IMG/VR virus record: IMGVR_UViG_2585427768_000007
DNA from: a virus
Lineage: Duplodnaviria > Heunggongvirae > Uroviricota > Caudoviricetes
Length of the DNA stretch: 16,552 bases
Strand: one strand, 5' to 3'
Shown here: positions 1 through 16,552 of the stretch, piece by piece
How the letters are laid out: every line of letters begins with the position of its first letter
Numbering within the stretch: position 1 is the first letter of the stretch
Made by a program: the position numbers and the translations under genes
The notes under the pieces: model-generated
Databases searched by the model: none
Told to the model about the DNA's origin: nothing
The model's input: the letters and a program-made list of their open reading frames with translations, nothing else

Positions 1-1020
1 CTACTTACTGACCACAAGCGGCAAATCCAGTGTTGGTGTGATTTTGGTTTTACGATCGTAAATCAACACCTGATTTTCTGTTTTGTGTCCACTGAAAATT
101 TGTTTGTCGCGACTGCTGCCTTCGTAATCTGAAATCCCTTTGGCTTTTATGTCATGAAAATTACATCCGAACGGAACGCCTGCTTTTTGCTCGGCTGCGC
201 GTTTAGCCTGATTCCACCAGTTGTTCAGCGTTTTAGCGATGACTTTCCCGCCTTTGGTTGTGCTGATCACATACTCGCATGTGCCGGAAGATACATTTCG
301 GGCTAACTGGATCGCCGTACGTAATCGCGGAGACCATTCCTTGATTTGTTTGGTGCCTGTTTTGTTTTGCTCAATGTAGATCCCTTTATCCATAATATCC
401 TGCCATTTCAGCTCGAGAACATCACCGAGCCTTGCCGCACAAAGATAGGAAATCTCCATTGCAATGCGTAACTGTGGAATTGCTTCCGCGTATATCGCCG
501 CATACTGTTCATCGGTTATGTAAACAGTGCGGGCTTTAAGCGTGAATTTTCTGACGCCTTTGCATGGATTATTTTTCACATACCCACGCTCATATCCCCA
601 TCCGTATACGCGACTCAGGCTTGCCAGCTCATGGTTTGCCTGGGTCTTGCTCTCAAGTCCCCGCTTATCCATGAAAATTCTTACTTGCTCAATTTTTACA
701 TTATCAGCAAGCACTTTACCGAATACCGCCAGCAACGCCCTCTGATGTTGTCGATAATCTTTTTGGGTTCGGGGTGCCAGTTCTGTAAATGCAGGGGAGT
801 CCATAAACATGTGCCATAATTTAGCGACGGTCATTATGTTGTGGAGTTTTGCTTTTTCCAGTTCATAATTTTGCCAGACTTTAGCTACGCTGGTTTCCCG
901 TACTCTTCCGAGCCCTATAGTTCTTGTGCTTCCTTCGGGTTTCCACACGTAACTGTAACCATTCGATCTAACACGCGGTGGTAGTGCATTATCTTTTTTG
1001 TTTTTTCTTGGTCTTCCCAT
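1..1020 (-). CDS. int: Phage tyrosine integrase (lambda Int-like site-specific recombinase)
   Basis: 339-aa ORF with tyrosine-recombinase C-terminal signatures (AARLGDV arginine region, HDIKAKG region, LIYDRK tyrosine region). Stop codon at 1-3, so the att site lies outside the window. Start overlaps the upstream xis ORF by 32 nt, as in lambda. Confidence 0.9.
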   Translation of the reverse strand: MGRPRKNKKDNALPPRVRSNGYSYVWKPEGSTRTIGLGRVRETSVAKVWQNYELEKAKLHNIMTVAKLWHMFMDSPAFTELAPRTQKDYRQHQRALLAVFGKVLADNVKIEQVRIFMDKRGLESKTQANHELASLSRVYGWGYERGYVKNNPCKGVRKFTLKARTVYITDEQYAAIYAEAIPQLRIAMEISYLCAARLGDVLELKWQDIMDKGIYIEQNKTGTKQIKEWSPRLRTAIQLARNVSSGTCEYVISTTKGGKVIAKTLNNWWNQAKRAAEQKAGVPFGCNFHDIKAKGISDYEGSSRDKQIFSGHKTENQVLIYDRKTKITPTLDLPLVVSK

Positions 1021-1240
1021 TGTTCAGCGCCTCAAAATCGGGTTCAGCGGAAACCAGCTCAGCTGCTTTTGGCATCGTTGTCAGTCCGTGTGGAATATCC
1101 CTGCGAAGAACTATTGGTTCGTTTTTAGGACCGATTACAAATGGGATGCCGTGCAGCCTTAACTGGTGTTGCTGTTTTGTGTATCGCTCGTATTTCGTGA
1201 TCTCTTGAATCTCTGCTGGCGATAGAGTTAATTCGTACAT
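989..1240 (-). CDS. xis: Excisionase-like small DNA-binding protein
   Basis: 83-aa basic ORF immediately upstream of int and overlapping its start; lysine-rich C-terminus. Assigned by position and size, not by a recognised motif. Confidence 0.6.
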   Translation of the reverse strand: MYELTLSPAEIQEITKYERYTKQQHQLRLHGIPFVIGPKNEPIVLRRDIPHGLTTMPKAAELVSAEPDFEALNNGKTKKKQKR

Positions 1241-1306
1241 GTGGTCACGTGCCTTACAGCATGACCGCCGCCAATATAATTCAGAGACGGCGATCAGGGT
1301 TGAACA

Positions 1307-1849
1307 TTAAAAATCAACCGGATTCGGGATCAGTTTTTGCCAGATTGCTGAAACGTATTTTGCCTGGTGACGGGCGTCATCCAGTGCATTGTGGCGAACG
1401 CCTTCGAATGGAATAACGGTTCTAGCATCAAAGTCGATTGTTTTTCCCAGCTCAACGATTGTGCGTACATCGCGATCGTTGTGGTAGCGCCACGGGCAGG
1501 GGATTCCCTGTCGTTCGTATGAACGGCGTAAAATTACGTTGTCGAAACTGGTTCCGTTGCCCCAGACCTGAACAAAAAACTCACCAGAGTTTTCGTCGAT
1601 AAATTCCCGTAATTGTAACAGTGCATCATCTAACGGGATTTCATCAGCCAGAATGGCAGACTGCGCTTCGCGCGATTGCTTAAGCCACCACTTAACGGTG
1701 TCCCGATCAATGACACCGCCAGCAGTATCCAGATCGATAGTCTTACTAAATTCCGGTCCCATATCTCCGGTTTGCGGATCGAAAAATATTGCACCTATTG
1801 AGATGATCGGGGCATCAGGATTTTTTCCCATGGTTTCAAGGTCGATCAT
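1307..1849 (-). CDS. DEDDh-type 3'-5' exonuclease (DnaQ/RNase T-like), phage early protein
   Basis: 180-aa ORF with Exo I motif MIDLETMG (D and E), Exo II region VWGNGTSFD and Exo III motif HNALDDARH. Confidence 0.75.
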   Translation of the reverse strand: MIDLETMGKNPDAPIISIGAIFFDPQTGDMGPEFSKTIDLDTAGGVIDRDTVKWWLKQSREAQSAILADEIPLDDALLQLREFIDENSGEFFVQVWGNGTSFDNVILRRSYERQGIPCPWRYHNDRDVRTIVELGKTIDFDARTVIPFEGVRHNALDDARHQAKYVSAIWQKLIPNPVDF

Positions 1850-1856
1850 CAGATGG

Positions 1857-2063
1857 TCACACGTCCTGCTGGTGGATATGATTATGATGACTGTTCACCG
1901 CAATTAAGGGATTTGCCATCTCGCCAGTTTCATCACCGCTATCGCCATGCTGAGCGCCACCAGCGCTCTCCTTACGAGAATGCGCAGCGCCTTCCATTTC
2001 CTCCGAATCTTTTTCAACCAGATACTCTTCATCGAATGTTTCCTGATATGTTGCGTCACCCAT
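1857..2063 (-). CDS. Small acidic hypothetical protein
   Basis: ATG at 2063 overlaps the TGA stop (2056-2058) of the upstream segment (ATGGGTGA), suggesting translational coupling. The longer 72-aa form starting at 2075 is possible. No recognised domain. Confidence 0.4.
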
Positions 2064-2334
2064 AACAGCCCACAATCAGGACAATTGCCGCCGCCAGCCC
2101 GACCGCAAGCAGTGCAGCTTTTTCCACTTCCTGTTGCGCCACTGGCTCTGACTGTTGCACTTCTGGCCCGTTTTGTAACGCATCCGGGCTGTTTTGTTCC
2201 GCTTTCTGGTAGTTCCGTTCCAATTCATGCTGATTCTGGTACACAGAATCGCGAGTCTGGATCCCCTCAACCCACTTCGGATCATTCGGGTCGCTAATTC
2301 CTTCAACAAATTCACCACGTGAGACAGCAAGCAC
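2056..2334 (-). CDS. C-terminal segment of phage early protein, with a hydrophobic helix ([17 protein letters not shown])
   Basis: Typical codon usage only in this frame. It opens at a GTG directly after an in-frame TAA with no Shine-Dalgarno, so it is more likely the tail of the upstream frameshifted gene than an independent gene. Confidence 0.4.
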
Positions 2335-2401
2335 TTATCGGCGTCAGGCTGGCTGATATTGGCTGCCTGCATAATTTTGTTTACTTCGTCAGCGGTAACT
2401 T

Positions 2402-3193
2402 TTACCGGCCCTGGTTGTGCGATCGTGTCAGATGCACCAGTATTTTGTTGTGAACCTGAGTACGTACCGTTTTTACGGGCGAAATATTCCTCTTTCGTGA
2501 TTTCAGTAGCCCCAGCGCCAGTGCCTTATCCAGACCAGAAAGTTTGTTTGCGCGACCGTATTTTTCGCCGTCCTTATCGGTGAAAAGGAAGTAGAACGGT
2601 CCCTCACGCTCTACAGATGGTTCGTCTTCCACTTCGCATTCGGTTTTTTCGTTGTCCGGCATTGCCGTTTCCACTGCATCAGTTTCTGGTACTGGTGACG
2701 GGAGAGTACCAGCTGTGCCCTGATTTGTTCCTTCGTCATCTTCAAACACGCCCTTGGTAGTCAGGTATTCAGTGATGTATTTGTTCAGTGCTACGGGATC
2801 TTTGTGAATGTCGATCGGACGCTCACGGACAAGGCCAAAAATAGTCTGACGGTCGTAGCGAACGGCATCAGGCTGTTTGCGCATTGATGCCGAAATACGC
2901 TTCCAGTCTTCGCGATCGTTGTCGATAACTTCATTTTTTGCCCAGCGATGGATGCTGCCGTCAATGTTTCCGGTATCAATATCGCCAGGCCAGAGAGCGT
3001 AGGCCAGTTCTTCATCCAGCGTTTTCCATGTCTGCTTGTATTCGCGACAAATGGCGGCAGTGACTGGGTTGATTTTTCCTGCTGAGTTTTCAGTGTTCTG
3101 TTGATTGACTCTGGCGCTGGCGAGATCAACAACAGACGTGTATTTTCCAGTCTCCTTGCGCTCACCGTCCCGACGTTTTTTCCAGATACGCAT
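2402..3193 (-). CDS. Middle segment of phage early protein (acidic), in -1 frame relative to the 3765 start
   Basis: 263-aa ORF. Protein-like composition and common codons from 3193 to about 2510; the last ~35 codons use rare codons (cta, cga, agg, ata, cgg) and look like out-of-frame read-through. ATG at 3193 is preceded directly by TGA. Confidence 0.45.
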   Translation of the reverse strand: MRIWKKRRDGERKETGKYTSVVDLASARVNQQNTENSAGKINPVTAAICREYKQTWKTLDEELAYALWPGDIDTGNIDGSIHRWAKNEVIDNDREDWKRISASMRKQPDAVRYDRQTIFGLVRERPIDIHKDPVALNKYITEYLTTKGVFEDDEGTNQGTAGTLPSPVPETDAVETAMPDNEKTECEVEDEPSVEREGPFYFLFTDKDGEKYGRANKLSGLDKALALGLLKSRKRNISPVKTVRTQVHNKILVHLTRSHNQGR

Positions 3194-3765
3194 TCAGCCT
3201 GAATTTCGGGCCATTTGGCACCAGGATTACATTTATGCTTAACCCACCCGATAGCAAACAGCTTAAGCTCCGGATACATAGCGTTAACATCAGGCATTTT
3301 CATCAACGCTTCAACGATATGCCCGTCAAAGGTAGCAACGTCTTCCTGCAACAATTCCTGCGCGCCAATAACCATATCAACGGTGATGTTTTCACATGTA
3401 CCGAACTTAACCAGGACAGCGTTCTGTACTTCAAGGGACAGCTTGTCAAAATTGACGTTCATCGGATCGGATTCAGTCTCAACCGGGACAAAGGAAGCAG
3501 ACTCCTCATCCCAGCGGTTTTCCTGCATATATTCAGCATCCCAGGAATCGAGGGCAGGGCGGGGTATACCGGGTTTATCCTCGCAGACAAGAAATTTATA
3601 AGCGCAGTCCTGAGCAGCCGGATAATGTTCCAGGAATTGCCAGTGAAATTTTGCGCGGGCGCGACGTTCATCACCGGCTTCAATGGCAGTGGCTACAGCG
3701 ACGGCACCTTCTTCCTTTATTGCCTGTTCGTCCGGAATAGCGGCGCAAATAAAGACTTTACTCAT
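2791..3765 (-). CDS. N-terminal segment of phage early protein (first ~197 codons genuine, remainder out of frame)
   Basis: Shine-Dalgarno GAGGT upstream of ATG 3765. Composition is protein-like up to the A6 run at 3176-3181; after that the frame yields S/T/L/R-rich low-quality sequence while the -1 frame becomes protein-like. Confidence 0.5.
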   Translation of the reverse strand: MSKVFICAAIPDEQAIKEEGAVAVATAIEAGDERRARAKFHWQFLEHYPAAQDCAYKFLVCEDKPGIPRPALDSWDAEYMQENRWDEESASFVPVETESDPMNVNFDKLSLEVQNAVLVKFGTCENITVDMVIGAQELLQEDVATFDGHIVEALMKMPDVNAMYPELKLFAIGWVKHKCNPGAKWPEIQAECVSGKNVGTVSARRLENTRLLLISPAPESINRTLKTQQEKSTQSLPPFVANTSRHGKRWMKNWPTLSGLAILIPETLTAASIAGQKMKLSTTIAKTGSVFRHQCANSLMPFATTVRLFLALSVSVRSTFTKIP

Positions 3766-4032
3766 TTTGTTTTACCTCATTACAGATTTAAGGGTGAACA
3801 AATCCCTGCCATTGCTGGCATATAAGAATGAAACCGGATAATATGACGGACGGGTTAGCCAGCCGGGATTTCGTTATTAGCCTCGCGATACTTTATCGAA
3901 CGGGAAACAGTCACCGGGAATTTTCTGTTCGTCCCTACAGAACACACGATGACTTACTGTCAAAAATGACGGCAATAACAACTGGCTCACCCGAAACAAG
4001 AAAAACGGTCAGAACAAGTGCAAATGCTGAAG

Positions 4033-4221
4033 TCACTGCTGTTCTCCGATAATACCAAGTTCAAGAAGGGCAATTCTGGAAAGTATGGAATTATCATTGA
4101 GAAGATAAGGTTCATATTTTCTCATCTTAATGGCATCTTCAGTAAACTCCCGGTTACTGAGCAGAACACCAATATCAAAACAACCTTCAGACGTATTAAC
4201 GTTTGGTAATAACGTTTCCAT
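4033..4221 (-). CDS. dicB: Cell-division inhibitor DicB homolog
   Basis: 62-aa ORF beginning METLLPNVNTSEGCF...FTEDAI, matching my recollection of Qin DicB in length and N-terminal half. GAGGA 7 nt upstream of ATG. Lies directly downstream of DicF as in Qin. Confidence 0.8.
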   Translation of the reverse strand: METLLPNVNTSEGCFDIGVLLSNREFTEDAIKMRKYEPYLLNDNSILSRIALLELGIIGEQQ

Positions 4222-4392
4222 TATCGCGTCCTCAACAATGAATTTTGTGATGCGGTGCCTGGTGCCTCCAGGTGACGTTAACCAGTTAACAATTAACGCC
4301 GGATACAGAGAATCCACCCATAACACTGTTTTTGGTTTTAACTGTTCCGCGTGCGCTCAGCCGCATTCACCACATCACAAAATTCACTTTAA

Positions 4393-4448
4393 AAAGGGCG
4401 GCAGAGCAGTCACGGAGTAAAACTGATACCGCCAAACGTCACCAGAAA
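4393..4448 (-). ncRNA. dicF: DicF small regulatory RNA (ftsZ-targeting sRNA)
   Basis: Minus strand reads TTTCTGGTGACGTTTGGCGGTATCAGTTTTACTCCGTGACTGCTCTGCCGCCCTTTTT, which matches the E. coli DicF sequence as I remember it, including the terminal GC stem and U-tract. Confidence 0.8.
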
Positions 4449-4753
4449 ATTGATAACAGAGGGCGTTGCAGCGGGGTTGTCACTTAAGCGTATGGTCAAC
4501 CTGACAACCCGGTGTCCTCAACGGGGGAAGAAATACCCCCGCCATACTTACCGCCGCGCCATTTCGCGGATTGCCACAACCGGAAGCGCACGATCGAATT
4601 AAATTTAACGACGACCTATACAGAGAGACTAACTTCTCCGGGCGCTTTCGTGTTATGCCCTGACTTTTCAGGGATATATCCTTTTCAGTAAACTGTCAGT
4701 GCCGGATTCTTATCCGTGTCCGGCGCACGCACTCTACCTCACCTGTGAATAAA

Positions 4754-5128
4754 TTAATGATTAATCGATATTTTGTTGTTTGATTCAACTTTCCCATCGG
4801 ATGTGTGATGCTTTAAATCACAGGAATTAATACTGCTTGCTGTAAAATGATTTTCAAGGGGAGCTATTCGAATCCCTTTCTTTTTCATTAACAAGCCAAA
4901 TCCTTTATTAATGATGTCCATTAATTCCAGAAAGTATTTTTCATGTAAATCCTGGTTATCAGAGAGCTGCTTCTCTTCGTACAGCCCGATAAAGGCTCGG
5001 CGTACGTTACCGGATATATTGTCGATGGTTTCTTTTTCTACGGTACTCAGGTCAAGAGTCGCCAGTTGGGAACGAACTATATTCGCTGCCATTTCCTGGA
5101 ATTGCATTGGTAAATCTTTAAATTCCAT
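4754..5128 (-). CDS. Hypothetical protein (AT-rich insert between the ydfC-like gene and dicF)
   Basis: 124-aa ORF with GAGG 8 nt upstream of the ATG. Visibly more AT-rich than flanking phage genes. No recognised motif. Confidence 0.55.
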   Translation of the reverse strand: MEFKDLPMQFQEMAANIVRSQLATLDLSTVEKETIDNISGNVRRAFIGLYEEKQLSDNQDLHEKYFLELMDIINKGFGLLMKKKGIRIAPLENHFTASSINSCDLKHHTSDGKVESNNKISINH

Positions 5129-5150
5129 TATTAGCCTCGTTGGTTAGCTA

Positions 5151-5369
5151 TTAACGCGGGTATGTAATCATTCTGGCAATGCTTAATGCCGCTGCTTTTT
5201 CCAGATTAGTGATATCCTGCTCCAGAGCGGACAGATTTTCAGCCTGCTTAGCCCTGGCTTCATTGGCCCATTTCAGATCCTGCGCTGCATTAATTTTCTG
5301 GTGCATCCACTCATAAAGTTCATCATCGGTATAGTCTGGCGCGATGATGACGGGTTCTCGTTTCTGCAT
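5151..5369 (-). CDS. ydfC: YdfC-like small prophage protein
   Basis: 72-aa ORF with GAGGA Shine-Dalgarno. Same size and position as ydfC in the Qin ydfA-ydfB-ydfC-dicF-dicB operon. Confidence 0.6.
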   Translation of the reverse strand: MQKREPVIIAPDYTDDELYEWMHQKINAAQDLKWANEARAKQAENLSALEQDITNLEKAAALSIARMITYPR

Positions 5370-5398
5370 ACTGATTCCTCGCGGTGCTGTTTCGCTTA

Positions 5399-5527
5399 TC
5401 AGCCGTTAGATTTTGCCGAGCTGGAAAGCGCCTGTTTAAACTCACTGAAGCTGAGAGCTTCTTCGCCTTCGGCAAGGCCTTCGAAGTATTCTTCGTAAGC
5501 CTTTTCCATGATTGTGTCGAAATCCAT
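5399..5527 (-). CDS. ydfB: YdfB-like small acidic protein (42 aa)
   Basis: Not in the supplied ORF track (below its size cut-off). Hand translation gives MDFDTIMEKAYEEYFEGLAEGEEALSFSEFKQALSSSAKSNG. AGGTGA Shine-Dalgarno upstream; packed between the ydfA-like and ydfC-like genes. Confidence 0.5.
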   Translation of the reverse strand: MDFDTIMEKAYEEYFEGLAEGEEALSFSEFKQALSSSAKSNG

Positions 5528-5528
5528 A

Positions 5529-5684
5529 TCACTCACCTGAGTTTCTTTCCAGCCAGCGACGGGCACCATTTTCGGTTTTAAACGTTTTGCTTTTGGTATA
5601 CGTCATCGCGGTGAATGTGCCGTCCTGGTTGGGAAACACGCCGTACACCAGAGATTCATTGTTGCCAAGATCGATAGTATCCAT
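5529..5684 (-). CDS. ydfA: YdfA-like small prophage protein (51 aa)
   Basis: MDTIDLGNNESLVYGVFPNQDGTFTAMTYTKSKTFKTENGARRWLERNSGE. GAGG 7 nt upstream of this internal ATG. The longer 80-aa form starting at 5771 is possible but its N-terminal extension is low-complexity. Confidence 0.55.
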   Translation of the reverse strand: MDTIDLGNNESLVYGVFPNQDGTFTAMTYTKSKTFKTENGARRWLERNSGE

Positions 5685-5890
5685 GCTGACCTCATTTCCC
5701 CTTAACGCCGGGGTAGCGGAACTAAAAAACTGCTGCGCTGTTATATAAAGTGTTCCCGCCGTCATGTTCATACGCCTCGGGCTGGCTACTTAACCCCTGA
5801 CCACTGCCGGGTAACTCGAAGTATTGCCTGGCGTTCTGTGGGGCGGGGGGGGTTGATGAATGAACAATACCACTACTATTTAATTATGTA

Positions 5891-5905
5891 AATAGCAGTG
5901 CTATT
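5891..5905. promoter_or_regulatory. Candidate repressor operator, perfect inverted repeat AATAGCA-G-TGCTATT, upstream of the dicB-like operon
   Basis: 15-bp palindrome between the terminator after the toxin gene and the ydfA-like gene. The same half-site recurs twice in the repressor/cro intergenic region. Confidence 0.5.
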
Positions 5906-5913
5906 ATCGTGGC

Positions 5914-5939
5914 AAGAAAAAAACCACCCGAAGGTGGTT
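5914..5939 (-). terminator. Rho-independent terminator downstream of the toxin gene
   Basis: On the minus strand, stem AACCACC, loop TTCG, stem GGTGGTT, followed by TTTTTTTCTT. Confidence 0.6.
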
Positions 5940-5953
5940 GTTGACAGGAAGGA

Positions 5954-6244
5954 TTAACAGGTTTTGTTTGGATACTGTCTTCGTGAGTGAACTACATTTA
6001 CGATCTCGATGTTAGATGCTGTTACTCGGTAAAGTATTATGTAGTTAGGATGAGTCACTATCTCACGAAGACTTGGAACTCTTTCGCTCGGTGGGTACAG
6101 ATAAGGGTGTTCAGTAAGTGACAAAACTGATGTTTCAATGCGTATTTTTAGTCTACGTGCAGCGGGAGGGTTTTCCTTAGCAATATAGGCTACGATCTGA
6201 CGTAAATCATCACGTGCAGAAGGTAGCCATAAAATGGGCAGCAT
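5954..6244 (-). CDS. Type II toxin, RelE/ParE superfamily (ParE-like)
   Basis: 96-aa ORF with ParE-like conserved layout (W near N-terminus, DL..I..YI, central proline-rich segment, ILYRV, H.RR near C-terminus). Start ATG overlaps the antitoxin stop by 1 nt. Confidence 0.8.
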   Translation of the reverse strand: MLPILWLPSARDDLRQIVAYIAKENPPAARRLKIRIETSVLSLTEHPYLYPPSERVPSLREIVTHPNYIILYRVTASNIEIVNVVHSRRQYPNKTC

Positions 6245-6435
6245 TACTCACTCCTGTTCGTTGCAGCTAATTGAGCAATAAGGTTTTCCATTTCAGCCAT
6301 TACTTCGTCATGTGGAATTGCAGGACGGGGATCTGAGAGGCTTGCTGCCACTTTGGTTCGCAACCATTCGTTATAGCTGTTTTCTTGTTCGACTGTTTCA
6401 AATTCAGAAATTATCGGGGAAAGGGCTGTACTCAT
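6244..6435 (-). CDS. Cognate antitoxin (ParD-like, putative)
   Basis: 63-aa acidic ORF immediately upstream of and coupled to the toxin. Strong Shine-Dalgarno GAGGAGG. Antitoxin-first order is typical of ParDE/RelBE modules. Confidence 0.7.
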   Translation of the reverse strand: MSTALSPIISEFETVEQENSYNEWLRTKVAASLSDPRPAIPHDEVMAEMENLIAQLAATNRSE

Positions 6436-6452
6436 GTTTTTACCTCCTCAGA

Positions 6453-6953
6453 TTAGGCGCGACGACCCTTTTGCGCAGCTAGCCATCGCGCAACGATTTC
6501 TTCAATTGATTCTTTTTTCTCCTTCATTTCCTTAAGCATTTTCTCTTTATCTTCTTTGGGGAAAGCCCTGAACGTCTGGAGCAAATCCCGCTCCATGGGG
6601 TCTATATTAAACGGAAGTTCGTTTTCCGATTGTTCCATATCTGCAGATATAGTGACAACATTGTCCTCCCCAGATTCTTGGGGATACATCCTTACAATTT
6701 GTAACAACTCGGCCATATCTGGTCTGATTGACTCGGGAGGAACTTGCAGCAACCCTGCGAACTTGATAACAGCCTCAAGATTTAAAGGTGTCTGACCATT
6801 TAGATAATGGCTTACAGCTCCCTGTGTCGAAAATCCCAGAATTTCTGCCGCACGCTCTTGGGTTAACCCTAGTTGATTTTTTTTCGCCGTCCAGATTTCT
6901 TTCAGTCTCTGGGCGGCTTGCAGGTCGATCTCTGACAGGGATTTTCTTTTCAT
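6453..6953 (-). CDS. Prophage repressor, XRE-family HTH (CI/DicA functional analog), no S24 peptidase domain evident
   Basis: 166-aa ORF; HTH segment LTQERAAEILGFSTQGAVSHYLNG; charged coiled-coil-like C-terminus; divergent from the Cro-like gene across an operator-rich intergenic region. Confidence 0.8.
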   Translation of the reverse strand: MKRKSLSEIDLQAAQRLKEIWTAKKNQLGLTQERAAEILGFSTQGAVSHYLNGQTPLNLEAVIKFAGLLQVPPESIRPDMAELLQIVRMYPQESGEDNVVTISADMEQSENELPFNIDPMERDLLQTFRAFPKEDKEKMLKEMKEKKESIEEIVARWLAAQKGRRA

Positions 6954-7060
6954 ACCTTCAATTCTAATAAGATTATTAATCTCTTTGAAATAGTGATGCT
7001 ATTTACTTTTAAAAATAACAATGCTATTAGTGATCGTGATGACATCACATGAGGTGAACA
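6954..7060. promoter_or_regulatory. Divergent promoter/operator region between repressor and Cro-like gene
   Basis: Two 15-bp sites with TGCTATT half-sites (6988-7002 AATAGTGATGCTATT; 7013-7027 AATAACAATGCTATT) and a distinct 13-bp palindrome GTGATGACATCAC at 7035-7047, just upstream of the Cro-like RBS GAGGTG. Confidence 0.6.
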
Positions 7061-7336
7061 ATGAATCTTGGAGAATATTTGCATCATTCCGGTATAACTC
7101 AGAAGCATTTTGCTGAAATTGTTGGGGTAACCCAAGGGATGGTAAGCCATGTCATTACCGGACGGGCGAAACTTACGGGGAAAAAAATTTTACGCTGGTG
7201 CGAAGCAACAGGCTGGATAGTAACTCCGCACGAGATTGATGGCAGTACTTATCCCAACCCAACCGACGGCTTACCTGTCGAGTATCAGGCTAACACACAA
7301 CCAGAGGCGGGGGTGATTCATGAAAATCAAGCATGA
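7061..7336 (+). CDS. Cro/YdaS-like HTH regulator
   Basis: 91-aa ORF; HTH segment ITQKHFAEIVGVTQGMVSHVITG; divergent from the repressor; overlaps the next gene by 17 nt. Confidence 0.75.
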   Translation: MNLGEYLHHSGITQKHFAEIVGVTQGMVSHVITGRAKLTGKKILRWCEATGWIVTPHEIDGSTYPNPTDGLPVEYQANTQPEAGVIHENQA

Positions 7337-7745
7337 ACACATCCGCATGGCAATGAATGCCTGGGCGTATCCAGACGGTGAGAAAGTTCCAGCAGCTGAA
7401 ATAGCCCGGACTTATTTCGAACTGGGGATGACGTTCCCGGAACTGTACGACGACAGCCATCCGGAAGCCCTGGCCCGTAATACCCAGAAAATTTTCCGCT
7501 GGGTAGAGAAAGACACCCCTGATGCAGTTGAAAAAATTCAGGCGTTGTTACCAGCGATCGAAAAGGCAATGCCACCTTTGCTGGTGGCCAGAATGCGCAG
7601 CCACAGTTCAGCTTATTTTCGGGAGCTGGTGGAGACGCGGGAGCGACTGGTGAGAGACGCTGATGATTTTGTCGCAGTGGCAATCGCCGGTTTCAATCAG
7701 ATGAACCGTGGTGGCCCGGCAGGAAATGCTGTGGCAGTACATTGA
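7320..7745 (+). CDS. YdaT-family protein (CII-like regulator, formerly called a toxin)
   Basis: 141-aa ORF starting MKIKHEHI, the characteristic YdaT-family N-terminus as I recall it; sits directly after the Cro/YdaS-like gene as in Rac. Confidence 0.65.
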   Translation: MKIKHEHIRMAMNAWAYPDGEKVPAAEIARTYFELGMTFPELYDDSHPEALARNTQKIFRWVEKDTPDAVEKIQALLPAIEKAMPPLLVARMRSHSSAYFRELVETRERLVRDADDFVAVAIAGFNQMNRGGPAGNAVAVH

Positions 7746-7816
7746 CTGACAATAGCCATATCGAATCGCTTCCGGCAACTCGTGAGTAAAAAGATTCGGT
7801 ATCAGAAGAGGTGAGT

Positions 7817-8833
7817 ATGGCTAACGCCTGGCTCAGATTATGGCATGACATGCCAAATGACCCTAAGTGGCGAACAATTGCCAGGGTGTCAGGGCAGCCA
7901 ATTGCAACAGTGATGGCAGTGTATATCCACCTCCTGGTGAGCGCGTCACGAAATGTCACGCGAGGTCACATTGATGTCACGACAGAAGATTTGGCAAGTG
8001 CGCTCGACGTGACAGAAGAGGTAATTGATTCAATTTTGCAGACGATGCAGGGGCGGGGACTTGATGGTGATTTAATCACTGGATGGGAAAAACGCCAGGT
8101 GCTTAAAGAGGACAACGGCAATATTTCGCAAACCGCAAAATCTCCGGCAGAGCGCAAGAGGGCGCAGCGTGAGAGGGAAAGAAAGCGGGAACAAAATGGC
8201 GATTGTCACGGCGCGTCACGAAATGTCACGCACATGTCACGACAAGTCACGACAGATAAAGATACAGATACAGAATTAAACCCCACACATAACGCGCGCA
8301 TGCGCGAGAGTGCTCCAACCGGTGAGTCGCATGGTGCGCCGTTGCAGACAGCCGAACCTGAATACCTGGACGGCCTGAGCGAACCGATCGGGAAATTTTC
8401 GATGACTACTGTCTGGCAGCCGTCGTCGGATTTTCGACAACGGGCAGCAGTGTGGGGTATGGCTCTGCCTGAGCCGGAATTTACACCTGCAGAGCTTGCC
8501 GCATTCCGGGATTACTGGATGGCGGAGGGGAAGGTTTTCACGCAGGTTCAGTGGGAGCAGAAATTTGCCCGCCACGTGCAGCACGTCAGGGCACAGGTAA
8601 AACCAGTCAGCAAGGGGGTAAGCCATGCAGCATCAGGTGGCACGGCATCACGGGCAGTTCAGGAAATCCGGGCAGCACGCGAACAGTGGGAACGTGACAA
8701 CGGATTTATCAGCAACGGAAACGGCCTGGAAGCTGTGGGAGCTTATGGGGGAGGTGTATTCGAACCGCTGGACACAGAAGAACGGGGCCGCACCTTCGAA
8801 GCTCTGGATTGCCCAGATTGGCGCGATGACTGA
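7817..8833 (+). CDS. Replication initiator / replisome organiser (lambda O-like, with DnaT-like C-terminal region)
   Basis: About 338 aa from ATG 7817 (GTG at 7811 is an alternative). Contains two iteron clusters inside the coding sequence, as lambda O contains ori. Followed by a P-like gene. Confidence 0.8.
   Translation: MANAWLRLWHDMPNDPKWRTIARVSGQPIATVMAVYIHLLVSASRNVTRGHIDVTTEDLASALDVTEEVIDSILQTMQGRGLDGDLITGWEKRQVLKEDNGNISQTAKSPAERKRAQRERERKREQNGDCHGASRNVTHMSRQVTTDKDTDTELNPTHNARMRESAPTGESHGAPLQTAEPEYLDGLSEPIGKFSMTTVWQPSSDFRQRAAVWGMALPEPEFTPAELAAFRDYWMAEGKVFTQVQWEQKFARHVQHVRAQVKPVSKGVSHAASGGTASRAVQEIRAAREQWERDNGFISNGNGLEAVGAYGGGVFEPLDTEERGRTFEALDCPDWRDD
7941..7981. repeat. Iteron cluster 1 (4 x GTCACG/GTCACA at 10-11 bp spacing)
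   Basis: GTCACG at 7945, 7955 and 7976, GTCACA at 7965; an inverted copy CGTGAC at 8008-8013. The 21-bp block GCGCGTCACGAAATGTCACGC is repeated exactly at 8211-8231. Confidence 0.7.
8201..8280. repeat. Iteron cluster 2 (5 x GTCACG at 10-11 bp spacing) plus adjacent AT-rich tract; candidate replication origin
   Basis: GTCACG at 8205, 8215, 8225, 8236 and 8246, followed by GATAAAGATACAGATACAGAATTAAA. Lambda-ori-like layout inside the initiator gene. Confidence 0.7.
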
Positions 8834-9287
8834 ACAGCAAATCCGGCTGGTCTGCCGTCAGTGCATGGACCGCTGCCGGGCGGGTGAAACGTGGCCCCCG
8901 GACCTGGCTGAGTTTGTTGCACTGATTTCGGAGAGTGGGGCAAATCCATTTGGTCTTACGGTGGATGCAGTGATGGAAGAGTACCGGCGCTGGCGCAATG
9001 AATCCTGGCGATACGACGGGAGTGATAAATACCCGTGGCCACAGCCTGTGCTGTACCACATCTGCCTCGAAATGCGTACCAGAGGGATTGAGCGCCAGAT
9101 GACGCAGGGTGAGTTAAAACGACTTGCGGAACGGCAACTGACGAAATGGGCAAAGCATGTTGGTAACGGGATGAGTGTTCCGCCAGTGCGACGACAACTG
9201 GAAGGGGCGAAACACCCGCAAGGGCCAACGCCAATTGAACGGCTGAAACAGGAATACGAACGCCGGAAGGCAGCTGGTTTTATTTGA
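8625..9287 (+). CDS. Replication protein P-like (helicase loader)
   Basis: Central and C-terminal regions align to lambda P as recalled (NR..W[IV].A, TMEQ/MTEQQ, FV/FVA, YPW). Strong Shine-Dalgarno AGGGGG 5 nt upstream of ATG 8625. That start overlaps the O-like gene by 209 nt; alternative starts are 8745 and 8826. Confidence 0.7.
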   Translation: MQHQVARHHGQFRKSGQHANSGNVTTDLSATETAWKLWELMGEVYSNRWTQKNGAAPSKLWIAQIGAMTEQQIRLVCRQCMDRCRAGETWPPDLAEFVALISESGANPFGLTVDAVMEEYRRWRNESWRYDGSDKYPWPQPVLYHICLEMRTRGIERQMTQGELKRLAERQLTKWAKHVGNGMSVPPVRRQLEGAKHPQGPTPIERLKQEYERRKAAGFI

Positions 9288-9320
9288 ATCTGAGAAACGA
9301 TTTTGTCGGAGGAAATATTA

Positions 9321-10091
9321 ATGGAAACCGTATTTGACGCACTGAAAGCACTGAAAAAAGCCTCTTCACATGTGGTGGCAGCTCGCCTTGGAATCAGTCG
9401 TGAAGAGGCTGTCAACGAGCTGTGGGAACTCAAAAGAAATGGCGTCGTTGATAAAACTGGTCACACCTGGTTTCTGGCTGGCGAAGGGGAATCCCGGGTA
9501 ACCGAAGAGCGGCCAGTAAAATCTGAAGCACAGGATATGCTGACCGGGGAGGTCGAACAAAAAGTTACCGCGGACATGATGATTGAGTTTATCTGTCAGG
9601 ATGGGGCTAAAACGTGTGAGGAACTGGCGGATAAGTTCGGTGTTAGCATTCGCAAGGTTGCTTCCACGTTGGCGGTCGTAACAGCAACGGGGCGCCTGGC
9701 ACGCGTAAATCAGAACGGTAAATTTCGTTACTGCATACCGGGCGCTGATTTACCGGCAGAGCCGGAAGCTGCATCCGTAGCGGAAACGGATGGTAAAGCC
9801 ATTCCTCAGCCAGCAGGTATTGCGTTACCTGTCCGGGAAGCGGAAACACAGGAAGAAATAAAAACTGAAAGTGTGGCGGTCACAGTGCAGTCACAGCCGT
9901 CGTTCACCAGAAAACATCCGGATGGTCTGATTTTACCATCGCTGCATGTGGCTAACCGCGAGCTGCGCCGGGCAAAAGGTCAGGTTCAGAAGTGGGAGCG
10001 AGTCTGCGCCGCGCTGCGGGAGCTGTACAAGCACCGGGATATTGTTCGACAGATTGTCGATTCATCCGGTCGTATTGTGTCGGAAAAGTGA
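9321..10091 (+). CDS. Hypothetical phage protein with two winged-helix-like segments
   Basis: 257 aa from ATG 9321 (GGAGGA 7 nt upstream). No catalytic motif recognised. Confidence 0.6.
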   Translation: METVFDALKALKKASSHVVAARLGISREEAVNELWELKRNGVVDKTGHTWFLAGEGESRVTEERPVKSEAQDMLTGEVEQKVTADMMIEFICQDGAKTCEELADKFGVSIRKVASTLAVVTATGRLARVNQNGKFRYCIPGADLPAEPEAASVAETDGKAIPQPAGIALPVREAETQEEIKTESVAVTVQSQPSFTRKHPDGLILPSLHVANRELRRAKGQVQKWERVCAALRELYKHRDIVRQIVDSSGRIVSEK

Positions 10092-10106
10092 TTGCCGGAG
10101 GCGCTT

Positions 10107-10502
10107 ATGGCAAAAGTATTTACACCAGAAGAGCGGGAAGAAGTGAAGGCGCGCATTGTGGAATTCGTGCGCCTGAGCGGACGAGAAACTTTTCGACAAC
10201 TGGCAGATAAAACGGGTGTCAGTAAGACCGCTATTCGTCGTTTATCTGGTGCGCTTGCGGCCAGTGGTGATGTCTGGCTCTGTGATTGCGGGGTATTTCC
10301 ATCAGAGCAGGCGTATCGCGTATGGCGTAAGACACCGGAGAAGGCTGCTGACCCGACACTGATTCGAAAGTTACCAGACGGAGAAATACGCCGCTACGAC
10401 AGGCGCCTGAATATAATCTGTCGCGAGTGCCGGAAGAGCGAAGCTATGCAGCGTGTACTGACATTTTATCAAGGAAATGTTAGGTATTTTAGACGTTACT
10501 AG
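10107..10502 (+). CDS. Hypothetical phage protein, winged-helix-like N-terminus, Cys-rich C-terminal half
   Basis: 131 aa from ATG 10107 (GGAGG 5 nt upstream). The TAG stop at 10500-10502 lies within the CTAG target-site duplication of IS5. Confidence 0.55.
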   Translation: MAKVFTPEEREEVKARIVEFVRLSGRETFRQLADKTGVSKTAIRRLSGALAASGDVWLCDCGVFPSEQAYRVWRKTPEKAADPTLIRKLPDGEIRRYDRRLNIICRECRKSEAMQRVLTFYQGNVRYFRRY

Positions 10503-11696
<1,194 letters not shown>

Positions 11697-11853
11697 CTAG
11701 ATTAAAGAGCATTAGTTCAGATGTGAATTGACATTTTCATGGCGCAGGGTAGAGCCAGCGTGGTTGTCCGCTTTGCGTCAAAACCAGATATTACCAGATT
11801 TAGACATATATTCCCGATAGCCCTGCTCTGATGCTACACTCTGTGCTATTTTC

Positions 11854-12540
11854 ATGACCCCAATAAAAATATTTATGACTATTGCTGATTTCAAACGGCC
11901 TAAATTGGAACTCCCAAACGGGGCAAACAAACTACTACTGCACTCTTGCTGTGCTCCATGTTCCGGTGAAGTGATGGAGGCGCTTCAGGCCTCGGGAATC
12001 GACTACACCATCTTTTTCTACAACCCGAACATTCATCCTCAGAAAGAGTATTTAATTCGTAAGGATGAAAATATTCGCTTTGCTGAACAACACGGCGTGC
12101 CGTTTATCGATGCTGATTACGACACCGACAACTGGTTTGAACGTGCCAAAGGAATGGAATGGGAGCCTGAGAGGGGGATCCGTTGTACCATGTGTTTTGA
12201 CATGCGTTTTGAGCGGACAGCGTTGTACGCTGCTGAAAATGGTTTCAGTGTGATCAGCAGTTCACTGGGCATTTCACGCTGGAAAAATATGCAGCAGGTT
12301 AACGAGTGTGGGCGGCGAGCTGTTGCGCATTATCCGGGTATGGTGTACTGGGATTATAACTGGCGCAAGCAGGGCGGCTCGTCCCGTATGATTGAAATCA
12401 GCAAGCGCGAAAAATTCTATCAGCAGGAATATTGTGGCTGTGTGTATTCTCTGCGCGATACCAATCTACACCGCAAATCTCAGGGACGCCCTCTTATCAA
12501 AATTGGCCAACTCCACTACGGAAAAGAAGAGAAGGAGTGA
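11854..12540 (+). CDS. QueH-like protein (DUF208; epoxyqueuosine-reductase family), putative
   Basis: 228-aa ORF with [11 protein letters not shown] near the N-terminus, NPNIHP, RC..CF, and C-terminal [10 protein letters not shown], matching DUF208/QueH cysteine motifs as I recall them. Family assignment is from memory. Confidence 0.55.
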
Positions 12541-12610
12541 TTTTATGGATCACCTTTCTGATTGATTTCATATTGGCGAGGTGACGTGAGTTAAGTAGAA
12601 TTGCTGCGGG

Positions 12611-12635
12611 TGCCTGAGGCTGTCTGCCTCAGGCA
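12611..12635. promoter_or_regulatory. Perfect 10-bp inverted repeat (TGCCTGAGGC-TGTCT-GCCTCAGGCA) between the queH-like and methyltransferase genes
   Basis: GC-rich hairpin with no U-tract; each arm contains a CCTNAGG heptamer. Candidate attenuator, operator or RNA-stability element. Confidence 0.4.
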
Positions 12636-12718
12636 TGAACACCAAAAGGCAGATAGAGAAAGCCCCAGTTAACATTACGCGTCCTGTAAGACGCTCAACA
12701 TTAATCTGAGGCATATGG

Positions 12719-13843
12719 ATGCGGATGAAAGAATTAAATAAATTCAGAGTGATAGACCTCTTTTGTGGGGCAGGTGGATTATCTTATGGTTTTCTTCATG
12801 GAGAGATGTCTGACTACTTTGAAAGTATCCTTGCTATTGATAATAATGCTGCAGCTATAAATACCTACAATGCCAATTTTGGTTTGCATGGAGTTCAGGC
12901 AAATATTGAGGAGTGGGCATCCAGCAATACTGTTCCTGAGGCTGATGTGGTCATAGGTGGCCCCCCGTGTCAGGGATTCAGTTTATTAAATAAGAATCGT
13001 TATGGTGATCACCGAAGAGCATTGTGGGAGCCTTATATGGATGTCATTGAGCGTTCAAGGGCTTGTATGTTCGTCATGGAAAATGTCCCCGGATTGCTGA
13101 TAAGCGATGAGTTTGCGGACATTACGTTTAGAGCGAAATCCATGGGCTTTATTCTGCTTAATCCAATGGTGTTGAATACTGCTGACTATGGAGTACCTCA
13201 GACAAGAAAACGAACGATAGCAATCGGTATCAAACGAGAACTCTTCGATGTGCATAGTATTCCGGCGTTCCCGCCAGCACCAACGCATCGTTCCCCTGAT
13301 AAGGATGTCGCTTTGCCTGAATGGGTCTGTACGCGTGATGCAATTGGTGACTTACCTGCTCCTGTTGGAACTGATATTCGTAATGAACTTCCTCCGCTGA
13401 ACTTACATTTTGGGCGTAATCCCACACCTGTTTCTCTGGAGCGATATAAAGCGGTTCCACCAGGAGGTAACCGTTTCGATTTACAGAAAAAAAGACCTGA
13501 TATAACCCCGGCGTGCTGGCTAAAAAAGAAATCTGGAGGGACCGATTTGTTTGGACGTCTGTGGTGGGACAGACCTTCAGTAACGATTCGTACTGAGTTT
13601 TTCAAACCGGAGAAAGGGCGATATTTACATCCGGAAGAGGATCGGCCAATAACTCATCGTGAGGCAGCGAGATTAATGTCTTTTCCTGATAATTTCATTT
13701 TTACCGGTTCAAAAACTGAGATTGCAAAGCAGATCGGGAATGCTGTTCCACCGCTATTTGCGGCAAAAATCGCACAATATGTGTATGGAGTTTTGCAGGG
13801 ACGGTATAAGAATAACATCAGTAAGAATAGTCAAGCAGCCTGA
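12719..13843 (+). CDS. DNA (cytosine-5)-methyltransferase, Type II R-M modification subunit
   Basis: 374-aa ORF with canonical m5C motifs in order: I DLFCGAGG, IV GGPPCQGFS, VI ENV, VIII QTRKR, IX REAARLMSFPD, X GNAVPP. GAGG 8 nt upstream of the ATG. Confidence 0.9.
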   Translation: MRMKELNKFRVIDLFCGAGGLSYGFLHGEMSDYFESILAIDNNAAAINTYNANFGLHGVQANIEEWASSNTVPEADVVIGGPPCQGFSLLNKNRYGDHRRALWEPYMDVIERSRACMFVMENVPGLLISDEFADITFRAKSMGFILLNPMVLNTADYGVPQTRKRTIAIGIKRELFDVHSIPAFPPAPTHRSPDKDVALPEWVCTRDAIGDLPAPVGTDIRNELPPLNLHFGRNPTPVSLERYKAVPPGGNRFDLQKKRPDITPACWLKKKSGGTDLFGRLWWDRPSVTIRTEFFKPEKGRYLHPEEDRPITHREAARLMSFPDNFIFTGSKTEIAKQIGNAVPPLFAAKIAQYVYGVLQGRYKNNISKNSQAA

Positions 13844-13856
13844 AGGAAATCCAGAA

Positions 13857-14735
13857 ATGAATGGAGATTTGGTTGACAGCATAGTTGGTTTTGCTGAAGC
13901 CAGAAAGGAGTTTCATGCCCAATTGTTACTGAATACGCTCACAATTAATACTGCCGGAGTTGTTAGTAACGCAGATAGCAGTAACAAAAACAGTAAAGCT
14001 ATAGCAAGAGAAATTGCTCGCTTCTTGCAGGCTGAAACGATTGGTGAACGTGTTGCAGGGCAAACATCTGGTAATCAGTTTGAGAGTATCTGCGCAGAGT
14101 TTATAGAAAAAACCTTTTTTAAACTCAGCCACTTACGCCCTGGAAAATGGAATGTACATCAGGTTTCTGGTAGAAACAGATTAGAGATAGCTAAATATGA
14201 ACAATATGCCCATCTTATAGCATTGGATAGTGCTGCAAAAAGTAATCCTCAGCTAGCTGCTGCACTGGGGAGTGATTATACGATTTCACCAGATATTATT
14301 GTTGAAAGAGAACCTGAATGTGATCAAGTTATCAACAGTCCTGAATTACTGGTGGATGATTCTGTTACCCGCATGTCAGCTCTCAGGAGTTCGAATGGTG
14401 GGAAACCAATATTACACGCAAGTATTTCCTGCAAATGGACAATAAGAAGCGACCGGGCCCAGAATGCTCGTTCTGAGGCATTAAATCTTATTCGCAACCG
14501 TAAGGGAAATCTCCCTCATGTAATGGTTGTTACTGCTGAGCCTACTCCAAGTCGTCTGGCGTCTATTGCTCTTGGTACTGGTGATATAGATTGCGTGTAT
14601 CATTTTGCGCTTTATGAACTTATATCAGCAGTTGAAATACTGGGGCTCAGCGATGCAGCTGACATGCTTTCCGTGATGGTTAATGGTAAAAGATTAAAGG
14701 ATATTTCTGATCTTCCCTTGGATCTTGCAGTCTGA
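13857..14735 (+). CDS. Type II restriction endonuclease, putative (NgoMIV/Cfr10I-like PD...SxK...E arrangement)
   Basis: 292 aa from ATG 13857, 14 nt after the methyltransferase stop (the track ORF starting at 13722 overlaps the methyltransferase). P145-D146, S191-x-K193, E207: the D-to-K spacing of 47 and K-to-E spacing of 14 equal those I recall for NgoMIV (D140, K187, E201). Confidence 0.6.
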   Translation: MNGDLVDSIVGFAEARKEFHAQLLLNTLTINTAGVVSNADSSNKNSKAIAREIARFLQAETIGERVAGQTSGNQFESICAEFIEKTFFKLSHLRPGKWNVHQVSGRNRLEIAKYEQYAHLIALDSAAKSNPQLAAALGSDYTISPDIIVEREPECDQVINSPELLVDDSVTRMSALRSSNGGKPILHASISCKWTIRSDRAQNARSEALNLIRNRKGNLPHVMVVTAEPTPSRLASIALGTGDIDCVYHFALYELISAVEILGLSDAADMLSVMVNGKRLKDISDLPLDLAV

Positions 14736-14807
14736 CATCTCTACGTAAATAGAGTCTGTCATATTTTAACTGTGATGGCACGTCATTGACTTCAGTACAT
14801 TTTTACT

Positions 14808-14833
14808 AACCCGCTTCGCGGGTTTTGTTTTTT
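14808..14833 (+). terminator. Rho-independent terminator downstream of the restriction gene
   Basis: AACCCGC-TTC-GCGGGTT followed by TTGTTTTTT. Confidence 0.65.
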
Positions 14834-14905
14834 CCTGGCATTCTGGTTTACAATCCACACGCCAGCCTGAACAACTGGCACCTGCTGCGCCAGCAGAGAA
14901 AACAG

Positions 14906-15184
14906 ATGGCGCACGATACCAAACCATACAATTCTGATAATTCAGCCGTCTTTGCCAGCAGGCACGGGCGGCGTTCTCATGCATTCAAATCTGACTGGTA
15001 TCAGCACGACCCCTGCACCGAAGAACAGGCTGAATGGCTGATTCAGTGTTACCGCAGGCGCGGATACGAGGTTAAGAAAGCCCTCACCCTCGATTATCGT
15101 CACTGGATAATCTACGTCAGACTCCCTTATTCCGAACGCCCACCGCGTCCGTCCCGCACATATCAGCAACGCATCTGGAGGTAA
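14906..15184 (+). CDS. Hypothetical small protein
   Basis: 92 aa from ATG 14906; the track ORF start at 14825 overlaps the terminator. Several rare arginine codons; ends about 30 bp before the IS66 truncation point. Weak call. Confidence 0.3.
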   Translation: MAHDTKPYNSDNSAVFASRHGRRSHAFKSDWYQHDPCTEEQAEWLIQCYRRRGYEVKKALTLDYRHWIIYVRLPYSERPPRPSRTYQQRIWR

Positions 15185-15214
15185 CGTGCGGGTATTACTT
15201 CGACCTGTTCTGGT

Positions 15215-15682
15215 AAAGGCGCTGCTGATAAGCTCCAGTTGCTCTGACACATCACATCCCAGAGAACTGAGTTCACCACCACAGGCAGGACAGCATTCCT
15301 CTTCCGGCCGGATAACCCGGGTTTCACGGGGAAGTGAGGCCGGTAACGGTTTACGGGCTGAAGACTGGCGCAGGGCGGATGGCAGTACCGGGTCATATTG
15401 CTCACCCAGCGTTTCCGCCATTTCTTCCTGAAGTGCGCTGATTCGCTCCTGTGCTTCCTGTATCTGCCGTTCGGTTTTTGCACGAAGTTTTTCTGAGCTT
15501 TTACCGAACTGCATACGTTGCAGTTTCGCAACCAGCGCCTTCAGCCGGTTGATTTCGGAAGCATAAGCCGCCACCCGCTGTGAGAGCAGGCGGTTGTATT
15601 CAGCCATCTGGCGGATGGTGTCCTGTTGCGTCTGCAACAGTGCCCGCAGGCGGGCGTTCTCATGAGCAAGTGAGGTGTCCAT
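15215..15682 (-). pseudogene. IS66 transposase TnpC, N-terminal fragment only
   Basis: Starts MDTSLAHENARLRALLQTQQDTIRQMAEYNRLL, with leucine zipper and CxxC zinc finger (CCPACGG) as in ISEc8-like TnpC. Catalytic region absent; the track ORF continues to 14942 as out-of-frame read-through. Confidence 0.8.
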
Positions 15683-15701
15683 ATCCTCACTTTACAACGG
15701 G

Positions 15702-16049
15702 TTATATGCGGATTCCAGCGCGTTCCGTTCGTTTCGGGTGCTTCCAGTTGATACCTTCAAGAAGCATGGATAACTGAGCCGGAGTAAGGTGCACCTTGCC
15801 GTCACGGGTGACTGGCCAGACGAAGCGGCCCCGCTCCAGGCGTTTGGTGAAGAGGCACAGTCCGTCACTGTCAGCCCACAACACTTTTATCTGGTCACCC
15901 CGGCGTCCGCGGAAGATGAACAGGTGTCCGGAGAACGGGTCATCCTTCAGGACGTTCTGAACTTTTGATGCCAGGCCGTTAAAGCCATTTCGCATATCGG
16001 TGATACCTGCAACCAGCCAGATACGCGAACCTGCAGGGAGAGATATCAT
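15702..16049 (-). CDS. IS66 accessory protein TnpB (Orf2)
   Basis: 115-aa ORF MISLPAGSRIWLVAGITDMRNGFNGL..., typical IS66 Orf2. Start overlaps the tnpA stop (ATGA). Confidence 0.9.
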   Translation of the reverse strand: MISLPAGSRIWLVAGITDMRNGFNGLASKVQNVLKDDPFSGHLFIFRGRRGDQIKVLWADSDGLCLFTKRLERGRFVWPVTRDGKVHLTPAQLSMLLEGINWKHPKRTERAGIRI

Positions 16050-16552
16050 CAGTGGCTGCTCCCTTTTATTTCGCGGATAAGTGTCTGTAATAACGCCGGC
16101 GTCAGTTTACCTTTAAGCCTGAGAGTTCCGGCCGGCAGAACCAGCTCACAACACAGACTGTCGGACGGTGTATTTATCTGCTCTGGTTCCTGTGCGGGGG
16201 CCGGGATTTTATTATCCGGCTCCGGCGTTAACGTCACGGGAAGCAGTGCCGGCATATTTTTTCCGGAAGGCAGCAGGCCACCTTTCCGGTATTGATGGCG
16301 CCAGTTGAAGAGCAGGTTATCGTTGATTCCGTTTTCCCGGGCGATCTGCGCCACACAGGCTCCGGGCTGCAGTGACTGCTCCACTAAGGCGATTTTAAAC
16401 TCATAAGGGAAGTTGGGCCGCCGGGGACGTTTTTTTACCACGGGGGCTTCGGATATAACGGTGCTTTCAGGACGTACGACTGGTACCGTGGAAAATTGTC
16501 CGTAAAGGCAGGCATCAAGTTCCTGCTCCGACATGCCTGCGGGCAAGGCCAC
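16049..16552 (-). CDS. IS66 accessory protein TnpA (Orf1), N-terminus at or beyond window edge
   Basis: HTH-containing IS66 Orf1-like sequence (...ACVAQIARENGINDNLLFNWRHQYRKG...). The likely ATG at 16534 (MSEQELD...) is inside the window, but the ORF is open to the window edge. Confidence 0.8.
   Translation of the reverse strand: MALPAGMSEQELDACLYGQFSTVPVVRPESTVISEAPVVKKRPRRPNFPYEFKIALVEQSLQPGACVAQIARENGINDNLLFNWRHQYRKGGLLPSGKNMPALLPVTLTPEPDNKIPAPAQEPEQINTPSDSLCCELVLPAGTLRLKGKLTPALLQTLIREIKGSSH

Follow-up and report, generated by a model that had tools for sequence, protein, structure and literature searches.

Frame breaks in a prophage exonuclease gene of an Escherichia coli draft genome probably reflect a chimeric assembly consensus

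When the reading frame of a prophage gene breaks repeatedly, with a canonical slippery heptamer close to the first break, is the gene recoded, decayed or altered by sequence assembly? The question is raised by a 16,552-nt stretch of viral DNA (Caudoviricetes; IMG/VR record IMGVR_UViG_2585427768_000007), here called the window, in which a first-pass annotation had described an early-region gene at 2056-3765 that stays open only through three successive -1 frame changes. The window lies on contig JORV01000108.1 from the draft genome of E. coli 7-233-03_S3_C3 (GCA_000713355.1), an ST10 genome in 172 contigs that was made from Illumina HiSeq 100-bp reads of sample SRS568336 with MaSuRCA 2.3.2, which combines super-reads with Celera overlap-layout-consensus assembly. 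The exact products of the ORFs in the affected region (KEN07471-KEN07474) match only this assembly and contig.

An exonuclease gene spread over seven frame segments

The gene belongs to the YdfE-type exonucleases, a family annotated in databases as 'exonuclease', '3'-5' exonuclease' or 'exonuclease VIII'. A tblastn search of the window with the protein of phage Tritos covered residues 1-822, spread over the frame segments, and the similarity is colinear along the full length, including the PF16473 domain, which matches both a 180-aa window ORF and the intact alleles. The surrounding gene order is dicF-dicB-ydfD-exonuclease-xis-int, with xis/int (1-1240) on one side of the exonuclease gene and ydfD/dicB on the other. 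The window gene has the same position as its YdfE-type homologues (TRITO_27 of Tritos, WP_160516748.1 of E. coli JKHS016 and the ydfE remnant of K-12 Qin) and has in common with the family a Rv2179c-like DEDD domain and a CxxC...CxxC segment. Unlike these homologues, it is split over seven segments, blends two allele types and equals no sequenced allele.

Intact YdfE-type exonucleases of lambdoid prophages have 822-826 aa. The gene is a single ORF of 822-824 aa in Tritos, JKHS016, SCU-125 and 720632, well above the roughly 570 aa first proposed, and 9 of 10 prophages at yccA carry one ORF of 790-826 aa; the phrog_2082 match of the intact allele is also full length (1-822). The alignment to intact homologues that had been suggested as a check shows one intact gene in related prophages.

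Aligned with the intact alleles at the DNA level, the window gene shows six deletions that break the frame; one removes 2 nt and each of the others 1 nt (Table 1). The three -1 changes of the first-pass annotation are indeed present in the deposited sequence, but the gene has six breaks and is longer than was thought. Both tblastn and alignment confirm that homology to the intact protein leaves the ATG 3765 frame for the ATG 3193 frame, where deletion 1 creates TGA-ATG and the new frame opens, as described, directly after a stop codon; that a second -1 change lies close to the G4 run (2510-2513); and that a third, reported near 2335, is located at about 2333/2334. Nor is 2056 the end of the gene. 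It contains three further breaks (about 2117-2123, 2068-2071 and 1876-1884), the last of which brings the reading into register with the ORF of the C-terminal domain, and it runs on to a stop codon at 1307-1309. The 20-residue 'hydrophobic helix' taken for the C terminus is an out-of-frame reading of the 22-residue CxxC...CxxC segment of the intact alleles, and it appears because the 2334 frame downstream of deletion 4 reads this Zn-ribbon segment out of frame. Similarly, the C-terminal domain was annotated as a separate protein, KEN07471.1, only because of the frame breaks upstream. Putting the 7 missing bases back yields one 821-codon ORF with no internal stop and no further decay.

Table 1. 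Coordinates of the features discussed, in positions of the window
Feature	Coordinates	Strand	Description
Hybrid zone	1616..4011	.	Window alternates JKHS016-type and Qin-type bases
Whole exonuclease gene (YdfE-type, phrog_2082)	1307..3765	-	Seven frame segments; colinear with intact homologues
C-terminal DEDD 3'-5' exonuclease domain (Rv2179c-like, PF16473)	1307..1849	-	Deposited as the 180-aa KEN07471.1
ydfD (DUF1482, lysis protein)	3855..4036	-	Broken across three frames; base-by-base JKHS016-type/Qin-type hybrid
A_AAA_AAC heptamer / A6 run	3176..3182	-	Not the shift site; same length in all intact homologues
Deletion 1 (1 nt)	3192..3194	-	GAA-TG vs GAAATG (Qin-type) or GAATTA (JKHS016-type); column 579 of the gene alignment, column 1081 of a second alignment
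Deletion 2 (1 nt)	2510..2517	-	GGCGCTGGGGCTACTG vs GGCCCTGGGAGCTACGG (JKHS016), GGCTGCCGGGGCTACTG (E2855, Qin-type); alignment column 1262
Deletion 3 (1 nt)	2332..2335	-	GATAAG-TGCTT vs GATAAGTTGCTT or GATGAACTGCTT; alignment column 1440
Deletion 4 (1 nt)	2117..2123	-	AAAAAG-CTGC vs AAAAAAGCTGC (JKHS016) or AAAAAGTCTGC (Qin-type); alignment column 1657
Deletion 5 (1 nt)	2068..2071	-	TGTGG-GCTGTT vs TGCGGGCCTGTT or TGTGGCGCGGTG; alignment column 1706
Deletion 6 (2 nt)	1876..1884	-	CATCAT--AATCATATCC vs CATCATAAATACATATCC or CATCACGAAATCACATCC; alignment columns 1902-1903

The slippery heptamer and the first frame junction

Programmed -1 frameshifting at A_AAA_AAC, with further recoding downstream, would lead to a full-length protein. 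Consistent with this, GG A_AAA_AAC at 3182-3176 is a canonical X_XXY_YYZ heptamer and is in phase with the upstream 3765 frame, as the first-pass annotation had noted, and a -1 slip at this site would reach the 3193 frame, altering only four residues. With its A-rich, in-phase heptamer of this form near an ORF overlap, the window resembles programmed -1 sites such as those of dnaX (A_AAA_AAG), the IS3-family transposases and lambda G/GT. In contrast to such programmed sites, the heptamer of the window is not the frame junction. The first change had been assigned to the A6 run, but the actual break is the missing base at 3192-3194, 12 nt upstream; homology changes frame there, and the residues MRIW (3193-3182) are already in the new frame. 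Only this 1-nt deletion puts the heptamer in phase with the frame upstream of it. Intact homologues carry the identical A6 run in a different phase, reading GGAAAAAACG as TGG AAA AAA CGN (W-K-K-R), and the two-frame architecture is not conserved, with one continuous ORF in Tritos, JKHS016, SCU-125 and 720632.

The remaining evidence points the same way. Pseudoknot-free folding found no stimulatory RNA structure, since the 91 nt downstream of the heptamer fold at -20 kcal/mol, no better than shuffled sequence (mean -21.1, z = +0.35). The five further breaks have no slippery sites, one of them would require a +1/-2 change, and the 0 frame stays open for about 128 codons past the heptamer. Programmed frameshifting, ranked least likely from the outset, is effectively excluded.

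Two parental alleles between near-identical flanks

The same prophage also lies at yccA in E. coli JKHS016, where the 822-aa exonuclease and ydfD are both intact; the JKHS016 allele is at NZ_CP147059.1:2217536-2220473. Compared with JKHS016, the window shows zero differences at 370-1500 and four substitutions (4515-4536) without gaps at 4250-5389, while the intervening 1500-4250 accounts for the other 144 substitutions (of 148 in 370-5389) and for every one of the 15 gap openings. Over the other 10.8 kb, 46 mismatches separate the two, without a single indel, and the remaining window ORFs equal those of JKHS016 in length. The two are thus near-identical and indel-free outside approximately 1500-4250, with almost all differences in the exonuclease gene and ydfD, and within the prophage substantial divergence from JKHS016 is confined to the hybrid zone. 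The best identity of 94.6% had raised the suspicion that the window came from another species; its chromosomal flank is 100% E. coli.

Bases that depart from JKHS016 come almost entirely from a second allele type, carried by K-12 Qin, strain 720632 and phage Tritos; one allele of this Qin type is at NZ_CP025842.1:591083-593839. Within the gene, 93-94 of the 107 sites unlike JKHS016 carry the Tritos/720632 base, and E2855 has the same base as the window at 41 of the 42 such sites that it covers. Similarly, the K-12 Qin base is present at 73 of the 79 JKHS016-differing sites in 2995-4240, and about 3 to 7 substitutions match neither parent in the panel, which counts against an artefact. The parental type switches 88 times across 360 informative sites in the gene, compared with 20 and 40 switches when the same scoring is applied to SCU125 and PPompW, two natural alleles. 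In ydfD, where JKHS016-type and Qin-type alleles are only 58% identical, there are 32 switches. The zone includes this segment yet omits the last 300 nt of the exonuclease gene (approximately 88% identical), and its extent is therefore not obviously predicted by a simple similarity-threshold merge, a point that counts against an artefact.

Length changes follow the same two parents. Across ydfD and the adjoining spacer (3830-3984), the window has the length of the shorter allele at each of the 8 allele length differences, four with the JKHS016 allele longer and four with the Qin-type allele longer. All six deletions in the exonuclease gene fall on columns that are polymorphic between the two alleles, for which an analytic null allowing for homopolymer runs gives 0.21-0.46 per event. 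Five of the six lie inside gap-pair-tolerant loci, defined as places where an alignment of the two alleles that contains compensating 1-nt gaps needs no more edits than one without them. There are 25 such loci, which account for 5.5% of the columns; deletion 6 is the only one of the six to lie outside them. Checked by hand, a rule that merges the two alleles and drops the gap columns returns the exact window sequence at deletions 2, 3, 4 and 5, and at deletion 2 both half-gap columns have been lost. The rule also fits deletion 1, although there the gapped alignment costs one edit more than the ungapped one (for an idealised Qin-like sequence). Deletion 6 is fitted only incompletely; this 2-nt event at 1876-1884, which the simple rule does not reproduce, counts against an artefact. 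As tests for a chimera, then, the flanks fit one real allele with divergence confined to the repeated module, nearly every base derives from one parent or the other with short-range interleaving, and length changes sit where the parents have different lengths or admit a gapped alignment, always in the shorter direction (8/8; 5/6; 6/6).

The hybrid allele was found nowhere else. Among 5426 complete E. coli genomes, the best match was 91.2% for 1750-2400 (8246 places), 96.0% for 2400-3500 and only 95.8% for a 141-nt piece of the window. An old pseudogene allele imported whole was considered and rejected, as no donor was found in these 5426 genomes for the whole region or for the 651-, 1101- and 141-nt segments. 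ORFs with frameshift-specific tails form singleton clusters among approximately 15 billion proteins, all from a single assembly, and none of the frameshifts recurs in either collection.

Origin and meaning of the hybrid

We consider it very probable, from comparison of the sequences, that the frame changes are an assembly artefact, a chimeric consensus of two paralogous copies, and not biological frameshifts. Reads or unitigs of a second, diverged dicB-ydfD-exonuclease module of Qin type would have been merged into the contig; at each alignment column the consensus would then take the base of one of the two alleles, and it would discard columns filled by one allele only. The outcome would be a blended sequence that lacks a few nucleotides at each place where gaps had been opened to align the alleles. 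We infer the Qin-type copy in the same strain from its ST10/phylogroup A background and the hybrid composition, and likewise the assembler step responsible for the merging. Chimeric misassemblies of collapsed repeats by overlap-layout-consensus have the same signature of perfect unique flanks, a column-wise mix of two copies and lost columns that become small deletions, and MaSuRCA has a Celera consensus stage of this kind. Compared with typical collapsed repeats, the merged copies would be unusually divergent in ydfD. The recommended bacterial setting of MaSuRCA (cgwErrorRate 0.25) tolerates high divergence on merging. Consensus sequences built by MaSuRCA from Illumina reads are as a rule accurate, and the contig is unbroken through the region; both points also count against an artefact.

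The idea of a non-biological origin therefore survives from the first-pass annotation, in a different form from the homopolymer errors it had suggested. Raw base-calling indels at the A6 and G4 runs, carried into the consensus, would agree with all private length changes being deletions and with the short runs that are touched (A3 to A2 at 3193, T2 to T1 at 2333 and A6/A5 at 2119-2123). Yet homopolymer indels are not a typical error of the HiSeq platform, the A6 run at 3176-3181 keeps its full length, and most of the deletions lie outside long homopolymers. Such errors would also spread along the contig, the other 10.8 kb of which is indel-free in the comparison, and they leave the 107 substitutions toward the second allele unaccounted for, making this reading hardly credible. 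A genuine pseudogene, in which a hybrid allele with six deletions and a broken ydfD would have arisen in the cell when the yccA prophage recombined with a Qin-type copy, with small deletions at the same time or later, is a stronger contender but still unlikely, and the three 1-nt deletions once attributed to it are five of 1 nt plus one of 2 nt. The deposited sequence does contain the breaks, and indel errors are rare in Illumina assemblies. Real inactivation is also known elsewhere in the exonuclease family, which counts against an artefact: K-12 ydfE carries IS2E, E2855 carries IS1203, the gene is split in L011, and a 4-nt deletion is common to 11 records of PPompW phages, unlike the unique lesions of the window. 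However, flanks identical to an intact prophage imply very recent divergence, in which about eight independent indels within 2.5 kb are unexpected, and the private indel events of the window relative to four other alleles (6) about equal its private substitutions (8). The parental tracts average tens of bases and span the most diverged segment, ydfD, where homologous recombination is not expected. Nor would a pseudogene be expected to take the shorter state at every ydfD length difference, alternately from each parent, to place five of its six deletions at edit-distance ties, or to lack a second occurrence in the genome and protein collections.

The hybrid could in principle be real DNA produced by fine-scale segmental gene conversion, with the yccA prophage receiving tracts of tens of bases from a cryptic prophage of Qin type resident in the same cell; out-of-register junctions would then leave 1-5-nt deletions where the templates differ in length. 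This would resemble cassette-based antigenic variation, here acting on a prophage exonuclease/ydfD module, and we regard it as very improbable. If the hybrid were nevertheless true DNA, it would represent an unusual short-tract conversion process between prophages.

Under the favoured explanation, a chimeric consensus, the underlying locus is most likely an ordinary, intact YdfE-type exonuclease gene of approximately 822 codons beside an intact ydfD, as in JKHS016, and the four 'putative exonuclease' fragment proteins KEN07471-KEN07474 are probably artefacts. Flanks identical to an intact relative, base-by-base interleaving of two parents and consistent adoption of the shorter state wherever the parents differ in length together offer a reusable diagnostic for such cases. 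For this family the case is a caution that consensus assemblers can blend diverged, multi-copy dicB-ydfD-ydfE modules into apparent multi-frameshift pseudogenes, and that a blended module can mimic a recoding site when an A-run of lysine codons lands in X_XXY_YYZ phase.

Extent and frame structure of the exonuclease gene

The ORF list, a tblastn search of the window with the intact phage Tritos homologue (TRITO_27, 823 aa) and a five-way DNA alignment (A1) together reveal one colinear minus-strand gene, running from an ATG at 3765 to a stop at 1307-1309 through seven frame segments. Putting back seven bases yields an 821-codon ORF without interruption. The same three sources confirm the first three frame changes described in the first-pass annotation, whose stretch covers only the 5' two-thirds of the gene; its intact length of about 570 aa gives way to 822-824 aa in intact homologues. 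The first break, previously placed at the A6 run, lies 12 nt upstream of it, and GGAAAAAACG is equally long in every intact allele, encoding W-K-K-R. What had been read as a hydrophobic C-terminal helix is a CxxC...CxxC segment read out of frame, past the fourth deletion.

Coordinates of the features in the window
Feature	Position	Strand	Basis or remark
1-nt losses versus intact alleles	~3192-3194, 2510-2517, 2333, 2117-2123, 2068-2071	-	A1
2-nt loss versus intact alleles	~1876-1884	-	A1
C-terminus of the same exonuclease gene	ORF 1307..1849	-	PF16473, DEDD 3'-5' exonuclease
ydfD (DUF1482 / lysis protein), split over three frames	3855-4036	-	ORF list
dicB, upstream of ydfD	4033-4221	-	
DicF sRNA, upstream of ydfD	4396-4447	-	Rfam RF00039, 76.7 bits
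IS5 insertion, full 338-aa transposase	10535-11551	+	
QueH	11854-12540		just ahead of methyltransferase/endonuclease pair
sok-antitoxin RNA match	12608-12788	+	RF01794, 61 bits versus gathering score 59
C5-cytosine methyltransferase and NgoMIV-family restriction endonuclease pair, prophage-borne	12719-14735		
IS66-family element (TnpA-like HTH protein, 115-aa TnpB, 246-aa N-terminal TnpC fragment)	14942-16552	-	

Intact versions belong to phrog_2082 ('exonuclease') over their full length and have an Rv2179c-like domain at the C-terminus. In lambdoid prophages the family lies between dicF-dicB-ydfD and xis-int; one member, ydfE of K-12 Qin, is a pseudogene cut off by IS2E. With DicF and dicB upstream of ydfD, the Qin-like dicF-dicB-ydfD-ydfE module is complete in this prophage, at a different chromosomal site (yccA). 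With more than 8,000 gene copies in 5,426 complete E. coli genomes, up to nine in each, the gene is a common diverged repeat. In ten yccA prophages, the exonuclease genes beside the same xis/int share the Rv2179c-like C-terminal domain, to which at least two kinds of N-terminal module are joined: either YdfE_N plus YdfE_C, or Exonuc_VIII (Pfam names). When the JKHS016 and Tritos exonucleases were scanned against Pfam, the C-terminal domain alone was reported. In one of the ten (GCA_974481825.1, 2064-4434) the exonuclease is called as two ORFs, 267 and 331 aa long and separated by 570 nt. Elsewhere in the window, the sok match immediately precedes the methyltransferase/endonuclease pair and runs into the start of the dcm-like gene (12719-13843).

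Comparison with intact alleles

In E. coli JKHS016 this prophage likewise sits at yccA, and its 822-aa exonuclease and ydfD are both intact. Across 370-5389 the window differs from JKHS016 by 148 substitutions and 15 gap openings, of which 144 and all 15, respectively, fall within approximately 1500-4250; 370-1500 shows no differences, and 4250-5389 shows four substitutions (4515-4536) and no gaps. The other 10.8 kb compared contains 46 mismatches and no indels, and all other genes have the ORF lengths of JKHS016. Such near-identical flanks and equal ORF lengths imply that the two prophages split very recently, yet one 2.5-kb stretch is heavily changed. Small substitution clusters at 5616-5659 and 4515-4536 (seven and four sites) in otherwise identical surroundings may represent short patches of natural conversion, or the same blending on a minor scale. 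In JKHS016 the same IS5 insertion is missing 113 nt (10888-11000 of the window), and its product is only 285 aa long. Homology to the JKHS016 prophage stops at 15215, with 31 mismatches clustered just before (14900-15163).

The changed stretch is a mixture of JKHS016-type and Qin-type alleles. At 93-94 of the 107 gene sites unlike JKHS016, the window carries the Qin-type base (Tritos, strain 720632); E2855 matches at 41 of the 42 such sites it covers, and K-12 Qin at 73 of 79 over 2995-4240. Private to the window, relative to four other alleles, are eight substitutions and six deletion events. The parental state switches 88 times over 360 informative sites, a very short-range interleaving, compared with 20 switches in SCU125 and 40 in PPompW, both natural alleles, under the same scoring. 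ydfD is a base-by-base hybrid, with 32 switches where the parental alleles are 58% identical. No real allele comes close to the blend: across all complete E. coli genomes the best identity is 91.2% for 1750-2400, 96.0% for 2400-3500 and still 95.8% for a 141-nt piece.

Placement of the deletions and competing explanations

All six deletion events fall on columns where the parental types differ (0.21-0.46 per event under a run-aware null). Five lie inside 25 short gap-pair loci, where inserting a compensating 1-nt gap pair aligns the two alleles at an edit cost no higher than without gaps. These loci make up 5.5% of columns, and at least five hits by chance has an estimated probability of ~1e-5 (one-column margin). 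By hand check in A1 and a further alignment (A3), the window at deletions 2-5 is exactly what remains when the two alleles are merged column by column and both half-gap columns are left out. In 3830-3984 (ydfD and spacer) there are eight length differences between the parental alleles, JKHS016 being longer at four and the Qin type at four, and the window has the shorter state at all eight. In a recombinant, each tract has the length state of the parent that supplied it; the shorter state throughout, with parents alternating within 155 nt, is that of a consensus discarding columns held by half the sequences.

A genuine pseudogene is improbable. It would need the two alleles to have been interleaved in vivo on a fine scale, across DNA of 58% identity, and some eight or more indels to have arisen although the rest of the prophage is identical to its intact counterpart; no relative has any of the lesions. 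Inactivation of this exonuclease gene does happen in nature, but it looks different: IS insertions (K-12, E2855), or the 4-nt deletion common to 11 PPompW phage records. In these EHEC O26 phages the gene carries the deletion (AT----GCAGCC, A1 columns 1403-1406) and is annotated as frameshifted, the same gene being annotated in eleven independent records; here the family has a pseudogene that is genuine and inherited, against which the window can usefully be set. Raw homopolymer errors are more doubtful still, being unfit for Illumina data, with the A6 run unchanged and indels absent from the other 10.8 kb compared with JKHS016. Programmed frameshifting, also raised by the first-pass annotation, has next to no chance of being right: homologues are single ORFs, the break lies off the heptamer, five more breaks follow, and structure downstream of the heptamer does not exceed expectation (z +0.35). 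The heptamer's X_XXY_YYZ phase (two lysine codons) arises because a base is missing upstream.

A probable chimeric consensus in the source assembly

The exact fragment ORFs occur in a single record, contig JORV01000108.1 of GCA_000713355.1 (E. coli 7-233-03_S3_C3; KEN07471-KEN07474), and the window's chromosomal flank is 100% E. coli. The genome's description names the strain as an ST10 commensal of phylogroup A from a child in Tanzania; its Illumina HiSeq reads, 100 bp long, were assembled by MaSuRCA 2.3.2 into 172 contigs (PMC6222053).

Most likely, and with considerable confidence on this comparative evidence, the frame breaks reflect a chimeric consensus of two paralogous copies. During overlap-layout-consensus assembly, reads or unitigs of a second, Qin-type dicB-ydfD-exonuclease copy would have been combined with the copy in the yccA prophage, and voting by column would have given rise to both the blended sequence and the deletions. 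Both the Qin-type copy, plausible in a strain of ST10 (the K-12 lineage), and the assembler stage responsible for the merge are inferred. For bacterial genomes the MaSuRCA documentation advises merging at a permissive error rate. A chimeric consensus fits less well with a hybrid zone that takes in the very divergent ydfD yet ends before the gene's last 300 nt, with a 2-nt deletion outside the simple dropped-column rule, and with a few substitutions that equal neither parent in the panel. That the breaks are not biological, one of the options in the first-pass annotation, is most likely right, with consensus blending in place of homopolymer error as the cause. The multi-frameshift gene is most likely not a real feature, and the case is useful as a diagnostic pattern for blended paralogues in draft assemblies.

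Follow-up and report, generated by a model that had tools for sequence, protein, structure and literature searches.

A dicBF operon of the Qin type with a diverged dicB allele, probably the early-left operon of a decaying lambdoid prophage

The window analysed here, a stretch of 16,552 nucleotides from a virus of the class Caudoviricetes (IMG/VR record IMGVR_UViG_2585427768_000007), carries on its minus strand the gene order ydfA-ydfB-ydfC-orf124-dicF-dicB (Table 1). This region is a dicBF operon, a well-described prophage module that is already known, here in the Qin-type order with orf124 as an extra ORF. The six ORFs running from ydfA through dicB are all intact, and the stretch has no indels relative to Escherichia coli JKHS016, which among complete E. 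coli genomes is the closest to the window (98.6% identity over 91% of its length). The first-pass annotation had placed a Qin-type dicB operon on the minus strand downstream of the repressor, and each element that it named was recovered in place, far above chance; its 51-, 42- and 72-aa genes encode YdfA, YdfB and YdfC, which match their Qin counterparts at 100%, 100% and 99% identity. It described the operon as complete, which is correct for ydfA through dicB but not for ydfD, the next gene of the Qin operon, which is broken into three frames. The span that it gave (4033–5771) extends at the upper end to an upstream in-frame ATG, which yields an 80-aa ORF, whereas RefSeq uses the 51-aa start of ydfA in the nearest relative. 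It did not list orf124, the broken ydfD or the PaaA2/ParE pair that separates the repressor gene from the operon.

Table 1. Features of the dicBF operon and the adjoining immunity region (coordinates are those of the window)
Feature	Position	Strand	Description
ydfD-like (DUF1482) remnant	3855–4036	-	Split over three reading frames
dicB, non-K-12 allele	4033–4221	-	62 aa; Pfam PF05358, NCBIfam NF049927
dicF-dicB spacer (dicB 5' UTR)	4222–4395	-	174 nt; 173/174 identical to K-12
DicF sRNA	4396–4448	-	Rfam RF00039; 53/53 identical to annotated K-12 dicF
Precursor region upstream of dicF (predicted 5' processing substrate)	4449–4753	-	88.1% identical to K-12
orf124	4754–5128	-	124 aa; between ydfC and dicF; phrog_6937, function unknown
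ydfC	5151–5369	-	72 aa; 71/72 (99%) identical to K-12
ydfB	5399–5527	-	42 aa; 42/42 identical to K-12
ydfA	5529–5684	-	51 aa; DUF1391, Pfam PF07151; 51/51 identical to K-12
Operon 5' leader	5685–5863	-	Conserved with O157:H7 prophage; K-12 match only from 5723 onward
pL-like promoter and OL-like operator pair	5864–5905	-	TTTACA-17-TATTGT (5892–5864), upstream of ydfA
Intrinsic-terminator-like hairpin and T-run	5922–5939	-	AACCACCTTCGGGTGGTT then TTTTTCTT; predicted end of repressor-paaA2-parE transcript
ParE-type toxin	5954–6244	-	96 aa; Pfam ParE_toxin, 65.5 bits; PDB 5cw7_B (ParE2), E 5e-36
PaaA2-type antitoxin	6244–6435	-	63 aa; Pfam PF21217 (PaaA2), 77.1 bits; PDB 3zbe (PaaA2), E 2e-22
Immunity repressor	6453–6953	-	166 aa; N-terminal HTH lambda CI-like, C-terminal ~55 aa PaaR/DicA-like
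OR-like operator pair	6989–7028 (6989–7003, 7014–7028)	.	25 bp apart, between repressor gene and cro-like gene

Beyond ydfD, comparison with the 822-aa exonuclease of the nearest relative shows at least four frameshifts in the exonuclease gene. Sequencing error was considered as their source, but the deletions lie outside homopolymer runs and cluster only downstream of dicB, so that the frameshifts in ydfD and the exonuclease gene are probably real. With the prophage degraded in this way downstream, the module may itself be in the process of being lost. The intact state of the DicF/DicB part next to these decaying neighbours fits selection for its retention.

The sRNA gene matched Rfam family RF00039 at 4396–4447 with 76.7 bits (E = 9.4e-16, model positions 1–52 of 52), so that the covariance-model search proposed with the first-pass annotation gave a score above the gathering score of 48. 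The candidate had been called a near-exact DicF; it is DicF, and it is exact, because the 53 nt at 4396–4448 are those of K-12. Its stem-loop is followed by a T-run (TTTTT, 4391–4395), which together constitute an intrinsic terminator lying between the ydfC side of the operon and dicB. DicF pairs with ftsZ through its 3' half and with xylR through its 5' end. In the window, where the 3' half is identical to that of K-12, nucleotides 24–53 pair with positions -29 to 0 of ftsZ at -27.9 kcal/mol, as compared with -17.3 ± 3.2 kcal/mol for shuffled sequences, one of 300 of which reached the observed value; the ftsZ complementarity expected of a genuine DicF is thus borne out. Only this 3'-half comparison is informative, since the energy of the duplex formed by whole-length DicF with ftsZ does not discriminate (65 of 500 shuffles were as good). 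Of 5425 E. coli genomes, 5389 have an ftsZ leader of at least 99% identity, and the pairing of K-12 DicF with the ftsZ ribosome-binding site has been proven by compensatory mutations (PMC5069750). Release of DicF from the polycistronic transcript by RNase E and RNase III has also been described (PMC10448788, PMC5069750), and homology predicts the same processing here, the flanks that it requires being conserved, with the last ~70 nt 5' of dicF identical to those of K-12. On the other side of dicF, the spacer is the most conserved non-coding stretch besides dicF itself and is at least 95% identical in ~4,066 E. coli records. A search of Rfam at a permissive threshold over 3800–7200 added nothing except a sub-threshold match to STnc100 at 4189–4398 (38.7 bits; gathering score, 47). 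Overall, dicF and the spacer that follows it are far better conserved than dicB.

The dicB gene lies directly downstream of dicF, past the spacer. Its product matched Pfam PF05358 over positions 1–62 of 62 with 129.5 bits (cut-off 27) and NCBIfam NF049927 with 111 bits (cut-off 100), and it aligned without gaps to Qin DicB of K-12, from which identification of the 62-aa ORF as DicB follows, as the first-pass annotation had proposed. The two proteins are identical at 38 of 62 positions (61%), with a diverged C-terminal half; in nucleotide sequence, the gene's 3' half agrees with K-12 at only 51%, which makes it essentially unrelated. The window's dicB is nevertheless a common allele, and RefSeq names its product DicB: the protein is identical to WP_000449172.1 of JKHS016, and the same protein or gene at ≥99% identity is present in 315 E. 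coli records. It shares 59 of 62 residues with the allele of the O157 Z563 prophage (the codon differences being six synonymous and three non-synonymous) and 48% with DicB of the O157:H7 strain 611 locus. Across four alleles, 28 of the 62 positions are invariant, without gaps and spread over both halves, with the C-terminal pattern L40 L41 N42 I46 S48 A51 L53 L55 G59 Q62. A search for solved structures returned none for DicB or its relatives from which the MinC interface could be mapped. MinC binding, septum targeting via ZipA and inhibition of ManYZ are known solely for the K-12 allele (PMC6832061), the one with which division inhibition and phage exclusion were demonstrated, and by homology the window's protein would share these activities.

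Inserted between ydfC and dicF, orf124 is part of a 383-bp segment that stands in for 22 bp of K-12. It is found in 881 of 5426 E. coli genomes, and a homologue search returned only proteins of Escherichia or Salmonella, all annotated as 'hypothetical'. There were no matches in Pfam, NCBIfam or PADLOC, and the single-sequence AlphaFold model (pLDDT 56) was too poor for use. In the operon leader, a put/nut-like antitermination structure was sought and rejected, as the fold of its 174 nt (5685–5858) is no more stable than that of shuffled sequences (z = 0.49).

Upstream of the operon, the repressor matched lambda CI (PDB 7jvt) over residues 2–115 with E = 9e-10. HTH_3 was its sole Pfam domain, and peptidase S24, the autocleavage domain, was not found. 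The C-terminal part is 47% identical over 87 aa to the regulator encoded upstream of paaA/parE in O157:H7 strain 611 and matches the C-terminus of DicA weakly. The gene thus appears to be the first of a three-gene toxin-antitoxin operon of the PaaR-PaaA2-ParE type, with PaaR homology confined to the C-terminal part of its product. A -10 hexamer (TAGAAT, 6966–6961) ends 7 nt before its ATG, a spacing that suggests a leaderless repressor mRNA.

The 15-bp operator motif AATAGnAnnnnTATT occurs at four sites in the window, arranged as two pairs, at pL and at OR, with the sites of a pair 25 bp apart; 0.02 occurrences are expected by chance (a search of both strands reports five matches for the four sites, since one of them is palindromic). 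In the pL pair, the site at 5891–5905 is a perfect palindrome, AATAGCAcTGCTATT, the other lies at 5866–5880, and the two overlap the -35 and -10 of the promoter. JKHS016, which has the same repressor, has the same operator-promoter arrangement; neither K-12 Qin nor the O157 Z563 prophage shows this arrangement, and both carry other repressors and other operators. Judged from these consensus matches, on which all promoter and operator assignments are based, the operators co-vary with the repressor type across prophages. The operator pairs common to the operon promoter and OR also support repression of the operon by the prophage immunity repressor, and the view that the module is under repressor control, put forward in the first-pass annotation, may stand as an inference. 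Prophages of at least three different immunity types carry the dicBF operon as a cassette after their pL promoter, and the geometry of operators and promoter is the same in all of them.

In its gene order and strand, the window agrees with the DicA-repressed Qin operon of K-12 (ydfA-ydfB-ydfC-dicF-dicB-ydfD), which likewise directly follows the immunity repressor gene and shares its direction of transcription; YdfA, YdfB and YdfC (99–100%), dicF (53/53), the spacer (173/174) and the length and family of DicB are shared. The differences are the 124-aa ORF in place of 22 bp, the 61% identical DicB, the frameshifted ydfD, a promoter, operators and leader (upstream of 5723) that are unrelated to dicBp, a repressor that is not DicA and has only weak C-terminal similarity to it, and the PaaA2-ParE genes interposed between repressor and operon. 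The immunity region of O157:H7 CP-933P/Sp12 (paaR2-paaA2-parE2, PRM/PR; PMC8630535) provides a parallel for this upstream part, with a regulator-PaaA2-ParE set opposite a Cro-like/YdaT-like pair, a -10 spacing suggestive of a leaderless repressor mRNA, then a pL-like promoter with OR-type operators and dicB further downstream. In CP-933P, PaaR2 represses the PL promoter downstream of paaR2-paaA2-parE2 (PMC8630535). Its operators, however, are 18-bp palindromes with the half-site GTTTAGTAA, unlike the paired AATAGnAnnnnTATT sites of the window, so immunity specificity differs; the DNA-binding domain of the window repressor is lambda CI-like, its match to the O157 regulator being confined to the C-terminal ~55 aa, while the ParE and PaaA2 of the window are homologous, but not identical, to the crystallized O157 proteins. 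In O157:H7 strain 611, regulator-paaA-parE is followed by ydfA-ydfB...dicB-DUF1482-exonuclease. The Z563 prophage of O157:H7 has the layout of the window, ydfA-ydfB-ydfC-orf124-dicF region-dicB-DUF1482 (annotated as frameshifted)-exonuclease-xis-int, with the leader downstream of the promoter conserved, but has a different repressor, different operators (TACCnATGGGTA pairs) and a dicF copy not identical to that of the window. The dicBF layout of the window is thus known from O157:H7 prophages and already in the literature. Lambda Kil and Rac KilR are likewise division inhibitors encoded in pL operons under the immunity repressor; they act on FtsZ by other routes and without an sRNA, and the likeness is one of function with no claim of sequence kinship.

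We consider the locus to be a close relative of the Qin dicBF operon that serves a decaying lambdoid prophage as its early-left operon, the equivalent of pL, and put the probability of this reading, mechanism included, at about 0.85. In the lysogen, a CI/PaaR-type repressor would be made together with the PaaA2-ParE pair and would keep the operon off by binding the operator pair over the -35 and -10, as well as the equivalent OR pair. Once repression lapses, a polycistronic transcript would be produced, from which termination at the DicF hairpin and 5' processing would free the 53-nt DicF; together with Hfq, DicF would use its 3' half to base-pair with the ribosome-binding site of ftsZ and would so block FtsZ synthesis. 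Read-through transcripts would yield DicB, which would bind MinC and bring it via ZipA to midcell, where FtsZ rings would be dismantled. This sequence of events follows the published DicF/DicB mechanism (PMC5069750, PMC6832061, PMC10448788); in K-12, DicB also blocks ManYZ-dependent entry of phage DNA. Counting against the proposal are the position of the DicF terminator in front of dicB, with no N-like antiterminator found, the lack of an S24 autocleavage domain in the repressor, the degraded genes downstream and a DicB that is just 61% identical to the sole allele tested experimentally.

That divergence bears on several other readings. The operon might have lost its function and merely be carried along by a cryptic prophage in decay, its DicB no longer able to inhibit division, as the three-frame ydfD, the frameshifted exonuclease gene and the dissimilarity of the DicB C-terminal half to K-12 could indicate; yet the ORFs from ydfA to dicB are intact and free of indels relative to JKHS016, neither DicF with its flanks nor the promoter with its operators shows any damage, the former being invariant, the same DicB recurs in 315 records, synonymous changes outnumber non-synonymous ones relative to the O157 allele and conserved residues form a pattern along the full length of the protein, all of which makes a silent relic very unlikely. 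A DicB with altered partner or exclusion specificity, acting on something other than MinC, ZipA or ManYZ, could account for the coexistence in E. coli of alleles with 61% and 48% identity, although MinC is a conserved host protein, and for a 3' half of the gene essentially unrelated to K-12 in DNA. The equal length, gap-free alignment, invariant positions over both halves and a score above the curated NCBIfam threshold for DicB speak against it, and we regard such a switch as quite improbable. Slightly less so, but still improbable, is that this DicB allele, with its diverged C-terminal half, or orf124, which would be co-transcribed within the DicF precursor, has some function not yet described, such as another phage-exclusion spectrum or host target, or, relatedly, that the near-invariant 174-nt spacer with its sub-threshold STnc100 match is a functional RNA element itself.

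A different question is whom the module serves. It could act mainly in the phage's own lytic programme, as a transient division block after induction like that by lambda Kil, with host-beneficial exclusion or division control secondary. Its pL position directly under immunity operators agrees with this, as do sequenced phages, among them Stx-converting phages and phage Tritos, whose genomes contain the same operon with dicB and DicF annotated, and the remark that lambdoid immunity regions have kil, dicB or both after cI or paaR2 (PMC8630535). Parts of the operon are, however, found in ~4,750 of 5,426 complete E. coli genomes, and it is kept in thousands of them, often within defective prophages; given the broken recombination genes further downstream in the window, a full lytic programme seems unlikely here. 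A mainly lytic role, which does not exclude our preferred reading, is possible but in our view doubtful.

Under the preferred reading, that of a Qin-like early-left dicBF operon, the importance of the locus beyond its correct annotation is small. Given the standard dicBF module that the window carries, inactivation of the prophage repressor should lead to filamentation of the host strain and to a change in its susceptibility to phages.

The first-pass annotation had read the minus strand at 4033–5771 as a complete Qin-type dicB operon, after the cryptic Qin prophage of Escherichia coli K-12. The matches of DicF, DicB and ydfA, ydfB and ydfC to their references go far beyond chance, so that the dicBF operon in the window is real and was correctly interpreted. 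The three small genes of 51, 42 and 72 codons upstream of dicF were confirmed as ydfA, ydfB and ydfC by comparison with the K-12 alleles. The upstream limit (5771) corresponds to an in-frame ATG that yields an 80-aa ORF, and the RefSeq annotation of the closest relative starts ydfA at the 51-aa start. As to completeness, the operon is intact from ydfA through dicB but the ydfD homologue is broken.

Features of the dicBF region (window positions, except for the Z563 prophage)
Feature	Position	Strand	Remarks
Repressor gene	6453–6953	−	166-aa HTH protein
PaaA2-type antitoxin	6244–6435	−	domain search; PDB 3zbe
ParE toxin	5954–6244	−	domain search; PDB 5cw7
Terminator-like hairpin	5939–5922	−	after parE
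Promoter-like site TTTACA-17-TATTGT	5892–5864	−	directly after hairpin
ydfA	5529–5684	−	51 aa, 51/51 identical to K-12
ydfB	5399–5527	−	42 aa, 42/42 identical to K-12
ydfC	5151–5369	−	72 aa, 71/72 identical to K-12
orf124	4754–5128	−	124-aa ORF encoded in 383-bp replacement; overlooked in the first-pass annotation
dicF	4396–4447	−	Rfam match
dicF–dicB spacer	4222–4395	−	174 nt
dicB	4033–4221	−	62 aa
ydfD-like gene and exonuclease gene	1307–4036	−	frameshifted
TACCnATGGGTA operator pairs	L003 3491–3527 and 2958–2995		Z563 prophage (sequence L003), different immunity type

DicF, claimed to be near-exact, covers the whole Rfam model (76.7 bits, E 9.4e-16; gathering score 48 bits), and 4396–4448 (−) reproduces the annotated dicF of K-12 MG1655 at all 53 nt; ∼ 70 nt of its upstream flank likewise match K-12 without a difference. 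With DicF and its flanks identical or nearly so to K-12, the published mechanism can be carried over directly: compensatory mutants have proven that DicF base-pairs through its 3′ part with the ribosome-binding site of ftsZ, and its 5′ end targets xylR (PMC5069750). The expected pairing with ftsZ is borne out by a computed energy of −27.9 kcal/mol between DicF nucleotides 24–53 and ftsZ positions −29 to 0, against −17.3 ± 3.2 kcal/mol for shuffled controls, only 1 in 300 of which did as well. The ftsZ leader is at least 99% identical in 5389 of 5425 E. coli genomes.

The spacer between dicF and dicB matches K-12 at 173 of 174 nt, unlike the adjoining dicB (51–87% DNA identity), and is at least 95% identical in ∼ 4066 E. 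coli records. An Rfam STnc100 match over it (4189–4398) stays below threshold (38.7 bits versus a gathering score of 47). The spacer could be a functional RNA element, such as an RNase III site or the dicB 5′ UTR, or else a recombination patch.

The 62-aa ORF put forward as DicB aligns with the Pfam DicB model over its full length (129.5 bits) and scores above the cut-off of the curated NCBIfam model (111 versus 100 bits). Only 38 of its 62 residues are identical to K-12 DicB, with DNA identity of 87% in the 5′ half of the gene and 51% in the 3′ half. The same protein is annotated in RefSeq as DicB (WP_000449172.1), 315 E. coli records contain the gene at 99% identity or more, and an O157:H7 allele shares 59 of 62 residues, with six synonymous and three non-synonymous codon differences; by sequence, the window DicB is a diverged yet common allele. 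Four DicB alleles, down to 48% identity, align without gaps and have 28 invariant positions spread over both halves, which speaks for conservation of both fold and function. MinC-dependent activities have been demonstrated for the K-12 protein only (PMC6832061), and we found no solved DicB structure.

DNA comparison with Qin of K-12 gave two homologous blocks, 5723–5131 (97.8%) and 4747–3000 (88.1%), between which 383 bp of the window, encoding orf124, stand in place of 22 bp. The orf124 product falls in a PHROG family without an assigned function and has no match in Pfam, NCBIfam or PADLOC; its homologues are all 'hypothetical' proteins from Escherichia or Salmonella. Of 5426 complete E. coli genomes, 881 encode it; O157:H7 prophages with an identically arranged operon are among the carriers. 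Its N-terminal ∼ 55–63 aa, and only these, are common to three other PHROG families and to 133-aa homologues. A single-sequence structure model had low confidence (pLDDT 56).

The N-terminal domain of the repressor resembles the DNA-binding domain of lambda CI (PDB 7jvt, E 9e-10), and the C-terminal ∼ 55 aa match the O157:H7 regulator that precedes paaA/parE (47% over 87 aa) and, weakly, the DicA C-terminus; domain search found no S24 peptidase domain. The protein thus looks chimeric, with a lambda-CI-like HTH and a PaaR/DicA-like tail, and belongs to a predicted three-gene PaaR/PaaA2/ParE operon (5954–6953, −). The repressor −10 hexamer ends 7 nt 5′ of the ATG, a spacing that points to a leaderless mRNA like those of cI and paaR2.

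Two 15-bp AATAGnAnnnnTATT sites (5891–5905 and 5866–5880) overlap the −35 and −10 elements of the promoter-like site, one each. Elsewhere in the 16.5-kb window the motif occurs only as a second pair (6989–7003 and 7014–7028), likewise spaced by 25 bp and flanked by the repressor gene and the divergent cro-like gene (7061–7336), an OR-like position; 0.02 sites are expected by chance. Both pairs are kept in E. coli JKHS016, whose repressor is the same, and are absent from K-12 Qin and one O157:H7 prophage, both of which have other repressors. That O157:H7 prophage, from strain Z563, has its own TACCnATGGGTA pair, also with 25-bp spacing, at equivalent positions and related sites at its OR; at pL the pair overlaps a −35 element, TTTAC, in the same way and precedes the dicBF leader that the two prophages have in common. 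Different operator pairs thus go with different repressors, which makes dicBF a cassette placed behind pL-type promoters that differ in immunity. For the window operon, repressor control as first proposed is a well-supported prediction rather than a measurement.

This arrangement is the one described experimentally for CP-933P of O157:H7, where PaaR2 and YdaS repress a PL promoter located after paaR2-paaA2-parE2 and dicB lies farther downstream (PMC8630535). The immunity specificity of the window repressor differs from the published one. O157:H7 strain 611 has the same gene layout. In K-12, DicA is documented to repress dicBp, the antirepressor Rem to lift this repression, and switching to occur stochastically (PMC10448788).

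The closest sequence to the window is a prophage adjoining yccA in JKHS016, which covers 91% of the window at 98.6% identity. Relative to it, there are no indels between 7400 and 3981. The ydfD (DUF1482) homologue, 3′ of dicB, is broken into three reading frames and the large exonuclease gene has at least four frameshifts compared with the 822-aa JKHS016 protein; the deletions in this region fall outside homopolymer runs. The indel-free stretch indicates that ydfA–dicB has stayed intact while the remaining left arm decays. In the right arm, the 338-aa ORF at 10535–11551 (+) lies at the position of an IS5-family transposase in JKHS016 and is probably an IS5 insertion. At 12608–12788 (+), a match to the Rfam sok antitoxin (RF01794) barely exceeds threshold (61.0 versus 59 bits) and overlaps the start of a 374-aa ORF (12719–13843); in this region the nearest relative carries a gene pair for a DNA cytosine methyltransferase and NgoMIV-type restriction.

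Of 5426 complete E. coli genomes, 4759 contain parts of the 2.1-kb region (median, two places each), and 321 have at least 80% of it in one place. Deposited phage genomes carry the operon too, among them those of Stx-converting phages and of phage Tritos, with DicF and DicB annotated; published work has already reported dicBF from several prophage contexts and in multiple copies for O157:H7 (PMC5069750). The dicBF operon of the window is a known, textbook module, whose first-pass description is corrected by orf124, the diverged but common DicB allele, the broken ydfD and the predicted PaaR/PaaA2/ParE-type repressor operon.

Follow-up and report, generated by a model that had tools for sequence, protein, structure and literature searches.

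In prophage CP-933P of E. coli O157:H7, the immunity region has the order pL/OL, ParE, PaaA, repressor, OR, YdaS-like gene, YdaT (PMC8630535). The repressor PaaR2 and YdaS act at OR and PL933P; the operators have been shown experimentally, and the switch is bistable (Jurenas et al. 2021, PMC8630535). PaaR2 has no peptidase domain, starts with MQKKE and binds 18-bp repeats with the consensus GTTTAGTAA, and 5' RACE of paaR2 revealed a leaderless repressor mRNA (PMC8630535). In the Qin prophage of K-12, one non-cleavable repressor serves a divergent cro-like gene and dicBp, the promoter upstream of ydfA-ydfB-ydfC-dicF-dicB; DicA is described as repressing both (Bejar et al. 1988, as cited in PMC10448788; Yun et al. 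2012, PMC3441716). DicA operators, TGTTAG..CTAACA, are found between dicC and dicA and a second time upstream of ydfA (PMC10448788, PMC3441716). In lambda, CI and Cro act at OR1-3 and OL1-3, dyads with a central unpaired base that are spaced 23-25 bp apart and cover the -10 and -35 elements of pR and pL. OR2 occupies the activator position for pRM, CI carries an acidic patch, and the repressor mRNA is leaderless.

Here we describe an immunity region in a 16,552-nt stretch of DNA (hereafter the window), which is an E. coli lambdoid prophage. The gene order is that of CP-933P, with homologous antitoxin and toxin and a highly similar YdaT, and the repressor again has no peptidase domain. Between the toxin-antitoxin DNA here and the O157:H7 copies, identity does not exceed ~80%. 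PaaR2 has a different HTH: the locus described here has a DNA-binding domain of the lambda CI type and the operator AATAGCA-N-TGCTATT, so that neither the PaaR2 DNA-binding domain nor its operator is present. The predicted pL leads into ydfABC-DicF-dicB, whereas the ORFs downstream of PL933P are without assignable function.

As in Qin, the genes ydfA-ydfB-ydfC-dicF-dicB follow a predicted promoter that is overlapped by operators, and their control is putative. Unlike here, Qin has no toxin-antitoxin pair between repressor and dicBp, and its pL leader is shorter. The DicA N-terminal domain and Oc operator (TTGTTAGTCATAACTAACAA) are unrelated to those of the window: the motif had no match in the Qin locus, no Oc-like site was found in the window, and DicC showed no similarity to the Cro-like protein.

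With lambda, the locus has in common a homologous repressor N-terminal domain, dyad operators with a central unpaired base, the site spacing and the position of the sites over pR and pL; OR2 likewise lies in an activator position for the predicted pRM, the acidic patch is conserved, and a leaderless repressor mRNA is predicted. The lambda operator is of the TATCACCGC type and differs, and here there are only two clear sites per operator region. The repressor has no S24/LexA-like C-terminal domain, CII is replaced by YdaT, and, in place of the lambda Cro fold, Cro is an HTH_3/YdaS-type paralogue of the repressor. Divergent repressor and cro genes, OR dyads, a matching OL cluster and co-variation of operators among heteroimmune relatives, all features of lambdoid immunity regions, are present. 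Prophages of this type occur in 72 of 5,426 complete E. coli genomes, O104:H4 strains among them; one carrier is strain AUSMDU00014361 (NZ_CP045827.1). A protein scan of species-representative genomes found no relatives of the repressor, because the immunity type is absent from those genomes.

Genes, putative operators and predicted promoters

Along the window, the order is integrase, dicB, DicF, ydfCBA, pL/OL, ParE-like toxin, PaaA-like antitoxin, 166-aa repressor, OR, Cro-like gene, YdaT and replication genes. The pL operon lies on the minus strand. Its first gene downstream of pL is ydfA (DUF1391; 5529-5684), and the ydfA-ydfC DNA is 97.8% identical to K-12. The operon includes the DicF sRNA (4396-4447; Rfam RF00039, 76.7 bits) and a dicB-like cell-division inhibitor gene (4033-4221) with 61% identity to K-12 DicB over 62 aa. 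The immunity repressor (6453-6953), the 63-aa PaaA2-like antitoxin (6244-6435; PDB 3zbe, E 2e-22; Pfam PF21217 PaaA2) and the 96-aa ParE2-like toxin (5954-6244; PDB 5cw7_B, E 5e-36; Pfam ParE_toxin) are also encoded on the minus strand. Their genes overlap or adjoin, in the order of PaaR-PaaA-ParE modules, and are followed by an intrinsic terminator (5922-5939, minus strand) with a 7-pair stem, AACCACC/GGTGGTT, and a T run, directly upstream of OL2. Across a 107-bp spacer, the divergent Cro/YdaS-like gene (7061-7336, plus strand) encodes a 91-aa HTH protein with the recognition helix VTQGMVSHVITG. It is followed by the gene for YdaT (7320-7745, plus strand), a CII-like regulator of 141 aa (PDB 3c4r, E 2e-89; 8bt1, E 1e-78).

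The motif AATAGCA-N-TGCTATT has four clear copies in the window. OL2 (5891-5905) is a perfect palindrome, AATAGCAgTGCTATT / AATAGCAGTGCTATT, and scores 24.0 bits; OL1 (5866-5880; AATACCACTACTATT) has two mismatches and scores 18.6 bits. On the other side of the repressor operon are OR2 (6989-7003; AATAGTGATGCTATT, two mismatches, 19.9 bits) and OR1 (7014-7028; AATAACAATGCTATT, one mismatch, 23.6 bits). None of the sites has a strand of its own. The sequence-only reading had reported the perfect palindrome exactly as we find it, together with two near-copies whose centres are 25 bp apart; that spacing holds, although both near-copies were placed one nucleotide too low. It had missed the copy at 5866-5880. 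With this fourth copy, 25 bp away from the perfect palindrome, each of the two places has a pair of the same spacing, forming two 40-bp cassettes, OL (5866-5905) and OR (6989-7028). A repeat search of the window returned the same two stretches as an inverted repeat of 40-nt cassettes.

With up to three mismatches allowed, the window holds five matches to the motif against 0.89 expected, a count reached in none of 200 shuffles. A weight matrix built from relatives' sites only gave the four sites 18.6-24.0 bits and the next best position in the 16.5 kb 9.5 bits; this test is partly circular, as the relatives' sites were chosen by their likeness to the window's consensus. A 3-mismatch match at 12824-12838 reached 8.0 bits and was treated as background. 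A candidate OR3 (6966-6980; AATAAGATTATTAAT) lies between the pRM hexamers, 23 bp from OR2; at 8.4 bits it is within background, and we list it tentatively. The same position in relatives holds better matches, AATAAGATTGCTAAT in L013 and L024 and ATTAGCAATACTATT in L010. Sequence inspection and the weight-matrix scan found no third site beside OL1 or OL2. Four variants of the operator string had no match in the searchable literature; the operator sequence itself is so far undescribed, while its design is ordinary.

All four sites coincide with predicted promoter elements. A promoter scan placed pL, the dicB-operon promoter, at 5864-5892 on the minus strand, with -35 TTTACA (5892-5887), a 17-nt spacer and a TG-extended -10 TATTGT (5869-5864); OL2 overlaps the -35 and OL1 the -10. 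This fusion of operator and promoter (GCTATTGAC ... GCTATTGT) is the same in seven relatives; an equivalent of OL1 and the arrangement at OL2 are also present in relatives. Alignment with pL suggests pR at 7001-7029 on the plus strand, with -35 TTTACT (7001-7006), overlapped by OR2, a 17-nt spacer and a TG-extended -10 TATTAG (7024-7029), overlapped by OR1. As a -10, TATTAG fits poorly, and its final G kept the consensus scan from calling pR; in most relatives the hexamer reads TATTAA(T). For pRM, the scan predicted -35 TTCAAA (6989-6984), a 17-nt spacer and -10 TAGAAT (6966-6961), that is 6961-6989 on the minus strand. The expected start is at or beside the repressor ATG at 6953, and the repressor mRNA is thus probably leaderless, by analogy with paaR2 (PMC8630535); relatives have a TAGAAT/TAAAAT hexamer 6-7 nt ahead of this ATG. 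Predicted starts of pR and pL fall near 7036 and 5857. The centre of OR2 lies ~43 bp upstream of the ATG. OR1 and OR2 are strong and OR3 is weak, and all three overlap predicted pR or pRM hexamers.

The repressor, its Cro-like partner and their relatives

The repressor consists of an N-terminal domain (aa 1-89), a disordered linker and a helical C-terminal domain, modelled as two helices. The N-terminal domain, a five-helix HTH domain, is a homologue of lambda CI 1-92 (phmmer, E values of 9e-10 to 1.5e-9), with 35-39% identity and an rmsd of 1.1-1.7 A. The top 10 Foldseek matches were all lambda cI N-terminal domains, with TM scores of 0.83-0.93 for isolated-domain entries. The DNA-contacting residues of lambda CI are retained (Q32, Q44, N52 and the basic N-terminal arm), and E33 and E37 align with the positive-control residues E34 and D38 of lambda. 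Pfam gave HTH_3 and HTH_31 only, with no S24 peptidase domain, which was seen only in distant relatives (P0031, L017); RecA-mediated cleavage is therefore not expected.

The C-terminal domain is of the PaaR/DicA type. It is 47% identical over 87 aa to the 133-aa regulator of the O157:H7 locus L014, which we infer from an ECs1072-family neighbour to be CP-933M/PaaR1. With DicA, only aa 112-162 align (27% identity, the C-terminal ~50 aa). The sequence-only reading had likened the arrangement to DicA in Qin: the layout matches, but the repressor is not a DicA orthologue, as its DNA-binding domain belongs with that of lambda CI. The Cro-like protein is 31% identical to the repressor N-terminal domain (E 2e-7), and the two recognition helices, TQGMVSH and TQGAVSH, are near-identical. 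The Cro-like protein is therefore expected to read the same operators.

Eight divergent loci, whose repressors are 46-78% identical and differ in C-terminal architecture and downstream cargo, all keep the helix GF(S/T)TQGAVSHYLN. In most of them the motif occurs as pairs 24-26 bp apart at two places, the divergent intergenic region and the DNA downstream of the repressor operon, and over the pooled 57 kb there are 23 matches with at most two mismatches against 0.17 expected. In the heteroimmune loci L014, L015 and L016, toxin-antitoxin genes, repressor C-terminal domain and ydfA leader correspond to those of the window at 73-81% DNA identity, yet the DNA-binding domains differ, and so do the repeats, at OR as well as at OL. 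GTTTA-type repeats occurred in L016 only, a CP-933P-like locus that we used as a proxy for the CP-933P operators. A DNA-only scan of viral contigs returned 18 loci flanked by TQGAVSHY and TQGMVSH proteins; other matches of moderate GC adjoin CI-like repressors with related helices, even beside a Cro of another type. Among close relatives, operator changes fall in the central 3-4 bp while the outer AATAG and CTATT are fixed. The motif thus co-varies with the DNA-binding domain of both the repressor and the Cro-like protein. This comparison supports the proposal, made from the window's letters, that one repressor acts at its own divergent region and at the dicB-operon promoter.

Alternative readings of the palindromes

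Another palindrome, GTGATGACATCAC, lies next to the Cro-like gene, at 7036-7048 (no strand) and not at 7035-7047 as first given. It is a perfect 6+1+6 dyad covering roughly +1 to +13 of the transcript predicted from pR, and it had been taken to mark a second DNA-binding specificity; a protein such as the Cro-like protein, YdaT or a host factor could use it as a separate operator controlling the start of the cro-like transcript. A related GTGATtTaATCAC at 8067-8079, three matches with at most two mismatches against 0.71 expected (a count reached in 4 of 200 shuffles) and a half-site, GTGAT, resembling the GTGATT half of a YdaT-type site are in keeping with this idea. Yet perfect 6+1+6 palindromes number 11 in the window, and there are 30 once spacers of 0-3 nt are allowed, so GTGATGACATCAC is no rarer than chance. 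Nor is it conserved: among 26 related loci with the same OR1 and cro start it is perfect in 11, which represent two of eight haplotypes, while the remainder have GTAATG.., GTGGTG.., ATGGTCACATAAC or GTAACACATCAC, changes that are uncompensated. Sequence inspection found no counterpart at pL, and the Cro-like helix matches that of the repressor, offering no new specificity. YdaT would be poorly accommodated, as the half-sites are 1 nt apart here and 6 nt apart in the footprinted site (PMC9986795); a good match to that site is found instead at 7313-7330 (no strand), where the inverted repeat GTGATTcatgaaAATCAA, one mismatch from TTGATT-N6-AATCAA, lies at the ydaS/ydaT junction, the position of the footprinted OM site of CP-933P (PMC9986795). 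CRP at 7030-7049 was rejected by eye (GTGA/TCAC spacing 5, not 6). A hairpin at the start of the cro-like mRNA was rejected as well: the RNA folds no better than shuffled sequence (z +0.9), and the hairpin is lost in variants. A separate operator at this position is very unlikely, and GTGATGACATCAC looks like a chance palindrome.

For the 15-bp motif itself, the question is which protein reads it. Since the Cro-like helix co-varies with the sites just as the repressor's does, co-variation alone does not tell the two apart, and type II toxin-antitoxin complexes classically autoregulate through operators. However, the motif persists in L104 and L113 beside CI-like repressors with a TQGAF helix, where the small divergent neighbour belongs to another type; PaaA2 lacks a DNA-binding domain, and the homologous system is regulated by PaaR2 (PMC8630535). 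The DNA-contacting residues kept in the repressor likewise argue against a motif read solely by the Cro-like protein or another factor, such as a PaaA-ParE complex, which we consider highly improbable. Even less credible is that OL and OR resemble each other merely as duplicated -35 and -10 sequence of pL and pR, with an accidental dyad and no operator function. The right half-site GCTATT is indeed fused to promoter hexamers (GCTATTTAC, GCTATTGT). But the left half-sites, AATAGC, are no promoter hexamers and are equally conserved, dyad symmetry is retained in 24 distinct sites from relatives, and the motif switches with the repressor DNA-binding domain in heteroimmune relatives while sigma-70 is unchanged. 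The 15-bp palindromes are thus very probably, as read from sequence, the operators of a lambdoid prophage immunity switch.

A proposed immunity switch

At both pL and pR, sites overlap the predicted -35 and -10, and OR2 lies ~43 bp upstream of the repressor start. Both promoters are therefore most likely under the control of one repressor, and probably of the Cro-like protein too, as with DicA in Qin and PaaR2 in CP-933P. In the switch we propose, a dimer of the 166-aa repressor would bind AATAGCA-N-TGCTATT. OR1 and OR2 would then cover the -10 and -35 of pR, ahead of the Cro-like gene, YdaT and the replication genes, and OL1 and OL2 those of pL, ahead of ydfA-ydfB-ydfC-DicF-dicB. With operator pairs over both early promoters, one protein would silence both arms. 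The bound repressor probably activates its own pRM, given the position of OR2 and the conserved acidic patch for sigma contact. The pRM transcript, probably leaderless, would carry the repressor, PaaA-like and ParE-like genes and end at the terminator before OL2; the weak OR3 may turn pRM off at high occupancy. The Cro-like protein is expected to compete at the same sites, and repressor and Cro-like protein together would form a bistable switch. Binding may be cooperative.

A more far-reaching reading, which we consider less likely than not, is that domain shuffling produced a compact lambda-like switch independent of SOS. Here, a lambda-CI-type domain with a sigma-contact patch may be fused to a PaaR-type oligomerisation helix; PaaR2, which has such a helix, forms octamers. 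The fusion may permit OL-OR looping over ~1.1 kb as well as pRM activation. Repressor and Cro may be paralogues whose common TQGxVSH helix reads identical half-sites. The operators may belong to a wider, undescribed AATAG-N5-CTATT class that many phage contigs carry beside CI-like repressors. Being locked between OL and OR, the toxin-antitoxin pair may penalise exchange of the immunity module.

Taken together, the operators are new in sequence, and the type of switch is already known. The conceptual gain is small: the modular lambdoid design is met again, with DNA-binding domain, operators and partner Cro swapped together. Operator sequence and layout are ready targets for EMSA, reporter and ChIP work. 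The locus is a putative gate for a ParE-family toxin and for DicB and DicF, which are inhibitors of cell division and influence phage resistance. With it, the PaaR/PaaA/ParE prophage switches known from work on O157:H7 gain a third immunity specificity.

Four copies of a probable shared operator motif

Direct reading of window positions 5400-7700 confirmed the perfect palindrome AATAGCAgTGCTATT that a sequence-only reading had placed at 5891-5905 (OL2). The two near copies it described are also real, with centres 25 bp apart, but they lie 1 nt further to the right, at 6989-7003 (AATAGTGATGCTATT; OR2) and 7014-7028 (AATAACAATGCTATT; OR1). A mismatch search revealed a fourth copy that had been overlooked, AATACCACTACTATT at 5866-5880 (OL1), 25 bp from its neighbour. 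At up to three mismatches, the window contains five matches to the motif (AATAGCA-N-TGCTATT) against 0.89 expected, a number reached in none of 200 shuffles, and an independent repeat search identified an inverted repeat formed by the 40-nt cassettes 5866-5905 and 6989-7028. The shared motif is therefore genuine, non-random and larger than first described. With a weight matrix derived from relatives alone, the four window sites take the top ranks (18.6-24.0 bits; next position 9.5 bits). In close variants, changes are confined to the central 3-4 bp and the outer AATAG and CTATT are constant, as expected for a site bound by a helix-turn-helix dimer.

E. coli chromosomal prophages inserted beside potCD match the region at 99.8% identity. 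An integrase and a recE-like region lie leftmost, followed by a dicB-like gene (61% identity to K-12 DicB), DicF (Rfam, 76.7 bits), ydfC, ydfB and ydfA (97.8% identical to K-12) and the OL cassette. A predicted terminator (5922-5939) then divides the repressor operon from pL, the dicB-operon promoter. Beyond it lie genes for a ParE2-like toxin, a PaaA2-like antitoxin and the 166-aa repressor, the OR cassette, and genes for a 91-aa HTH Cro/YdaS-like protein, YdaT, and DnaT-like and P-like replication proteins. The same organisation is found in CP-933P, where EMSA, footprinting and reporters showed OR and a PL-like promoter to be sites of action of PaaR2 and YdaS (PMC8630535). Qin, too, is organised in this way: there DicA represses dicC and dicBp, the latter upstream of ydfA (PMC10448788, PMC3441716); the K-12 sequence carries DicA-type repeats in the dicC/dicA spacer, plus two before ydfA.

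Several further features were observed. A leader of ∼130 nt (5724-5857) separates pL from ydfA; it has a long C-run on the transcribed strand, and it is kept in heteroimmune prophages (L014-L016) and absent from K-12 Qin. A related prophage has a single recE-like exonuclease gene of 2472 nt, to which positions 1298-4747 align at 89%; in the window this region is broken into several shorter ORFs and may be a pseudogene, fitting a cryptic prophage. A DUF1627 gene is followed by a DDE transposase (IS element), then by a QueH-like gene and a hok/sok-type module (10535-11551 and 11854-12788), with an Rfam sok match at 12608-12788.

A lambda-type DNA-binding domain and its probable operators

Residues 2-90 of the repressor, including a basic N-terminal arm, share homology with the N-terminal domain of lambda CI (E ∼1e-9). 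In its AlphaFold model, five N-terminal helices are followed by a disordered linker (residues 90-112), after which come a short helix and a long one at the C-terminus. The model's ten top-ranked PDB matches are without exception lambda cI N-terminal domains (TM 0.83-0.93 against the isolated domain; rmsd 1.1-2.0 Å; 34-39% identity). Lambda Q33, Q44 and N52 align with Q32, Q44 and N52, and the positive-control residues E34 and D38 with E33 and E37; G45 takes the place of S45. What these lambda residues do is established knowledge from the repressor-operator and repressor-sigma complexes. A domain search of the 166-aa protein found no S24 peptidase domain. Instead, the C-terminal ∼55 residues resemble the C-terminus of an O157:H7 PaaR-type regulator (47% over 87 aa) and that of DicA (27%). 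By these alignments, the repressor is a chimera of a lambda-type DNA-binding domain and a PaaR/DicA-type tail.

Four comparative lines of sequence evidence indicate that the motif sites belong to this repressor. The segment GF(S/T)TQGAVSHYLN is near-invariant in homologues spanning 46-89% identity. Eight homologue-encoding loci, from E. coli, Shigella, a Salmonella assembly and unassigned sequencing-run contigs, differ in repressor C-terminal architecture and in cargo genes. In most of them the divergent spacer contains motif pairs 24-26 bp apart, and 6/8 have a second pair downstream of the repressor operon; the Salmonella loci have weak matches only, with no downstream pair found, and weak matches alone were likewise seen for the most distant homologue, the S24-containing P0031 (locus L012). 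Pooled over 57 kb, the loci hold 23 matches at up to two mismatches against 0.17 expected (maximum of 2 in 100 shuffles). Three heteroimmune loci, L014 (O157:H7, probably CP-933M), L015 (related) and L016 (CP-933P-like), share the toxin-antitoxin genes, repressor C-terminal domain and ydfA leader at 73-81% DNA identity, but have different DNA-binding domains and different repeats at both OR and OL (ACAATAAAAAACTGT-type, GTTTA-type). The OL patch is thus a small island exchanged jointly with the DNA-binding domain. Third, a DNA-only scan of viral contigs requiring two degenerate sites returned 120 loci, 18 of them, all with enterobacterial GC content, having a flanking TQGAVSHY repressor and TQGMVSH Cro; most of the remainder are AT-rich chance matches, and several of moderate GC adjoin CI-like repressors with related helices. 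The fourth line is the pattern noted above, of constant outer and variable central bases among close variants and of the weight-matrix ranking.

The proposal that one repressor controls both its own divergent region and the dicB-operon promoter, as DicA does in Qin, is thus favoured by the layout and by a motif that tracks the DNA-binding domain, but the protein is no DicA orthologue: its N-terminal domain is lambda-type, and the likeness to DicA lies in the C-terminus. Orthology with PaaR2, which begins MQKKE and recognises GTTTAGTAA repeats (PMC8630535), was also rejected.

Related loci show further variety. Paired AATAG-N5-CTATT sites adjoin CI-like repressors whose helices are related but different (TQGAFNQY, TQGAVGHF, SQGNLGHY, TQGAFSAY, NQGFLQQW) in viral contigs L025, L030/L051, L045, L060, L104 and L113, which suggests a broader operator class. 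Relatives of 240-255 aa (P0014, P0018-P0020, P0022; loci L006-L010) have two HTH domains: a lambda-like N-terminal domain, a PaaR-like HTH and the shared C-terminal helix. P0019 and P0020 probably begin at the internal MKRKSLSE, because the N-terminal extension annotated for them runs across an OR3-like site. L016 (E. coli RM9245) carries two tandem PaaR-type regulator genes (153 aa, 123 aa) upstream of its PaaA/ParE pair (2932-3784). The cargo between repressor gene and OL varies (L003, L006/L007, L008/L009, L013) among PaaA/ParE, HigB/HigA, HipA_2 kinase with DUF3037, and Rha/Ash-type genes. This position behaves as a moron slot comparable to that of lambda rexAB, in which toxin-antitoxin modules are frequent.

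Predicted promoters and proposed mode of repression

A consensus scan predicts a TG-extended pL (TTTACA-17-TATTGT) on the minus strand and a pRM-like promoter (TTCAAA-17-TAGAAT) with its -10 ending 7 nt ahead of the repressor ATG; alignment with pL gives a predicted pR (TTTACT-17-TGcTATTAG). All relatives have the right half-site GCTATT of site 2 joined directly to the -35 (GCTATTGAC or GCTATTTAC), and that of site 1 makes up the -10 (GCTATTGT), so bound repressor would occlude both hexamers of pL and of pR. The OR2 centre lies ∼43 bp upstream of the repressor ATG, which, together with the conserved acidic patch, suggests that repressor at OR2 may activate a leaderless pRM transcript, as in lambda. 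Such a transcript has been demonstrated for paaR2 (PMC8630535). Distant relatives retain a TAGAAT or TAAAAT hexamer 6-7 nt ahead of the ATG. A third site at 6966-6980, between the pRM hexamers, is tentative: it scores 8.4 bits, within background, and relatives have better matches at the same position. We infer binding, cooperativity, activation and OL-OR looping (centres ∼1.1 kb apart). The predicted pR -10 (7024-7030) reads TATTAGT, as in L059 and L109, and TATTAAT in all other related loci; the variant alters the last -10 position.

The Cro-like protein and the second palindrome

The second palindrome, GTGATGACATCAC, is present near the start of the Cro-like gene, 1 nt to the right of where it had been reported, at 7036-7048. 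It had been read as the mark of a second DNA-binding specificity, a claim that the evidence does not support. The window contains 11 perfect 6+1+6 palindromes, and of the 26 loci having the same OR1 and cro start, only 11, of two haplotypes, keep GTGATGACATCAC intact. The others replace it by GTAATG.., GTGGTG.., ATGGTCACATAAC or GTAACACATCAC with no compensating change; among those lacking it is a prophage 99.8% identical to the window over 5400-7800. No counterpart was found at pL. The Cro-like protein itself is similar to the repressor N-terminal domain (31% identity, E 2e-7), and its recognition helix VTQGMVSHVITG, a near-match of the repressor's STQGAVSHYLNG, is conserved across the same loci. 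Lambda Cro and YdaS share operators with their repressors, and the simplest reading is that this protein, too, would use the same operators, with no separate site. A YdaT site was rejected, as YdaT sites have 6-nt spacing, and so was an RNA structure, folding being no better than for shuffled sequence. From these comparisons we conclude that the palindrome is fortuitous; a small residual probability that it is functional is left by the related GTGATtTaATCAC at 8067-8079.

A YdaT-type repeat, GTGATTcatgaaAATCAA, lies at the ydaS/ydaT junction (7313-7330), with one mismatch to the published operator TTGATT-N6-AATCAA. Because the CP-933P OM site was footprinted at the matching position (PMC9986795), this is probably the site of a CII-like regulator for a pRE-like promoter. 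GTGATTTAATCAC (8067-8079), within the DnaT-like replication gene, has outer bases as in the 7036-7048 palindrome and half-sites as in the YdaT-type site.

Taken together, the architecture is textbook lambdoid and already demonstrated in two close relatives. The operator strings were not found in the literature searched, and the operator sequence itself appears undescribed, as apparently does the repressor's domain combination. This immunity type is present in 72 of 5,426 complete E. coli genomes, O104:H4 strains included. The result is not surprising but is useful for work on DicB/DicF induction or PaaR-PaaA-ParE modules.

Follow-up and report, generated by a model that had tools for sequence, protein, structure and literature searches.

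The minus-strand genes between 6953 and 5954 of the 16,552-nt stretch of DNA analysed here (the window) very probably form the leftward immunity operon of a lambdoid E. coli prophage and represent a third allele of the three-component paaR-paaA-parE system. The arrangement itself is not new: it has been published since 2010 for cryptic prophages of E. coli O157:H7 (Hallez 2010, cited in Jurenas 2021, PMC8630535), where the three genes form one operon, CI has its analogue in PaaR2, and addiction is reported for the module (PMC8630535). Our results mostly confirm this published biology, in which a toxin-antitoxin (TA) pair is wired into the lysis-lysogeny switch of a prophage. What is new, judging from the sequences, is a third allele beyond the two O157 alleles compared; the modest addition it brings is that PaaA-ParE and the C-terminal helices of the repressor are combinable with another, lambda-cI-type DNA-binding specificity. 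The comparison system was paaR2-paaA2-parE2 of CP-933P/Sp12 (structures 5cw7, 3zbe and 7nkv). One O157:H7 locus (L005) is bona fide paaR2-paaA2-parE2, with a ParE identical to the ParE2 in the PDB and a PaaR that starts MQKKE. A second O157:H7 paralogue (L002) is presumably paaR1-paaA1-parE1 of CP-933M. Both resemble the present locus in gene order, neighbours (dicB, ydfA, ydaS, ydaT) and junction style. The present operon comprises the following features.

6953 to 6453, minus strand: repressor ORF, 166 aa, with its ATG at 6953 and its stop (TAA) at 6455-6453
6452 to 6436, minus strand: repressor-antitoxin spacer of 17 nt, TCTGAGGAGGTAAAAAC, carrying the Shine-Dalgarno GAGGAGG
6435 to 6244, minus strand: PaaA-family antitoxin, 63 aa (PF21217, NF050103, PDB 3zbe/5cw7)
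6244 to 5954, minus strand: ParE-family toxin, 96 aa (PF05016, PDB 5cw7_B)
5939 to 5914, minus strand: intrinsic terminator (hairpin 5939-5922), a 7-bp stem AACCACC-TTCG-GGTGGTT followed by the T-run TTTTTCTT

The preliminary description had the antitoxin starting 17 nt after the repressor stop behind a strong Shine-Dalgarno, a 1-nt overlap of antitoxin and toxin, and no terminator before the end of the toxin gene. The spacing and the overlap are exact in the sequence: GAGGAGG (6449-6443) lies 7 nt 5' of the antitoxin ATG (6435), and the antitoxin stop and toxin ATG share the single base 6244 (TAATG), with an AGGAG at 6255-6251, 6 nt ahead of the toxin ATG. Consistent with the absence of an intervening terminator, a consensus scan detected no promoter-like or terminator-like site in the repressor-antitoxin or antitoxin-toxin junction, so that no promoter and terminator part the repressor from the TA genes there. 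Inside the repressor gene the scan returned two weak matches, at 6658-6629 a promoter-like site scoring 9/12 and at 6628-6612 a 5-bp stem with a poor T-tail; their number is not above that in shuffled sequence, and a G+C-rich hairpin at the 3' end of the gene has no U-tract (z = 0.22). An internal promoter or terminator between the genes was rejected, as these sub-threshold sites, no more than in shuffles, were all that was found. The first convincing terminator, and the sole good one, follows the toxin, beginning 14 nt past its stop with a stability of -10.4 kcal/mol. The repressor-antitoxin spacer measures 27 nt in L002 and 20 nt in L005 and in both contains a separate Shine-Dalgarno; antitoxin and toxin are joined there by a 1-nt overlap or a 1-nt gap. 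Because the arrangement recurs in two diverged alleles it is more than chance, and the three genes of the present allele are predicted to lie on one transcript.

We consider it improbable that the two TA genes form a self-contained module, driven by a promoter of their own, which happens to adjoin the repressor gene and is co-transcribed with it through incidental read-through. Pairs of PaaA and ParE that lack an adjoining PaaR-like gene do occur (in Bartonella, Acetobacteraceae, Sphingomonadales and others), so the two genes are apparently able to function alone; the repressor gene contains the weak promoter-like site described above, and in a CP-933P reporter the TA operon is appreciably transcribed in both switch states (PMC8630535). 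Against this, the 17-nt spacer holds neither promoter nor terminator, PaaA has no DNA-binding domain (profile search; PMC8630535) and the homologue is reported as an operon (PMC8630535). Furthermore, the block of inter-allele homology runs unbroken from 6583 down to 5401, taking in both the TA genes and the part of the repressor gene that encodes the C-terminus. We note that the 9/12 site at 6658-6629 could give some repressor-independent TA transcription.

The proposed assignment of the pair to the ParE/RelE family was borne out and narrowed by HMM and structure-database searches, which identify a ParE-family toxin and a PaaA2-family antitoxin. The toxin matches Pfam PF05016 (ParE_toxin, 6.6e-18) and PDB 5cw7_B (ParE2, 5e-36, aligned over 1-92 of 92), although it is only 65% identical to the crystallised ParE2 over its full length. 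In the antitoxin PF21217 (PaaA2, 1e-21) is the sole domain of the 63 aa, with further matches to NF050103 (1e-26) and to PaaA2 in the PDB (3zbe/5cw7, 2e-22); its identity to PaaA2 is only 70%, over residues 1-56. The closest TA relative is the second O157 paralogue, with 84% identity for PaaA, 88% for ParE and 88% for YdaT. Canonical parDE modules of the RK2 type carry a ParD antitoxin whose ribbon-helix-helix (RHH) DNA-binding domain autoregulates the operon. We rejected this class for the present pair, as its antitoxin matches PaaA2 only and Pfam and NCBIfam profile searches found no RHH or other DNA-binding domain in it. It is very unlikely that the toxin is a RelE-type ribosome-dependent mRNA interferase instead of a ParE-type poison that triggers the DNA-damage response. 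ParE and RelE share a fold, ParE2 is assigned no cellular target in PMC8630535, and TIGR02385 (RelE_StbE) gives a near-threshold match of 27.6 bits against a cut-off of 27.9. However, ParE_toxin is the best family, ParE2 is the closest solved relative, and ParE2 co-localises with the nucleoid and has been seen to elicit an SOS response (PMC8630535).

The TA genes show the mark of purifying selection, which is consistent with function: between alleles, parE has 44 synonymous and 11 non-synonymous codon differences, and the differences fall mostly at third codon positions. The prophage itself looks degraded, with IS5 and IS66 sequences and a RecE-like exonuclease broken up over several ORFs, and this lambdoid E. 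coli element is probably defective. Although such degradation would fit a decaying, non-functional TA remnant, this is hardly credible given that the three ORFs are intact and full length relative to solved homologues, synonymous changes strongly exceed non-synonymous ones, dozens of genomes carry the locus in identical form, and conservation extends to the operators, the promoters and the YdaT site.

The gene upstream of the TA pair proved to be a prophage repressor, as initially described: it carries an HTH_3 domain (Pfam, 1e-9) and a cI-like N-terminal domain, is divergent from ydaS/ydaT (7061-7745) and adjoins replication genes, which together with integrase, exonuclease, dicB and DicF flank the region (dicB and DicF both lie in the window). 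An AF2 model (pLDDT 77) has five helices in the HTH domain (about residues 8-89) and two in the C-terminal domain (119-165), with a disordered linker between the domains (93-113). The N-terminal domain matches that of lambda cI in the PDB (phmmer, E 1e-9), and Foldseek superposes the model on it with a TM of 0.86-0.93, an rmsd of 1.1-1.5 A and 35-39% identity. The C-terminal 44-76 aa are instead 54-55% identical to PaaR1-type and PaaR2 proteins. The repressor is a mosaic of PaaR C-terminal helices and a lambda-cI-type N-terminal domain. As a candidate PaaR it is thus an HTH gene 17 nt upstream of the antitoxin on the same strand, with PaaR homology limited to the C-terminal 44-76 aa. Full-length homology to PaaR2 was rejected, as the C-terminal helices alone align, and the solved PaaR2 N-terminal domain (7nkv) gave no match from the present repressor. 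Since the DNA-binding domain is not homologous to that of PaaR2, operator order and PRM activation cannot simply be transferred from that system. For the PaaR2 oligomer, the literature searched yielded nothing beyond the mBio paper (PMC8630535). Positions 75-130 of the NCBIfam DicA model (NF007257) align to repressor residues 107-162 (1.5e-7), with a score of 31 bits that is far below the family cut-off of 101. DicA of the Qin prophage of E. coli K-12 is likewise a short HTH repressor in the cI position of a prophage with dicB and DicF, but no TA pair was seen linked to it in the present analysis. An SOS-cleavable repressor was also rejected: PF00717 (S24) gave no match, and the AF2 model folds the C-terminal part into two helices. 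Without this self-cleaving domain, RecA-mediated cleavage is not expected; the sole Ala-Gly of the protein (residues 66-67) falls within the HTH domain. The prophage lineage also includes a repressor variant of 244 aa with a double HTH.

The sequences on either side of the operon contain promoter-like and operator-like elements, together with two genes of the opposite strand.

6961 to 6989, minus strand: PRM-like promoter found by promoter scan, -35 TTCAAA (6989-6984), 17-nt spacer, -10 TAGAAT (6966-6961)
6988 to 7004, AAATAGTGATGCTATTT, and 7013 to 7029, AAATAACAATGCTATTA, no strand assigned: OR-like operator pair, centres 25 bp apart
5864 to 5892, minus strand: PL-like leftward promoter found by scan, TTTACA, 17 nt, TG-TATTGT, directly past the terminator
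5865 to 5881 and 5890 to 5906, no strand assigned: OL-like operator pair of the 17-bp AAATAG-N5-CTATTT type, centres 25 bp apart
7061 to 7336, plus strand: ydaS-type Cro analogue, 91 aa, HTH_3
7320 to 7745, plus strand: ydaT-type CII analogue, 141 aa (PF06254, phrog_163, PDB 8bt1)
7313 to 7330, no strand assigned: OM-like inverted repeat, a YdaT operator, GTGATTCATGAAAATCAA, one mismatch from TTGATT-N6-AATCAA

The -10 of the PRM-like promoter ends 7 nt ahead of the repressor ATG and no Shine-Dalgarno is present, from which a leaderless repressor mRNA is predicted. The present, paaR2 and paaR1-type alleles all have a 5/6 -10 hexamer that stops 6-7 nt short of the ATG, and 5' RACE on paaR2 mapped the start of transcription to the ATG itself (PMC8630535), suggesting that the present repressor mRNA may be translated in leaderless form as well. 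Five AAATAG-N5-CTATTT sites with at most 2 mismatches occur in the window, against 0.66 expected (none of 200 shuffles reaches 5), and four of the five fall in the OL-like and OR-like pairs. The site at 6988-7004 is a perfect palindrome abutting the -35 of the PRM-like promoter, that at 7013-7029 lies over the presumed PR -10, and the two OL-like copies overlap the PL-like promoter. This last promoter would drive ydfA/ydfB/ydfC, DicF and dicB; the analogous PL933P has been demonstrated for CP-933P (PMC8630535), in which YdaS is the Cro analogue, YdaT the CII analogue, and analogues of PL and PRE exist (PMC8630535, PMC9986795). YdaT of the present locus matches phrog_163 ('CII-like transcriptional activator', 1e-44) and PDB 8bt1 (YdaT, 1e-78) and is 83-88% identical to O157-type YdaT proteins. 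The YdaT binding site has been defined by footprinting as TTGATT-N6-AATCAA (PMC9986795); the OM-like repeat starts 7 nt before the ydaT ATG, and a perfect site occupies the same position in the paaR2 locus. The ydaS-type protein has an allele-specific N-terminal part, unrelated to that of CP-933P, and a C-terminal part in common with the O157 paralogue.

Overall, the present locus shares with paaR2-paaA2-parE2 its components (a regulator, a PaaA without a DNA-binding domain and a ParE), equally tight junctions, divergence from ydaS-ydaT, a location in the rexAB slot with the repressor on one side and a PL-like promoter on the other, the leaderless-type -10-to-ATG geometry and the position of the YdaT site. 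The regulators have similar C-terminal helices and neither has an S24 peptidase domain, but they differ in length (166 aa here, 123 aa in PaaR2), in an unrelated N-terminal domain (lambda-cI type here, 7nkv type in PaaR2) and in their operators (AAATAG-N5-CTATTT here, GTTTAGTAA-type repeats in CP-933P). Lambda cI-rexA-rexB is alike in the homologous repressor N-terminal domain, the leaderless-type repressor mRNA from a PRM-like promoter, the 17-bp operators and the order of two accessory genes after the repressor, then a terminator, then OL/PL. In contrast to lambda, the cargo is a ParE-type TA pair and not RexAB, the repressor C-terminal domain is short and helical where cI has the S24 self-cleaving domain, and the unrelated YdaT replaces CII.

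These elements suggest how the operon may work. In the lysogenic state the repressor, as the CI analogue, would be transcribed from the PRM-like promoter as a leaderless mRNA, and the transcript would run on through the 17-nt spacer into PaaA, with its strong Shine-Dalgarno, and then into a translationally coupled ParE, stopping at the terminator (5939-5914) just before the PL-like promoter. Because the operon ends there, the TA pair sits where lambda has rexA-rexB, as it stands in for rexAB in the O157:H7-type prophage (PMC8630535, PMC9986795), and because PaaA has no DNA-binding domain, TA transcription would be set by the phage switch and not by the TA complex. In this switch the repressor would act through the 17-bp operators of OR and OL, YdaS would serve as Cro, and YdaT would serve as CII at the ydaS/ydaT junction. 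In the O157:H7 system the toxin is neutralised by the antitoxin, which is degraded by ClpAP/ClpXP, and the locus stabilises plasmids via post-segregational killing, although at steady state ParE2 was not observed to be activated (PMC8630535). By analogy, we infer toxicity, antitoxin lability and addiction for the present allele: a labile PaaA would neutralise the ParE-fold toxin, and loss of the operon would free it, so that the module would be an addiction device keeping the immunity region, and hence the prophage, in the genome. This would agree with the initial suggestion that the coupling stabilises lysogeny, given the addictive O157:H7 homologue (PMC8630535).

A reading that we regard as rather doubtful casts the TA pair chiefly as a RexAB analogue, expressed from the lysogenic transcript for phage exclusion or abortive infection, and not as an addiction device. 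The pair does occupy the rexAB position, from the repressor gene to PL (PMC9986795), and the slot is filled, in related prophages that have homologous repressors, by other cargo resembling defence models, either PD-Lambda-2 A/B-like HigB + HTH or PDC-M66 A/B-like HipA_2 + DUF3037. However, no PADLOC model matches the toxin, antitoxin, repressor or YdaT, phage-challenge results for the PaaA-ParE family were not found in the literature searched, and it is post-segregational killing that published experiments show (PMC8630535); both roles can coexist.

Returning to the addiction reading, the mosaic repressor bears on a published proposal in which recombinants of the immunity region that have lost the TA pair are counter-selected by it. 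Relative to L002, DNA homology extends unbroken over ydfA, parE, paaA and the final ~130 nt of the repressor gene, and it picks up again in the 3' portion of ydaS. Between these points ~660 bp (6584-7245) are swapped, a segment with the coding region for the N-terminal domain and linker of the repressor, the operators, the promoters and the ydaS 5' part, which implies a different immunity specificity. A recombinant that keeps its TA block is the outcome predicted if the TA pair polices immunity-region recombination, making the allele a natural test case for the proposal. Since the cargo of the slot varies (ParE TA, PD-Lambda-2-like HigBA, PDC-M66-like HipA_2/DUF3037), PaaA-ParE may also be anti-phage. 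Taken together, it is possible, and offered tentatively, that the locus is a heteroimmune recombinant, with 6584-7245 swapped and the repressor C-terminus-paaA-parE block kept linked, that the slot is an exchangeable hot spot, and that PaaA-ParE is in addition a lysogen-expressed anti-phage module.

The 1.1-kb locus gave no megablast match in the INPHARED phage collection, so in the collections searched the allele is known only from bacterial chromosomes. There it is intact and 100% identical in many genomes, including O104:H4, with 41 records at 99% identity or above and 70 records holding the full locus. Being common, and identical in enteroaggregative/Shiga-toxigenic O104:H4 and numerous other E. 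coli, the allele could matter for prophage retention in pathogens. In O104:H4 the identity extends only around the operon, and the replication region differs.

The predicted operon occupies the minus strand and is followed by the first good terminator found in a consensus scan:

6953..6453, minus strand: ORF, 166-aa HTH repressor
6435..6244, minus strand: ORF, 63-aa PaaA-family antitoxin (Pfam PaaA2)
6244..5954, minus strand: ORF, 96-aa ParE-family toxin (Pfam ParE_toxin)
5939-5914, minus strand: terminator, 7-bp G+C-rich stem, TTCG loop, TTTTTCTT, -10.4 kcal/mol

The repressor and antitoxin genes are separated by 17 nt (TCTGAGGAGGTAAAAAC), with GAGGAGG 7 nt ahead of the antitoxin ATG, while the antitoxin and toxin genes have one base in common (TAATG), with AGGAG 6 nt ahead of the toxin ATG. 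The preliminary description of this geometry (17-nt gap, Shine-Dalgarno, 1-nt overlap) was thus accurate to the base, and its placing of the first terminator downstream of the toxin, with none ahead of the antitoxin, agrees with the scan, which found neither promoter nor terminator at the repressor/antitoxin and antitoxin/toxin junctions. Within the repressor gene the scan gave weak matches, a 9/12 promoter-like site at 6658-6629 and a 5-bp stem at 6628-6612, but at a frequency that does not exceed that of shuffled sequence. The hairpin formed at the 3' end of this gene lacks a U-tract (z = 0.22).

HMM searches assigned both small proteins to families. The antitoxin matches Pfam PaaA2 (1e-21), NCBIfam NF050103 (1e-26) and solved PaaA2 (3zbe/5cw7, 2e-22), and it lacks a DNA-binding domain. 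The toxin matches Pfam ParE_toxin (6.6e-18), and its residues 1-92 align with the E. coli O157:H7 ParE2 known from a crystal structure (5cw7_B, 5e-36). Since its matches are to ParE_toxin and ParE2, a RelE-like activity, which the preliminary description had left open, is very unlikely. The repressor carries an HTH_3 domain. Over the N-terminal ~90 residues it resembles the corresponding domain of lambda cI both in sequence (1e-9) and in the fold of the AlphaFold model (pLDDT 77; TM 0.86-0.93, rmsd 1.1-1.5 A, 35-39% identity). In the model residues 93-113 are disordered and 119-165 form two helices; the C-terminal part matches that of a DicA model, and neither domain search nor model revealed an S24 peptidase domain.

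The operon is the three-component paaR-paaA-parE TA system of the cryptic prophages CP-933P and CP-933M in E. coli O157:H7, which later papers credit to Hallez et al. 2010. The paaR2-paaA2-parE2 genes are reported to form one operon; PaaR2 is a functional analogue of CI with a leaderless mRNA, YdaS takes the part of Cro and YdaT that of CII, promoters resembling PL and PRE are present, and the locus stabilises plasmids through post-segregational killing (Jurenas et al. 2021 mBio, PMC8630535); paaA2-parE2 stand in place of rexA-rexB and PaaR2 in place of CI (Prolic-Kalinsek et al. 2023, PMC9986795). Locus L005 is a bona fide paaR2-paaA2-parE2: its ParE agrees with the PDB ParE2 sequence at every residue, and the PaaR begins MQKKE, matching the paper; L002, the second O157:H7 paralogue, is presumably paaR1-paaA1-parE1. 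Both share gene order, neighbours and junction style with the window operon: their spacers are 20 and 27 nt (with Shine-Dalgarno) and their antitoxin/toxin junctions a 1-nt gap or overlap. The earlier reading of a ParE-family TA pair behind a prophage repressor is therefore supported, but the three-gene arrangement is already in the literature, and the window locus is an uncharacterised heteroimmune addition to it.

L002 is the closer paralogue (PaaA 84%, ParE 88%, YdaT 88% identity), PaaA2 and ParE2 being more distant (70% and 65%). The repressor is homologous to the PaaR1-type proteins and PaaR2 only in the C-terminal 44-76 residues (54-55%), and its DNA-binding domain belongs to a different type. 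At the DNA level the window is homologous to L002 over 5401-6583 and again from 7246. The ~660 bp in between are unrelated; they encode the N-terminal domain of the repressor and its linker, include the operators and promoters, and reach into the 5' part of ydaS. By its sequence this is a classic immunity-region swap, and the window allele would thus be heteroimmune to both characterised alleles. In double-HTH repressors of 240-255 aa (P0014, P0019, P0020; also L043 3001-3735), a single chain joins the window-type lambda-cI-like N-terminal domain (73% identical over 96 aa) to an entire PaaR1-like protein (57% over 129 aa). The 166-aa repressor looks like such a fusion minus its internal HTH domain, or the double-HTH proteins like later fusions.

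The control region contains the following:

6989-6961, minus strand: PRM-like promoter-like site (TTCAAA, 17 nt, TAGAAT)
6988-7004 and 7013-7029: predicted operator pair (AAATAG-N5-CTATTT), repressor/ydaS intergenic region
5865-5881 and 5890-5906: predicted operator pair (AAATAG-N5-CTATTT), overlapping the leftward promoter-like site
5892-5864, minus strand: predicted PL-like leftward promoter (TTTACA, 17 nt, TG-TATTGT), starting just past the TA terminator
7061-7336, divergent from the operon: YdaS-type HTH protein
7313-7330: YdaT operator OM (TTGATT-N6-AATCAA), one mismatch, starting 7 nt ahead of the ydaT ATG
7320-7745, divergent from the operon: YdaT-type protein (PF06254; phrog_163 'CII-like activator' 1e-44; PDB 8bt1 1e-78)

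The 17-bp AAATAG-N5-CTATTT sequence occurs five times in the window with at most two mismatches, against 0.66 expected, and none of 200 shuffles reached five. Four of the five sites form two pairs, 25 bp centre to centre within each, an OR/OL-type layout of predicted operators in which paaA-parE, just like rexAB, sit after the repressor gene and before PL. The OM position relative to the ydaT ATG is that of the perfect site in L005 and L002. The PRM-like site ends 7 nt ahead of the repressor ATG, where a Shine-Dalgarno is absent, and in the alleles of paaR2 and of the paaR1 type a 5/6 -10 hexamer sits 6 nt ahead of the ATG; the repressor's -10-to-ATG geometry fits the leaderless start mapped for paaR2 (PMC8630535). 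A perfect 13-bp palindrome, GTGATGACATCAC, lies at 7036-7048, with the presumed PR promoter on one side and the Shine-Dalgarno of ydaS on the other, and GTGAT recurs at 6993 and 7030; the palindrome may represent a second site class (YdaS/Cro?), distinct from the AAATAG-N5-CTATTT operators.

We consider it probable that the operon is a switch-controlled addiction device. During lysogeny it would be transcribed from the PRM-like promoter as a leaderless repressor cistron followed by an efficiently initiated PaaA and a translationally coupled ParE; because PaaA is unable to bind DNA, TA transcription would track the phage switch. Loss of the operon would leave stable ParE without labile PaaA and poison the cell, so that the module would addict its host to the immunity region. 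The present sequence analysis itself establishes gene identity, geometry, operators and selection; for co-transcription, toxicity, antitoxin lability and addiction we extrapolate from the O157:H7 homologues. We regard an autonomous TA promoter as improbable and unsupported, even though PaaA-ParE pairs without a PaaR neighbour are known in Alpha- and Betaproteobacteria. Such pairs (55-78% identity; Bartonella, Acetobacteraceae, Sphingomonadales, Rhodocyclaceae and others), drawn from L007-L042 (e.g. L009 3001-3476, L012 3001-3479, L014 1845-2320), usually have no same-strand upstream regulator gene; their PaaA is also only about 62 aa, without a DNA-binding domain, and the toxin is frameshifted in several Bartonella copies.

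A RexAB-like anti-phage role of the TA pair is rather doubtful. In its favour, the same slot behind the related repressors P0014 and P0025 has genes matching PDC-M66 A/B and PD-Lambda-2 A/B, which are candidate or validated defence models; against it, PaaA and ParE match none of the PADLOC defence models. In related lambdoid prophages whose repressor N-terminal domain is homologous to that of the window, the slot holds HipA_2 and DUF3037 (L043 3001-5360; PADLOC PDC-M66A/B match), HigB and an HTH protein (L046 3001-4339, Salmonella diarizonae; PD-Lambda-2 A/B match) or a 178-aa protein without assigned family (L048 3001-4189). The slot behind the repressor (the rexAB position) looks like a hot spot where defence/TA cargo is exchanged.

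Between-allele substitutions cluster at third codon positions, and parE differs between the window and L002 by 44 synonymous and 11 non-synonymous codon differences, which shows purifying selection on the TA genes. The full 1.1-kb locus is found in 70 of 5426 complete E. coli genomes (at least 99% identical in 41, O104:H4 strains among them), TA homologues in 842 genomes, and the 90% cluster of the repressor comprises 107 sequences, spread over at least 1000 contigs. Given this selection and the spread of the locus in E. coli, it is most unlikely that the module is a decayed remnant.

The flanking genes are typical of a lambdoid prophage: to the left lie integrase, RecE-like exonuclease, a presumed dicB, DicF RNA and ydfABC, and to the right replication genes of the DnaT-like and P types. 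The RecE-like exonuclease (1307-3765, minus strand) is broken up into at least three ORFs (1307-1849, 2402-3193, 2791-3765), which suggests that the prophage is defective; the gene is whole (about 2.47 kb) in strain JKHS016 and O104:H4. DicF antisense sRNA (Rfam RF00039, 76.7 bits) maps to 4396-4447 (minus strand), downstream of the PL-like promoter, and the dicB annotation comes from homologous loci of other strains (L001, L049). A match to the sok antitoxin RNA family (RF01794) at 12608-12788 (plus strand), barely above threshold (61 bits; gathering score 59), extends into the beginning of the cytosine methyltransferase ORF and is possibly a hok/sok-type remnant; the O104:H4 prophage has hokD annotated at the equivalent position. 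The late-early region (10535-15682) carries accessory cargo:

10535-11551: IS5 transposase
11854-12540: QueH epoxyqueuosine reductase
12719-13843: C5 cytosine methyltransferase of a type II restriction-modification pair
13722-14735: NgoMIV-family endonuclease, its partner
14942-15682, minus strand: IS66-family fragment

Homology between the window and the closest genome stops at about 15215.

Follow-up and report, generated by a model that had tools for sequence, protein, structure and literature searches.

The question posed by this locus is what two arrays of a short repeat, and an A+T-rich tract directly behind the second of them, are doing inside the gene of a phage replication initiator. 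The locus lies in a stretch of viral DNA of 16,552 nucleotides (hereafter the window), in which the first-pass annotation had read these elements as a candidate origin of replication. That reading fits all computational tests that we ran, i.e. those on DNA-level selection, recurrence of the layout, instability of the tract and presence of a P-family loader. On sequence grounds we consider it very likely that the two arrays together with the tract form the origin of a lambdoid Escherichia coli prophage, situated inside the gene of its own initiator.

Repeats and tract inside the initiator gene

The gene concerned (7817–8833, + strand; assigned by open reading frame and translation) encodes 338 amino acids and matches phrog_1408 'replication initiation protein' at 4e-111. 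The hexamer GTCACG occurs 14 times in the 16.5-kb window, counting both strands, and nine of these copies lie within 7945–8251 (starts at 7945, 7955 and 7976 on the + strand, 8008 on the − strand, and 8205, 8215, 8225, 8236 and 8246 on the + strand). The chance of at least 9 of the 14 falling within 307 of 16552 bp is 5e-13, and no other cluster of the motif was found in the window. A tenth repeat of the region, at 7965, reads GTCACA. The direct repeats constitute array 1 (7945–7981, + strand: GTCACG at 7945, 7955 and 7976 and GTCACA at 7965, spaced by 10, 10 and 11 bp) and array 2 (8205–8251, + strand: five GTCACG spaced by 10, 10, 11 and 10 bp, consensus unit TGTCACGACA), the latter being also recovered by Tandem Repeats Finder at 8204–8254 as 5 copies of period 10 with the consensus TGTCACGACA. 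The nine repeats in two phased clusters that had been reported from a first reading are therefore real, and consist of eight GTCACG and one GTCACA at 10–11 bp intervals, each unit containing an asymmetric 6–7-bp core (TGTCACG). The inverted copy at 8008–8013 was likewise found on the − strand, where TGTCACG occupies 8008–8014. Array 2 is proposed to provide the origin-proximal initiator-binding sites.

A 21-bp block, GCGCGTCACGAAATGTCACGC, is present at 7941–7961 and, as an exact duplicate in agreement with the first-pass annotation, at 8211–8231 (both + strand). Array 1 codes for residues 43–55, which comprise the end of a helix (29–45) and a loop (46–55) in the modelled N-domain, and array 2 codes for residues 130–145 in a disordered linker (pLDDT <50). 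The peptide ASRNVT is encoded at residues 43–48 and again at 134–139 because the 21-bp block has been duplicated in frame, 270 bp (90 codons) apart. The reiterated SRNVT motif remarked on earlier thus exists as a repeat, but it was carried along when the DNA was duplicated and is no feature in its own right.

The A+T-rich stretch noted earlier after the repeats is an (ACAGAT / GATAMA)n purine-rich tract at 8252–8281 (+ strand), directly 3' of array 2 in the middle of the gene, so that array 2 and the tract together occupy codons 130–155 of 338. Its A+T content is 73%, compared to a window mean of 51% (97th percentile of 30-mers), Tandem Repeats Finder describes 8252–8274 as (ACAGAT)3.8 (period 6), and the 40-mer starting at 8253 has the lowest duplex stability in 7401–9300 (~3.3 sd). 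In these properties the tract looks like a DNA unwinding element, as which we putatively assign it. A search of 7700–8400 for the DnaA box TTATCCACA with up to 1 mismatch gave no match, and the predicted folding energy of 8195–8320 was the same as that of shuffled sequences (z = 0), giving no hairpin or cruciform. Rfam found no known RNA family in the region, its matches in the window being a DicF and a sok-like element elsewhere, and promoter and terminator scans of the region returned consensus-level matches only, with no excess over shuffle expectation.

In the initiator, a disordered linker joins a winged-helix-like N-domain to a DnaT-like, single-strand-DNA-binding C-domain. The C-domain (residues 194–260, encoded by 8396–8596 on the + strand) matches PF17948 at E = 3.7e-17 and, among PDB entries, 6AEP (DnaT; E = 2e-21), 4OU6 and 9ZBT (E about 1e-20). 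Apart from this DnaT family, the Pfam scan of the 338-aa protein gave only a sub-threshold HTH_Crp_2 match, and neither Phage_rep_O nor PF09681 (Phage_rep_org_N) matched; TIGR01714 scored E = 0.0075 and about 16 (16.4) bits, below its cut-off of 49.8. Close relatives carry the NCBI label 'phage replisome organizer'. The N-domain was modelled confidently over residues 10–95 with a helix-helix-wing layout (mean pLDDT of the whole model, 73), and Foldseek searches with it returned mostly non-significant matches, along with weak ones to replisome organisers and Lin1244-like proteins. As modelled, the N-domain is winged-helix-like; it is uncurated and has no Pfam family.

The next gene, a lambda-P-family helicase loader (8826–9287, + strand; PF06992, E = 3e-15; phrog_109 'P-like helicase loader'), begins with an ATG that overlaps the initiator stop codon (ATGACTGA). 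Upstream lies an immunity region (6453–7745), assigned by domain and PHROG matches, with a cI-like repressor (6453–6953, − strand), a cro-like gene (7061–7336, + strand) and a cII/YdaT-like gene (7320–7745, + strand). Judging from this gene order, rightward transcription from the immunity region would run through the origin.

DNA-level selection and a recurrent layout

The GTCACG copies fall in all three codon phases (2, 3, 1, 3 and 1 in array 2), and therefore the peptide is not what repeats. When the gene was recoded synonymously with the protein fixed, it contained 1.0–1.4 GTCACG on average versus 8 observed, i.e. the hexamer is ~6–8 times commoner than expected from such recoding, and 8 copies were reached in 0 of 3000 recodings and 0 of 3000 synonymous-codon permutations. 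Comparing the E. coli, Pseudomonas and Aeromonas genes, codons for identical amino acids were themselves identical in 68–77% of cases in the array-1 region versus 31–40% elsewhere. A repeat arising by chance or driven by the peptide was ruled out by these three observations, i.e. codon phases, synonymous-recoding tests and cross-species conservation of synonymous sites; selection on the repeats, and on the tract as described below, acts on DNA rather than on peptide. When 71 near-identical E. coli loci were compared, the hexamers showed no depletion of variable sites (3/60 vs 25/380, n.s.); such sites were too few.

A diverse set of 62 relatives was collected by searching a one-genome-per-species collection with a profile of the N-domain; the same profile searched against viral contigs gave near-identical E. 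coli copies only, which were uninformative on diversity. Two arrays followed by an A+T/purine tract, at matching positions in the gene, are present in 51–52 of the 62, from many bacterial species, and clear arrays are absent in 10 (e.g. L115, L117, L126, L128 and Mwe-JY25). Relatives with arrays have a median of 4 copies per array (2–8 by periodic-chain count; up to 10 copies in L143), a unit spacing of 10 bp in 207 cases and 11 bp in 54, and 130–340 bp between the arrays, with an inverted copy of the core within 70 nt 3' of array 1 in 28 of 51. The gap between the arrays shows a weak helical-phase preference (Rayleigh p ~8e-4), to which we attach no weight, the loci being related and not independent.

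Each locus uses one hexamer, common to all copies of both arrays, and this hexamer varies between lineages (GTCACG in 27 loci, GAACGC in 15, GTAACG in 5, GTGACG in 4, GCAACG in 4 and GGAACG in 1). Loci derived from Pseudomonas have GTCACG, GTGACG or CGAACG, and GTCACG is found in Escherichia, Pseudomonas, Aeromonas, Bordetella, Acidovorax and Chromobacterium; in this set, the hexamer tracks the initiator lineage, not the host. The match of hexamer class to protein lineage is partly trivial because repeats within a gene are inherited with the protein that it encodes, and protein identity for the GTCACG, GTAACG and GAACGC classes was 0.62–0.71 within and 0.61–0.68 between classes. The loop encoded by array 1 changes in length with the number of repeat copies, and thus, as far as these loci tell, the protein yields to the DNA.

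Regarding the genes around the repeats, those downstream differ among relatives (P-like here, primase/helicase in P7869, DnaC-like in pAEv1818 and DnaB in Firinga), and C-domains and flanking genes also vary, leaving the initiator N-domain as the only constant partner of the repeats. A cII/YdaT-like gene lies upstream in pAEv1818, as at the present locus, whereas a YdaT-like gene is absent upstream in Firinga and ct2G2228, both of which retain the layout with a hexamer of their own.

For comparison of the tract in 52 relatives, it was set by position as the 36 nt after array 2. Its mean G+C was 0.32 versus 0.57 gene-wide, its purine fraction was 0.76, and it was A+T-rich in 46 of the 52. The tract favours GAT and AAA codons even within G+C-rich genes: GAT/GAC counts were 140/7 in the tract versus 455/580 elsewhere in the genes, and 41/3 versus 156/286 in genes with G+C of at least 0.58. 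The motif GATA[AC][AG] is in codon phase 1 in 43 loci and in phase 3 in 9, so that the tract is read in two reading frames. Similarity to genes of the Tritos and Rac-SA53 types has its breakpoint at the shared tract core, ATAAAGATACAGATA; by this comparison the tract is a mosaic joint between the N- and C-terminal modules of the gene.

Comparison with known origins and proposed mechanism

The origin of lambda lies within gene O and is composed of iterons with an A+T tract on their 3' side (PMC7466680). At the present locus, too, repeats that putatively bind the initiator are followed by an A+T-rich tract, and the candidate origin is at the boundary between an N-terminal origin-binding part and a C-terminal part that recruits the loader. 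Further points of likeness are the P-family loader (PF06992) as the next gene, the cI/cro/cII-like region upstream, and recombination of the C-module independently of the N-module and the repeats that it carries. Differences are that the present initiator has a DnaT-like C-domain and no Phage_rep_O match, that its units are 10–11 bp long with an asymmetric ~7-bp core, one per helical turn, against four dyad-symmetric iterons of ~19 bp in lambda, and that there are two arrays 260 bp apart, the first inside the coding sequence of the DNA-binding domain. Lambda is not known to need a DnaA box within its origin either. The earlier statement that the locus mirrors the lambda origin hence holds for the mid-gene repeats, the A+T tract and the P-family loader, but not for homology to O or for the length and symmetry of the iterons; as the initiator is no O homologue, the label 'O-like' and the lambda-like reading are an analogy only.

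A second parallel is oriL of Bacillus phage SPP1, which lies in gene 38 and contains repeats and an unwinding element (PMC5737612). Here the likeness is that of a non-AAA+ 'replisome organiser' with an origin of protein-bound boxes and an A+T-rich unwinding element in its own gene, behind which, in SPP1, loader and helicase genes are located (PMC5737612). SPP1 differs in possessing another binding region, oriR, at a separate genomic site (PMC5737612). In gene 38 (L149) the repeats (940–988) and the A+T-rich repeat (996–1027) are mid-gene, like array 2 and the tract, although the SPP1 repeats are longer and 33 bp apart. Homology to the SPP1 protein G38P was undetected, hhalign of the family profile against it giving a probability of 0.1%.

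Two arrays of one initiator-binding repeat with one adjoining unwinding element are known from plasmids P1 and F and from the ori/crr of satellite phage P4, in which the rep gene stands between the clusters or these are separated by kilobases, the repeats are 8 bp or 17–22 bp, and DnaA boxes are usual, being common in plasmid origins although not universal. The present locus shares with these replicons the two arrays of one repeat and the tract beside array 2 only, and differs from them in having both arrays inside the initiator gene and no DnaA box (7700–8400). By analogy, array 1, which is the one away from the tract, may serve as an auxiliary or copy-control element. The Rac-type initiator gene ydaU of phage Rac-SA53 has 88% DNA identity with the C-terminal half of the present initiator gene, contains the tract ATAAAGATACAGATA where its two domains meet, and is followed by a small P-like gene; in contrast, its product has an unrelated N-domain, PF07120 DUF1376 (together with a DnaT-like domain), and the tract is preceded by an inverted repeat (TGTTCAAACA / TGTTTGAACA). 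In other DUF1376 genes, CGTTCAACG units with 11-bp spacing are upstream of the tract.

Initiation may then proceed as follows. The winged-helix-like N-domain of the initiator would bind the TGTCACG units, whose spacing of one helical turn would align the initiator along one face of the DNA. The complex at array 2 (8205–8251) would open the adjoining (GATAMA)n tract (8252–8281), aided by supercoiling and probably also by rightward transcription, after which the DnaT-like C-domain may hold the single strand, recruit the P-like loader (8826–9287) with host DnaB, or do both. Array 1 (7945–7981) and the inverted copy at 8008 would make up a second set of sites 260 bp upstream of array 2, possibly an auxiliary or control element that loops to array 2 or acts by titrating or blocking. 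Regarding the hallmarks of an iteron origin, the 10–11 bp phasing and the concerted, lineage-specific hexamers were observed, and we infer binding by the initiator. Searches of the literature on GTCACG iterons, on ydaU/oriJ mapping and on replisome-organiser origins of Proteobacteria turned up nothing concerning the present initiator family; the candidate origin is of an ordinary phage type, previously not pointed out for this family.

Other possible functions and wider meaning

The layout could also be explained if the repeats were regulatory sites of the initiator only, serving autorepression, a roadblock in its own gene or titration, with the true origin elsewhere in the prophage. Array 1, which does not adjoin an A+T-rich tract and in 28 of 51 loci has an inverted copy behind it, is indeed arranged more like an operator than like an origin, and the second iteron cluster of iteron plasmids is a control locus (P1 incA, F incC). 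However, array 2 runs directly into the A+T/purine tract, the least stable DNA of the region, in SPP1 and lambda mid-gene repeats with a tract behind them have been proven to be an origin, and the 16.5-kb window has no second cluster of the motif elsewhere; we therefore regard a purely regulatory role as unlikely. It is more improbable still that another factor, either a host protein or the phage cII/YdaT-like regulator, binds the repeats for a function other than initiation. Such a factor would be in keeping with the cII/YdaT-like gene upstream here and in pAEv1818, but the hexamer follows the initiator lineage and not the host, Firinga and ct2G2228 maintain the layout and a hexamer of their own without that upstream gene, and amid varying flanking genes the N-domain is the sole constant partner.

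We give slightly less credence again to the idea that the repeats and the tract have no function as DNA. They would then be low-complexity coding sequence, prone to slippage, that specifies a tolerant loop and a charged linker, or would have arisen as the by-product of a repeated peptide. The variable copy number (2–8 per array, up to 10 in L143), the loop and disordered linker as encoded segments, and the commonness of (DK)n-type linkers as low-complexity peptides, as seen in many giant-virus matches, would all be natural under such an explanation. Against it stand the three codon phases and the conserved synonymous sites, the switch of all copies, in arrays 130–340 bp apart, to one new hexamer, and the GAT/AAA usage of the tract, which opposes the bias of G+C-rich genes and occurs in two reading frames.

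A broader reading of the preferred origin assignment, which we judge possible rather than probable, is that phage initiator genes of different families share one general origin design, in which short iterons spaced one turn apart run straight into a (GATAMA)n tract. The tract would then be both the unwinding element and a shared joint for shuffling modules of origin specificity and helicase recruitment. In the present family a second array lies within the loop of the DNA-binding domain, and gain or loss of sites therefore lengthens or shortens the putative binding protein. This reading is supported by a scan of viral contigs for the 21-nt pattern AGATAAAGATAAAGATAAAGA: in 25 of 35 carrier contigs whose G+C is 0.37 or higher the pattern is at residues 100–205 of an open reading frame of 200–350 aa, many of those contigs having 3–5 direct repeats with 10–12 bp spacing just upstream. 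These reading frames include PF09681 replisome organisers, DUF1376 (YdaU-type) and DUF6291 proteins, and PHROG 'replication initiation' or 'DnaD-like' proteins.

These results leave the general understanding of phage replication as it was. What they provide is a precise candidate origin (~8195–8290, with array 1 upstream as a putative auxiliary) for a replication module that is widespread among prophages of E. coli and Shigella. Of 5426 complete E. coli genomes, 4601 have matches to parts of the 4.2-kb immunity/replication region, but much of this count may stem from the IS5 copy and from further prophage genes that are shared. The initiator N-domain also turns up in phages of Pseudomonas, Aeromonas and Ralstonia and among the prophages of many different bacterial species, and together with the lineage-specific hexamers (GTCACG, GTAACG, GTGACG, GCAACG and GAACGC) it constitutes a natural specificity-swap series for DNA reading of the winged-helix type. 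The conserved (GATAMA)n tract, finally, suggests a simple signature for in-gene origins in unannotated phage genomes, and also suggests why replication modules recombine where they do.

Repeats and an A+T-rich tract inside the initiator gene

Two arrays of short repeats and an adjoining A+T-rich tract in the middle of the gene for the 338-aa initiator (7817-8833) most likely form a replication origin, a reading that the first-pass annotation had put forward and that is well supported by the comparative evidence. The repeats, their phasing, the 21-bp duplication, the inverted copy and the A+T-rich stretch described there were all present on re-examination of the window. GTCACG occurs on the plus strand at 7945, 7955 and 7976 in array 1 (7945-7981, with GTCACA at 7965) and at 8205, 8215, 8225, 8236 and 8246 in array 2 (8205-8251), giving unit spacings of 10, 10 and 11 bp and of 10, 10, 11 and 10 bp, respectively, and on the minus strand at 8008-8013. 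The 16.5-kb window has 14 copies in all, and nine of them lie within 307 bp (binomial 5e-13); GCGCGTCACGAAATGTCACGC is present as an exact duplicate at 7941 and 8211. TRF resolved 8204-8254 into five 10-bp units (TGTCACGACA) and 8252-8274 into (ACAGAT)3.8. The tract at 8252-8281 is 73% A+T, and the least stable duplex in 7401-9300 was the 40-mer from 8253, about 3.3 sd from the mean. No DnaA box was found near the repeats. A perfect 12-bp G+C-rich palindrome, CGCGCATGCGCG, was also observed just 3' of the tract (8295-8306), and is imperfect in the prophage Rac-SA53; in lambda ori, too, a palindrome lies on the right-hand side of the A+T region.

The layout resembles that of lambda ori, iterons and an A+T tract within O (PMC7466680), in that both elements lie in mid-gene and a P-family gene follows, and that of SPP1 oriL, where boxes bound by G38P and an unwinding element lie within gene 38 (PMC5737612), in that repeats and a candidate unwinding element are embedded in the gene. 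The proposed likeness to lambda ori stands for the layout but not for the protein, since the initiator had no match to Phage_rep_O. It likewise falls outside the SPP1 protein family, with a TIGR01714 score far below the cut-off and an hhalign probability of 0.1% against SPP1 G38P. Unlike in lambda, the units are short, asymmetric and spaced one per turn, there are two arrays, the first within the coding sequence of the putative DNA-binding domain, and the C-domain of the initiator is DnaT-like.

Selection on the DNA and conservation in relatives

A reiterated SRNVT peptide had also been pointed out; ASRNVT is indeed encoded twice, but merely because the 21-bp block recurs in the same frame 90 codons on. 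The copies occupy differing codon phases (3, 1, 2, 1 in array 1; 2, 3, 1, 3, 1 in array 2), and therefore it is the hexamer that repeats, not the peptide. The gene contains 8 GTCACG, compared with a mean of 1.0-1.4 after synonymous recoding of the same protein, a number reached in 0/3000 recodings and 0/3000 permutations. When the E. coli gene was compared with its homologues in Pseudomonas phage P7869 and Aeromonas phage pAEv1818 (65-70% amino-acid identity), identical residues shared the same codon in 68-77% of cases within the array-1 region versus 31-40% elsewhere. GTCACG is kept in these genes at gene positions 129-160, as an inverted copy at 193 and then at 388-430, with GATAAAGA-type sequence after the second array. 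The same layout was found with the hexamer GCAACG in Ralstonia phage Firinga (38% identity) and with GAACGC in the uncultured phage ct2G2228 (47% identity).

A scan of one genome per species gave 59 loci in many bacterial species, and 62 with phage genes added, 51-52 of which have two arrays of a locus-specific core (median 4 copies per array; inter-array gap, 127-340 bp). The unit spacing was 10 bp in 207 cases, 11 bp in 54, 9 bp in 9 and 12 bp in 5. The hexamer (GTCACG in 27 loci, GAACGC in 15, GTAACG in 5, GTGACG in 4, GCAACG in 4 and GGAACG in 1) tracks the initiator lineage rather than the host, an association that is partly trivial because sites inside a gene are inherited with it. All 6-16 copies in the two separate arrays of one locus are nevertheless the same hexamer, while lineages differ, the pattern to expect if a single specificity determinant reads them all. 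The initiator protein accommodates the DNA repeats; the loop encoded by array 1 is longer where there are more copies, of which locus L143 has as many as 10.

The tract, delimited by its position (the 36 nt that follow the last array-2 unit), has a mean G+C of 0.32 versus 0.57 for the whole gene and a purine fraction of 0.76, and its G+C is at least 0.15 below that of the gene in 46/52 loci. Codon use in the tract is shifted accordingly (GAT/GAC, 140/7 versus 455/580 elsewhere; AAA/AAG, 99/27 versus 371/412), also where the gene's G+C is 0.58 or more (GAT/GAC, 41/3 versus 156/286), and the codon phase of GATA[AC][AG] is 1 in 43 loci and 3 in 9. Low G+C, GAT and AAA codon use and two reading phases together show that the A+T richness of the tract is selected in the DNA.

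The initiator, its exchangeable parts and the prophage

The 338-aa protein has PHROG matches to 'replication initiation protein' families (phrog_1408, 4e-111), its close relatives are named 'phage replisome organizer' by NCBI, and a DnaT C-terminal domain spans residues 194-260 (PF17948; PDB 6AEP, E=2e-21). Residues 1-151 were modelled with AlphaFold2 from a 44-sequence alignment (pLDDT, 73 on average and about 90 in residues 10-95). The model has helices at 3-14, 16-25, 29-45, 56-63 and 67-77, then a short beta hairpin (78-88); the disordered linker starts at about residue 98. Array 1 codes for residues 43-55, which cover a loop and the end of helix 29-45, the inverted copy for residues 64-66 in the turn ahead of helix 67-77, and array 2 for residues 130-145 within the linker. 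Foldseek gave no significant match in the PDB; the weak PDB matches were nearly all winged-helix regulators, and those in a viral library include replisome organisers and Lin1244-like proteins, so that a winged-helix fold of the N-domain is plausible, not established.

Up to about 8274, the 5' half of the gene shows 96-99% identity with phages Evi, Tritos and others, and from about 8254 the 3' half shows 86-89% identity with ydaU of Rac-SA53 and other prophages. ATAAAGATACAGATA at the mosaic junction (window 8254-8277; L001 3553-3587; L002, i.e. Rac-SA53, 2996-3020) is the only sequence common to the three gene types. Tritos differs in the C-terminal part, and Rac-SA53 has another N-domain (DUF1376) and other repeats ahead of the tract. 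The N-domain with its repeats is thus one exchangeable module and the C-domain with its loader another; lambda O is likewise known for such modules. An inverted repeat, TGTTCAAACA / TGTTTGAACA, lies just ahead of the same tract in Rac-SA53 ydaU (L002 2941-2973), as do CGTTCAACG units at 11-bp spacing in the DUF1376 genes of viral contigs L171 and L198; repeats in such Rac-type initiator genes may mark the Rac-type origin (oriJ).

The window is part of a lambdoid E. coli prophage, and 6400-10600 matches the JKHS016 strain chromosome at 99.9% identity. The order is a cI-like repressor (6453-6953, minus strand), a cro-like gene (7061-7336), a cII/YdaT-like gene (7320-7745), the initiator ORF, a lambda-P-family gene (8826-9287; PF06992, E=3e-15) whose ATG overlaps the initiator stop codon, a DUF1627 gene (9303-10091), a DUF977/Ren-like gene (10092-10502) and, directly 3' of it, an IS5-type DDE transposase (10535-11551). 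IS66-family transposase fragments lie beyond it at 14942-15682; transposase genes interrupt the prophage on the downstream side of the replication module. The P-like frame is open for 200 nt upstream of its likely ATG at 8826 (8625-9287), overlapping the initiator gene, and both proteins are hit by the phrog_15931 profile (482 positions), as though there were fused proteins among its annotated members.

Elsewhere in the window we observed the DicF antisense sRNA (4396-4447, minus strand; Rfam, 76.7 bits), which Qin/Rac-type prophages and phage Tritos also carry; a ParE-family toxin ORF (5954-6244, minus strand) beside the repressor gene, abutting a small upstream ORF (6244-6435, minus strand) that is probably its antitoxin; QueH (11854-12540); an Rfam sok (CssrC) match (12608-12788, plus strand; 61 bits versus a gathering score of 59) overlapping the start of a C5-methylase ORF; and a C-5 cytosine methyltransferase (12719-13843) with an NgoMIV-family restriction enzyme (13722-14735), apparently a type II restriction-modification system of the prophage region. 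Database copies of the initiator (protein clusters P0001-P0029) are often 'partial' (e.g. P0008, 1121 members; P0016, 963), and a 4.2-kb query matched a median of 2 places per E. coli genome (maximum, 29). Assemblies seem often to break in the initiator gene, and the probable reason is that parts of it are common to several prophages; for the highest place counts, the IS5 copy within the query may be the explanation instead.

Repeats and tracts in other initiator families

Viral contigs were scanned for the 21-nt pattern AGATAAAGATAAAGATAAAGA, many matches to which were low-G+C giant-virus noise. Among the 35 matching contigs with G+C of at least 0.37, 25 have the tract at residues 100-205 of a 200-350-aa ORF, and many of these have 3-5 direct repeats, spaced by 10-12 bp, shortly before the tract (for instance, GTCGCC x5, CGTCTG x4, GTTCAA x4 within CGTTCAACG, and AAGCAA x5). 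Examples of such a (GATAAA)3.5 tract in mid-gene, preceded by these short direct repeats, come from the viral contigs L150-L269 (e.g. L188, L240, L164, L210 and L253). The ORFs examined for domains include PF09681 replisome organisers, DUF1376, DUF6291 and PHROG 'replication initiation' or 'DnaD-like' proteins, and therefore the design of repeats followed by a tract looks common to several unrelated initiator families.

Follow-up and report, generated by a model that had tools for sequence, protein, structure and literature searches.

A DUF1627/YdaW-family protein and a long-form homologue of lambda Ren at the end of the replication block of an Escherichia coli lambdoid prophage

ORF A and ORF B, two adjacent genes on the 16,552-nucleotide stretch of DNA that was analysed (the window), close the early rightward replication block of an Escherichia coli lambdoid prophage. 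ORF A almost certainly encodes a member of the DUF1627/YdaW family and ORF B a member of the DUF977/LygF family, which is the long (130-140 aa) form of phage lambda Ren. That the pair works by a Ren-like anti-exclusion mechanism is a more tentative proposal, made by analogy and given somewhat less than an even chance, and when identity and mechanism are blended into a single judgement the balance tips slightly in favour. Both proteins belong to long-catalogued and very common E. coli prophage families, and a winged-helix fold had been inferred for DUF977 as early as 2009 (PMC2686095). The earlier note on this DNA had called the two proteins unknown; they are exact members of the Pfam families DUF1627 and DUF977, with homologues in most E. 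coli genomes. The additions made here are modest: DUF977 is placed as a long Ren, a Ren-like winged helix is recognised in DUF1627, and the ideas of a zinc site in ORF B and of a breakpoint at IS5 are corrected.

Genomic Location and Transcription

The window holds a lambdoid prophage of E. coli, inserted beside yccA, and strain JKHS016 carries a prophage that matches positions 1-15215 at 98-99% identity. The genes run in the order O-like, P-like, ORF A, ORF B, so that the pair stands directly after the replication genes, as the earlier note had it, at the distal end of an O/P-type replication module (Table 1). The gaps are short, with 33 nt between the P-like gene and ORF A and 15 nt between ORF A and ORF B. 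Both reading frames lie where they had first been placed, between positions 9321 and 10502, and both are intact and preceded by good ribosome-binding sites. The length of 131 aa given for ORF B was correct, whereas the 257 aa given for ORF A had counted the stop codon, the protein having 256. The starts adopted are those at which homologues begin, with METVFDALK for ORF A and MAKVFT for ORF B, and the longer TTG start that a mechanical ORF list gives for each was set aside.

Between the P-like gene, ORF A and ORF B no convincing internal promoter or terminator was found, the counts being no higher than in shuffled sequence and the sole candidate a weak 5-bp hairpin at 9262-9278. The early rightward promoter therefore probably drives the O-like and P-like genes and the pair as one transcript, with ORF A and ORF B closing the replication operon. 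Rfam and tRNA scans returned no match inside 9321-10502. ORF A and ORF B share a frame and are separated by the TGA and five codons, and programmed read-through from one into the other was considered; the frame relation is lost in Rac-SA53 and in phage 75/02, which marks it as a matter of chance. One database cluster (P0002) is an A-B fusion that arises by a TGA-to-CGA change. The exonuclease gene of the same prophage is broken by many 1-bp indels.

Table 1. Coordinates of the genes, ribosome-binding sites, and predicted protein segments in the window.
Feature	Position	Strand	Basis or remark
O-like gene, DnaT-domain initiator	7817-8833		upstream of P-like gene
Lambda-P-like loader gene	8826-9287		directly upstream of ORF A
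Shine-Dalgarno GGAGG of ORF A	9308-9312	+	8 nt before ATG 9321, read from sequence
ORF A, 256 aa, DUF1627/YdaW-family	9321-10091	+	ATG 9321, TGA 10089-10091, intact
ORF A winged helix 1, aa 1-55	9321-9485	+	AF2 model
ORF A winged helix 2, Ren-like, aa 80-141	9558-9743	+	AF2, phrog_142, hhalign
ORF A basic C-terminal helical region, conserved, aa 204-256	9930-10088	+	AF2, family alignment
Shine-Dalgarno GGAGG of ORF B	10097-10101	+	5 nt before ATG 10107, read from sequence
ORF B, 131 aa, DUF977/LygF, long-form Ren homologue	10107-10502	+	ATG 10107, TAG 10500-10502, intact
ORF B winged helix, aa 1-80	10107-10346	+	AF2, Foldseek
ORF B Ren-family C-terminal motif, aa 89-123	10371-10475	+	LPDGEIRRYDRRLNIICRECRKSEAMQRVLTFYQG; alignment with Ren
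IS5 copy, 1194 bp	10503-11696	+	terminal repeats GGAAGGTGCGAACAAG and CTTATTCGCACCTTCC; adjoins the pair, not part of it

The IS5 Insertion

The pair had been described as ending at an IS5 breakpoint. An IS5 copy does follow ORF B directly, but it is a simple insertion and not a rearrangement breakpoint, and ORF B is intact. The element is flanked by a 4-bp target duplication, CTAG, at 10499-10502 and 11697-11700, which overlaps the stop codon of ORF B; because that stop codon lies inside the duplicated target, it is older than the insertion. In E. coli B-1109 both genes are identical to those of the window and the site is free of IS5 (...GTTACTAGATTAAAG...), and the tail of ORF B, ...QGNVRYFRRY, is a native allele, found in 14 other clusters. 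The empty-site allele, the occurrence of the tail in other clusters, and the CTAG duplication together rule out that IS5 truncated or rearranged ORF B.

The same evidence bears on the reading that ORF A and ORF B are decayed remnants, truncated or altered by IS5. The element abuts the ORF B stop codon and the exonuclease gene of this prophage carries 1-bp indels, as that reading would expect, though each ORF aligns with its Pfam profile at full length, identical proteins are encoded in IS5-free strains, and the stop codon and tail have the history just described. For the coding sequences of ORF A and ORF B this reading is already refuted, and it retains next to no probability.

ORF A, a DUF1627 Protein with Two Winged Helices

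The ORF A protein is 100% identical to RefSeq WP_032178993.1 and matches Pfam PF07789 (DUF1627) with an E-value of 4.4e-84 (280.4 bits against a gathering cut-off of 28.1) and phrog_630 with 2.7e-131. Profile positions 1-155 of the 155 in PF07789 fall on aa 91-245, and the first winged helix lies outside the Pfam model. For AF2 modelling, the alignment was beforehand enriched with distant relatives. The first winged helix is predicted to consist of helices at aa 4-11, 16-23, and 27-39 and strands at 13-15, 43-46, and 49-52 (pLDDT 84-91), and it is the most conserved part of the DUF1627 family, with L34 and W50 invariant. The second is predicted to comprise helices at 84-94, 99-106, and 110-123 and strands at 127-131 and 134-138 (pLDDT ~80); phrog_142, the profile that holds lambda Ren, matches aa 84-136 at 2.1e-6. 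The C-terminal region is modelled as two helices, 208-237 and 239-255 (pLDDT 81-88), follows the family consensus EIRRTKxxLxxLExLRxAxRxLxKH, and has a net charge of +6. Two acidic linkers, one after each winged helix, are predicted to be disordered, and the overall charge of the protein is near neutral, with the second winged helix and the C-terminus basic. The pTM of the model is 0.27, so that the model does not fix how the domains are oriented to one another. An alignment of 40 diverse DUF1627 members gives a family architecture of first winged helix, second winged helix, variable linker, and conserved C-terminal helix, and the AF2 model of ORF A fits it.

The best PDB matches of the ORF A model in Foldseek are tandem winged-helix proteins, namely DIP2311, ScpB, the C-terminal domains of SelB, DDRGK1/UFL1, and ESCRT-II, with E-values of 1e-4 to 1e-3 over ~145-155 columns that span both winged helices. 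Several of these proteins (ScpB, ESCRT-II, and SelB) bind protein or RNA through their winged helices, and the fold alone is therefore not proof of DNA binding; the DNA-binding, regulatory role that had been ascribed to the pair was in this respect overstated. Sequence searches of PDB chains gave nothing below E 0.07 for ORF A or for ORF B.

ORF B, a Long Form of Lambda Ren

The ORF B protein is 100% identical to RefSeq WP_032178995.1 and matches Pfam PF06163 (DUF977) at 1.6e-38 (132.2 bits, cut-off 22.1) over profile positions 1-133 of 134. Its tie to lambda Ren comes from phrog_142, named 'Ren-like exclusion protein', which ORF B matches at 2.7e-40 over profile positions 1-113 of 116 and lambda Ren itself at 1.6e-41 over positions 11-110 of 116. 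The Pfam DUF977 model gives no match to lambda Ren, and the DUF977-Ren link is recorded in PHROGs and not in Pfam. A direct BLASTP comparison of ORF B with lambda Ren aligns the two at 27% identity (E 4e-7), and it is this identity, together with membership of the same remote-homology cluster, that points to a common family. In an alignment of seven DUF977 proteins with lambda Ren, the columns N102, E107, C108, R109, S111, M114, R116, L118, and G123 are invariant, which yields the common C-terminal motif N....ECR.S..M.R.L. The placement of the pair in the ren region is thereby borne out more fully than the earlier note supposed, ORF B being itself a homologue of Ren by PHROG 142, BLASTP, and the C-terminal motif.

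AF2 models the N-terminal part of ORF B with high confidence (pLDDT > 90) as helices at aa 7-24, 29-36, 40-53, and 67-75 with a hairpin at 57-64, and aa 7-75 adopt, in this model built on a 96-sequence alignment, the topology helix, strand, helix, helix, beta-hairpin, helix. The top PDB matches in Foldseek are all winged-helix domains, of the MarR, IclR, GntR, MntR, and Z-alpha types, with modest E-values (~3e-3) and a probability of ~1.0, the Z-alpha match having a TMt of 0.80 and an rmsd of 1.6; a viral structure library gave the same winged-helix picture. The model of the C-terminal half is unreliable, with low confidence (pLDDT 45-65) across the Ren motif. Both ORF B and Ren are strongly basic, with a pI of ~10, and ORF B has a net charge of +11. 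The predicted recognition helix (helix 3) falls into four or more discrete allelic types in the family, that of the window being a minority type, and the window allele is also a short form, with a 10-aa deletion in the linker and a VRYFRRY tail.

The Cys-rich tail noted earlier in ORF B (CDC...CRECRK) is present as C59, C61, C105, and C108, but only the last two are conserved. C105 and C108, which form a CxxC pair, are each present in 96 of the 97 DUF977 clusters, and in many alleles they are the sole cysteines; C59 occurs in the window allele alone (1 of 97, the remainder having S), and C61 in 12 of 97, with Y otherwise. Were ORF B a zinc-binding protein using these cysteines as a four-ligand metal site, the near-universal CxxC pair would fit, as would the H40 and C47 that the majority allele carries instead (57 of 96 aligned sequences). 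Lambda Ren, however, has F at the position of C105 (FxxC), and no fourth ligand is conserved across the DUF977 family. A four-cysteine zinc site in ORF B is accordingly ruled out by conservation, and comparison of the aligned sequences indicates that a four-ligand metal site is not a feature of the DUF977 family; zinc binding of this kind is very unlikely.

Kinship of the Three Winged Helices and the Question of DNA Binding

The winged-helix segments described earlier, two in ORF A and one in ORF B, are found by both AF2 and Foldseek, and a helix-strand-helix-helix-hairpin topology is modelled twice in ORF A and once in ORF B, with Foldseek probabilities of ~1.0 to winged-helix domains. Structure prediction and alignment of the N-termini, which the earlier note had proposed as checks, returned winged-helix folds and two related proteins, and neither result that would have told against the note was obtained. 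The likeness it saw between the N-terminal segments holds: aa 73-118 of ORF A align with aa 4-51 of ORF B at 39% identity (E 3e-5), and profiles concur, those of the whole families aligning the second winged helix of ORF A with that of ORF B at E 5e-4. Sliced profile-profile comparison (hhalign) gives a probability of 89% (E 2.4e-6) for the same two domains, 94% (E 1.2e-7) for the first and second winged helices of ORF A, and an E-value of 2e-4 for the first against that of ORF B. Plain BLASTP does not detect the similarity between the two winged helices of ORF A, which emerges on profile comparison. By these alignments, the three winged helices are related to one another beyond chance. The C-terminal regions of ORF A and ORF B are unrelated by profile comparison (E 0.08), with the tetrapeptide EIRR alone in common, which rules out that ORF A is a DUF977-like module to which a further winged helix has been joined.

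The fold invites the reading that ORF A and ORF B are sequence-specific DNA-binding regulators, acting through their winged helices on early or late expression or on the choice between lysis and lysogeny. The matches of ORF B to the DNA-binding domains of MarR, IclR, GntR, and MntR agree with this, as do its basic charge and the discrete alleles of its predicted recognition helix, which are what swapping of specificity would be expected to leave. Weak Pfam HTH matches of the pair fall on the same side, but all scores for membership of curated regulator families in Pfam and NCBIfam are far below the cut-offs (HTH_IclR 16.8 against 22, HTH_metalloreg 17.5 against 55, for example). PADLOC defence models likewise gave weak HTH-region matches alone, with E-values of at least 1e-3. 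In a scan of 6900-10520, no operator-like repeats or palindromes were found in or beside ORF A and ORF B, the arrays nearby being the GTCACG iterons within the O-like gene. Nor does the helix-3 allele go with the type of replication genes beside it: the locus L010 has O, P, and A proteins 85%, 98%, and 83% identical to those of the window, yet carries a different B allele. The structural matches of ORF A are best among proteins that bind protein or RNA, and lambda Ren, the sole family member with a phenotype, is defined by resistance to Rex and by protein contacts. A regulatory role of this kind is therefore rather doubtful.

Distribution and Synteny

The two genes were searched separately at the DNA level in 5,426 complete E. 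coli genomes, of which 3,232 (60%) contain A-like DNA and 4,204 (77%) contain B-like DNA, the latter at a median of two copies per genome and up to seven. DUF1627 is a narrow family: 1.84 billion proteins yield 160 representative clusters, and in a follow-up search all members with names were enterobacterial. A scan of DUF977 loci gave 13, all in Escherichia or Shigella or on MAG contigs that are probably mis-binned. In phage records, DUF977 also goes by the name LygF, and DUF1627 corresponds to the YdaW family.

The order initiator, loader, DUF1627, DUF977 is found with a P-like loader in Rac-SA53 and E. albertii and with a DnaC-like loader in Shigella phage 75/02 Stx. DUF1627 stands without DUF977 in PPompW phages. 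The reverse case, in which DUF1627 is missing and DUF977 adjoins a DnaC-like loader or a lone initiator on its upstream side, is seen in mEp460, Tritos, and several Escherichia and Shigella genomes; in mEp460 and Tritos the gene just before DUF977 is one initiator, the loader being absent. In the rows sampled from 174 phage records, lambda-type Ren comes directly after P, or whichever loader stands in for it, and its match partly overlaps that gene. In every locus examined, DUF977 or Ren comes after an initiator or a loader; neither the loader type, P-like or DnaC-like, nor the presence of DUF1627 between makes a difference. The old question of what Ren does is put in a clearer frame by three points: Pfam draws no link between DUF977 and Ren, DUF1627 contains a Ren-like winged helix, and the two genes accompany replication modules of every type.

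Proposed Function

A mechanism for the pair has to be carried over from lambda Ren. One preprint (bioRxiv 10.1101/2021.04.19.439022) describes lambda O, P, and ren as co-translated. It reports weak growth of heteroimmune lambda mutated in ren on Rex+ lysogens, a defect with suppressors in O and P, along with interaction of RexA and RexB, each with Ren and with O, in a bacterial two-hybrid assay; Ren is said there to go with all initiator-helicase-loader modules. A RexB-Ren interaction has also been reported by yeast two-hybrid (bioRxiv 10.1101/2021.04.19.439022; PMC3224144).

The likeliest reading, by analogy, is that ORF B would act as lambda Ren does: it would let a replicating phage get past the Rex-type abortive infection by which a resident lambdoid prophage excludes it, and would do so by contacting the exclusion proteins, the O-type initiator complex, or both, and not as an operator-specific repressor. 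Nucleic-acid binding by ORF B is equally plausible, given that ORF B and Ren are basic and that the fold matches of ORF B are mostly DNA-binding regulators. ORF A, with its Ren-like winged helix and its habit of travelling with ORF B, would probably be an oligomeric adaptor in the same step, with its C-terminal helical region as the putative oligomerisation element. As rexAB is absent from this prophage, any exclusion target of the pair would lie in other prophages.

The constant position of the genes also suits a reading in which ORF A and ORF B are replication accessory factors, stabilising or remodelling the initiator-loader-DnaB complex or serving the theta-to-sigma switch, with Rex sensitivity as a side effect. 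It draws on their invariable terminal place in the replication module, with initiators and loaders of every type, on the suppressors in O and P and the reported company of Ren with all such modules, and on mEp460 and Tritos, where DUF977 follows one initiator gene with the loader absent. Ren is dispensable, however, for lambda growth, P lethality, and replicative killing, and ORF A or ORF B is each missing from otherwise similar prophages, so that an accessory role of this kind is improbable. Another unlikely view goes further than the Ren analogy and takes DUF1627 and DUF977 as a two-gene anti-abortive-infection module within the replication block, whose Ren-like winged helices would bind host or prophage sensors such as RexA/RexB, and possibly retron toxins such as RcaT, and not DNA; the discrete "recognition"-helix alleles would in that case record an arms race with those sensors. 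Should counter-defence against Rex- or retron-type abortive infection prove true, it would provide a function for one of the commonest unannotated gene pairs of enterobacterial prophages.

Comparison with Known Systems

Factors of the MarR, IclR, and GntR families share the fold of aa 7-75 of ORF B and of each ORF A winged helix, with weak HMM matches, whereas in ORF A and ORF B there is neither an effector nor a dimerisation domain of the kinds those families have, and the search for an operator was negative. With ScpB, ESCRT-II, SelB, and DDRGK1/UFL1, ORF A is alike in architecture only, with no detectable sequence kinship.

The nearest studied relative of ORF A is YdaW of the K-12 Rac prophage (b1361), which is 55% identical over aa 1-154, a stretch that takes in both winged helices, and occupies the same position after the replication genes. 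ORF A is full length, whereas K-12 YdaW is a C-terminally truncated remnant without the conserved C-terminal helix, and the downstream DUF977 gene present in the window has been lost from K-12 Rac. The sole reported phenotype of K-12 YdaW is from an overexpression screen, in which ydaW was among the prophage genes that scored as candidate blockers of the retron-Sen2 toxin RcaT. That result, which lends some weight to the anti-exclusion proposal, may be indirect, as the generic regulators dicC and mhpR are among the same hits.

LygF proteins of Rac-SA53, Shigella phage 75/02 Stx, mEp460, and others are 56-63% identical to ORF B and have the same neighbours, and ORF B differs from them in its short form, with the 10-aa linker deletion, the VRYFRRY tail, and the minority recognition-helix allele. 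Lambda Ren (NP_040633, 96 aa) is more distant, at the 27% identity given above: ORF B has 35 more residues, one more helix at the N-terminus, and a longer linker, carries CxxC where Ren has FxxC, matches a Pfam model that misses Ren, and is parted from the P-like gene by another gene without overlapping it. The two nonetheless have in common PHROG 142, with E-values of ~1e-40 for both, a winged-helix N-terminus and a basic tail, the motif N....ECR.S..M.R.L, and a place immediately downstream of the replication genes in the early rightward operon.

Recognition-helix types and the A-B junction

The predicted recognition helix of DUF977, the family of the 131-aa ORF B protein, falls into at least four discrete allelic types in alignment A2 (window 10224-10268, residues 40-53 of B). 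These are represented by VSHxSVGRLCMELAASG (type 1), ATRYLMSVLARELVASG (type 2), VSKTAIRRLSxALAAxG (type 3), and AGWHSVRRCLVDVLACG (type 4). The second winged helix of DUF1627, the family of the ORF A protein, likewise occurs in two or more types. In an Escherichia albertii locus (L010), the B allele differs from that of the window, even though the O, P, and A genes are close to the window's, their proteins being 85, 98, and 83% identical, respectively.

ORFs A and B lie in one frame and are separated by just a TGA and five codons (LPEAL; 10089-10109), and a single database cluster (P0002) contains an A-B fusion created by a TGA-to-CGA change. The shared frame is nevertheless probably due to chance, because it is not kept in Rac-SA53 or phage 75/02.

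Phage records PP818812.1 and MW057783.1, which bear the names 'Actinobacillus phage vB_Apl-pPE4' and 'Campylobacter phage CJLB-4', contain lambdoid genes of E. coli and are probably contaminated or mislabelled; the genes in question are DUF1627 (74% identity) and lambda Ren (100%). Four DUF977 loci (L015, L016, L018, and L019) are assigned to Collinsella, Bacillota, and Veillonella MAGs, where they sit on short contigs and share 55-60% identity with the E. coli protein; these are probably mis-binned Escherichia prophage contigs.

Genomic surroundings

Features flanking ORFs A and B, with window coordinates
Feature	Position	Strand	Remarks
RecE-like exonuclease gene, broken	1284-3765	-
DicF sRNA, full-length	4396-4447	-	Rfam RF00039, 76.7 bits; adjoins dicB
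RelE/ParE-family toxin gene and small ORF upstream of it	5954-6435	-	Directly downstream of CI-like repressor gene
CI-like repressor gene	6453-6953
GTCACG repeat clusters	7945-7984 and 8205-8254		Within O-like initiator gene
Weak terminator-like hairpin, then T-run	9262-9278		Extreme end of P-like gene, 40 nt upstream of ORF A
Cargo genes in nin-region position	11854-14735		Just past IS5
sok match	12608-12788	+	Rfam RF01794, 61 bits (threshold 59)
Cytosine methyltransferase ORF	12719-13843

The two GTCACG clusters, 260 bp apart and holding four and five copies at ~10 bp spacing, are probably origin iterons. Terminator-like hairpin sites are not more frequent in this region than in shuffled sequence.

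Beyond IS5, the cargo consists of QueH (epoxyqueuosine reductase) followed by a cytosine methyltransferase of the Dcm type together with a restriction endonuclease of the NgoMIV family. The sok match overlaps the start of the methyltransferase ORF and may be a hok/sok remnant. Because similarity to the otherwise near-identical prophage of E. coli strain JKHS016 stops at 15215, the right end (15216-16552) is, by this comparison, a different mosaic segment.

Comparison with related prophages and lambda

The RecE-like exonuclease gene is intact in JKHS016, where it encodes 822 aa, whereas the window copy is broken. Relative to a related locus (L001), the interval 1855-3980 carries numerous substitutions and 20 small indels of 1-3 bp, ~11 of them inside the exonuclease gene. 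The window copy is a pseudogene in decay, or else the sequence is of low quality. The slot occupied in lambda by rexA-rexB is held here by the RelE/ParE-family toxin gene and its small upstream ORF.

Follow-up and report, generated by a model that had tools for sequence, protein, structure and literature searches.

The window, by which we mean the whole stretch of 16,552 nucleotides analysed here (IMG/VR virus record IMGVR_UViG_2585427768_000007), belongs to a lambdoid E. coli prophage. Its upstream genes are those for an exonuclease, dicB, the DicF RNA, cI/cro-like proteins, ydaT, replication functions, DUF1627 and DUF977 proteins and queH, and in intact relatives the downstream genes are DUF968, rusA and Q. 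Downstream of queH lie two genes in the same orientation, a methyltransferase gene (M) and an endonuclease gene (R), preceded by a hok leader and followed by a terminator-like hairpin (Table 1). The queH gene stands immediately upstream of this hok/R-M slot and occupies the same position in more than 900 E. coli genomes. DicF adjoins dicB, as annotated in identical prophages, and is an ordinary component of Qin/Rac-type lambdoid prophages. In addition, the window carries two insertion elements. The IS5-family element is located between the DUF977 gene and queH, has an apparent 4-bp target duplication, and is absent from the corresponding prophage of E. coli JE86-ST05 (L218). The ISCro1-like element abuts a small ORF downstream of the R-M genes and replaces DNA that continues into DUF968 in intact relatives; this junction was found in no complete E. 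coli genome of the collection.

Table 1. Features of the window, with positions counted from its first nucleotide
Feature	Position	Strand	Remarks
DicF antisense RNA	4396-4447	-	Rfam RF00039, 76.7 bits
IS5-family element	10503-11696		338-aa DDE transposase at 10535..11551
queH, epoxyqueuosine reductase QueH	11854-12540	+	Pfam E = 1e-65
Sigma-70-like promoter match	12573..12601	+	TTGGCG-17-TAGAAT; consensus match just upstream of the hok leader
Retained hok/sok 5' leader	12608..12712	+	Well-aligned first part of the Rfam sok match 12608..12788 (61 bits; gathering score 59)
M-R cassette, insertion/replacement unit	12713..14806	+	2094 bp; blastn breakpoints against L218
M gene, C5-cytosine DNA methyltransferase	12725..13843	+	372 aa (RefSeq start); identical to WP_001427299.1
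R gene, NgoMIV-family type II restriction endonuclease	13857..14735	+	292 aa; identical to WP_001012717.1
Intrinsic-terminator-like hairpin and T run	14808..14834	+	Common to hokD-bearing relatives
IS66-family element, ISCro1-like	~15216-16552	-	tnpA, tnpB and the N-terminal part of the transposase

The limits of the M-R cassette are defined by comparison with the L218 prophage, which has no R-M genes. Homology to L218 extends to window position 12712 and is found again from 14807 (blastn), and in place of the cassette L218 holds 287 bp (3515-3801) that contain hokD by annotation. On these breakpoints, the cassette is assigned as a precise replacement of the hokD coding region of the lambdoid prophage. 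The hokD ORF has been lost along with the presumed sok region, and the hok leader, a segment present in several thousand E. coli genomes, is kept together with the terminator-like hairpin, which begins 73 bp past the R stop codon. One addiction module has been swapped for another at the hokD slot. The sigma-70-like match could be the promoter of the M-R operon, and we treat it as a candidate, given that promoter-like matches in this region are no more numerous than in shuffled sequence.

The R reading frame runs from an ATG to a TGA (14733-14735), with an AAGGA Shine-Dalgarno-like sequence ~10 nt 5' of the ATG, and its coordinates are those of the RefSeq CDS in identical E. coli DNA (L001, 15258..16136). 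The R protein matches the Pfam profile PF09015 (NgoMIV_restric) over positions 1-275 of 275 with E = 6e-127 and 423 bits, against a curated cut-off of 23.2 bits, and the PADLOC REase_II model PDLC03527 over its full length (E = 8e-126); no nuclease-specific model was found in NCBIfam. A phmmer search of the PDB returned NgoMIV (1FIU/4ABT; E = 9.6e-119), to which R is 65.6% identical over 282 aa with one 1-residue gap, and NgoMIV itself is the only solved relative of the R protein. R is assigned from these matches as a full-length member of the NgoMIV family. Compared with R.NgoMIV of Neisseria gonorrhoeae, a type IIF enzyme cutting G^CCGGC, R is collinear throughout (292 aa against 286 aa), and in both cases an m5C methyltransferase gene immediately precedes that of the nuclease. 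However, NgoMIV is encoded on the Neisseria chromosome next to purK, whereas R is carried by an E. coli lambdoid prophage, and the tetramerisation-loop region of R has diverged from that of R.NgoMIV.

The R protein contains Pro145, Asp146, Ser191, Cys192, Lys193 and Glu207, with spacings of 47 residues between Asp146 and Lys193 and of 14 residues between Lys193 and Glu207, exactly the residues and intervals that a first-pass annotation of this DNA had read from the ORF. The same annotation had named Asp140, Lys187 and Glu201 as the catalytic positions of NgoMIV, in agreement with the literature (PMC2532715), and the R residues align onto them: Asp146, Ser191, Lys193, Glu207 and Glu76 of R correspond to Asp140, Ser185, Lys187, Glu201 and Glu70 of NgoMIV. 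In NgoMIV, Asp140, Lys187 and Glu70 superpose on the active site of SgrAI, Glu201 is the conserved distal glutamate, and Ser185 stands in place of a missing acidic residue (PMC2532715). The motif shared by CCGG-family enzymes, PD-X46-53-K-X13-E, is accompanied by an RxDR stretch, R-S-D-R in NgoMIV, that reads the CCGG core (PMC3413111; PMC2532715). In R, Pro145-Asp146 is followed by 46 residues, Lys193, 13 residues and Glu207, and the RxDR recognition element is present as Arg197-Ser198-Asp199-Arg200, identical to Arg191-Ser-Asp-Arg194 of NgoMIV.

The outer base pair is read in different ways by the enzymes of the CCGG family (PMC3413111). In NgoMIV, Gln63 provides a minor-groove contact to the outer cytosine (PMC3413111), and Arg227 together with Asp34 specifies the outer G:C pair (PMC6326814). 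The readers of the outer pair are identical in R, where Asp40, Gln69 and Arg233 correspond to Asp34, Gln63 and Arg227 of NgoMIV, and all of the catalytic and recognition residues listed here are invariant in an 18-member family alignment that reaches down to 48% identity. Cfr10I, Bse634I and SgrAI (R^CCGGY and CR^CCGGYG) have the catalytic motif and the RxDR stretch in common with R; unlike R, which has such residues, they are without outer-pair contacts of the Arg227/Asp34 type. Because the equivalents of Arg227, Asp34 and Gln63 are conserved along with the CCGG-reading motif, it is a well-supported prediction that R cuts GCCGGC, rather than the looser RCCGGY or just some CCGG site. The least conserved segment of R, residues ~151-182, corresponds to the tetramer-interface loop of NgoMIV, and type IIF behaviour of R is for this reason not assured.

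The first-pass annotation had predicted a GCCGGC/CCGG-type site for the nuclease from the catalytic spacing and had placed R in a Cfr10I/Bse634I/NgoMIV family. The alignment to NgoMIV that it proposed as a check is far beyond chance (E = 1e-118), and the GCCGGC assignment gains support from the identity to NgoMIV and from the conservation of every base-reading residue. The family assignment stands by sequence for NgoMIV. For Cfr10I and Bse634I it does not, since neither showed sequence similarity to R in the PDB (phmmer at E <= 0.01, family profile at E <= 10), and the link to these two enzymes runs through published structures and motifs. A literature search found neither a cleavage or methylation experiment on this M-R protein pair nor any publication dealing with Eco56I or with the two E. 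coli enzymes.

The M protein matches Pfam PF00145 (E = 4e-54) as well as TIGR00675, and an alternative in-frame ATG at 12719 would extend it to 374 aa. Its stop codon is separated from the R start by 13 bp. As a stand-in for M.NgoMIV we used the methyltransferase of a syntenic Neisseria brasiliensis locus, where the nuclease shares 82% identity with NgoMIV and purK comes next, the same arrangement as in N. gonorrhoeae. This 312-aa partner shares 68% identity with its ~318-aa counterpart from a Neisseriales NgoMIV-homologue locus (L036), but only 25% with M, with no alignable recognition domain. M was on these grounds ruled out as an orthologue of M.NgoMIV, that is, as a member of the 312-318-aa lineage. 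Among the best 80 NgoMIV-homologue loci, the upstream methyltransferases, where they match M at all, are 25-35% identical to it.

By its homologues, M is placed in a distinct m5C lineage, whose usual partner is an HNH nuclease. In most loci of M homologues at 47-77% identity, the next gene encodes an HNH nuclease of ~311-330 aa, and where neighbouring genes are listed (L086 and L087) the context of the HNH-paired loci is a P2-like prophage. An NgoMIV-type partner, 80-85% identical to R, occurs in one group of M homologues only. This group comprises E. coli and Klebsiella loci (L083-85 and L114), four metagenomic viral contigs (L115-117 and L152), and Salmonella, the last judged from protein-cluster names; of these, the E. 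coli and Klebsiella loci were seen to lie in a lambdoid context. A neighbour-joining tree, computed without bootstrap, nests the NgoMIV-linked methyltransferases inside the HNH-linked ones. The target-recognition region of M (residues 186-310) is the best-conserved part of the protein across the lineage, in both partner groups, with identities of 66-85% except for a fused copy in L148 (59%). Because this region is the best-conserved part in both groups, the comparison argues for one shared specificity of NgoMIV-linked and HNH-linked methyltransferases.

This specificity can be connected to published work on PhiO23A, a P2-like prophage of Aeromonas sp. O23A that encodes a 360-aa methyltransferase (ORF49) followed by a 311-aa HNH nuclease (ORF48) (PMC5446998). 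Plasmid DNA carrying the cloned PhiO23A methyltransferase was resistant to PdiI (GCCGGC) and showed no protection against BsuRI, Bsh1236I and Hin6I, and PhiO23A phage and host DNA were likewise PdiI-resistant (PMC5446998). ORF49 is stated to be similar to the REBASE entries M.Eco4255I and M.Eco3763II of STEC, for which the GCCGGC motif was obtained via SMRT sequencing (PMC5446998). The digest panel consisted of these four enzymes only (PMC5446998), and GCCGGC methylation is not separable in it from broader CCGG or RCCGGY methylation. The connection to M is made through viral contig L133, in which the methyltransferase (1..1083) is followed after a 26-nt gap by the HNH gene (1110..2045) and a minus-strand ORF (2232..2660). 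This layout matches exactly that of PhiO23A, with chromosome coordinates 806944..808026, 808053..808988 and 809175..809603 (PMC5446998), and the next gene of L133 has its best matches in the Aeromonas phages A051, P05B and phiO18P. From the identical gene coordinates and the Aeromonas-phage neighbours we infer that L133 is PhiO23A-like. The L133 methyltransferase is 66% identical to M, and the two share long identical stretches throughout their recognition regions.

The prediction that M is GCCGGC-specific therefore holds on evidence independent of M.NgoMIV, because M is linked to the nuclease and because a homologue, reached via L133, gave the published protection (PMC5446998). The first-pass annotation had extended the predicted site of the nuclease to the methyltransferase; the site itself agrees with these two lines of evidence, whereas homology to M.NgoMIV, at 25% identity, does not provide it. 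PhiO23A ORF49 and M belong to the same methyltransferase lineage and are both prophage-borne. However, the PhiO23A-type systems combine it with an HNH nuclease of ~311-330 aa on a P2-like prophage, whereas the partner here is a PD-(D/E)XK nuclease of NgoMIV type on a lambdoid prophage.

The HNH partner genes were located in L086 (5100-6092), L087 (4654-5640), L133 and ~30 more loci among L118-L154, and the N-terminal part of the encoded proteins contains two similar segments, EYARRIRELR…GW and EWARRTRELH…GW. The search for a characterised relative of the HNH partner returned only a weak HNH-motif match to McrA (6GHC, E = 3e-6) and generic HNH/REase models. We consider the ~311-330-aa HNH partner a candidate for a GCCGGC-specific enzyme of a different fold.

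Among 5426 complete E. coli genomes, the M-R cassette DNA was found in 60, with >=99% identity in 59 cases and always on the chromosome; many O157:H7, O111 and O103 strains carry it. The two products are named "DNA cytosine methyltransferase" and "NgoMIV family type II restriction endonuclease" in RefSeq. Among cultured phages (INPHARED) neither the cassette DNA nor a close homologue of the methyltransferase was found, and among plasmids the cassette was not found, the only match being a hok-leader fragment. In a one-genome-per-species scan, 512 NgoMIV-family loci were confirmed, with identities of 59-78% in very different phyla. On the IMG/VR contigs L110, L111, L195 and L196, some E. coli copies of R that are 99-100% identical in other respects align only from residue 84, or in two frames with a 1-nt length difference, which suggests frameshifted, inactivated R next to an intact methyltransferase.

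Taken together, the window very probably carries a complete type II M-R cassette on an E. coli lambdoid prophage, composed of a GCCGGC m5C methyltransferase and an NgoMIV-family PD-(D/E)XK endonuclease. The reading frames are intact, and family membership, conservation of the functional residues, gene order and context can be read directly from the DNA and its relatives. From these observations we infer the cleavage site, oligomeric state, expression and biological role as follows. Transcription of M and R would probably start from the retained hok promoter. M would methylate cytosine at C5 and protect the GCCGGC sites of host and prophage. R would bind GCCGGC, using the R-S-D-R stretch for the CCGG core and Asp40, Gln69 and Arg233 for the outer G:C pair, and would cleave by means of Asp146, Lys193, Glu207 and Glu76, presumably at G^CCGGC; like NgoMIV, it would presumably act as a type IIF tetramer. 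Likely roles of the system are defence of the lysogen against other phages and post-segregational stabilisation of the prophage, the latter taking the place of the hokD addiction module.

Other readings of the locus differ from this one in the sites assigned to the two enzymes. R may be NgoMIV-like in fold and chemistry and have drifted to another CCGG-containing site, either RCCGGY, as for Cfr10I and Bse634I, or a longer one, which its identity to NgoMIV of only 65.6% and the different reading of the outer base pair by related CCGG-family enzymes (PMC3413111) would allow; however, with the equivalents of Arg227, Asp34 and Gln63 identical in R and invariant across the family sample, and with the partner methyltransferase lineage tied to GCCGGC (PMC5446998), we regard such a drift as extremely improbable. 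For M, a broader specificity (CCGG or RCCGGY) would merely include GCCGGC, and the nuclease would then not be an exact predictor of the methylation motif. The recognition domain of M is unrelated to that of M.NgoMIV, one methyltransferase lineage serves two unrelated nucleases, and HpaII, MspI and Cfr10I were missing from the published protection test (PMC5446998), all of which would fit a broader site, whereas the SMRT-derived REBASE motif of the similar M.Eco4255I and M.Eco3763II is GCCGGC (PMC5446998); we judge the broader specificity unlikely.

The cassette could, alternatively, be decaying or silent, with R unexpressed or inactive and M acting as a solitary enzyme. The prophage of the window is damaged by IS5 and ISCro1, R genes are disrupted on some related contigs, and the M-R promoter assignment is a consensus match only. 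Against this, both frames are intact and identical to those of dozens of genomes, all catalytic residues of R are present, and the order of M then R, 13 bp apart, is normal for an operon, which makes decay or silence very unlikely in our estimate.

Concerning the origin of the pair, we give about even chances to a natural nuclease swap, in which a GCCGGC-methyltransferase lineage, paired with an HNH nuclease in most (P2-like) prophages, would have acquired an NgoMIV-type nuclease from a different R-M lineage in one nested clade, that of lambdoid prophages in E. coli, Salmonella and Klebsiella. If such a swap took place, the HNH partner would itself be a restriction enzyme with GCCGGC specificity and an unrelated fold, and the swap together with the precise hokD replacement behind a kept hok leader would be an example of how one prophage slot can trade addiction modules for defence modules. 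The R gene itself is already known, being annotated in RefSeq, and its family is among the best-studied restriction enzymes. What is new is mild, namely the hybrid pair of an NgoMIV-type nuclease and an otherwise HNH-linked methyltransferase in the hokD slot, and its evolutionary interest lies in the assembly of R-M systems. In practical terms, the ~1% of complete E. coli genomes that carry the cassette, many of them O157:H7, O111 and O103 STEC, should methylate and restrict GCCGGC, with expected effects on transformation, on susceptibility to phages and on how 5mC data are interpreted.

We note several further observations on the sites and on the relatives of the two genes. GCCGGC does not occur in that part of the window, ~14 kb, which is prophage DNA (~3 expected), and two of the five GCCGGC sites of the window are held by the IS5 element. 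Two carrier strains have 3 and 1 sites in their 30-kb prophage regions, against 8-10 expected. Avoidance of GCCGGC as a sign of the enzyme was rejected, as GGCGCC, GCGCGC and CGGCCG show a comparable depletion. In the viral contigs L147 (54-2192) and L148 (3986-6124), one ORF of 712 aa covers both the methyltransferase and the HNH nuclease, apparently an M-HNH fusion. In L141, a distant variant of the methyltransferase is separated from a shorter HNH protein (209 aa) by a vsr-like gene for very-short-patch repair (5098-5523, 141 aa); vsr is absent from the E. coli M-R cassette. The 90%-identity protein cluster of the methyltransferase (P0001) also lists 292-aa nucleases of the NgoMIV family, whose presence there is probably a clustering artefact of a fused or mis-called ORF.
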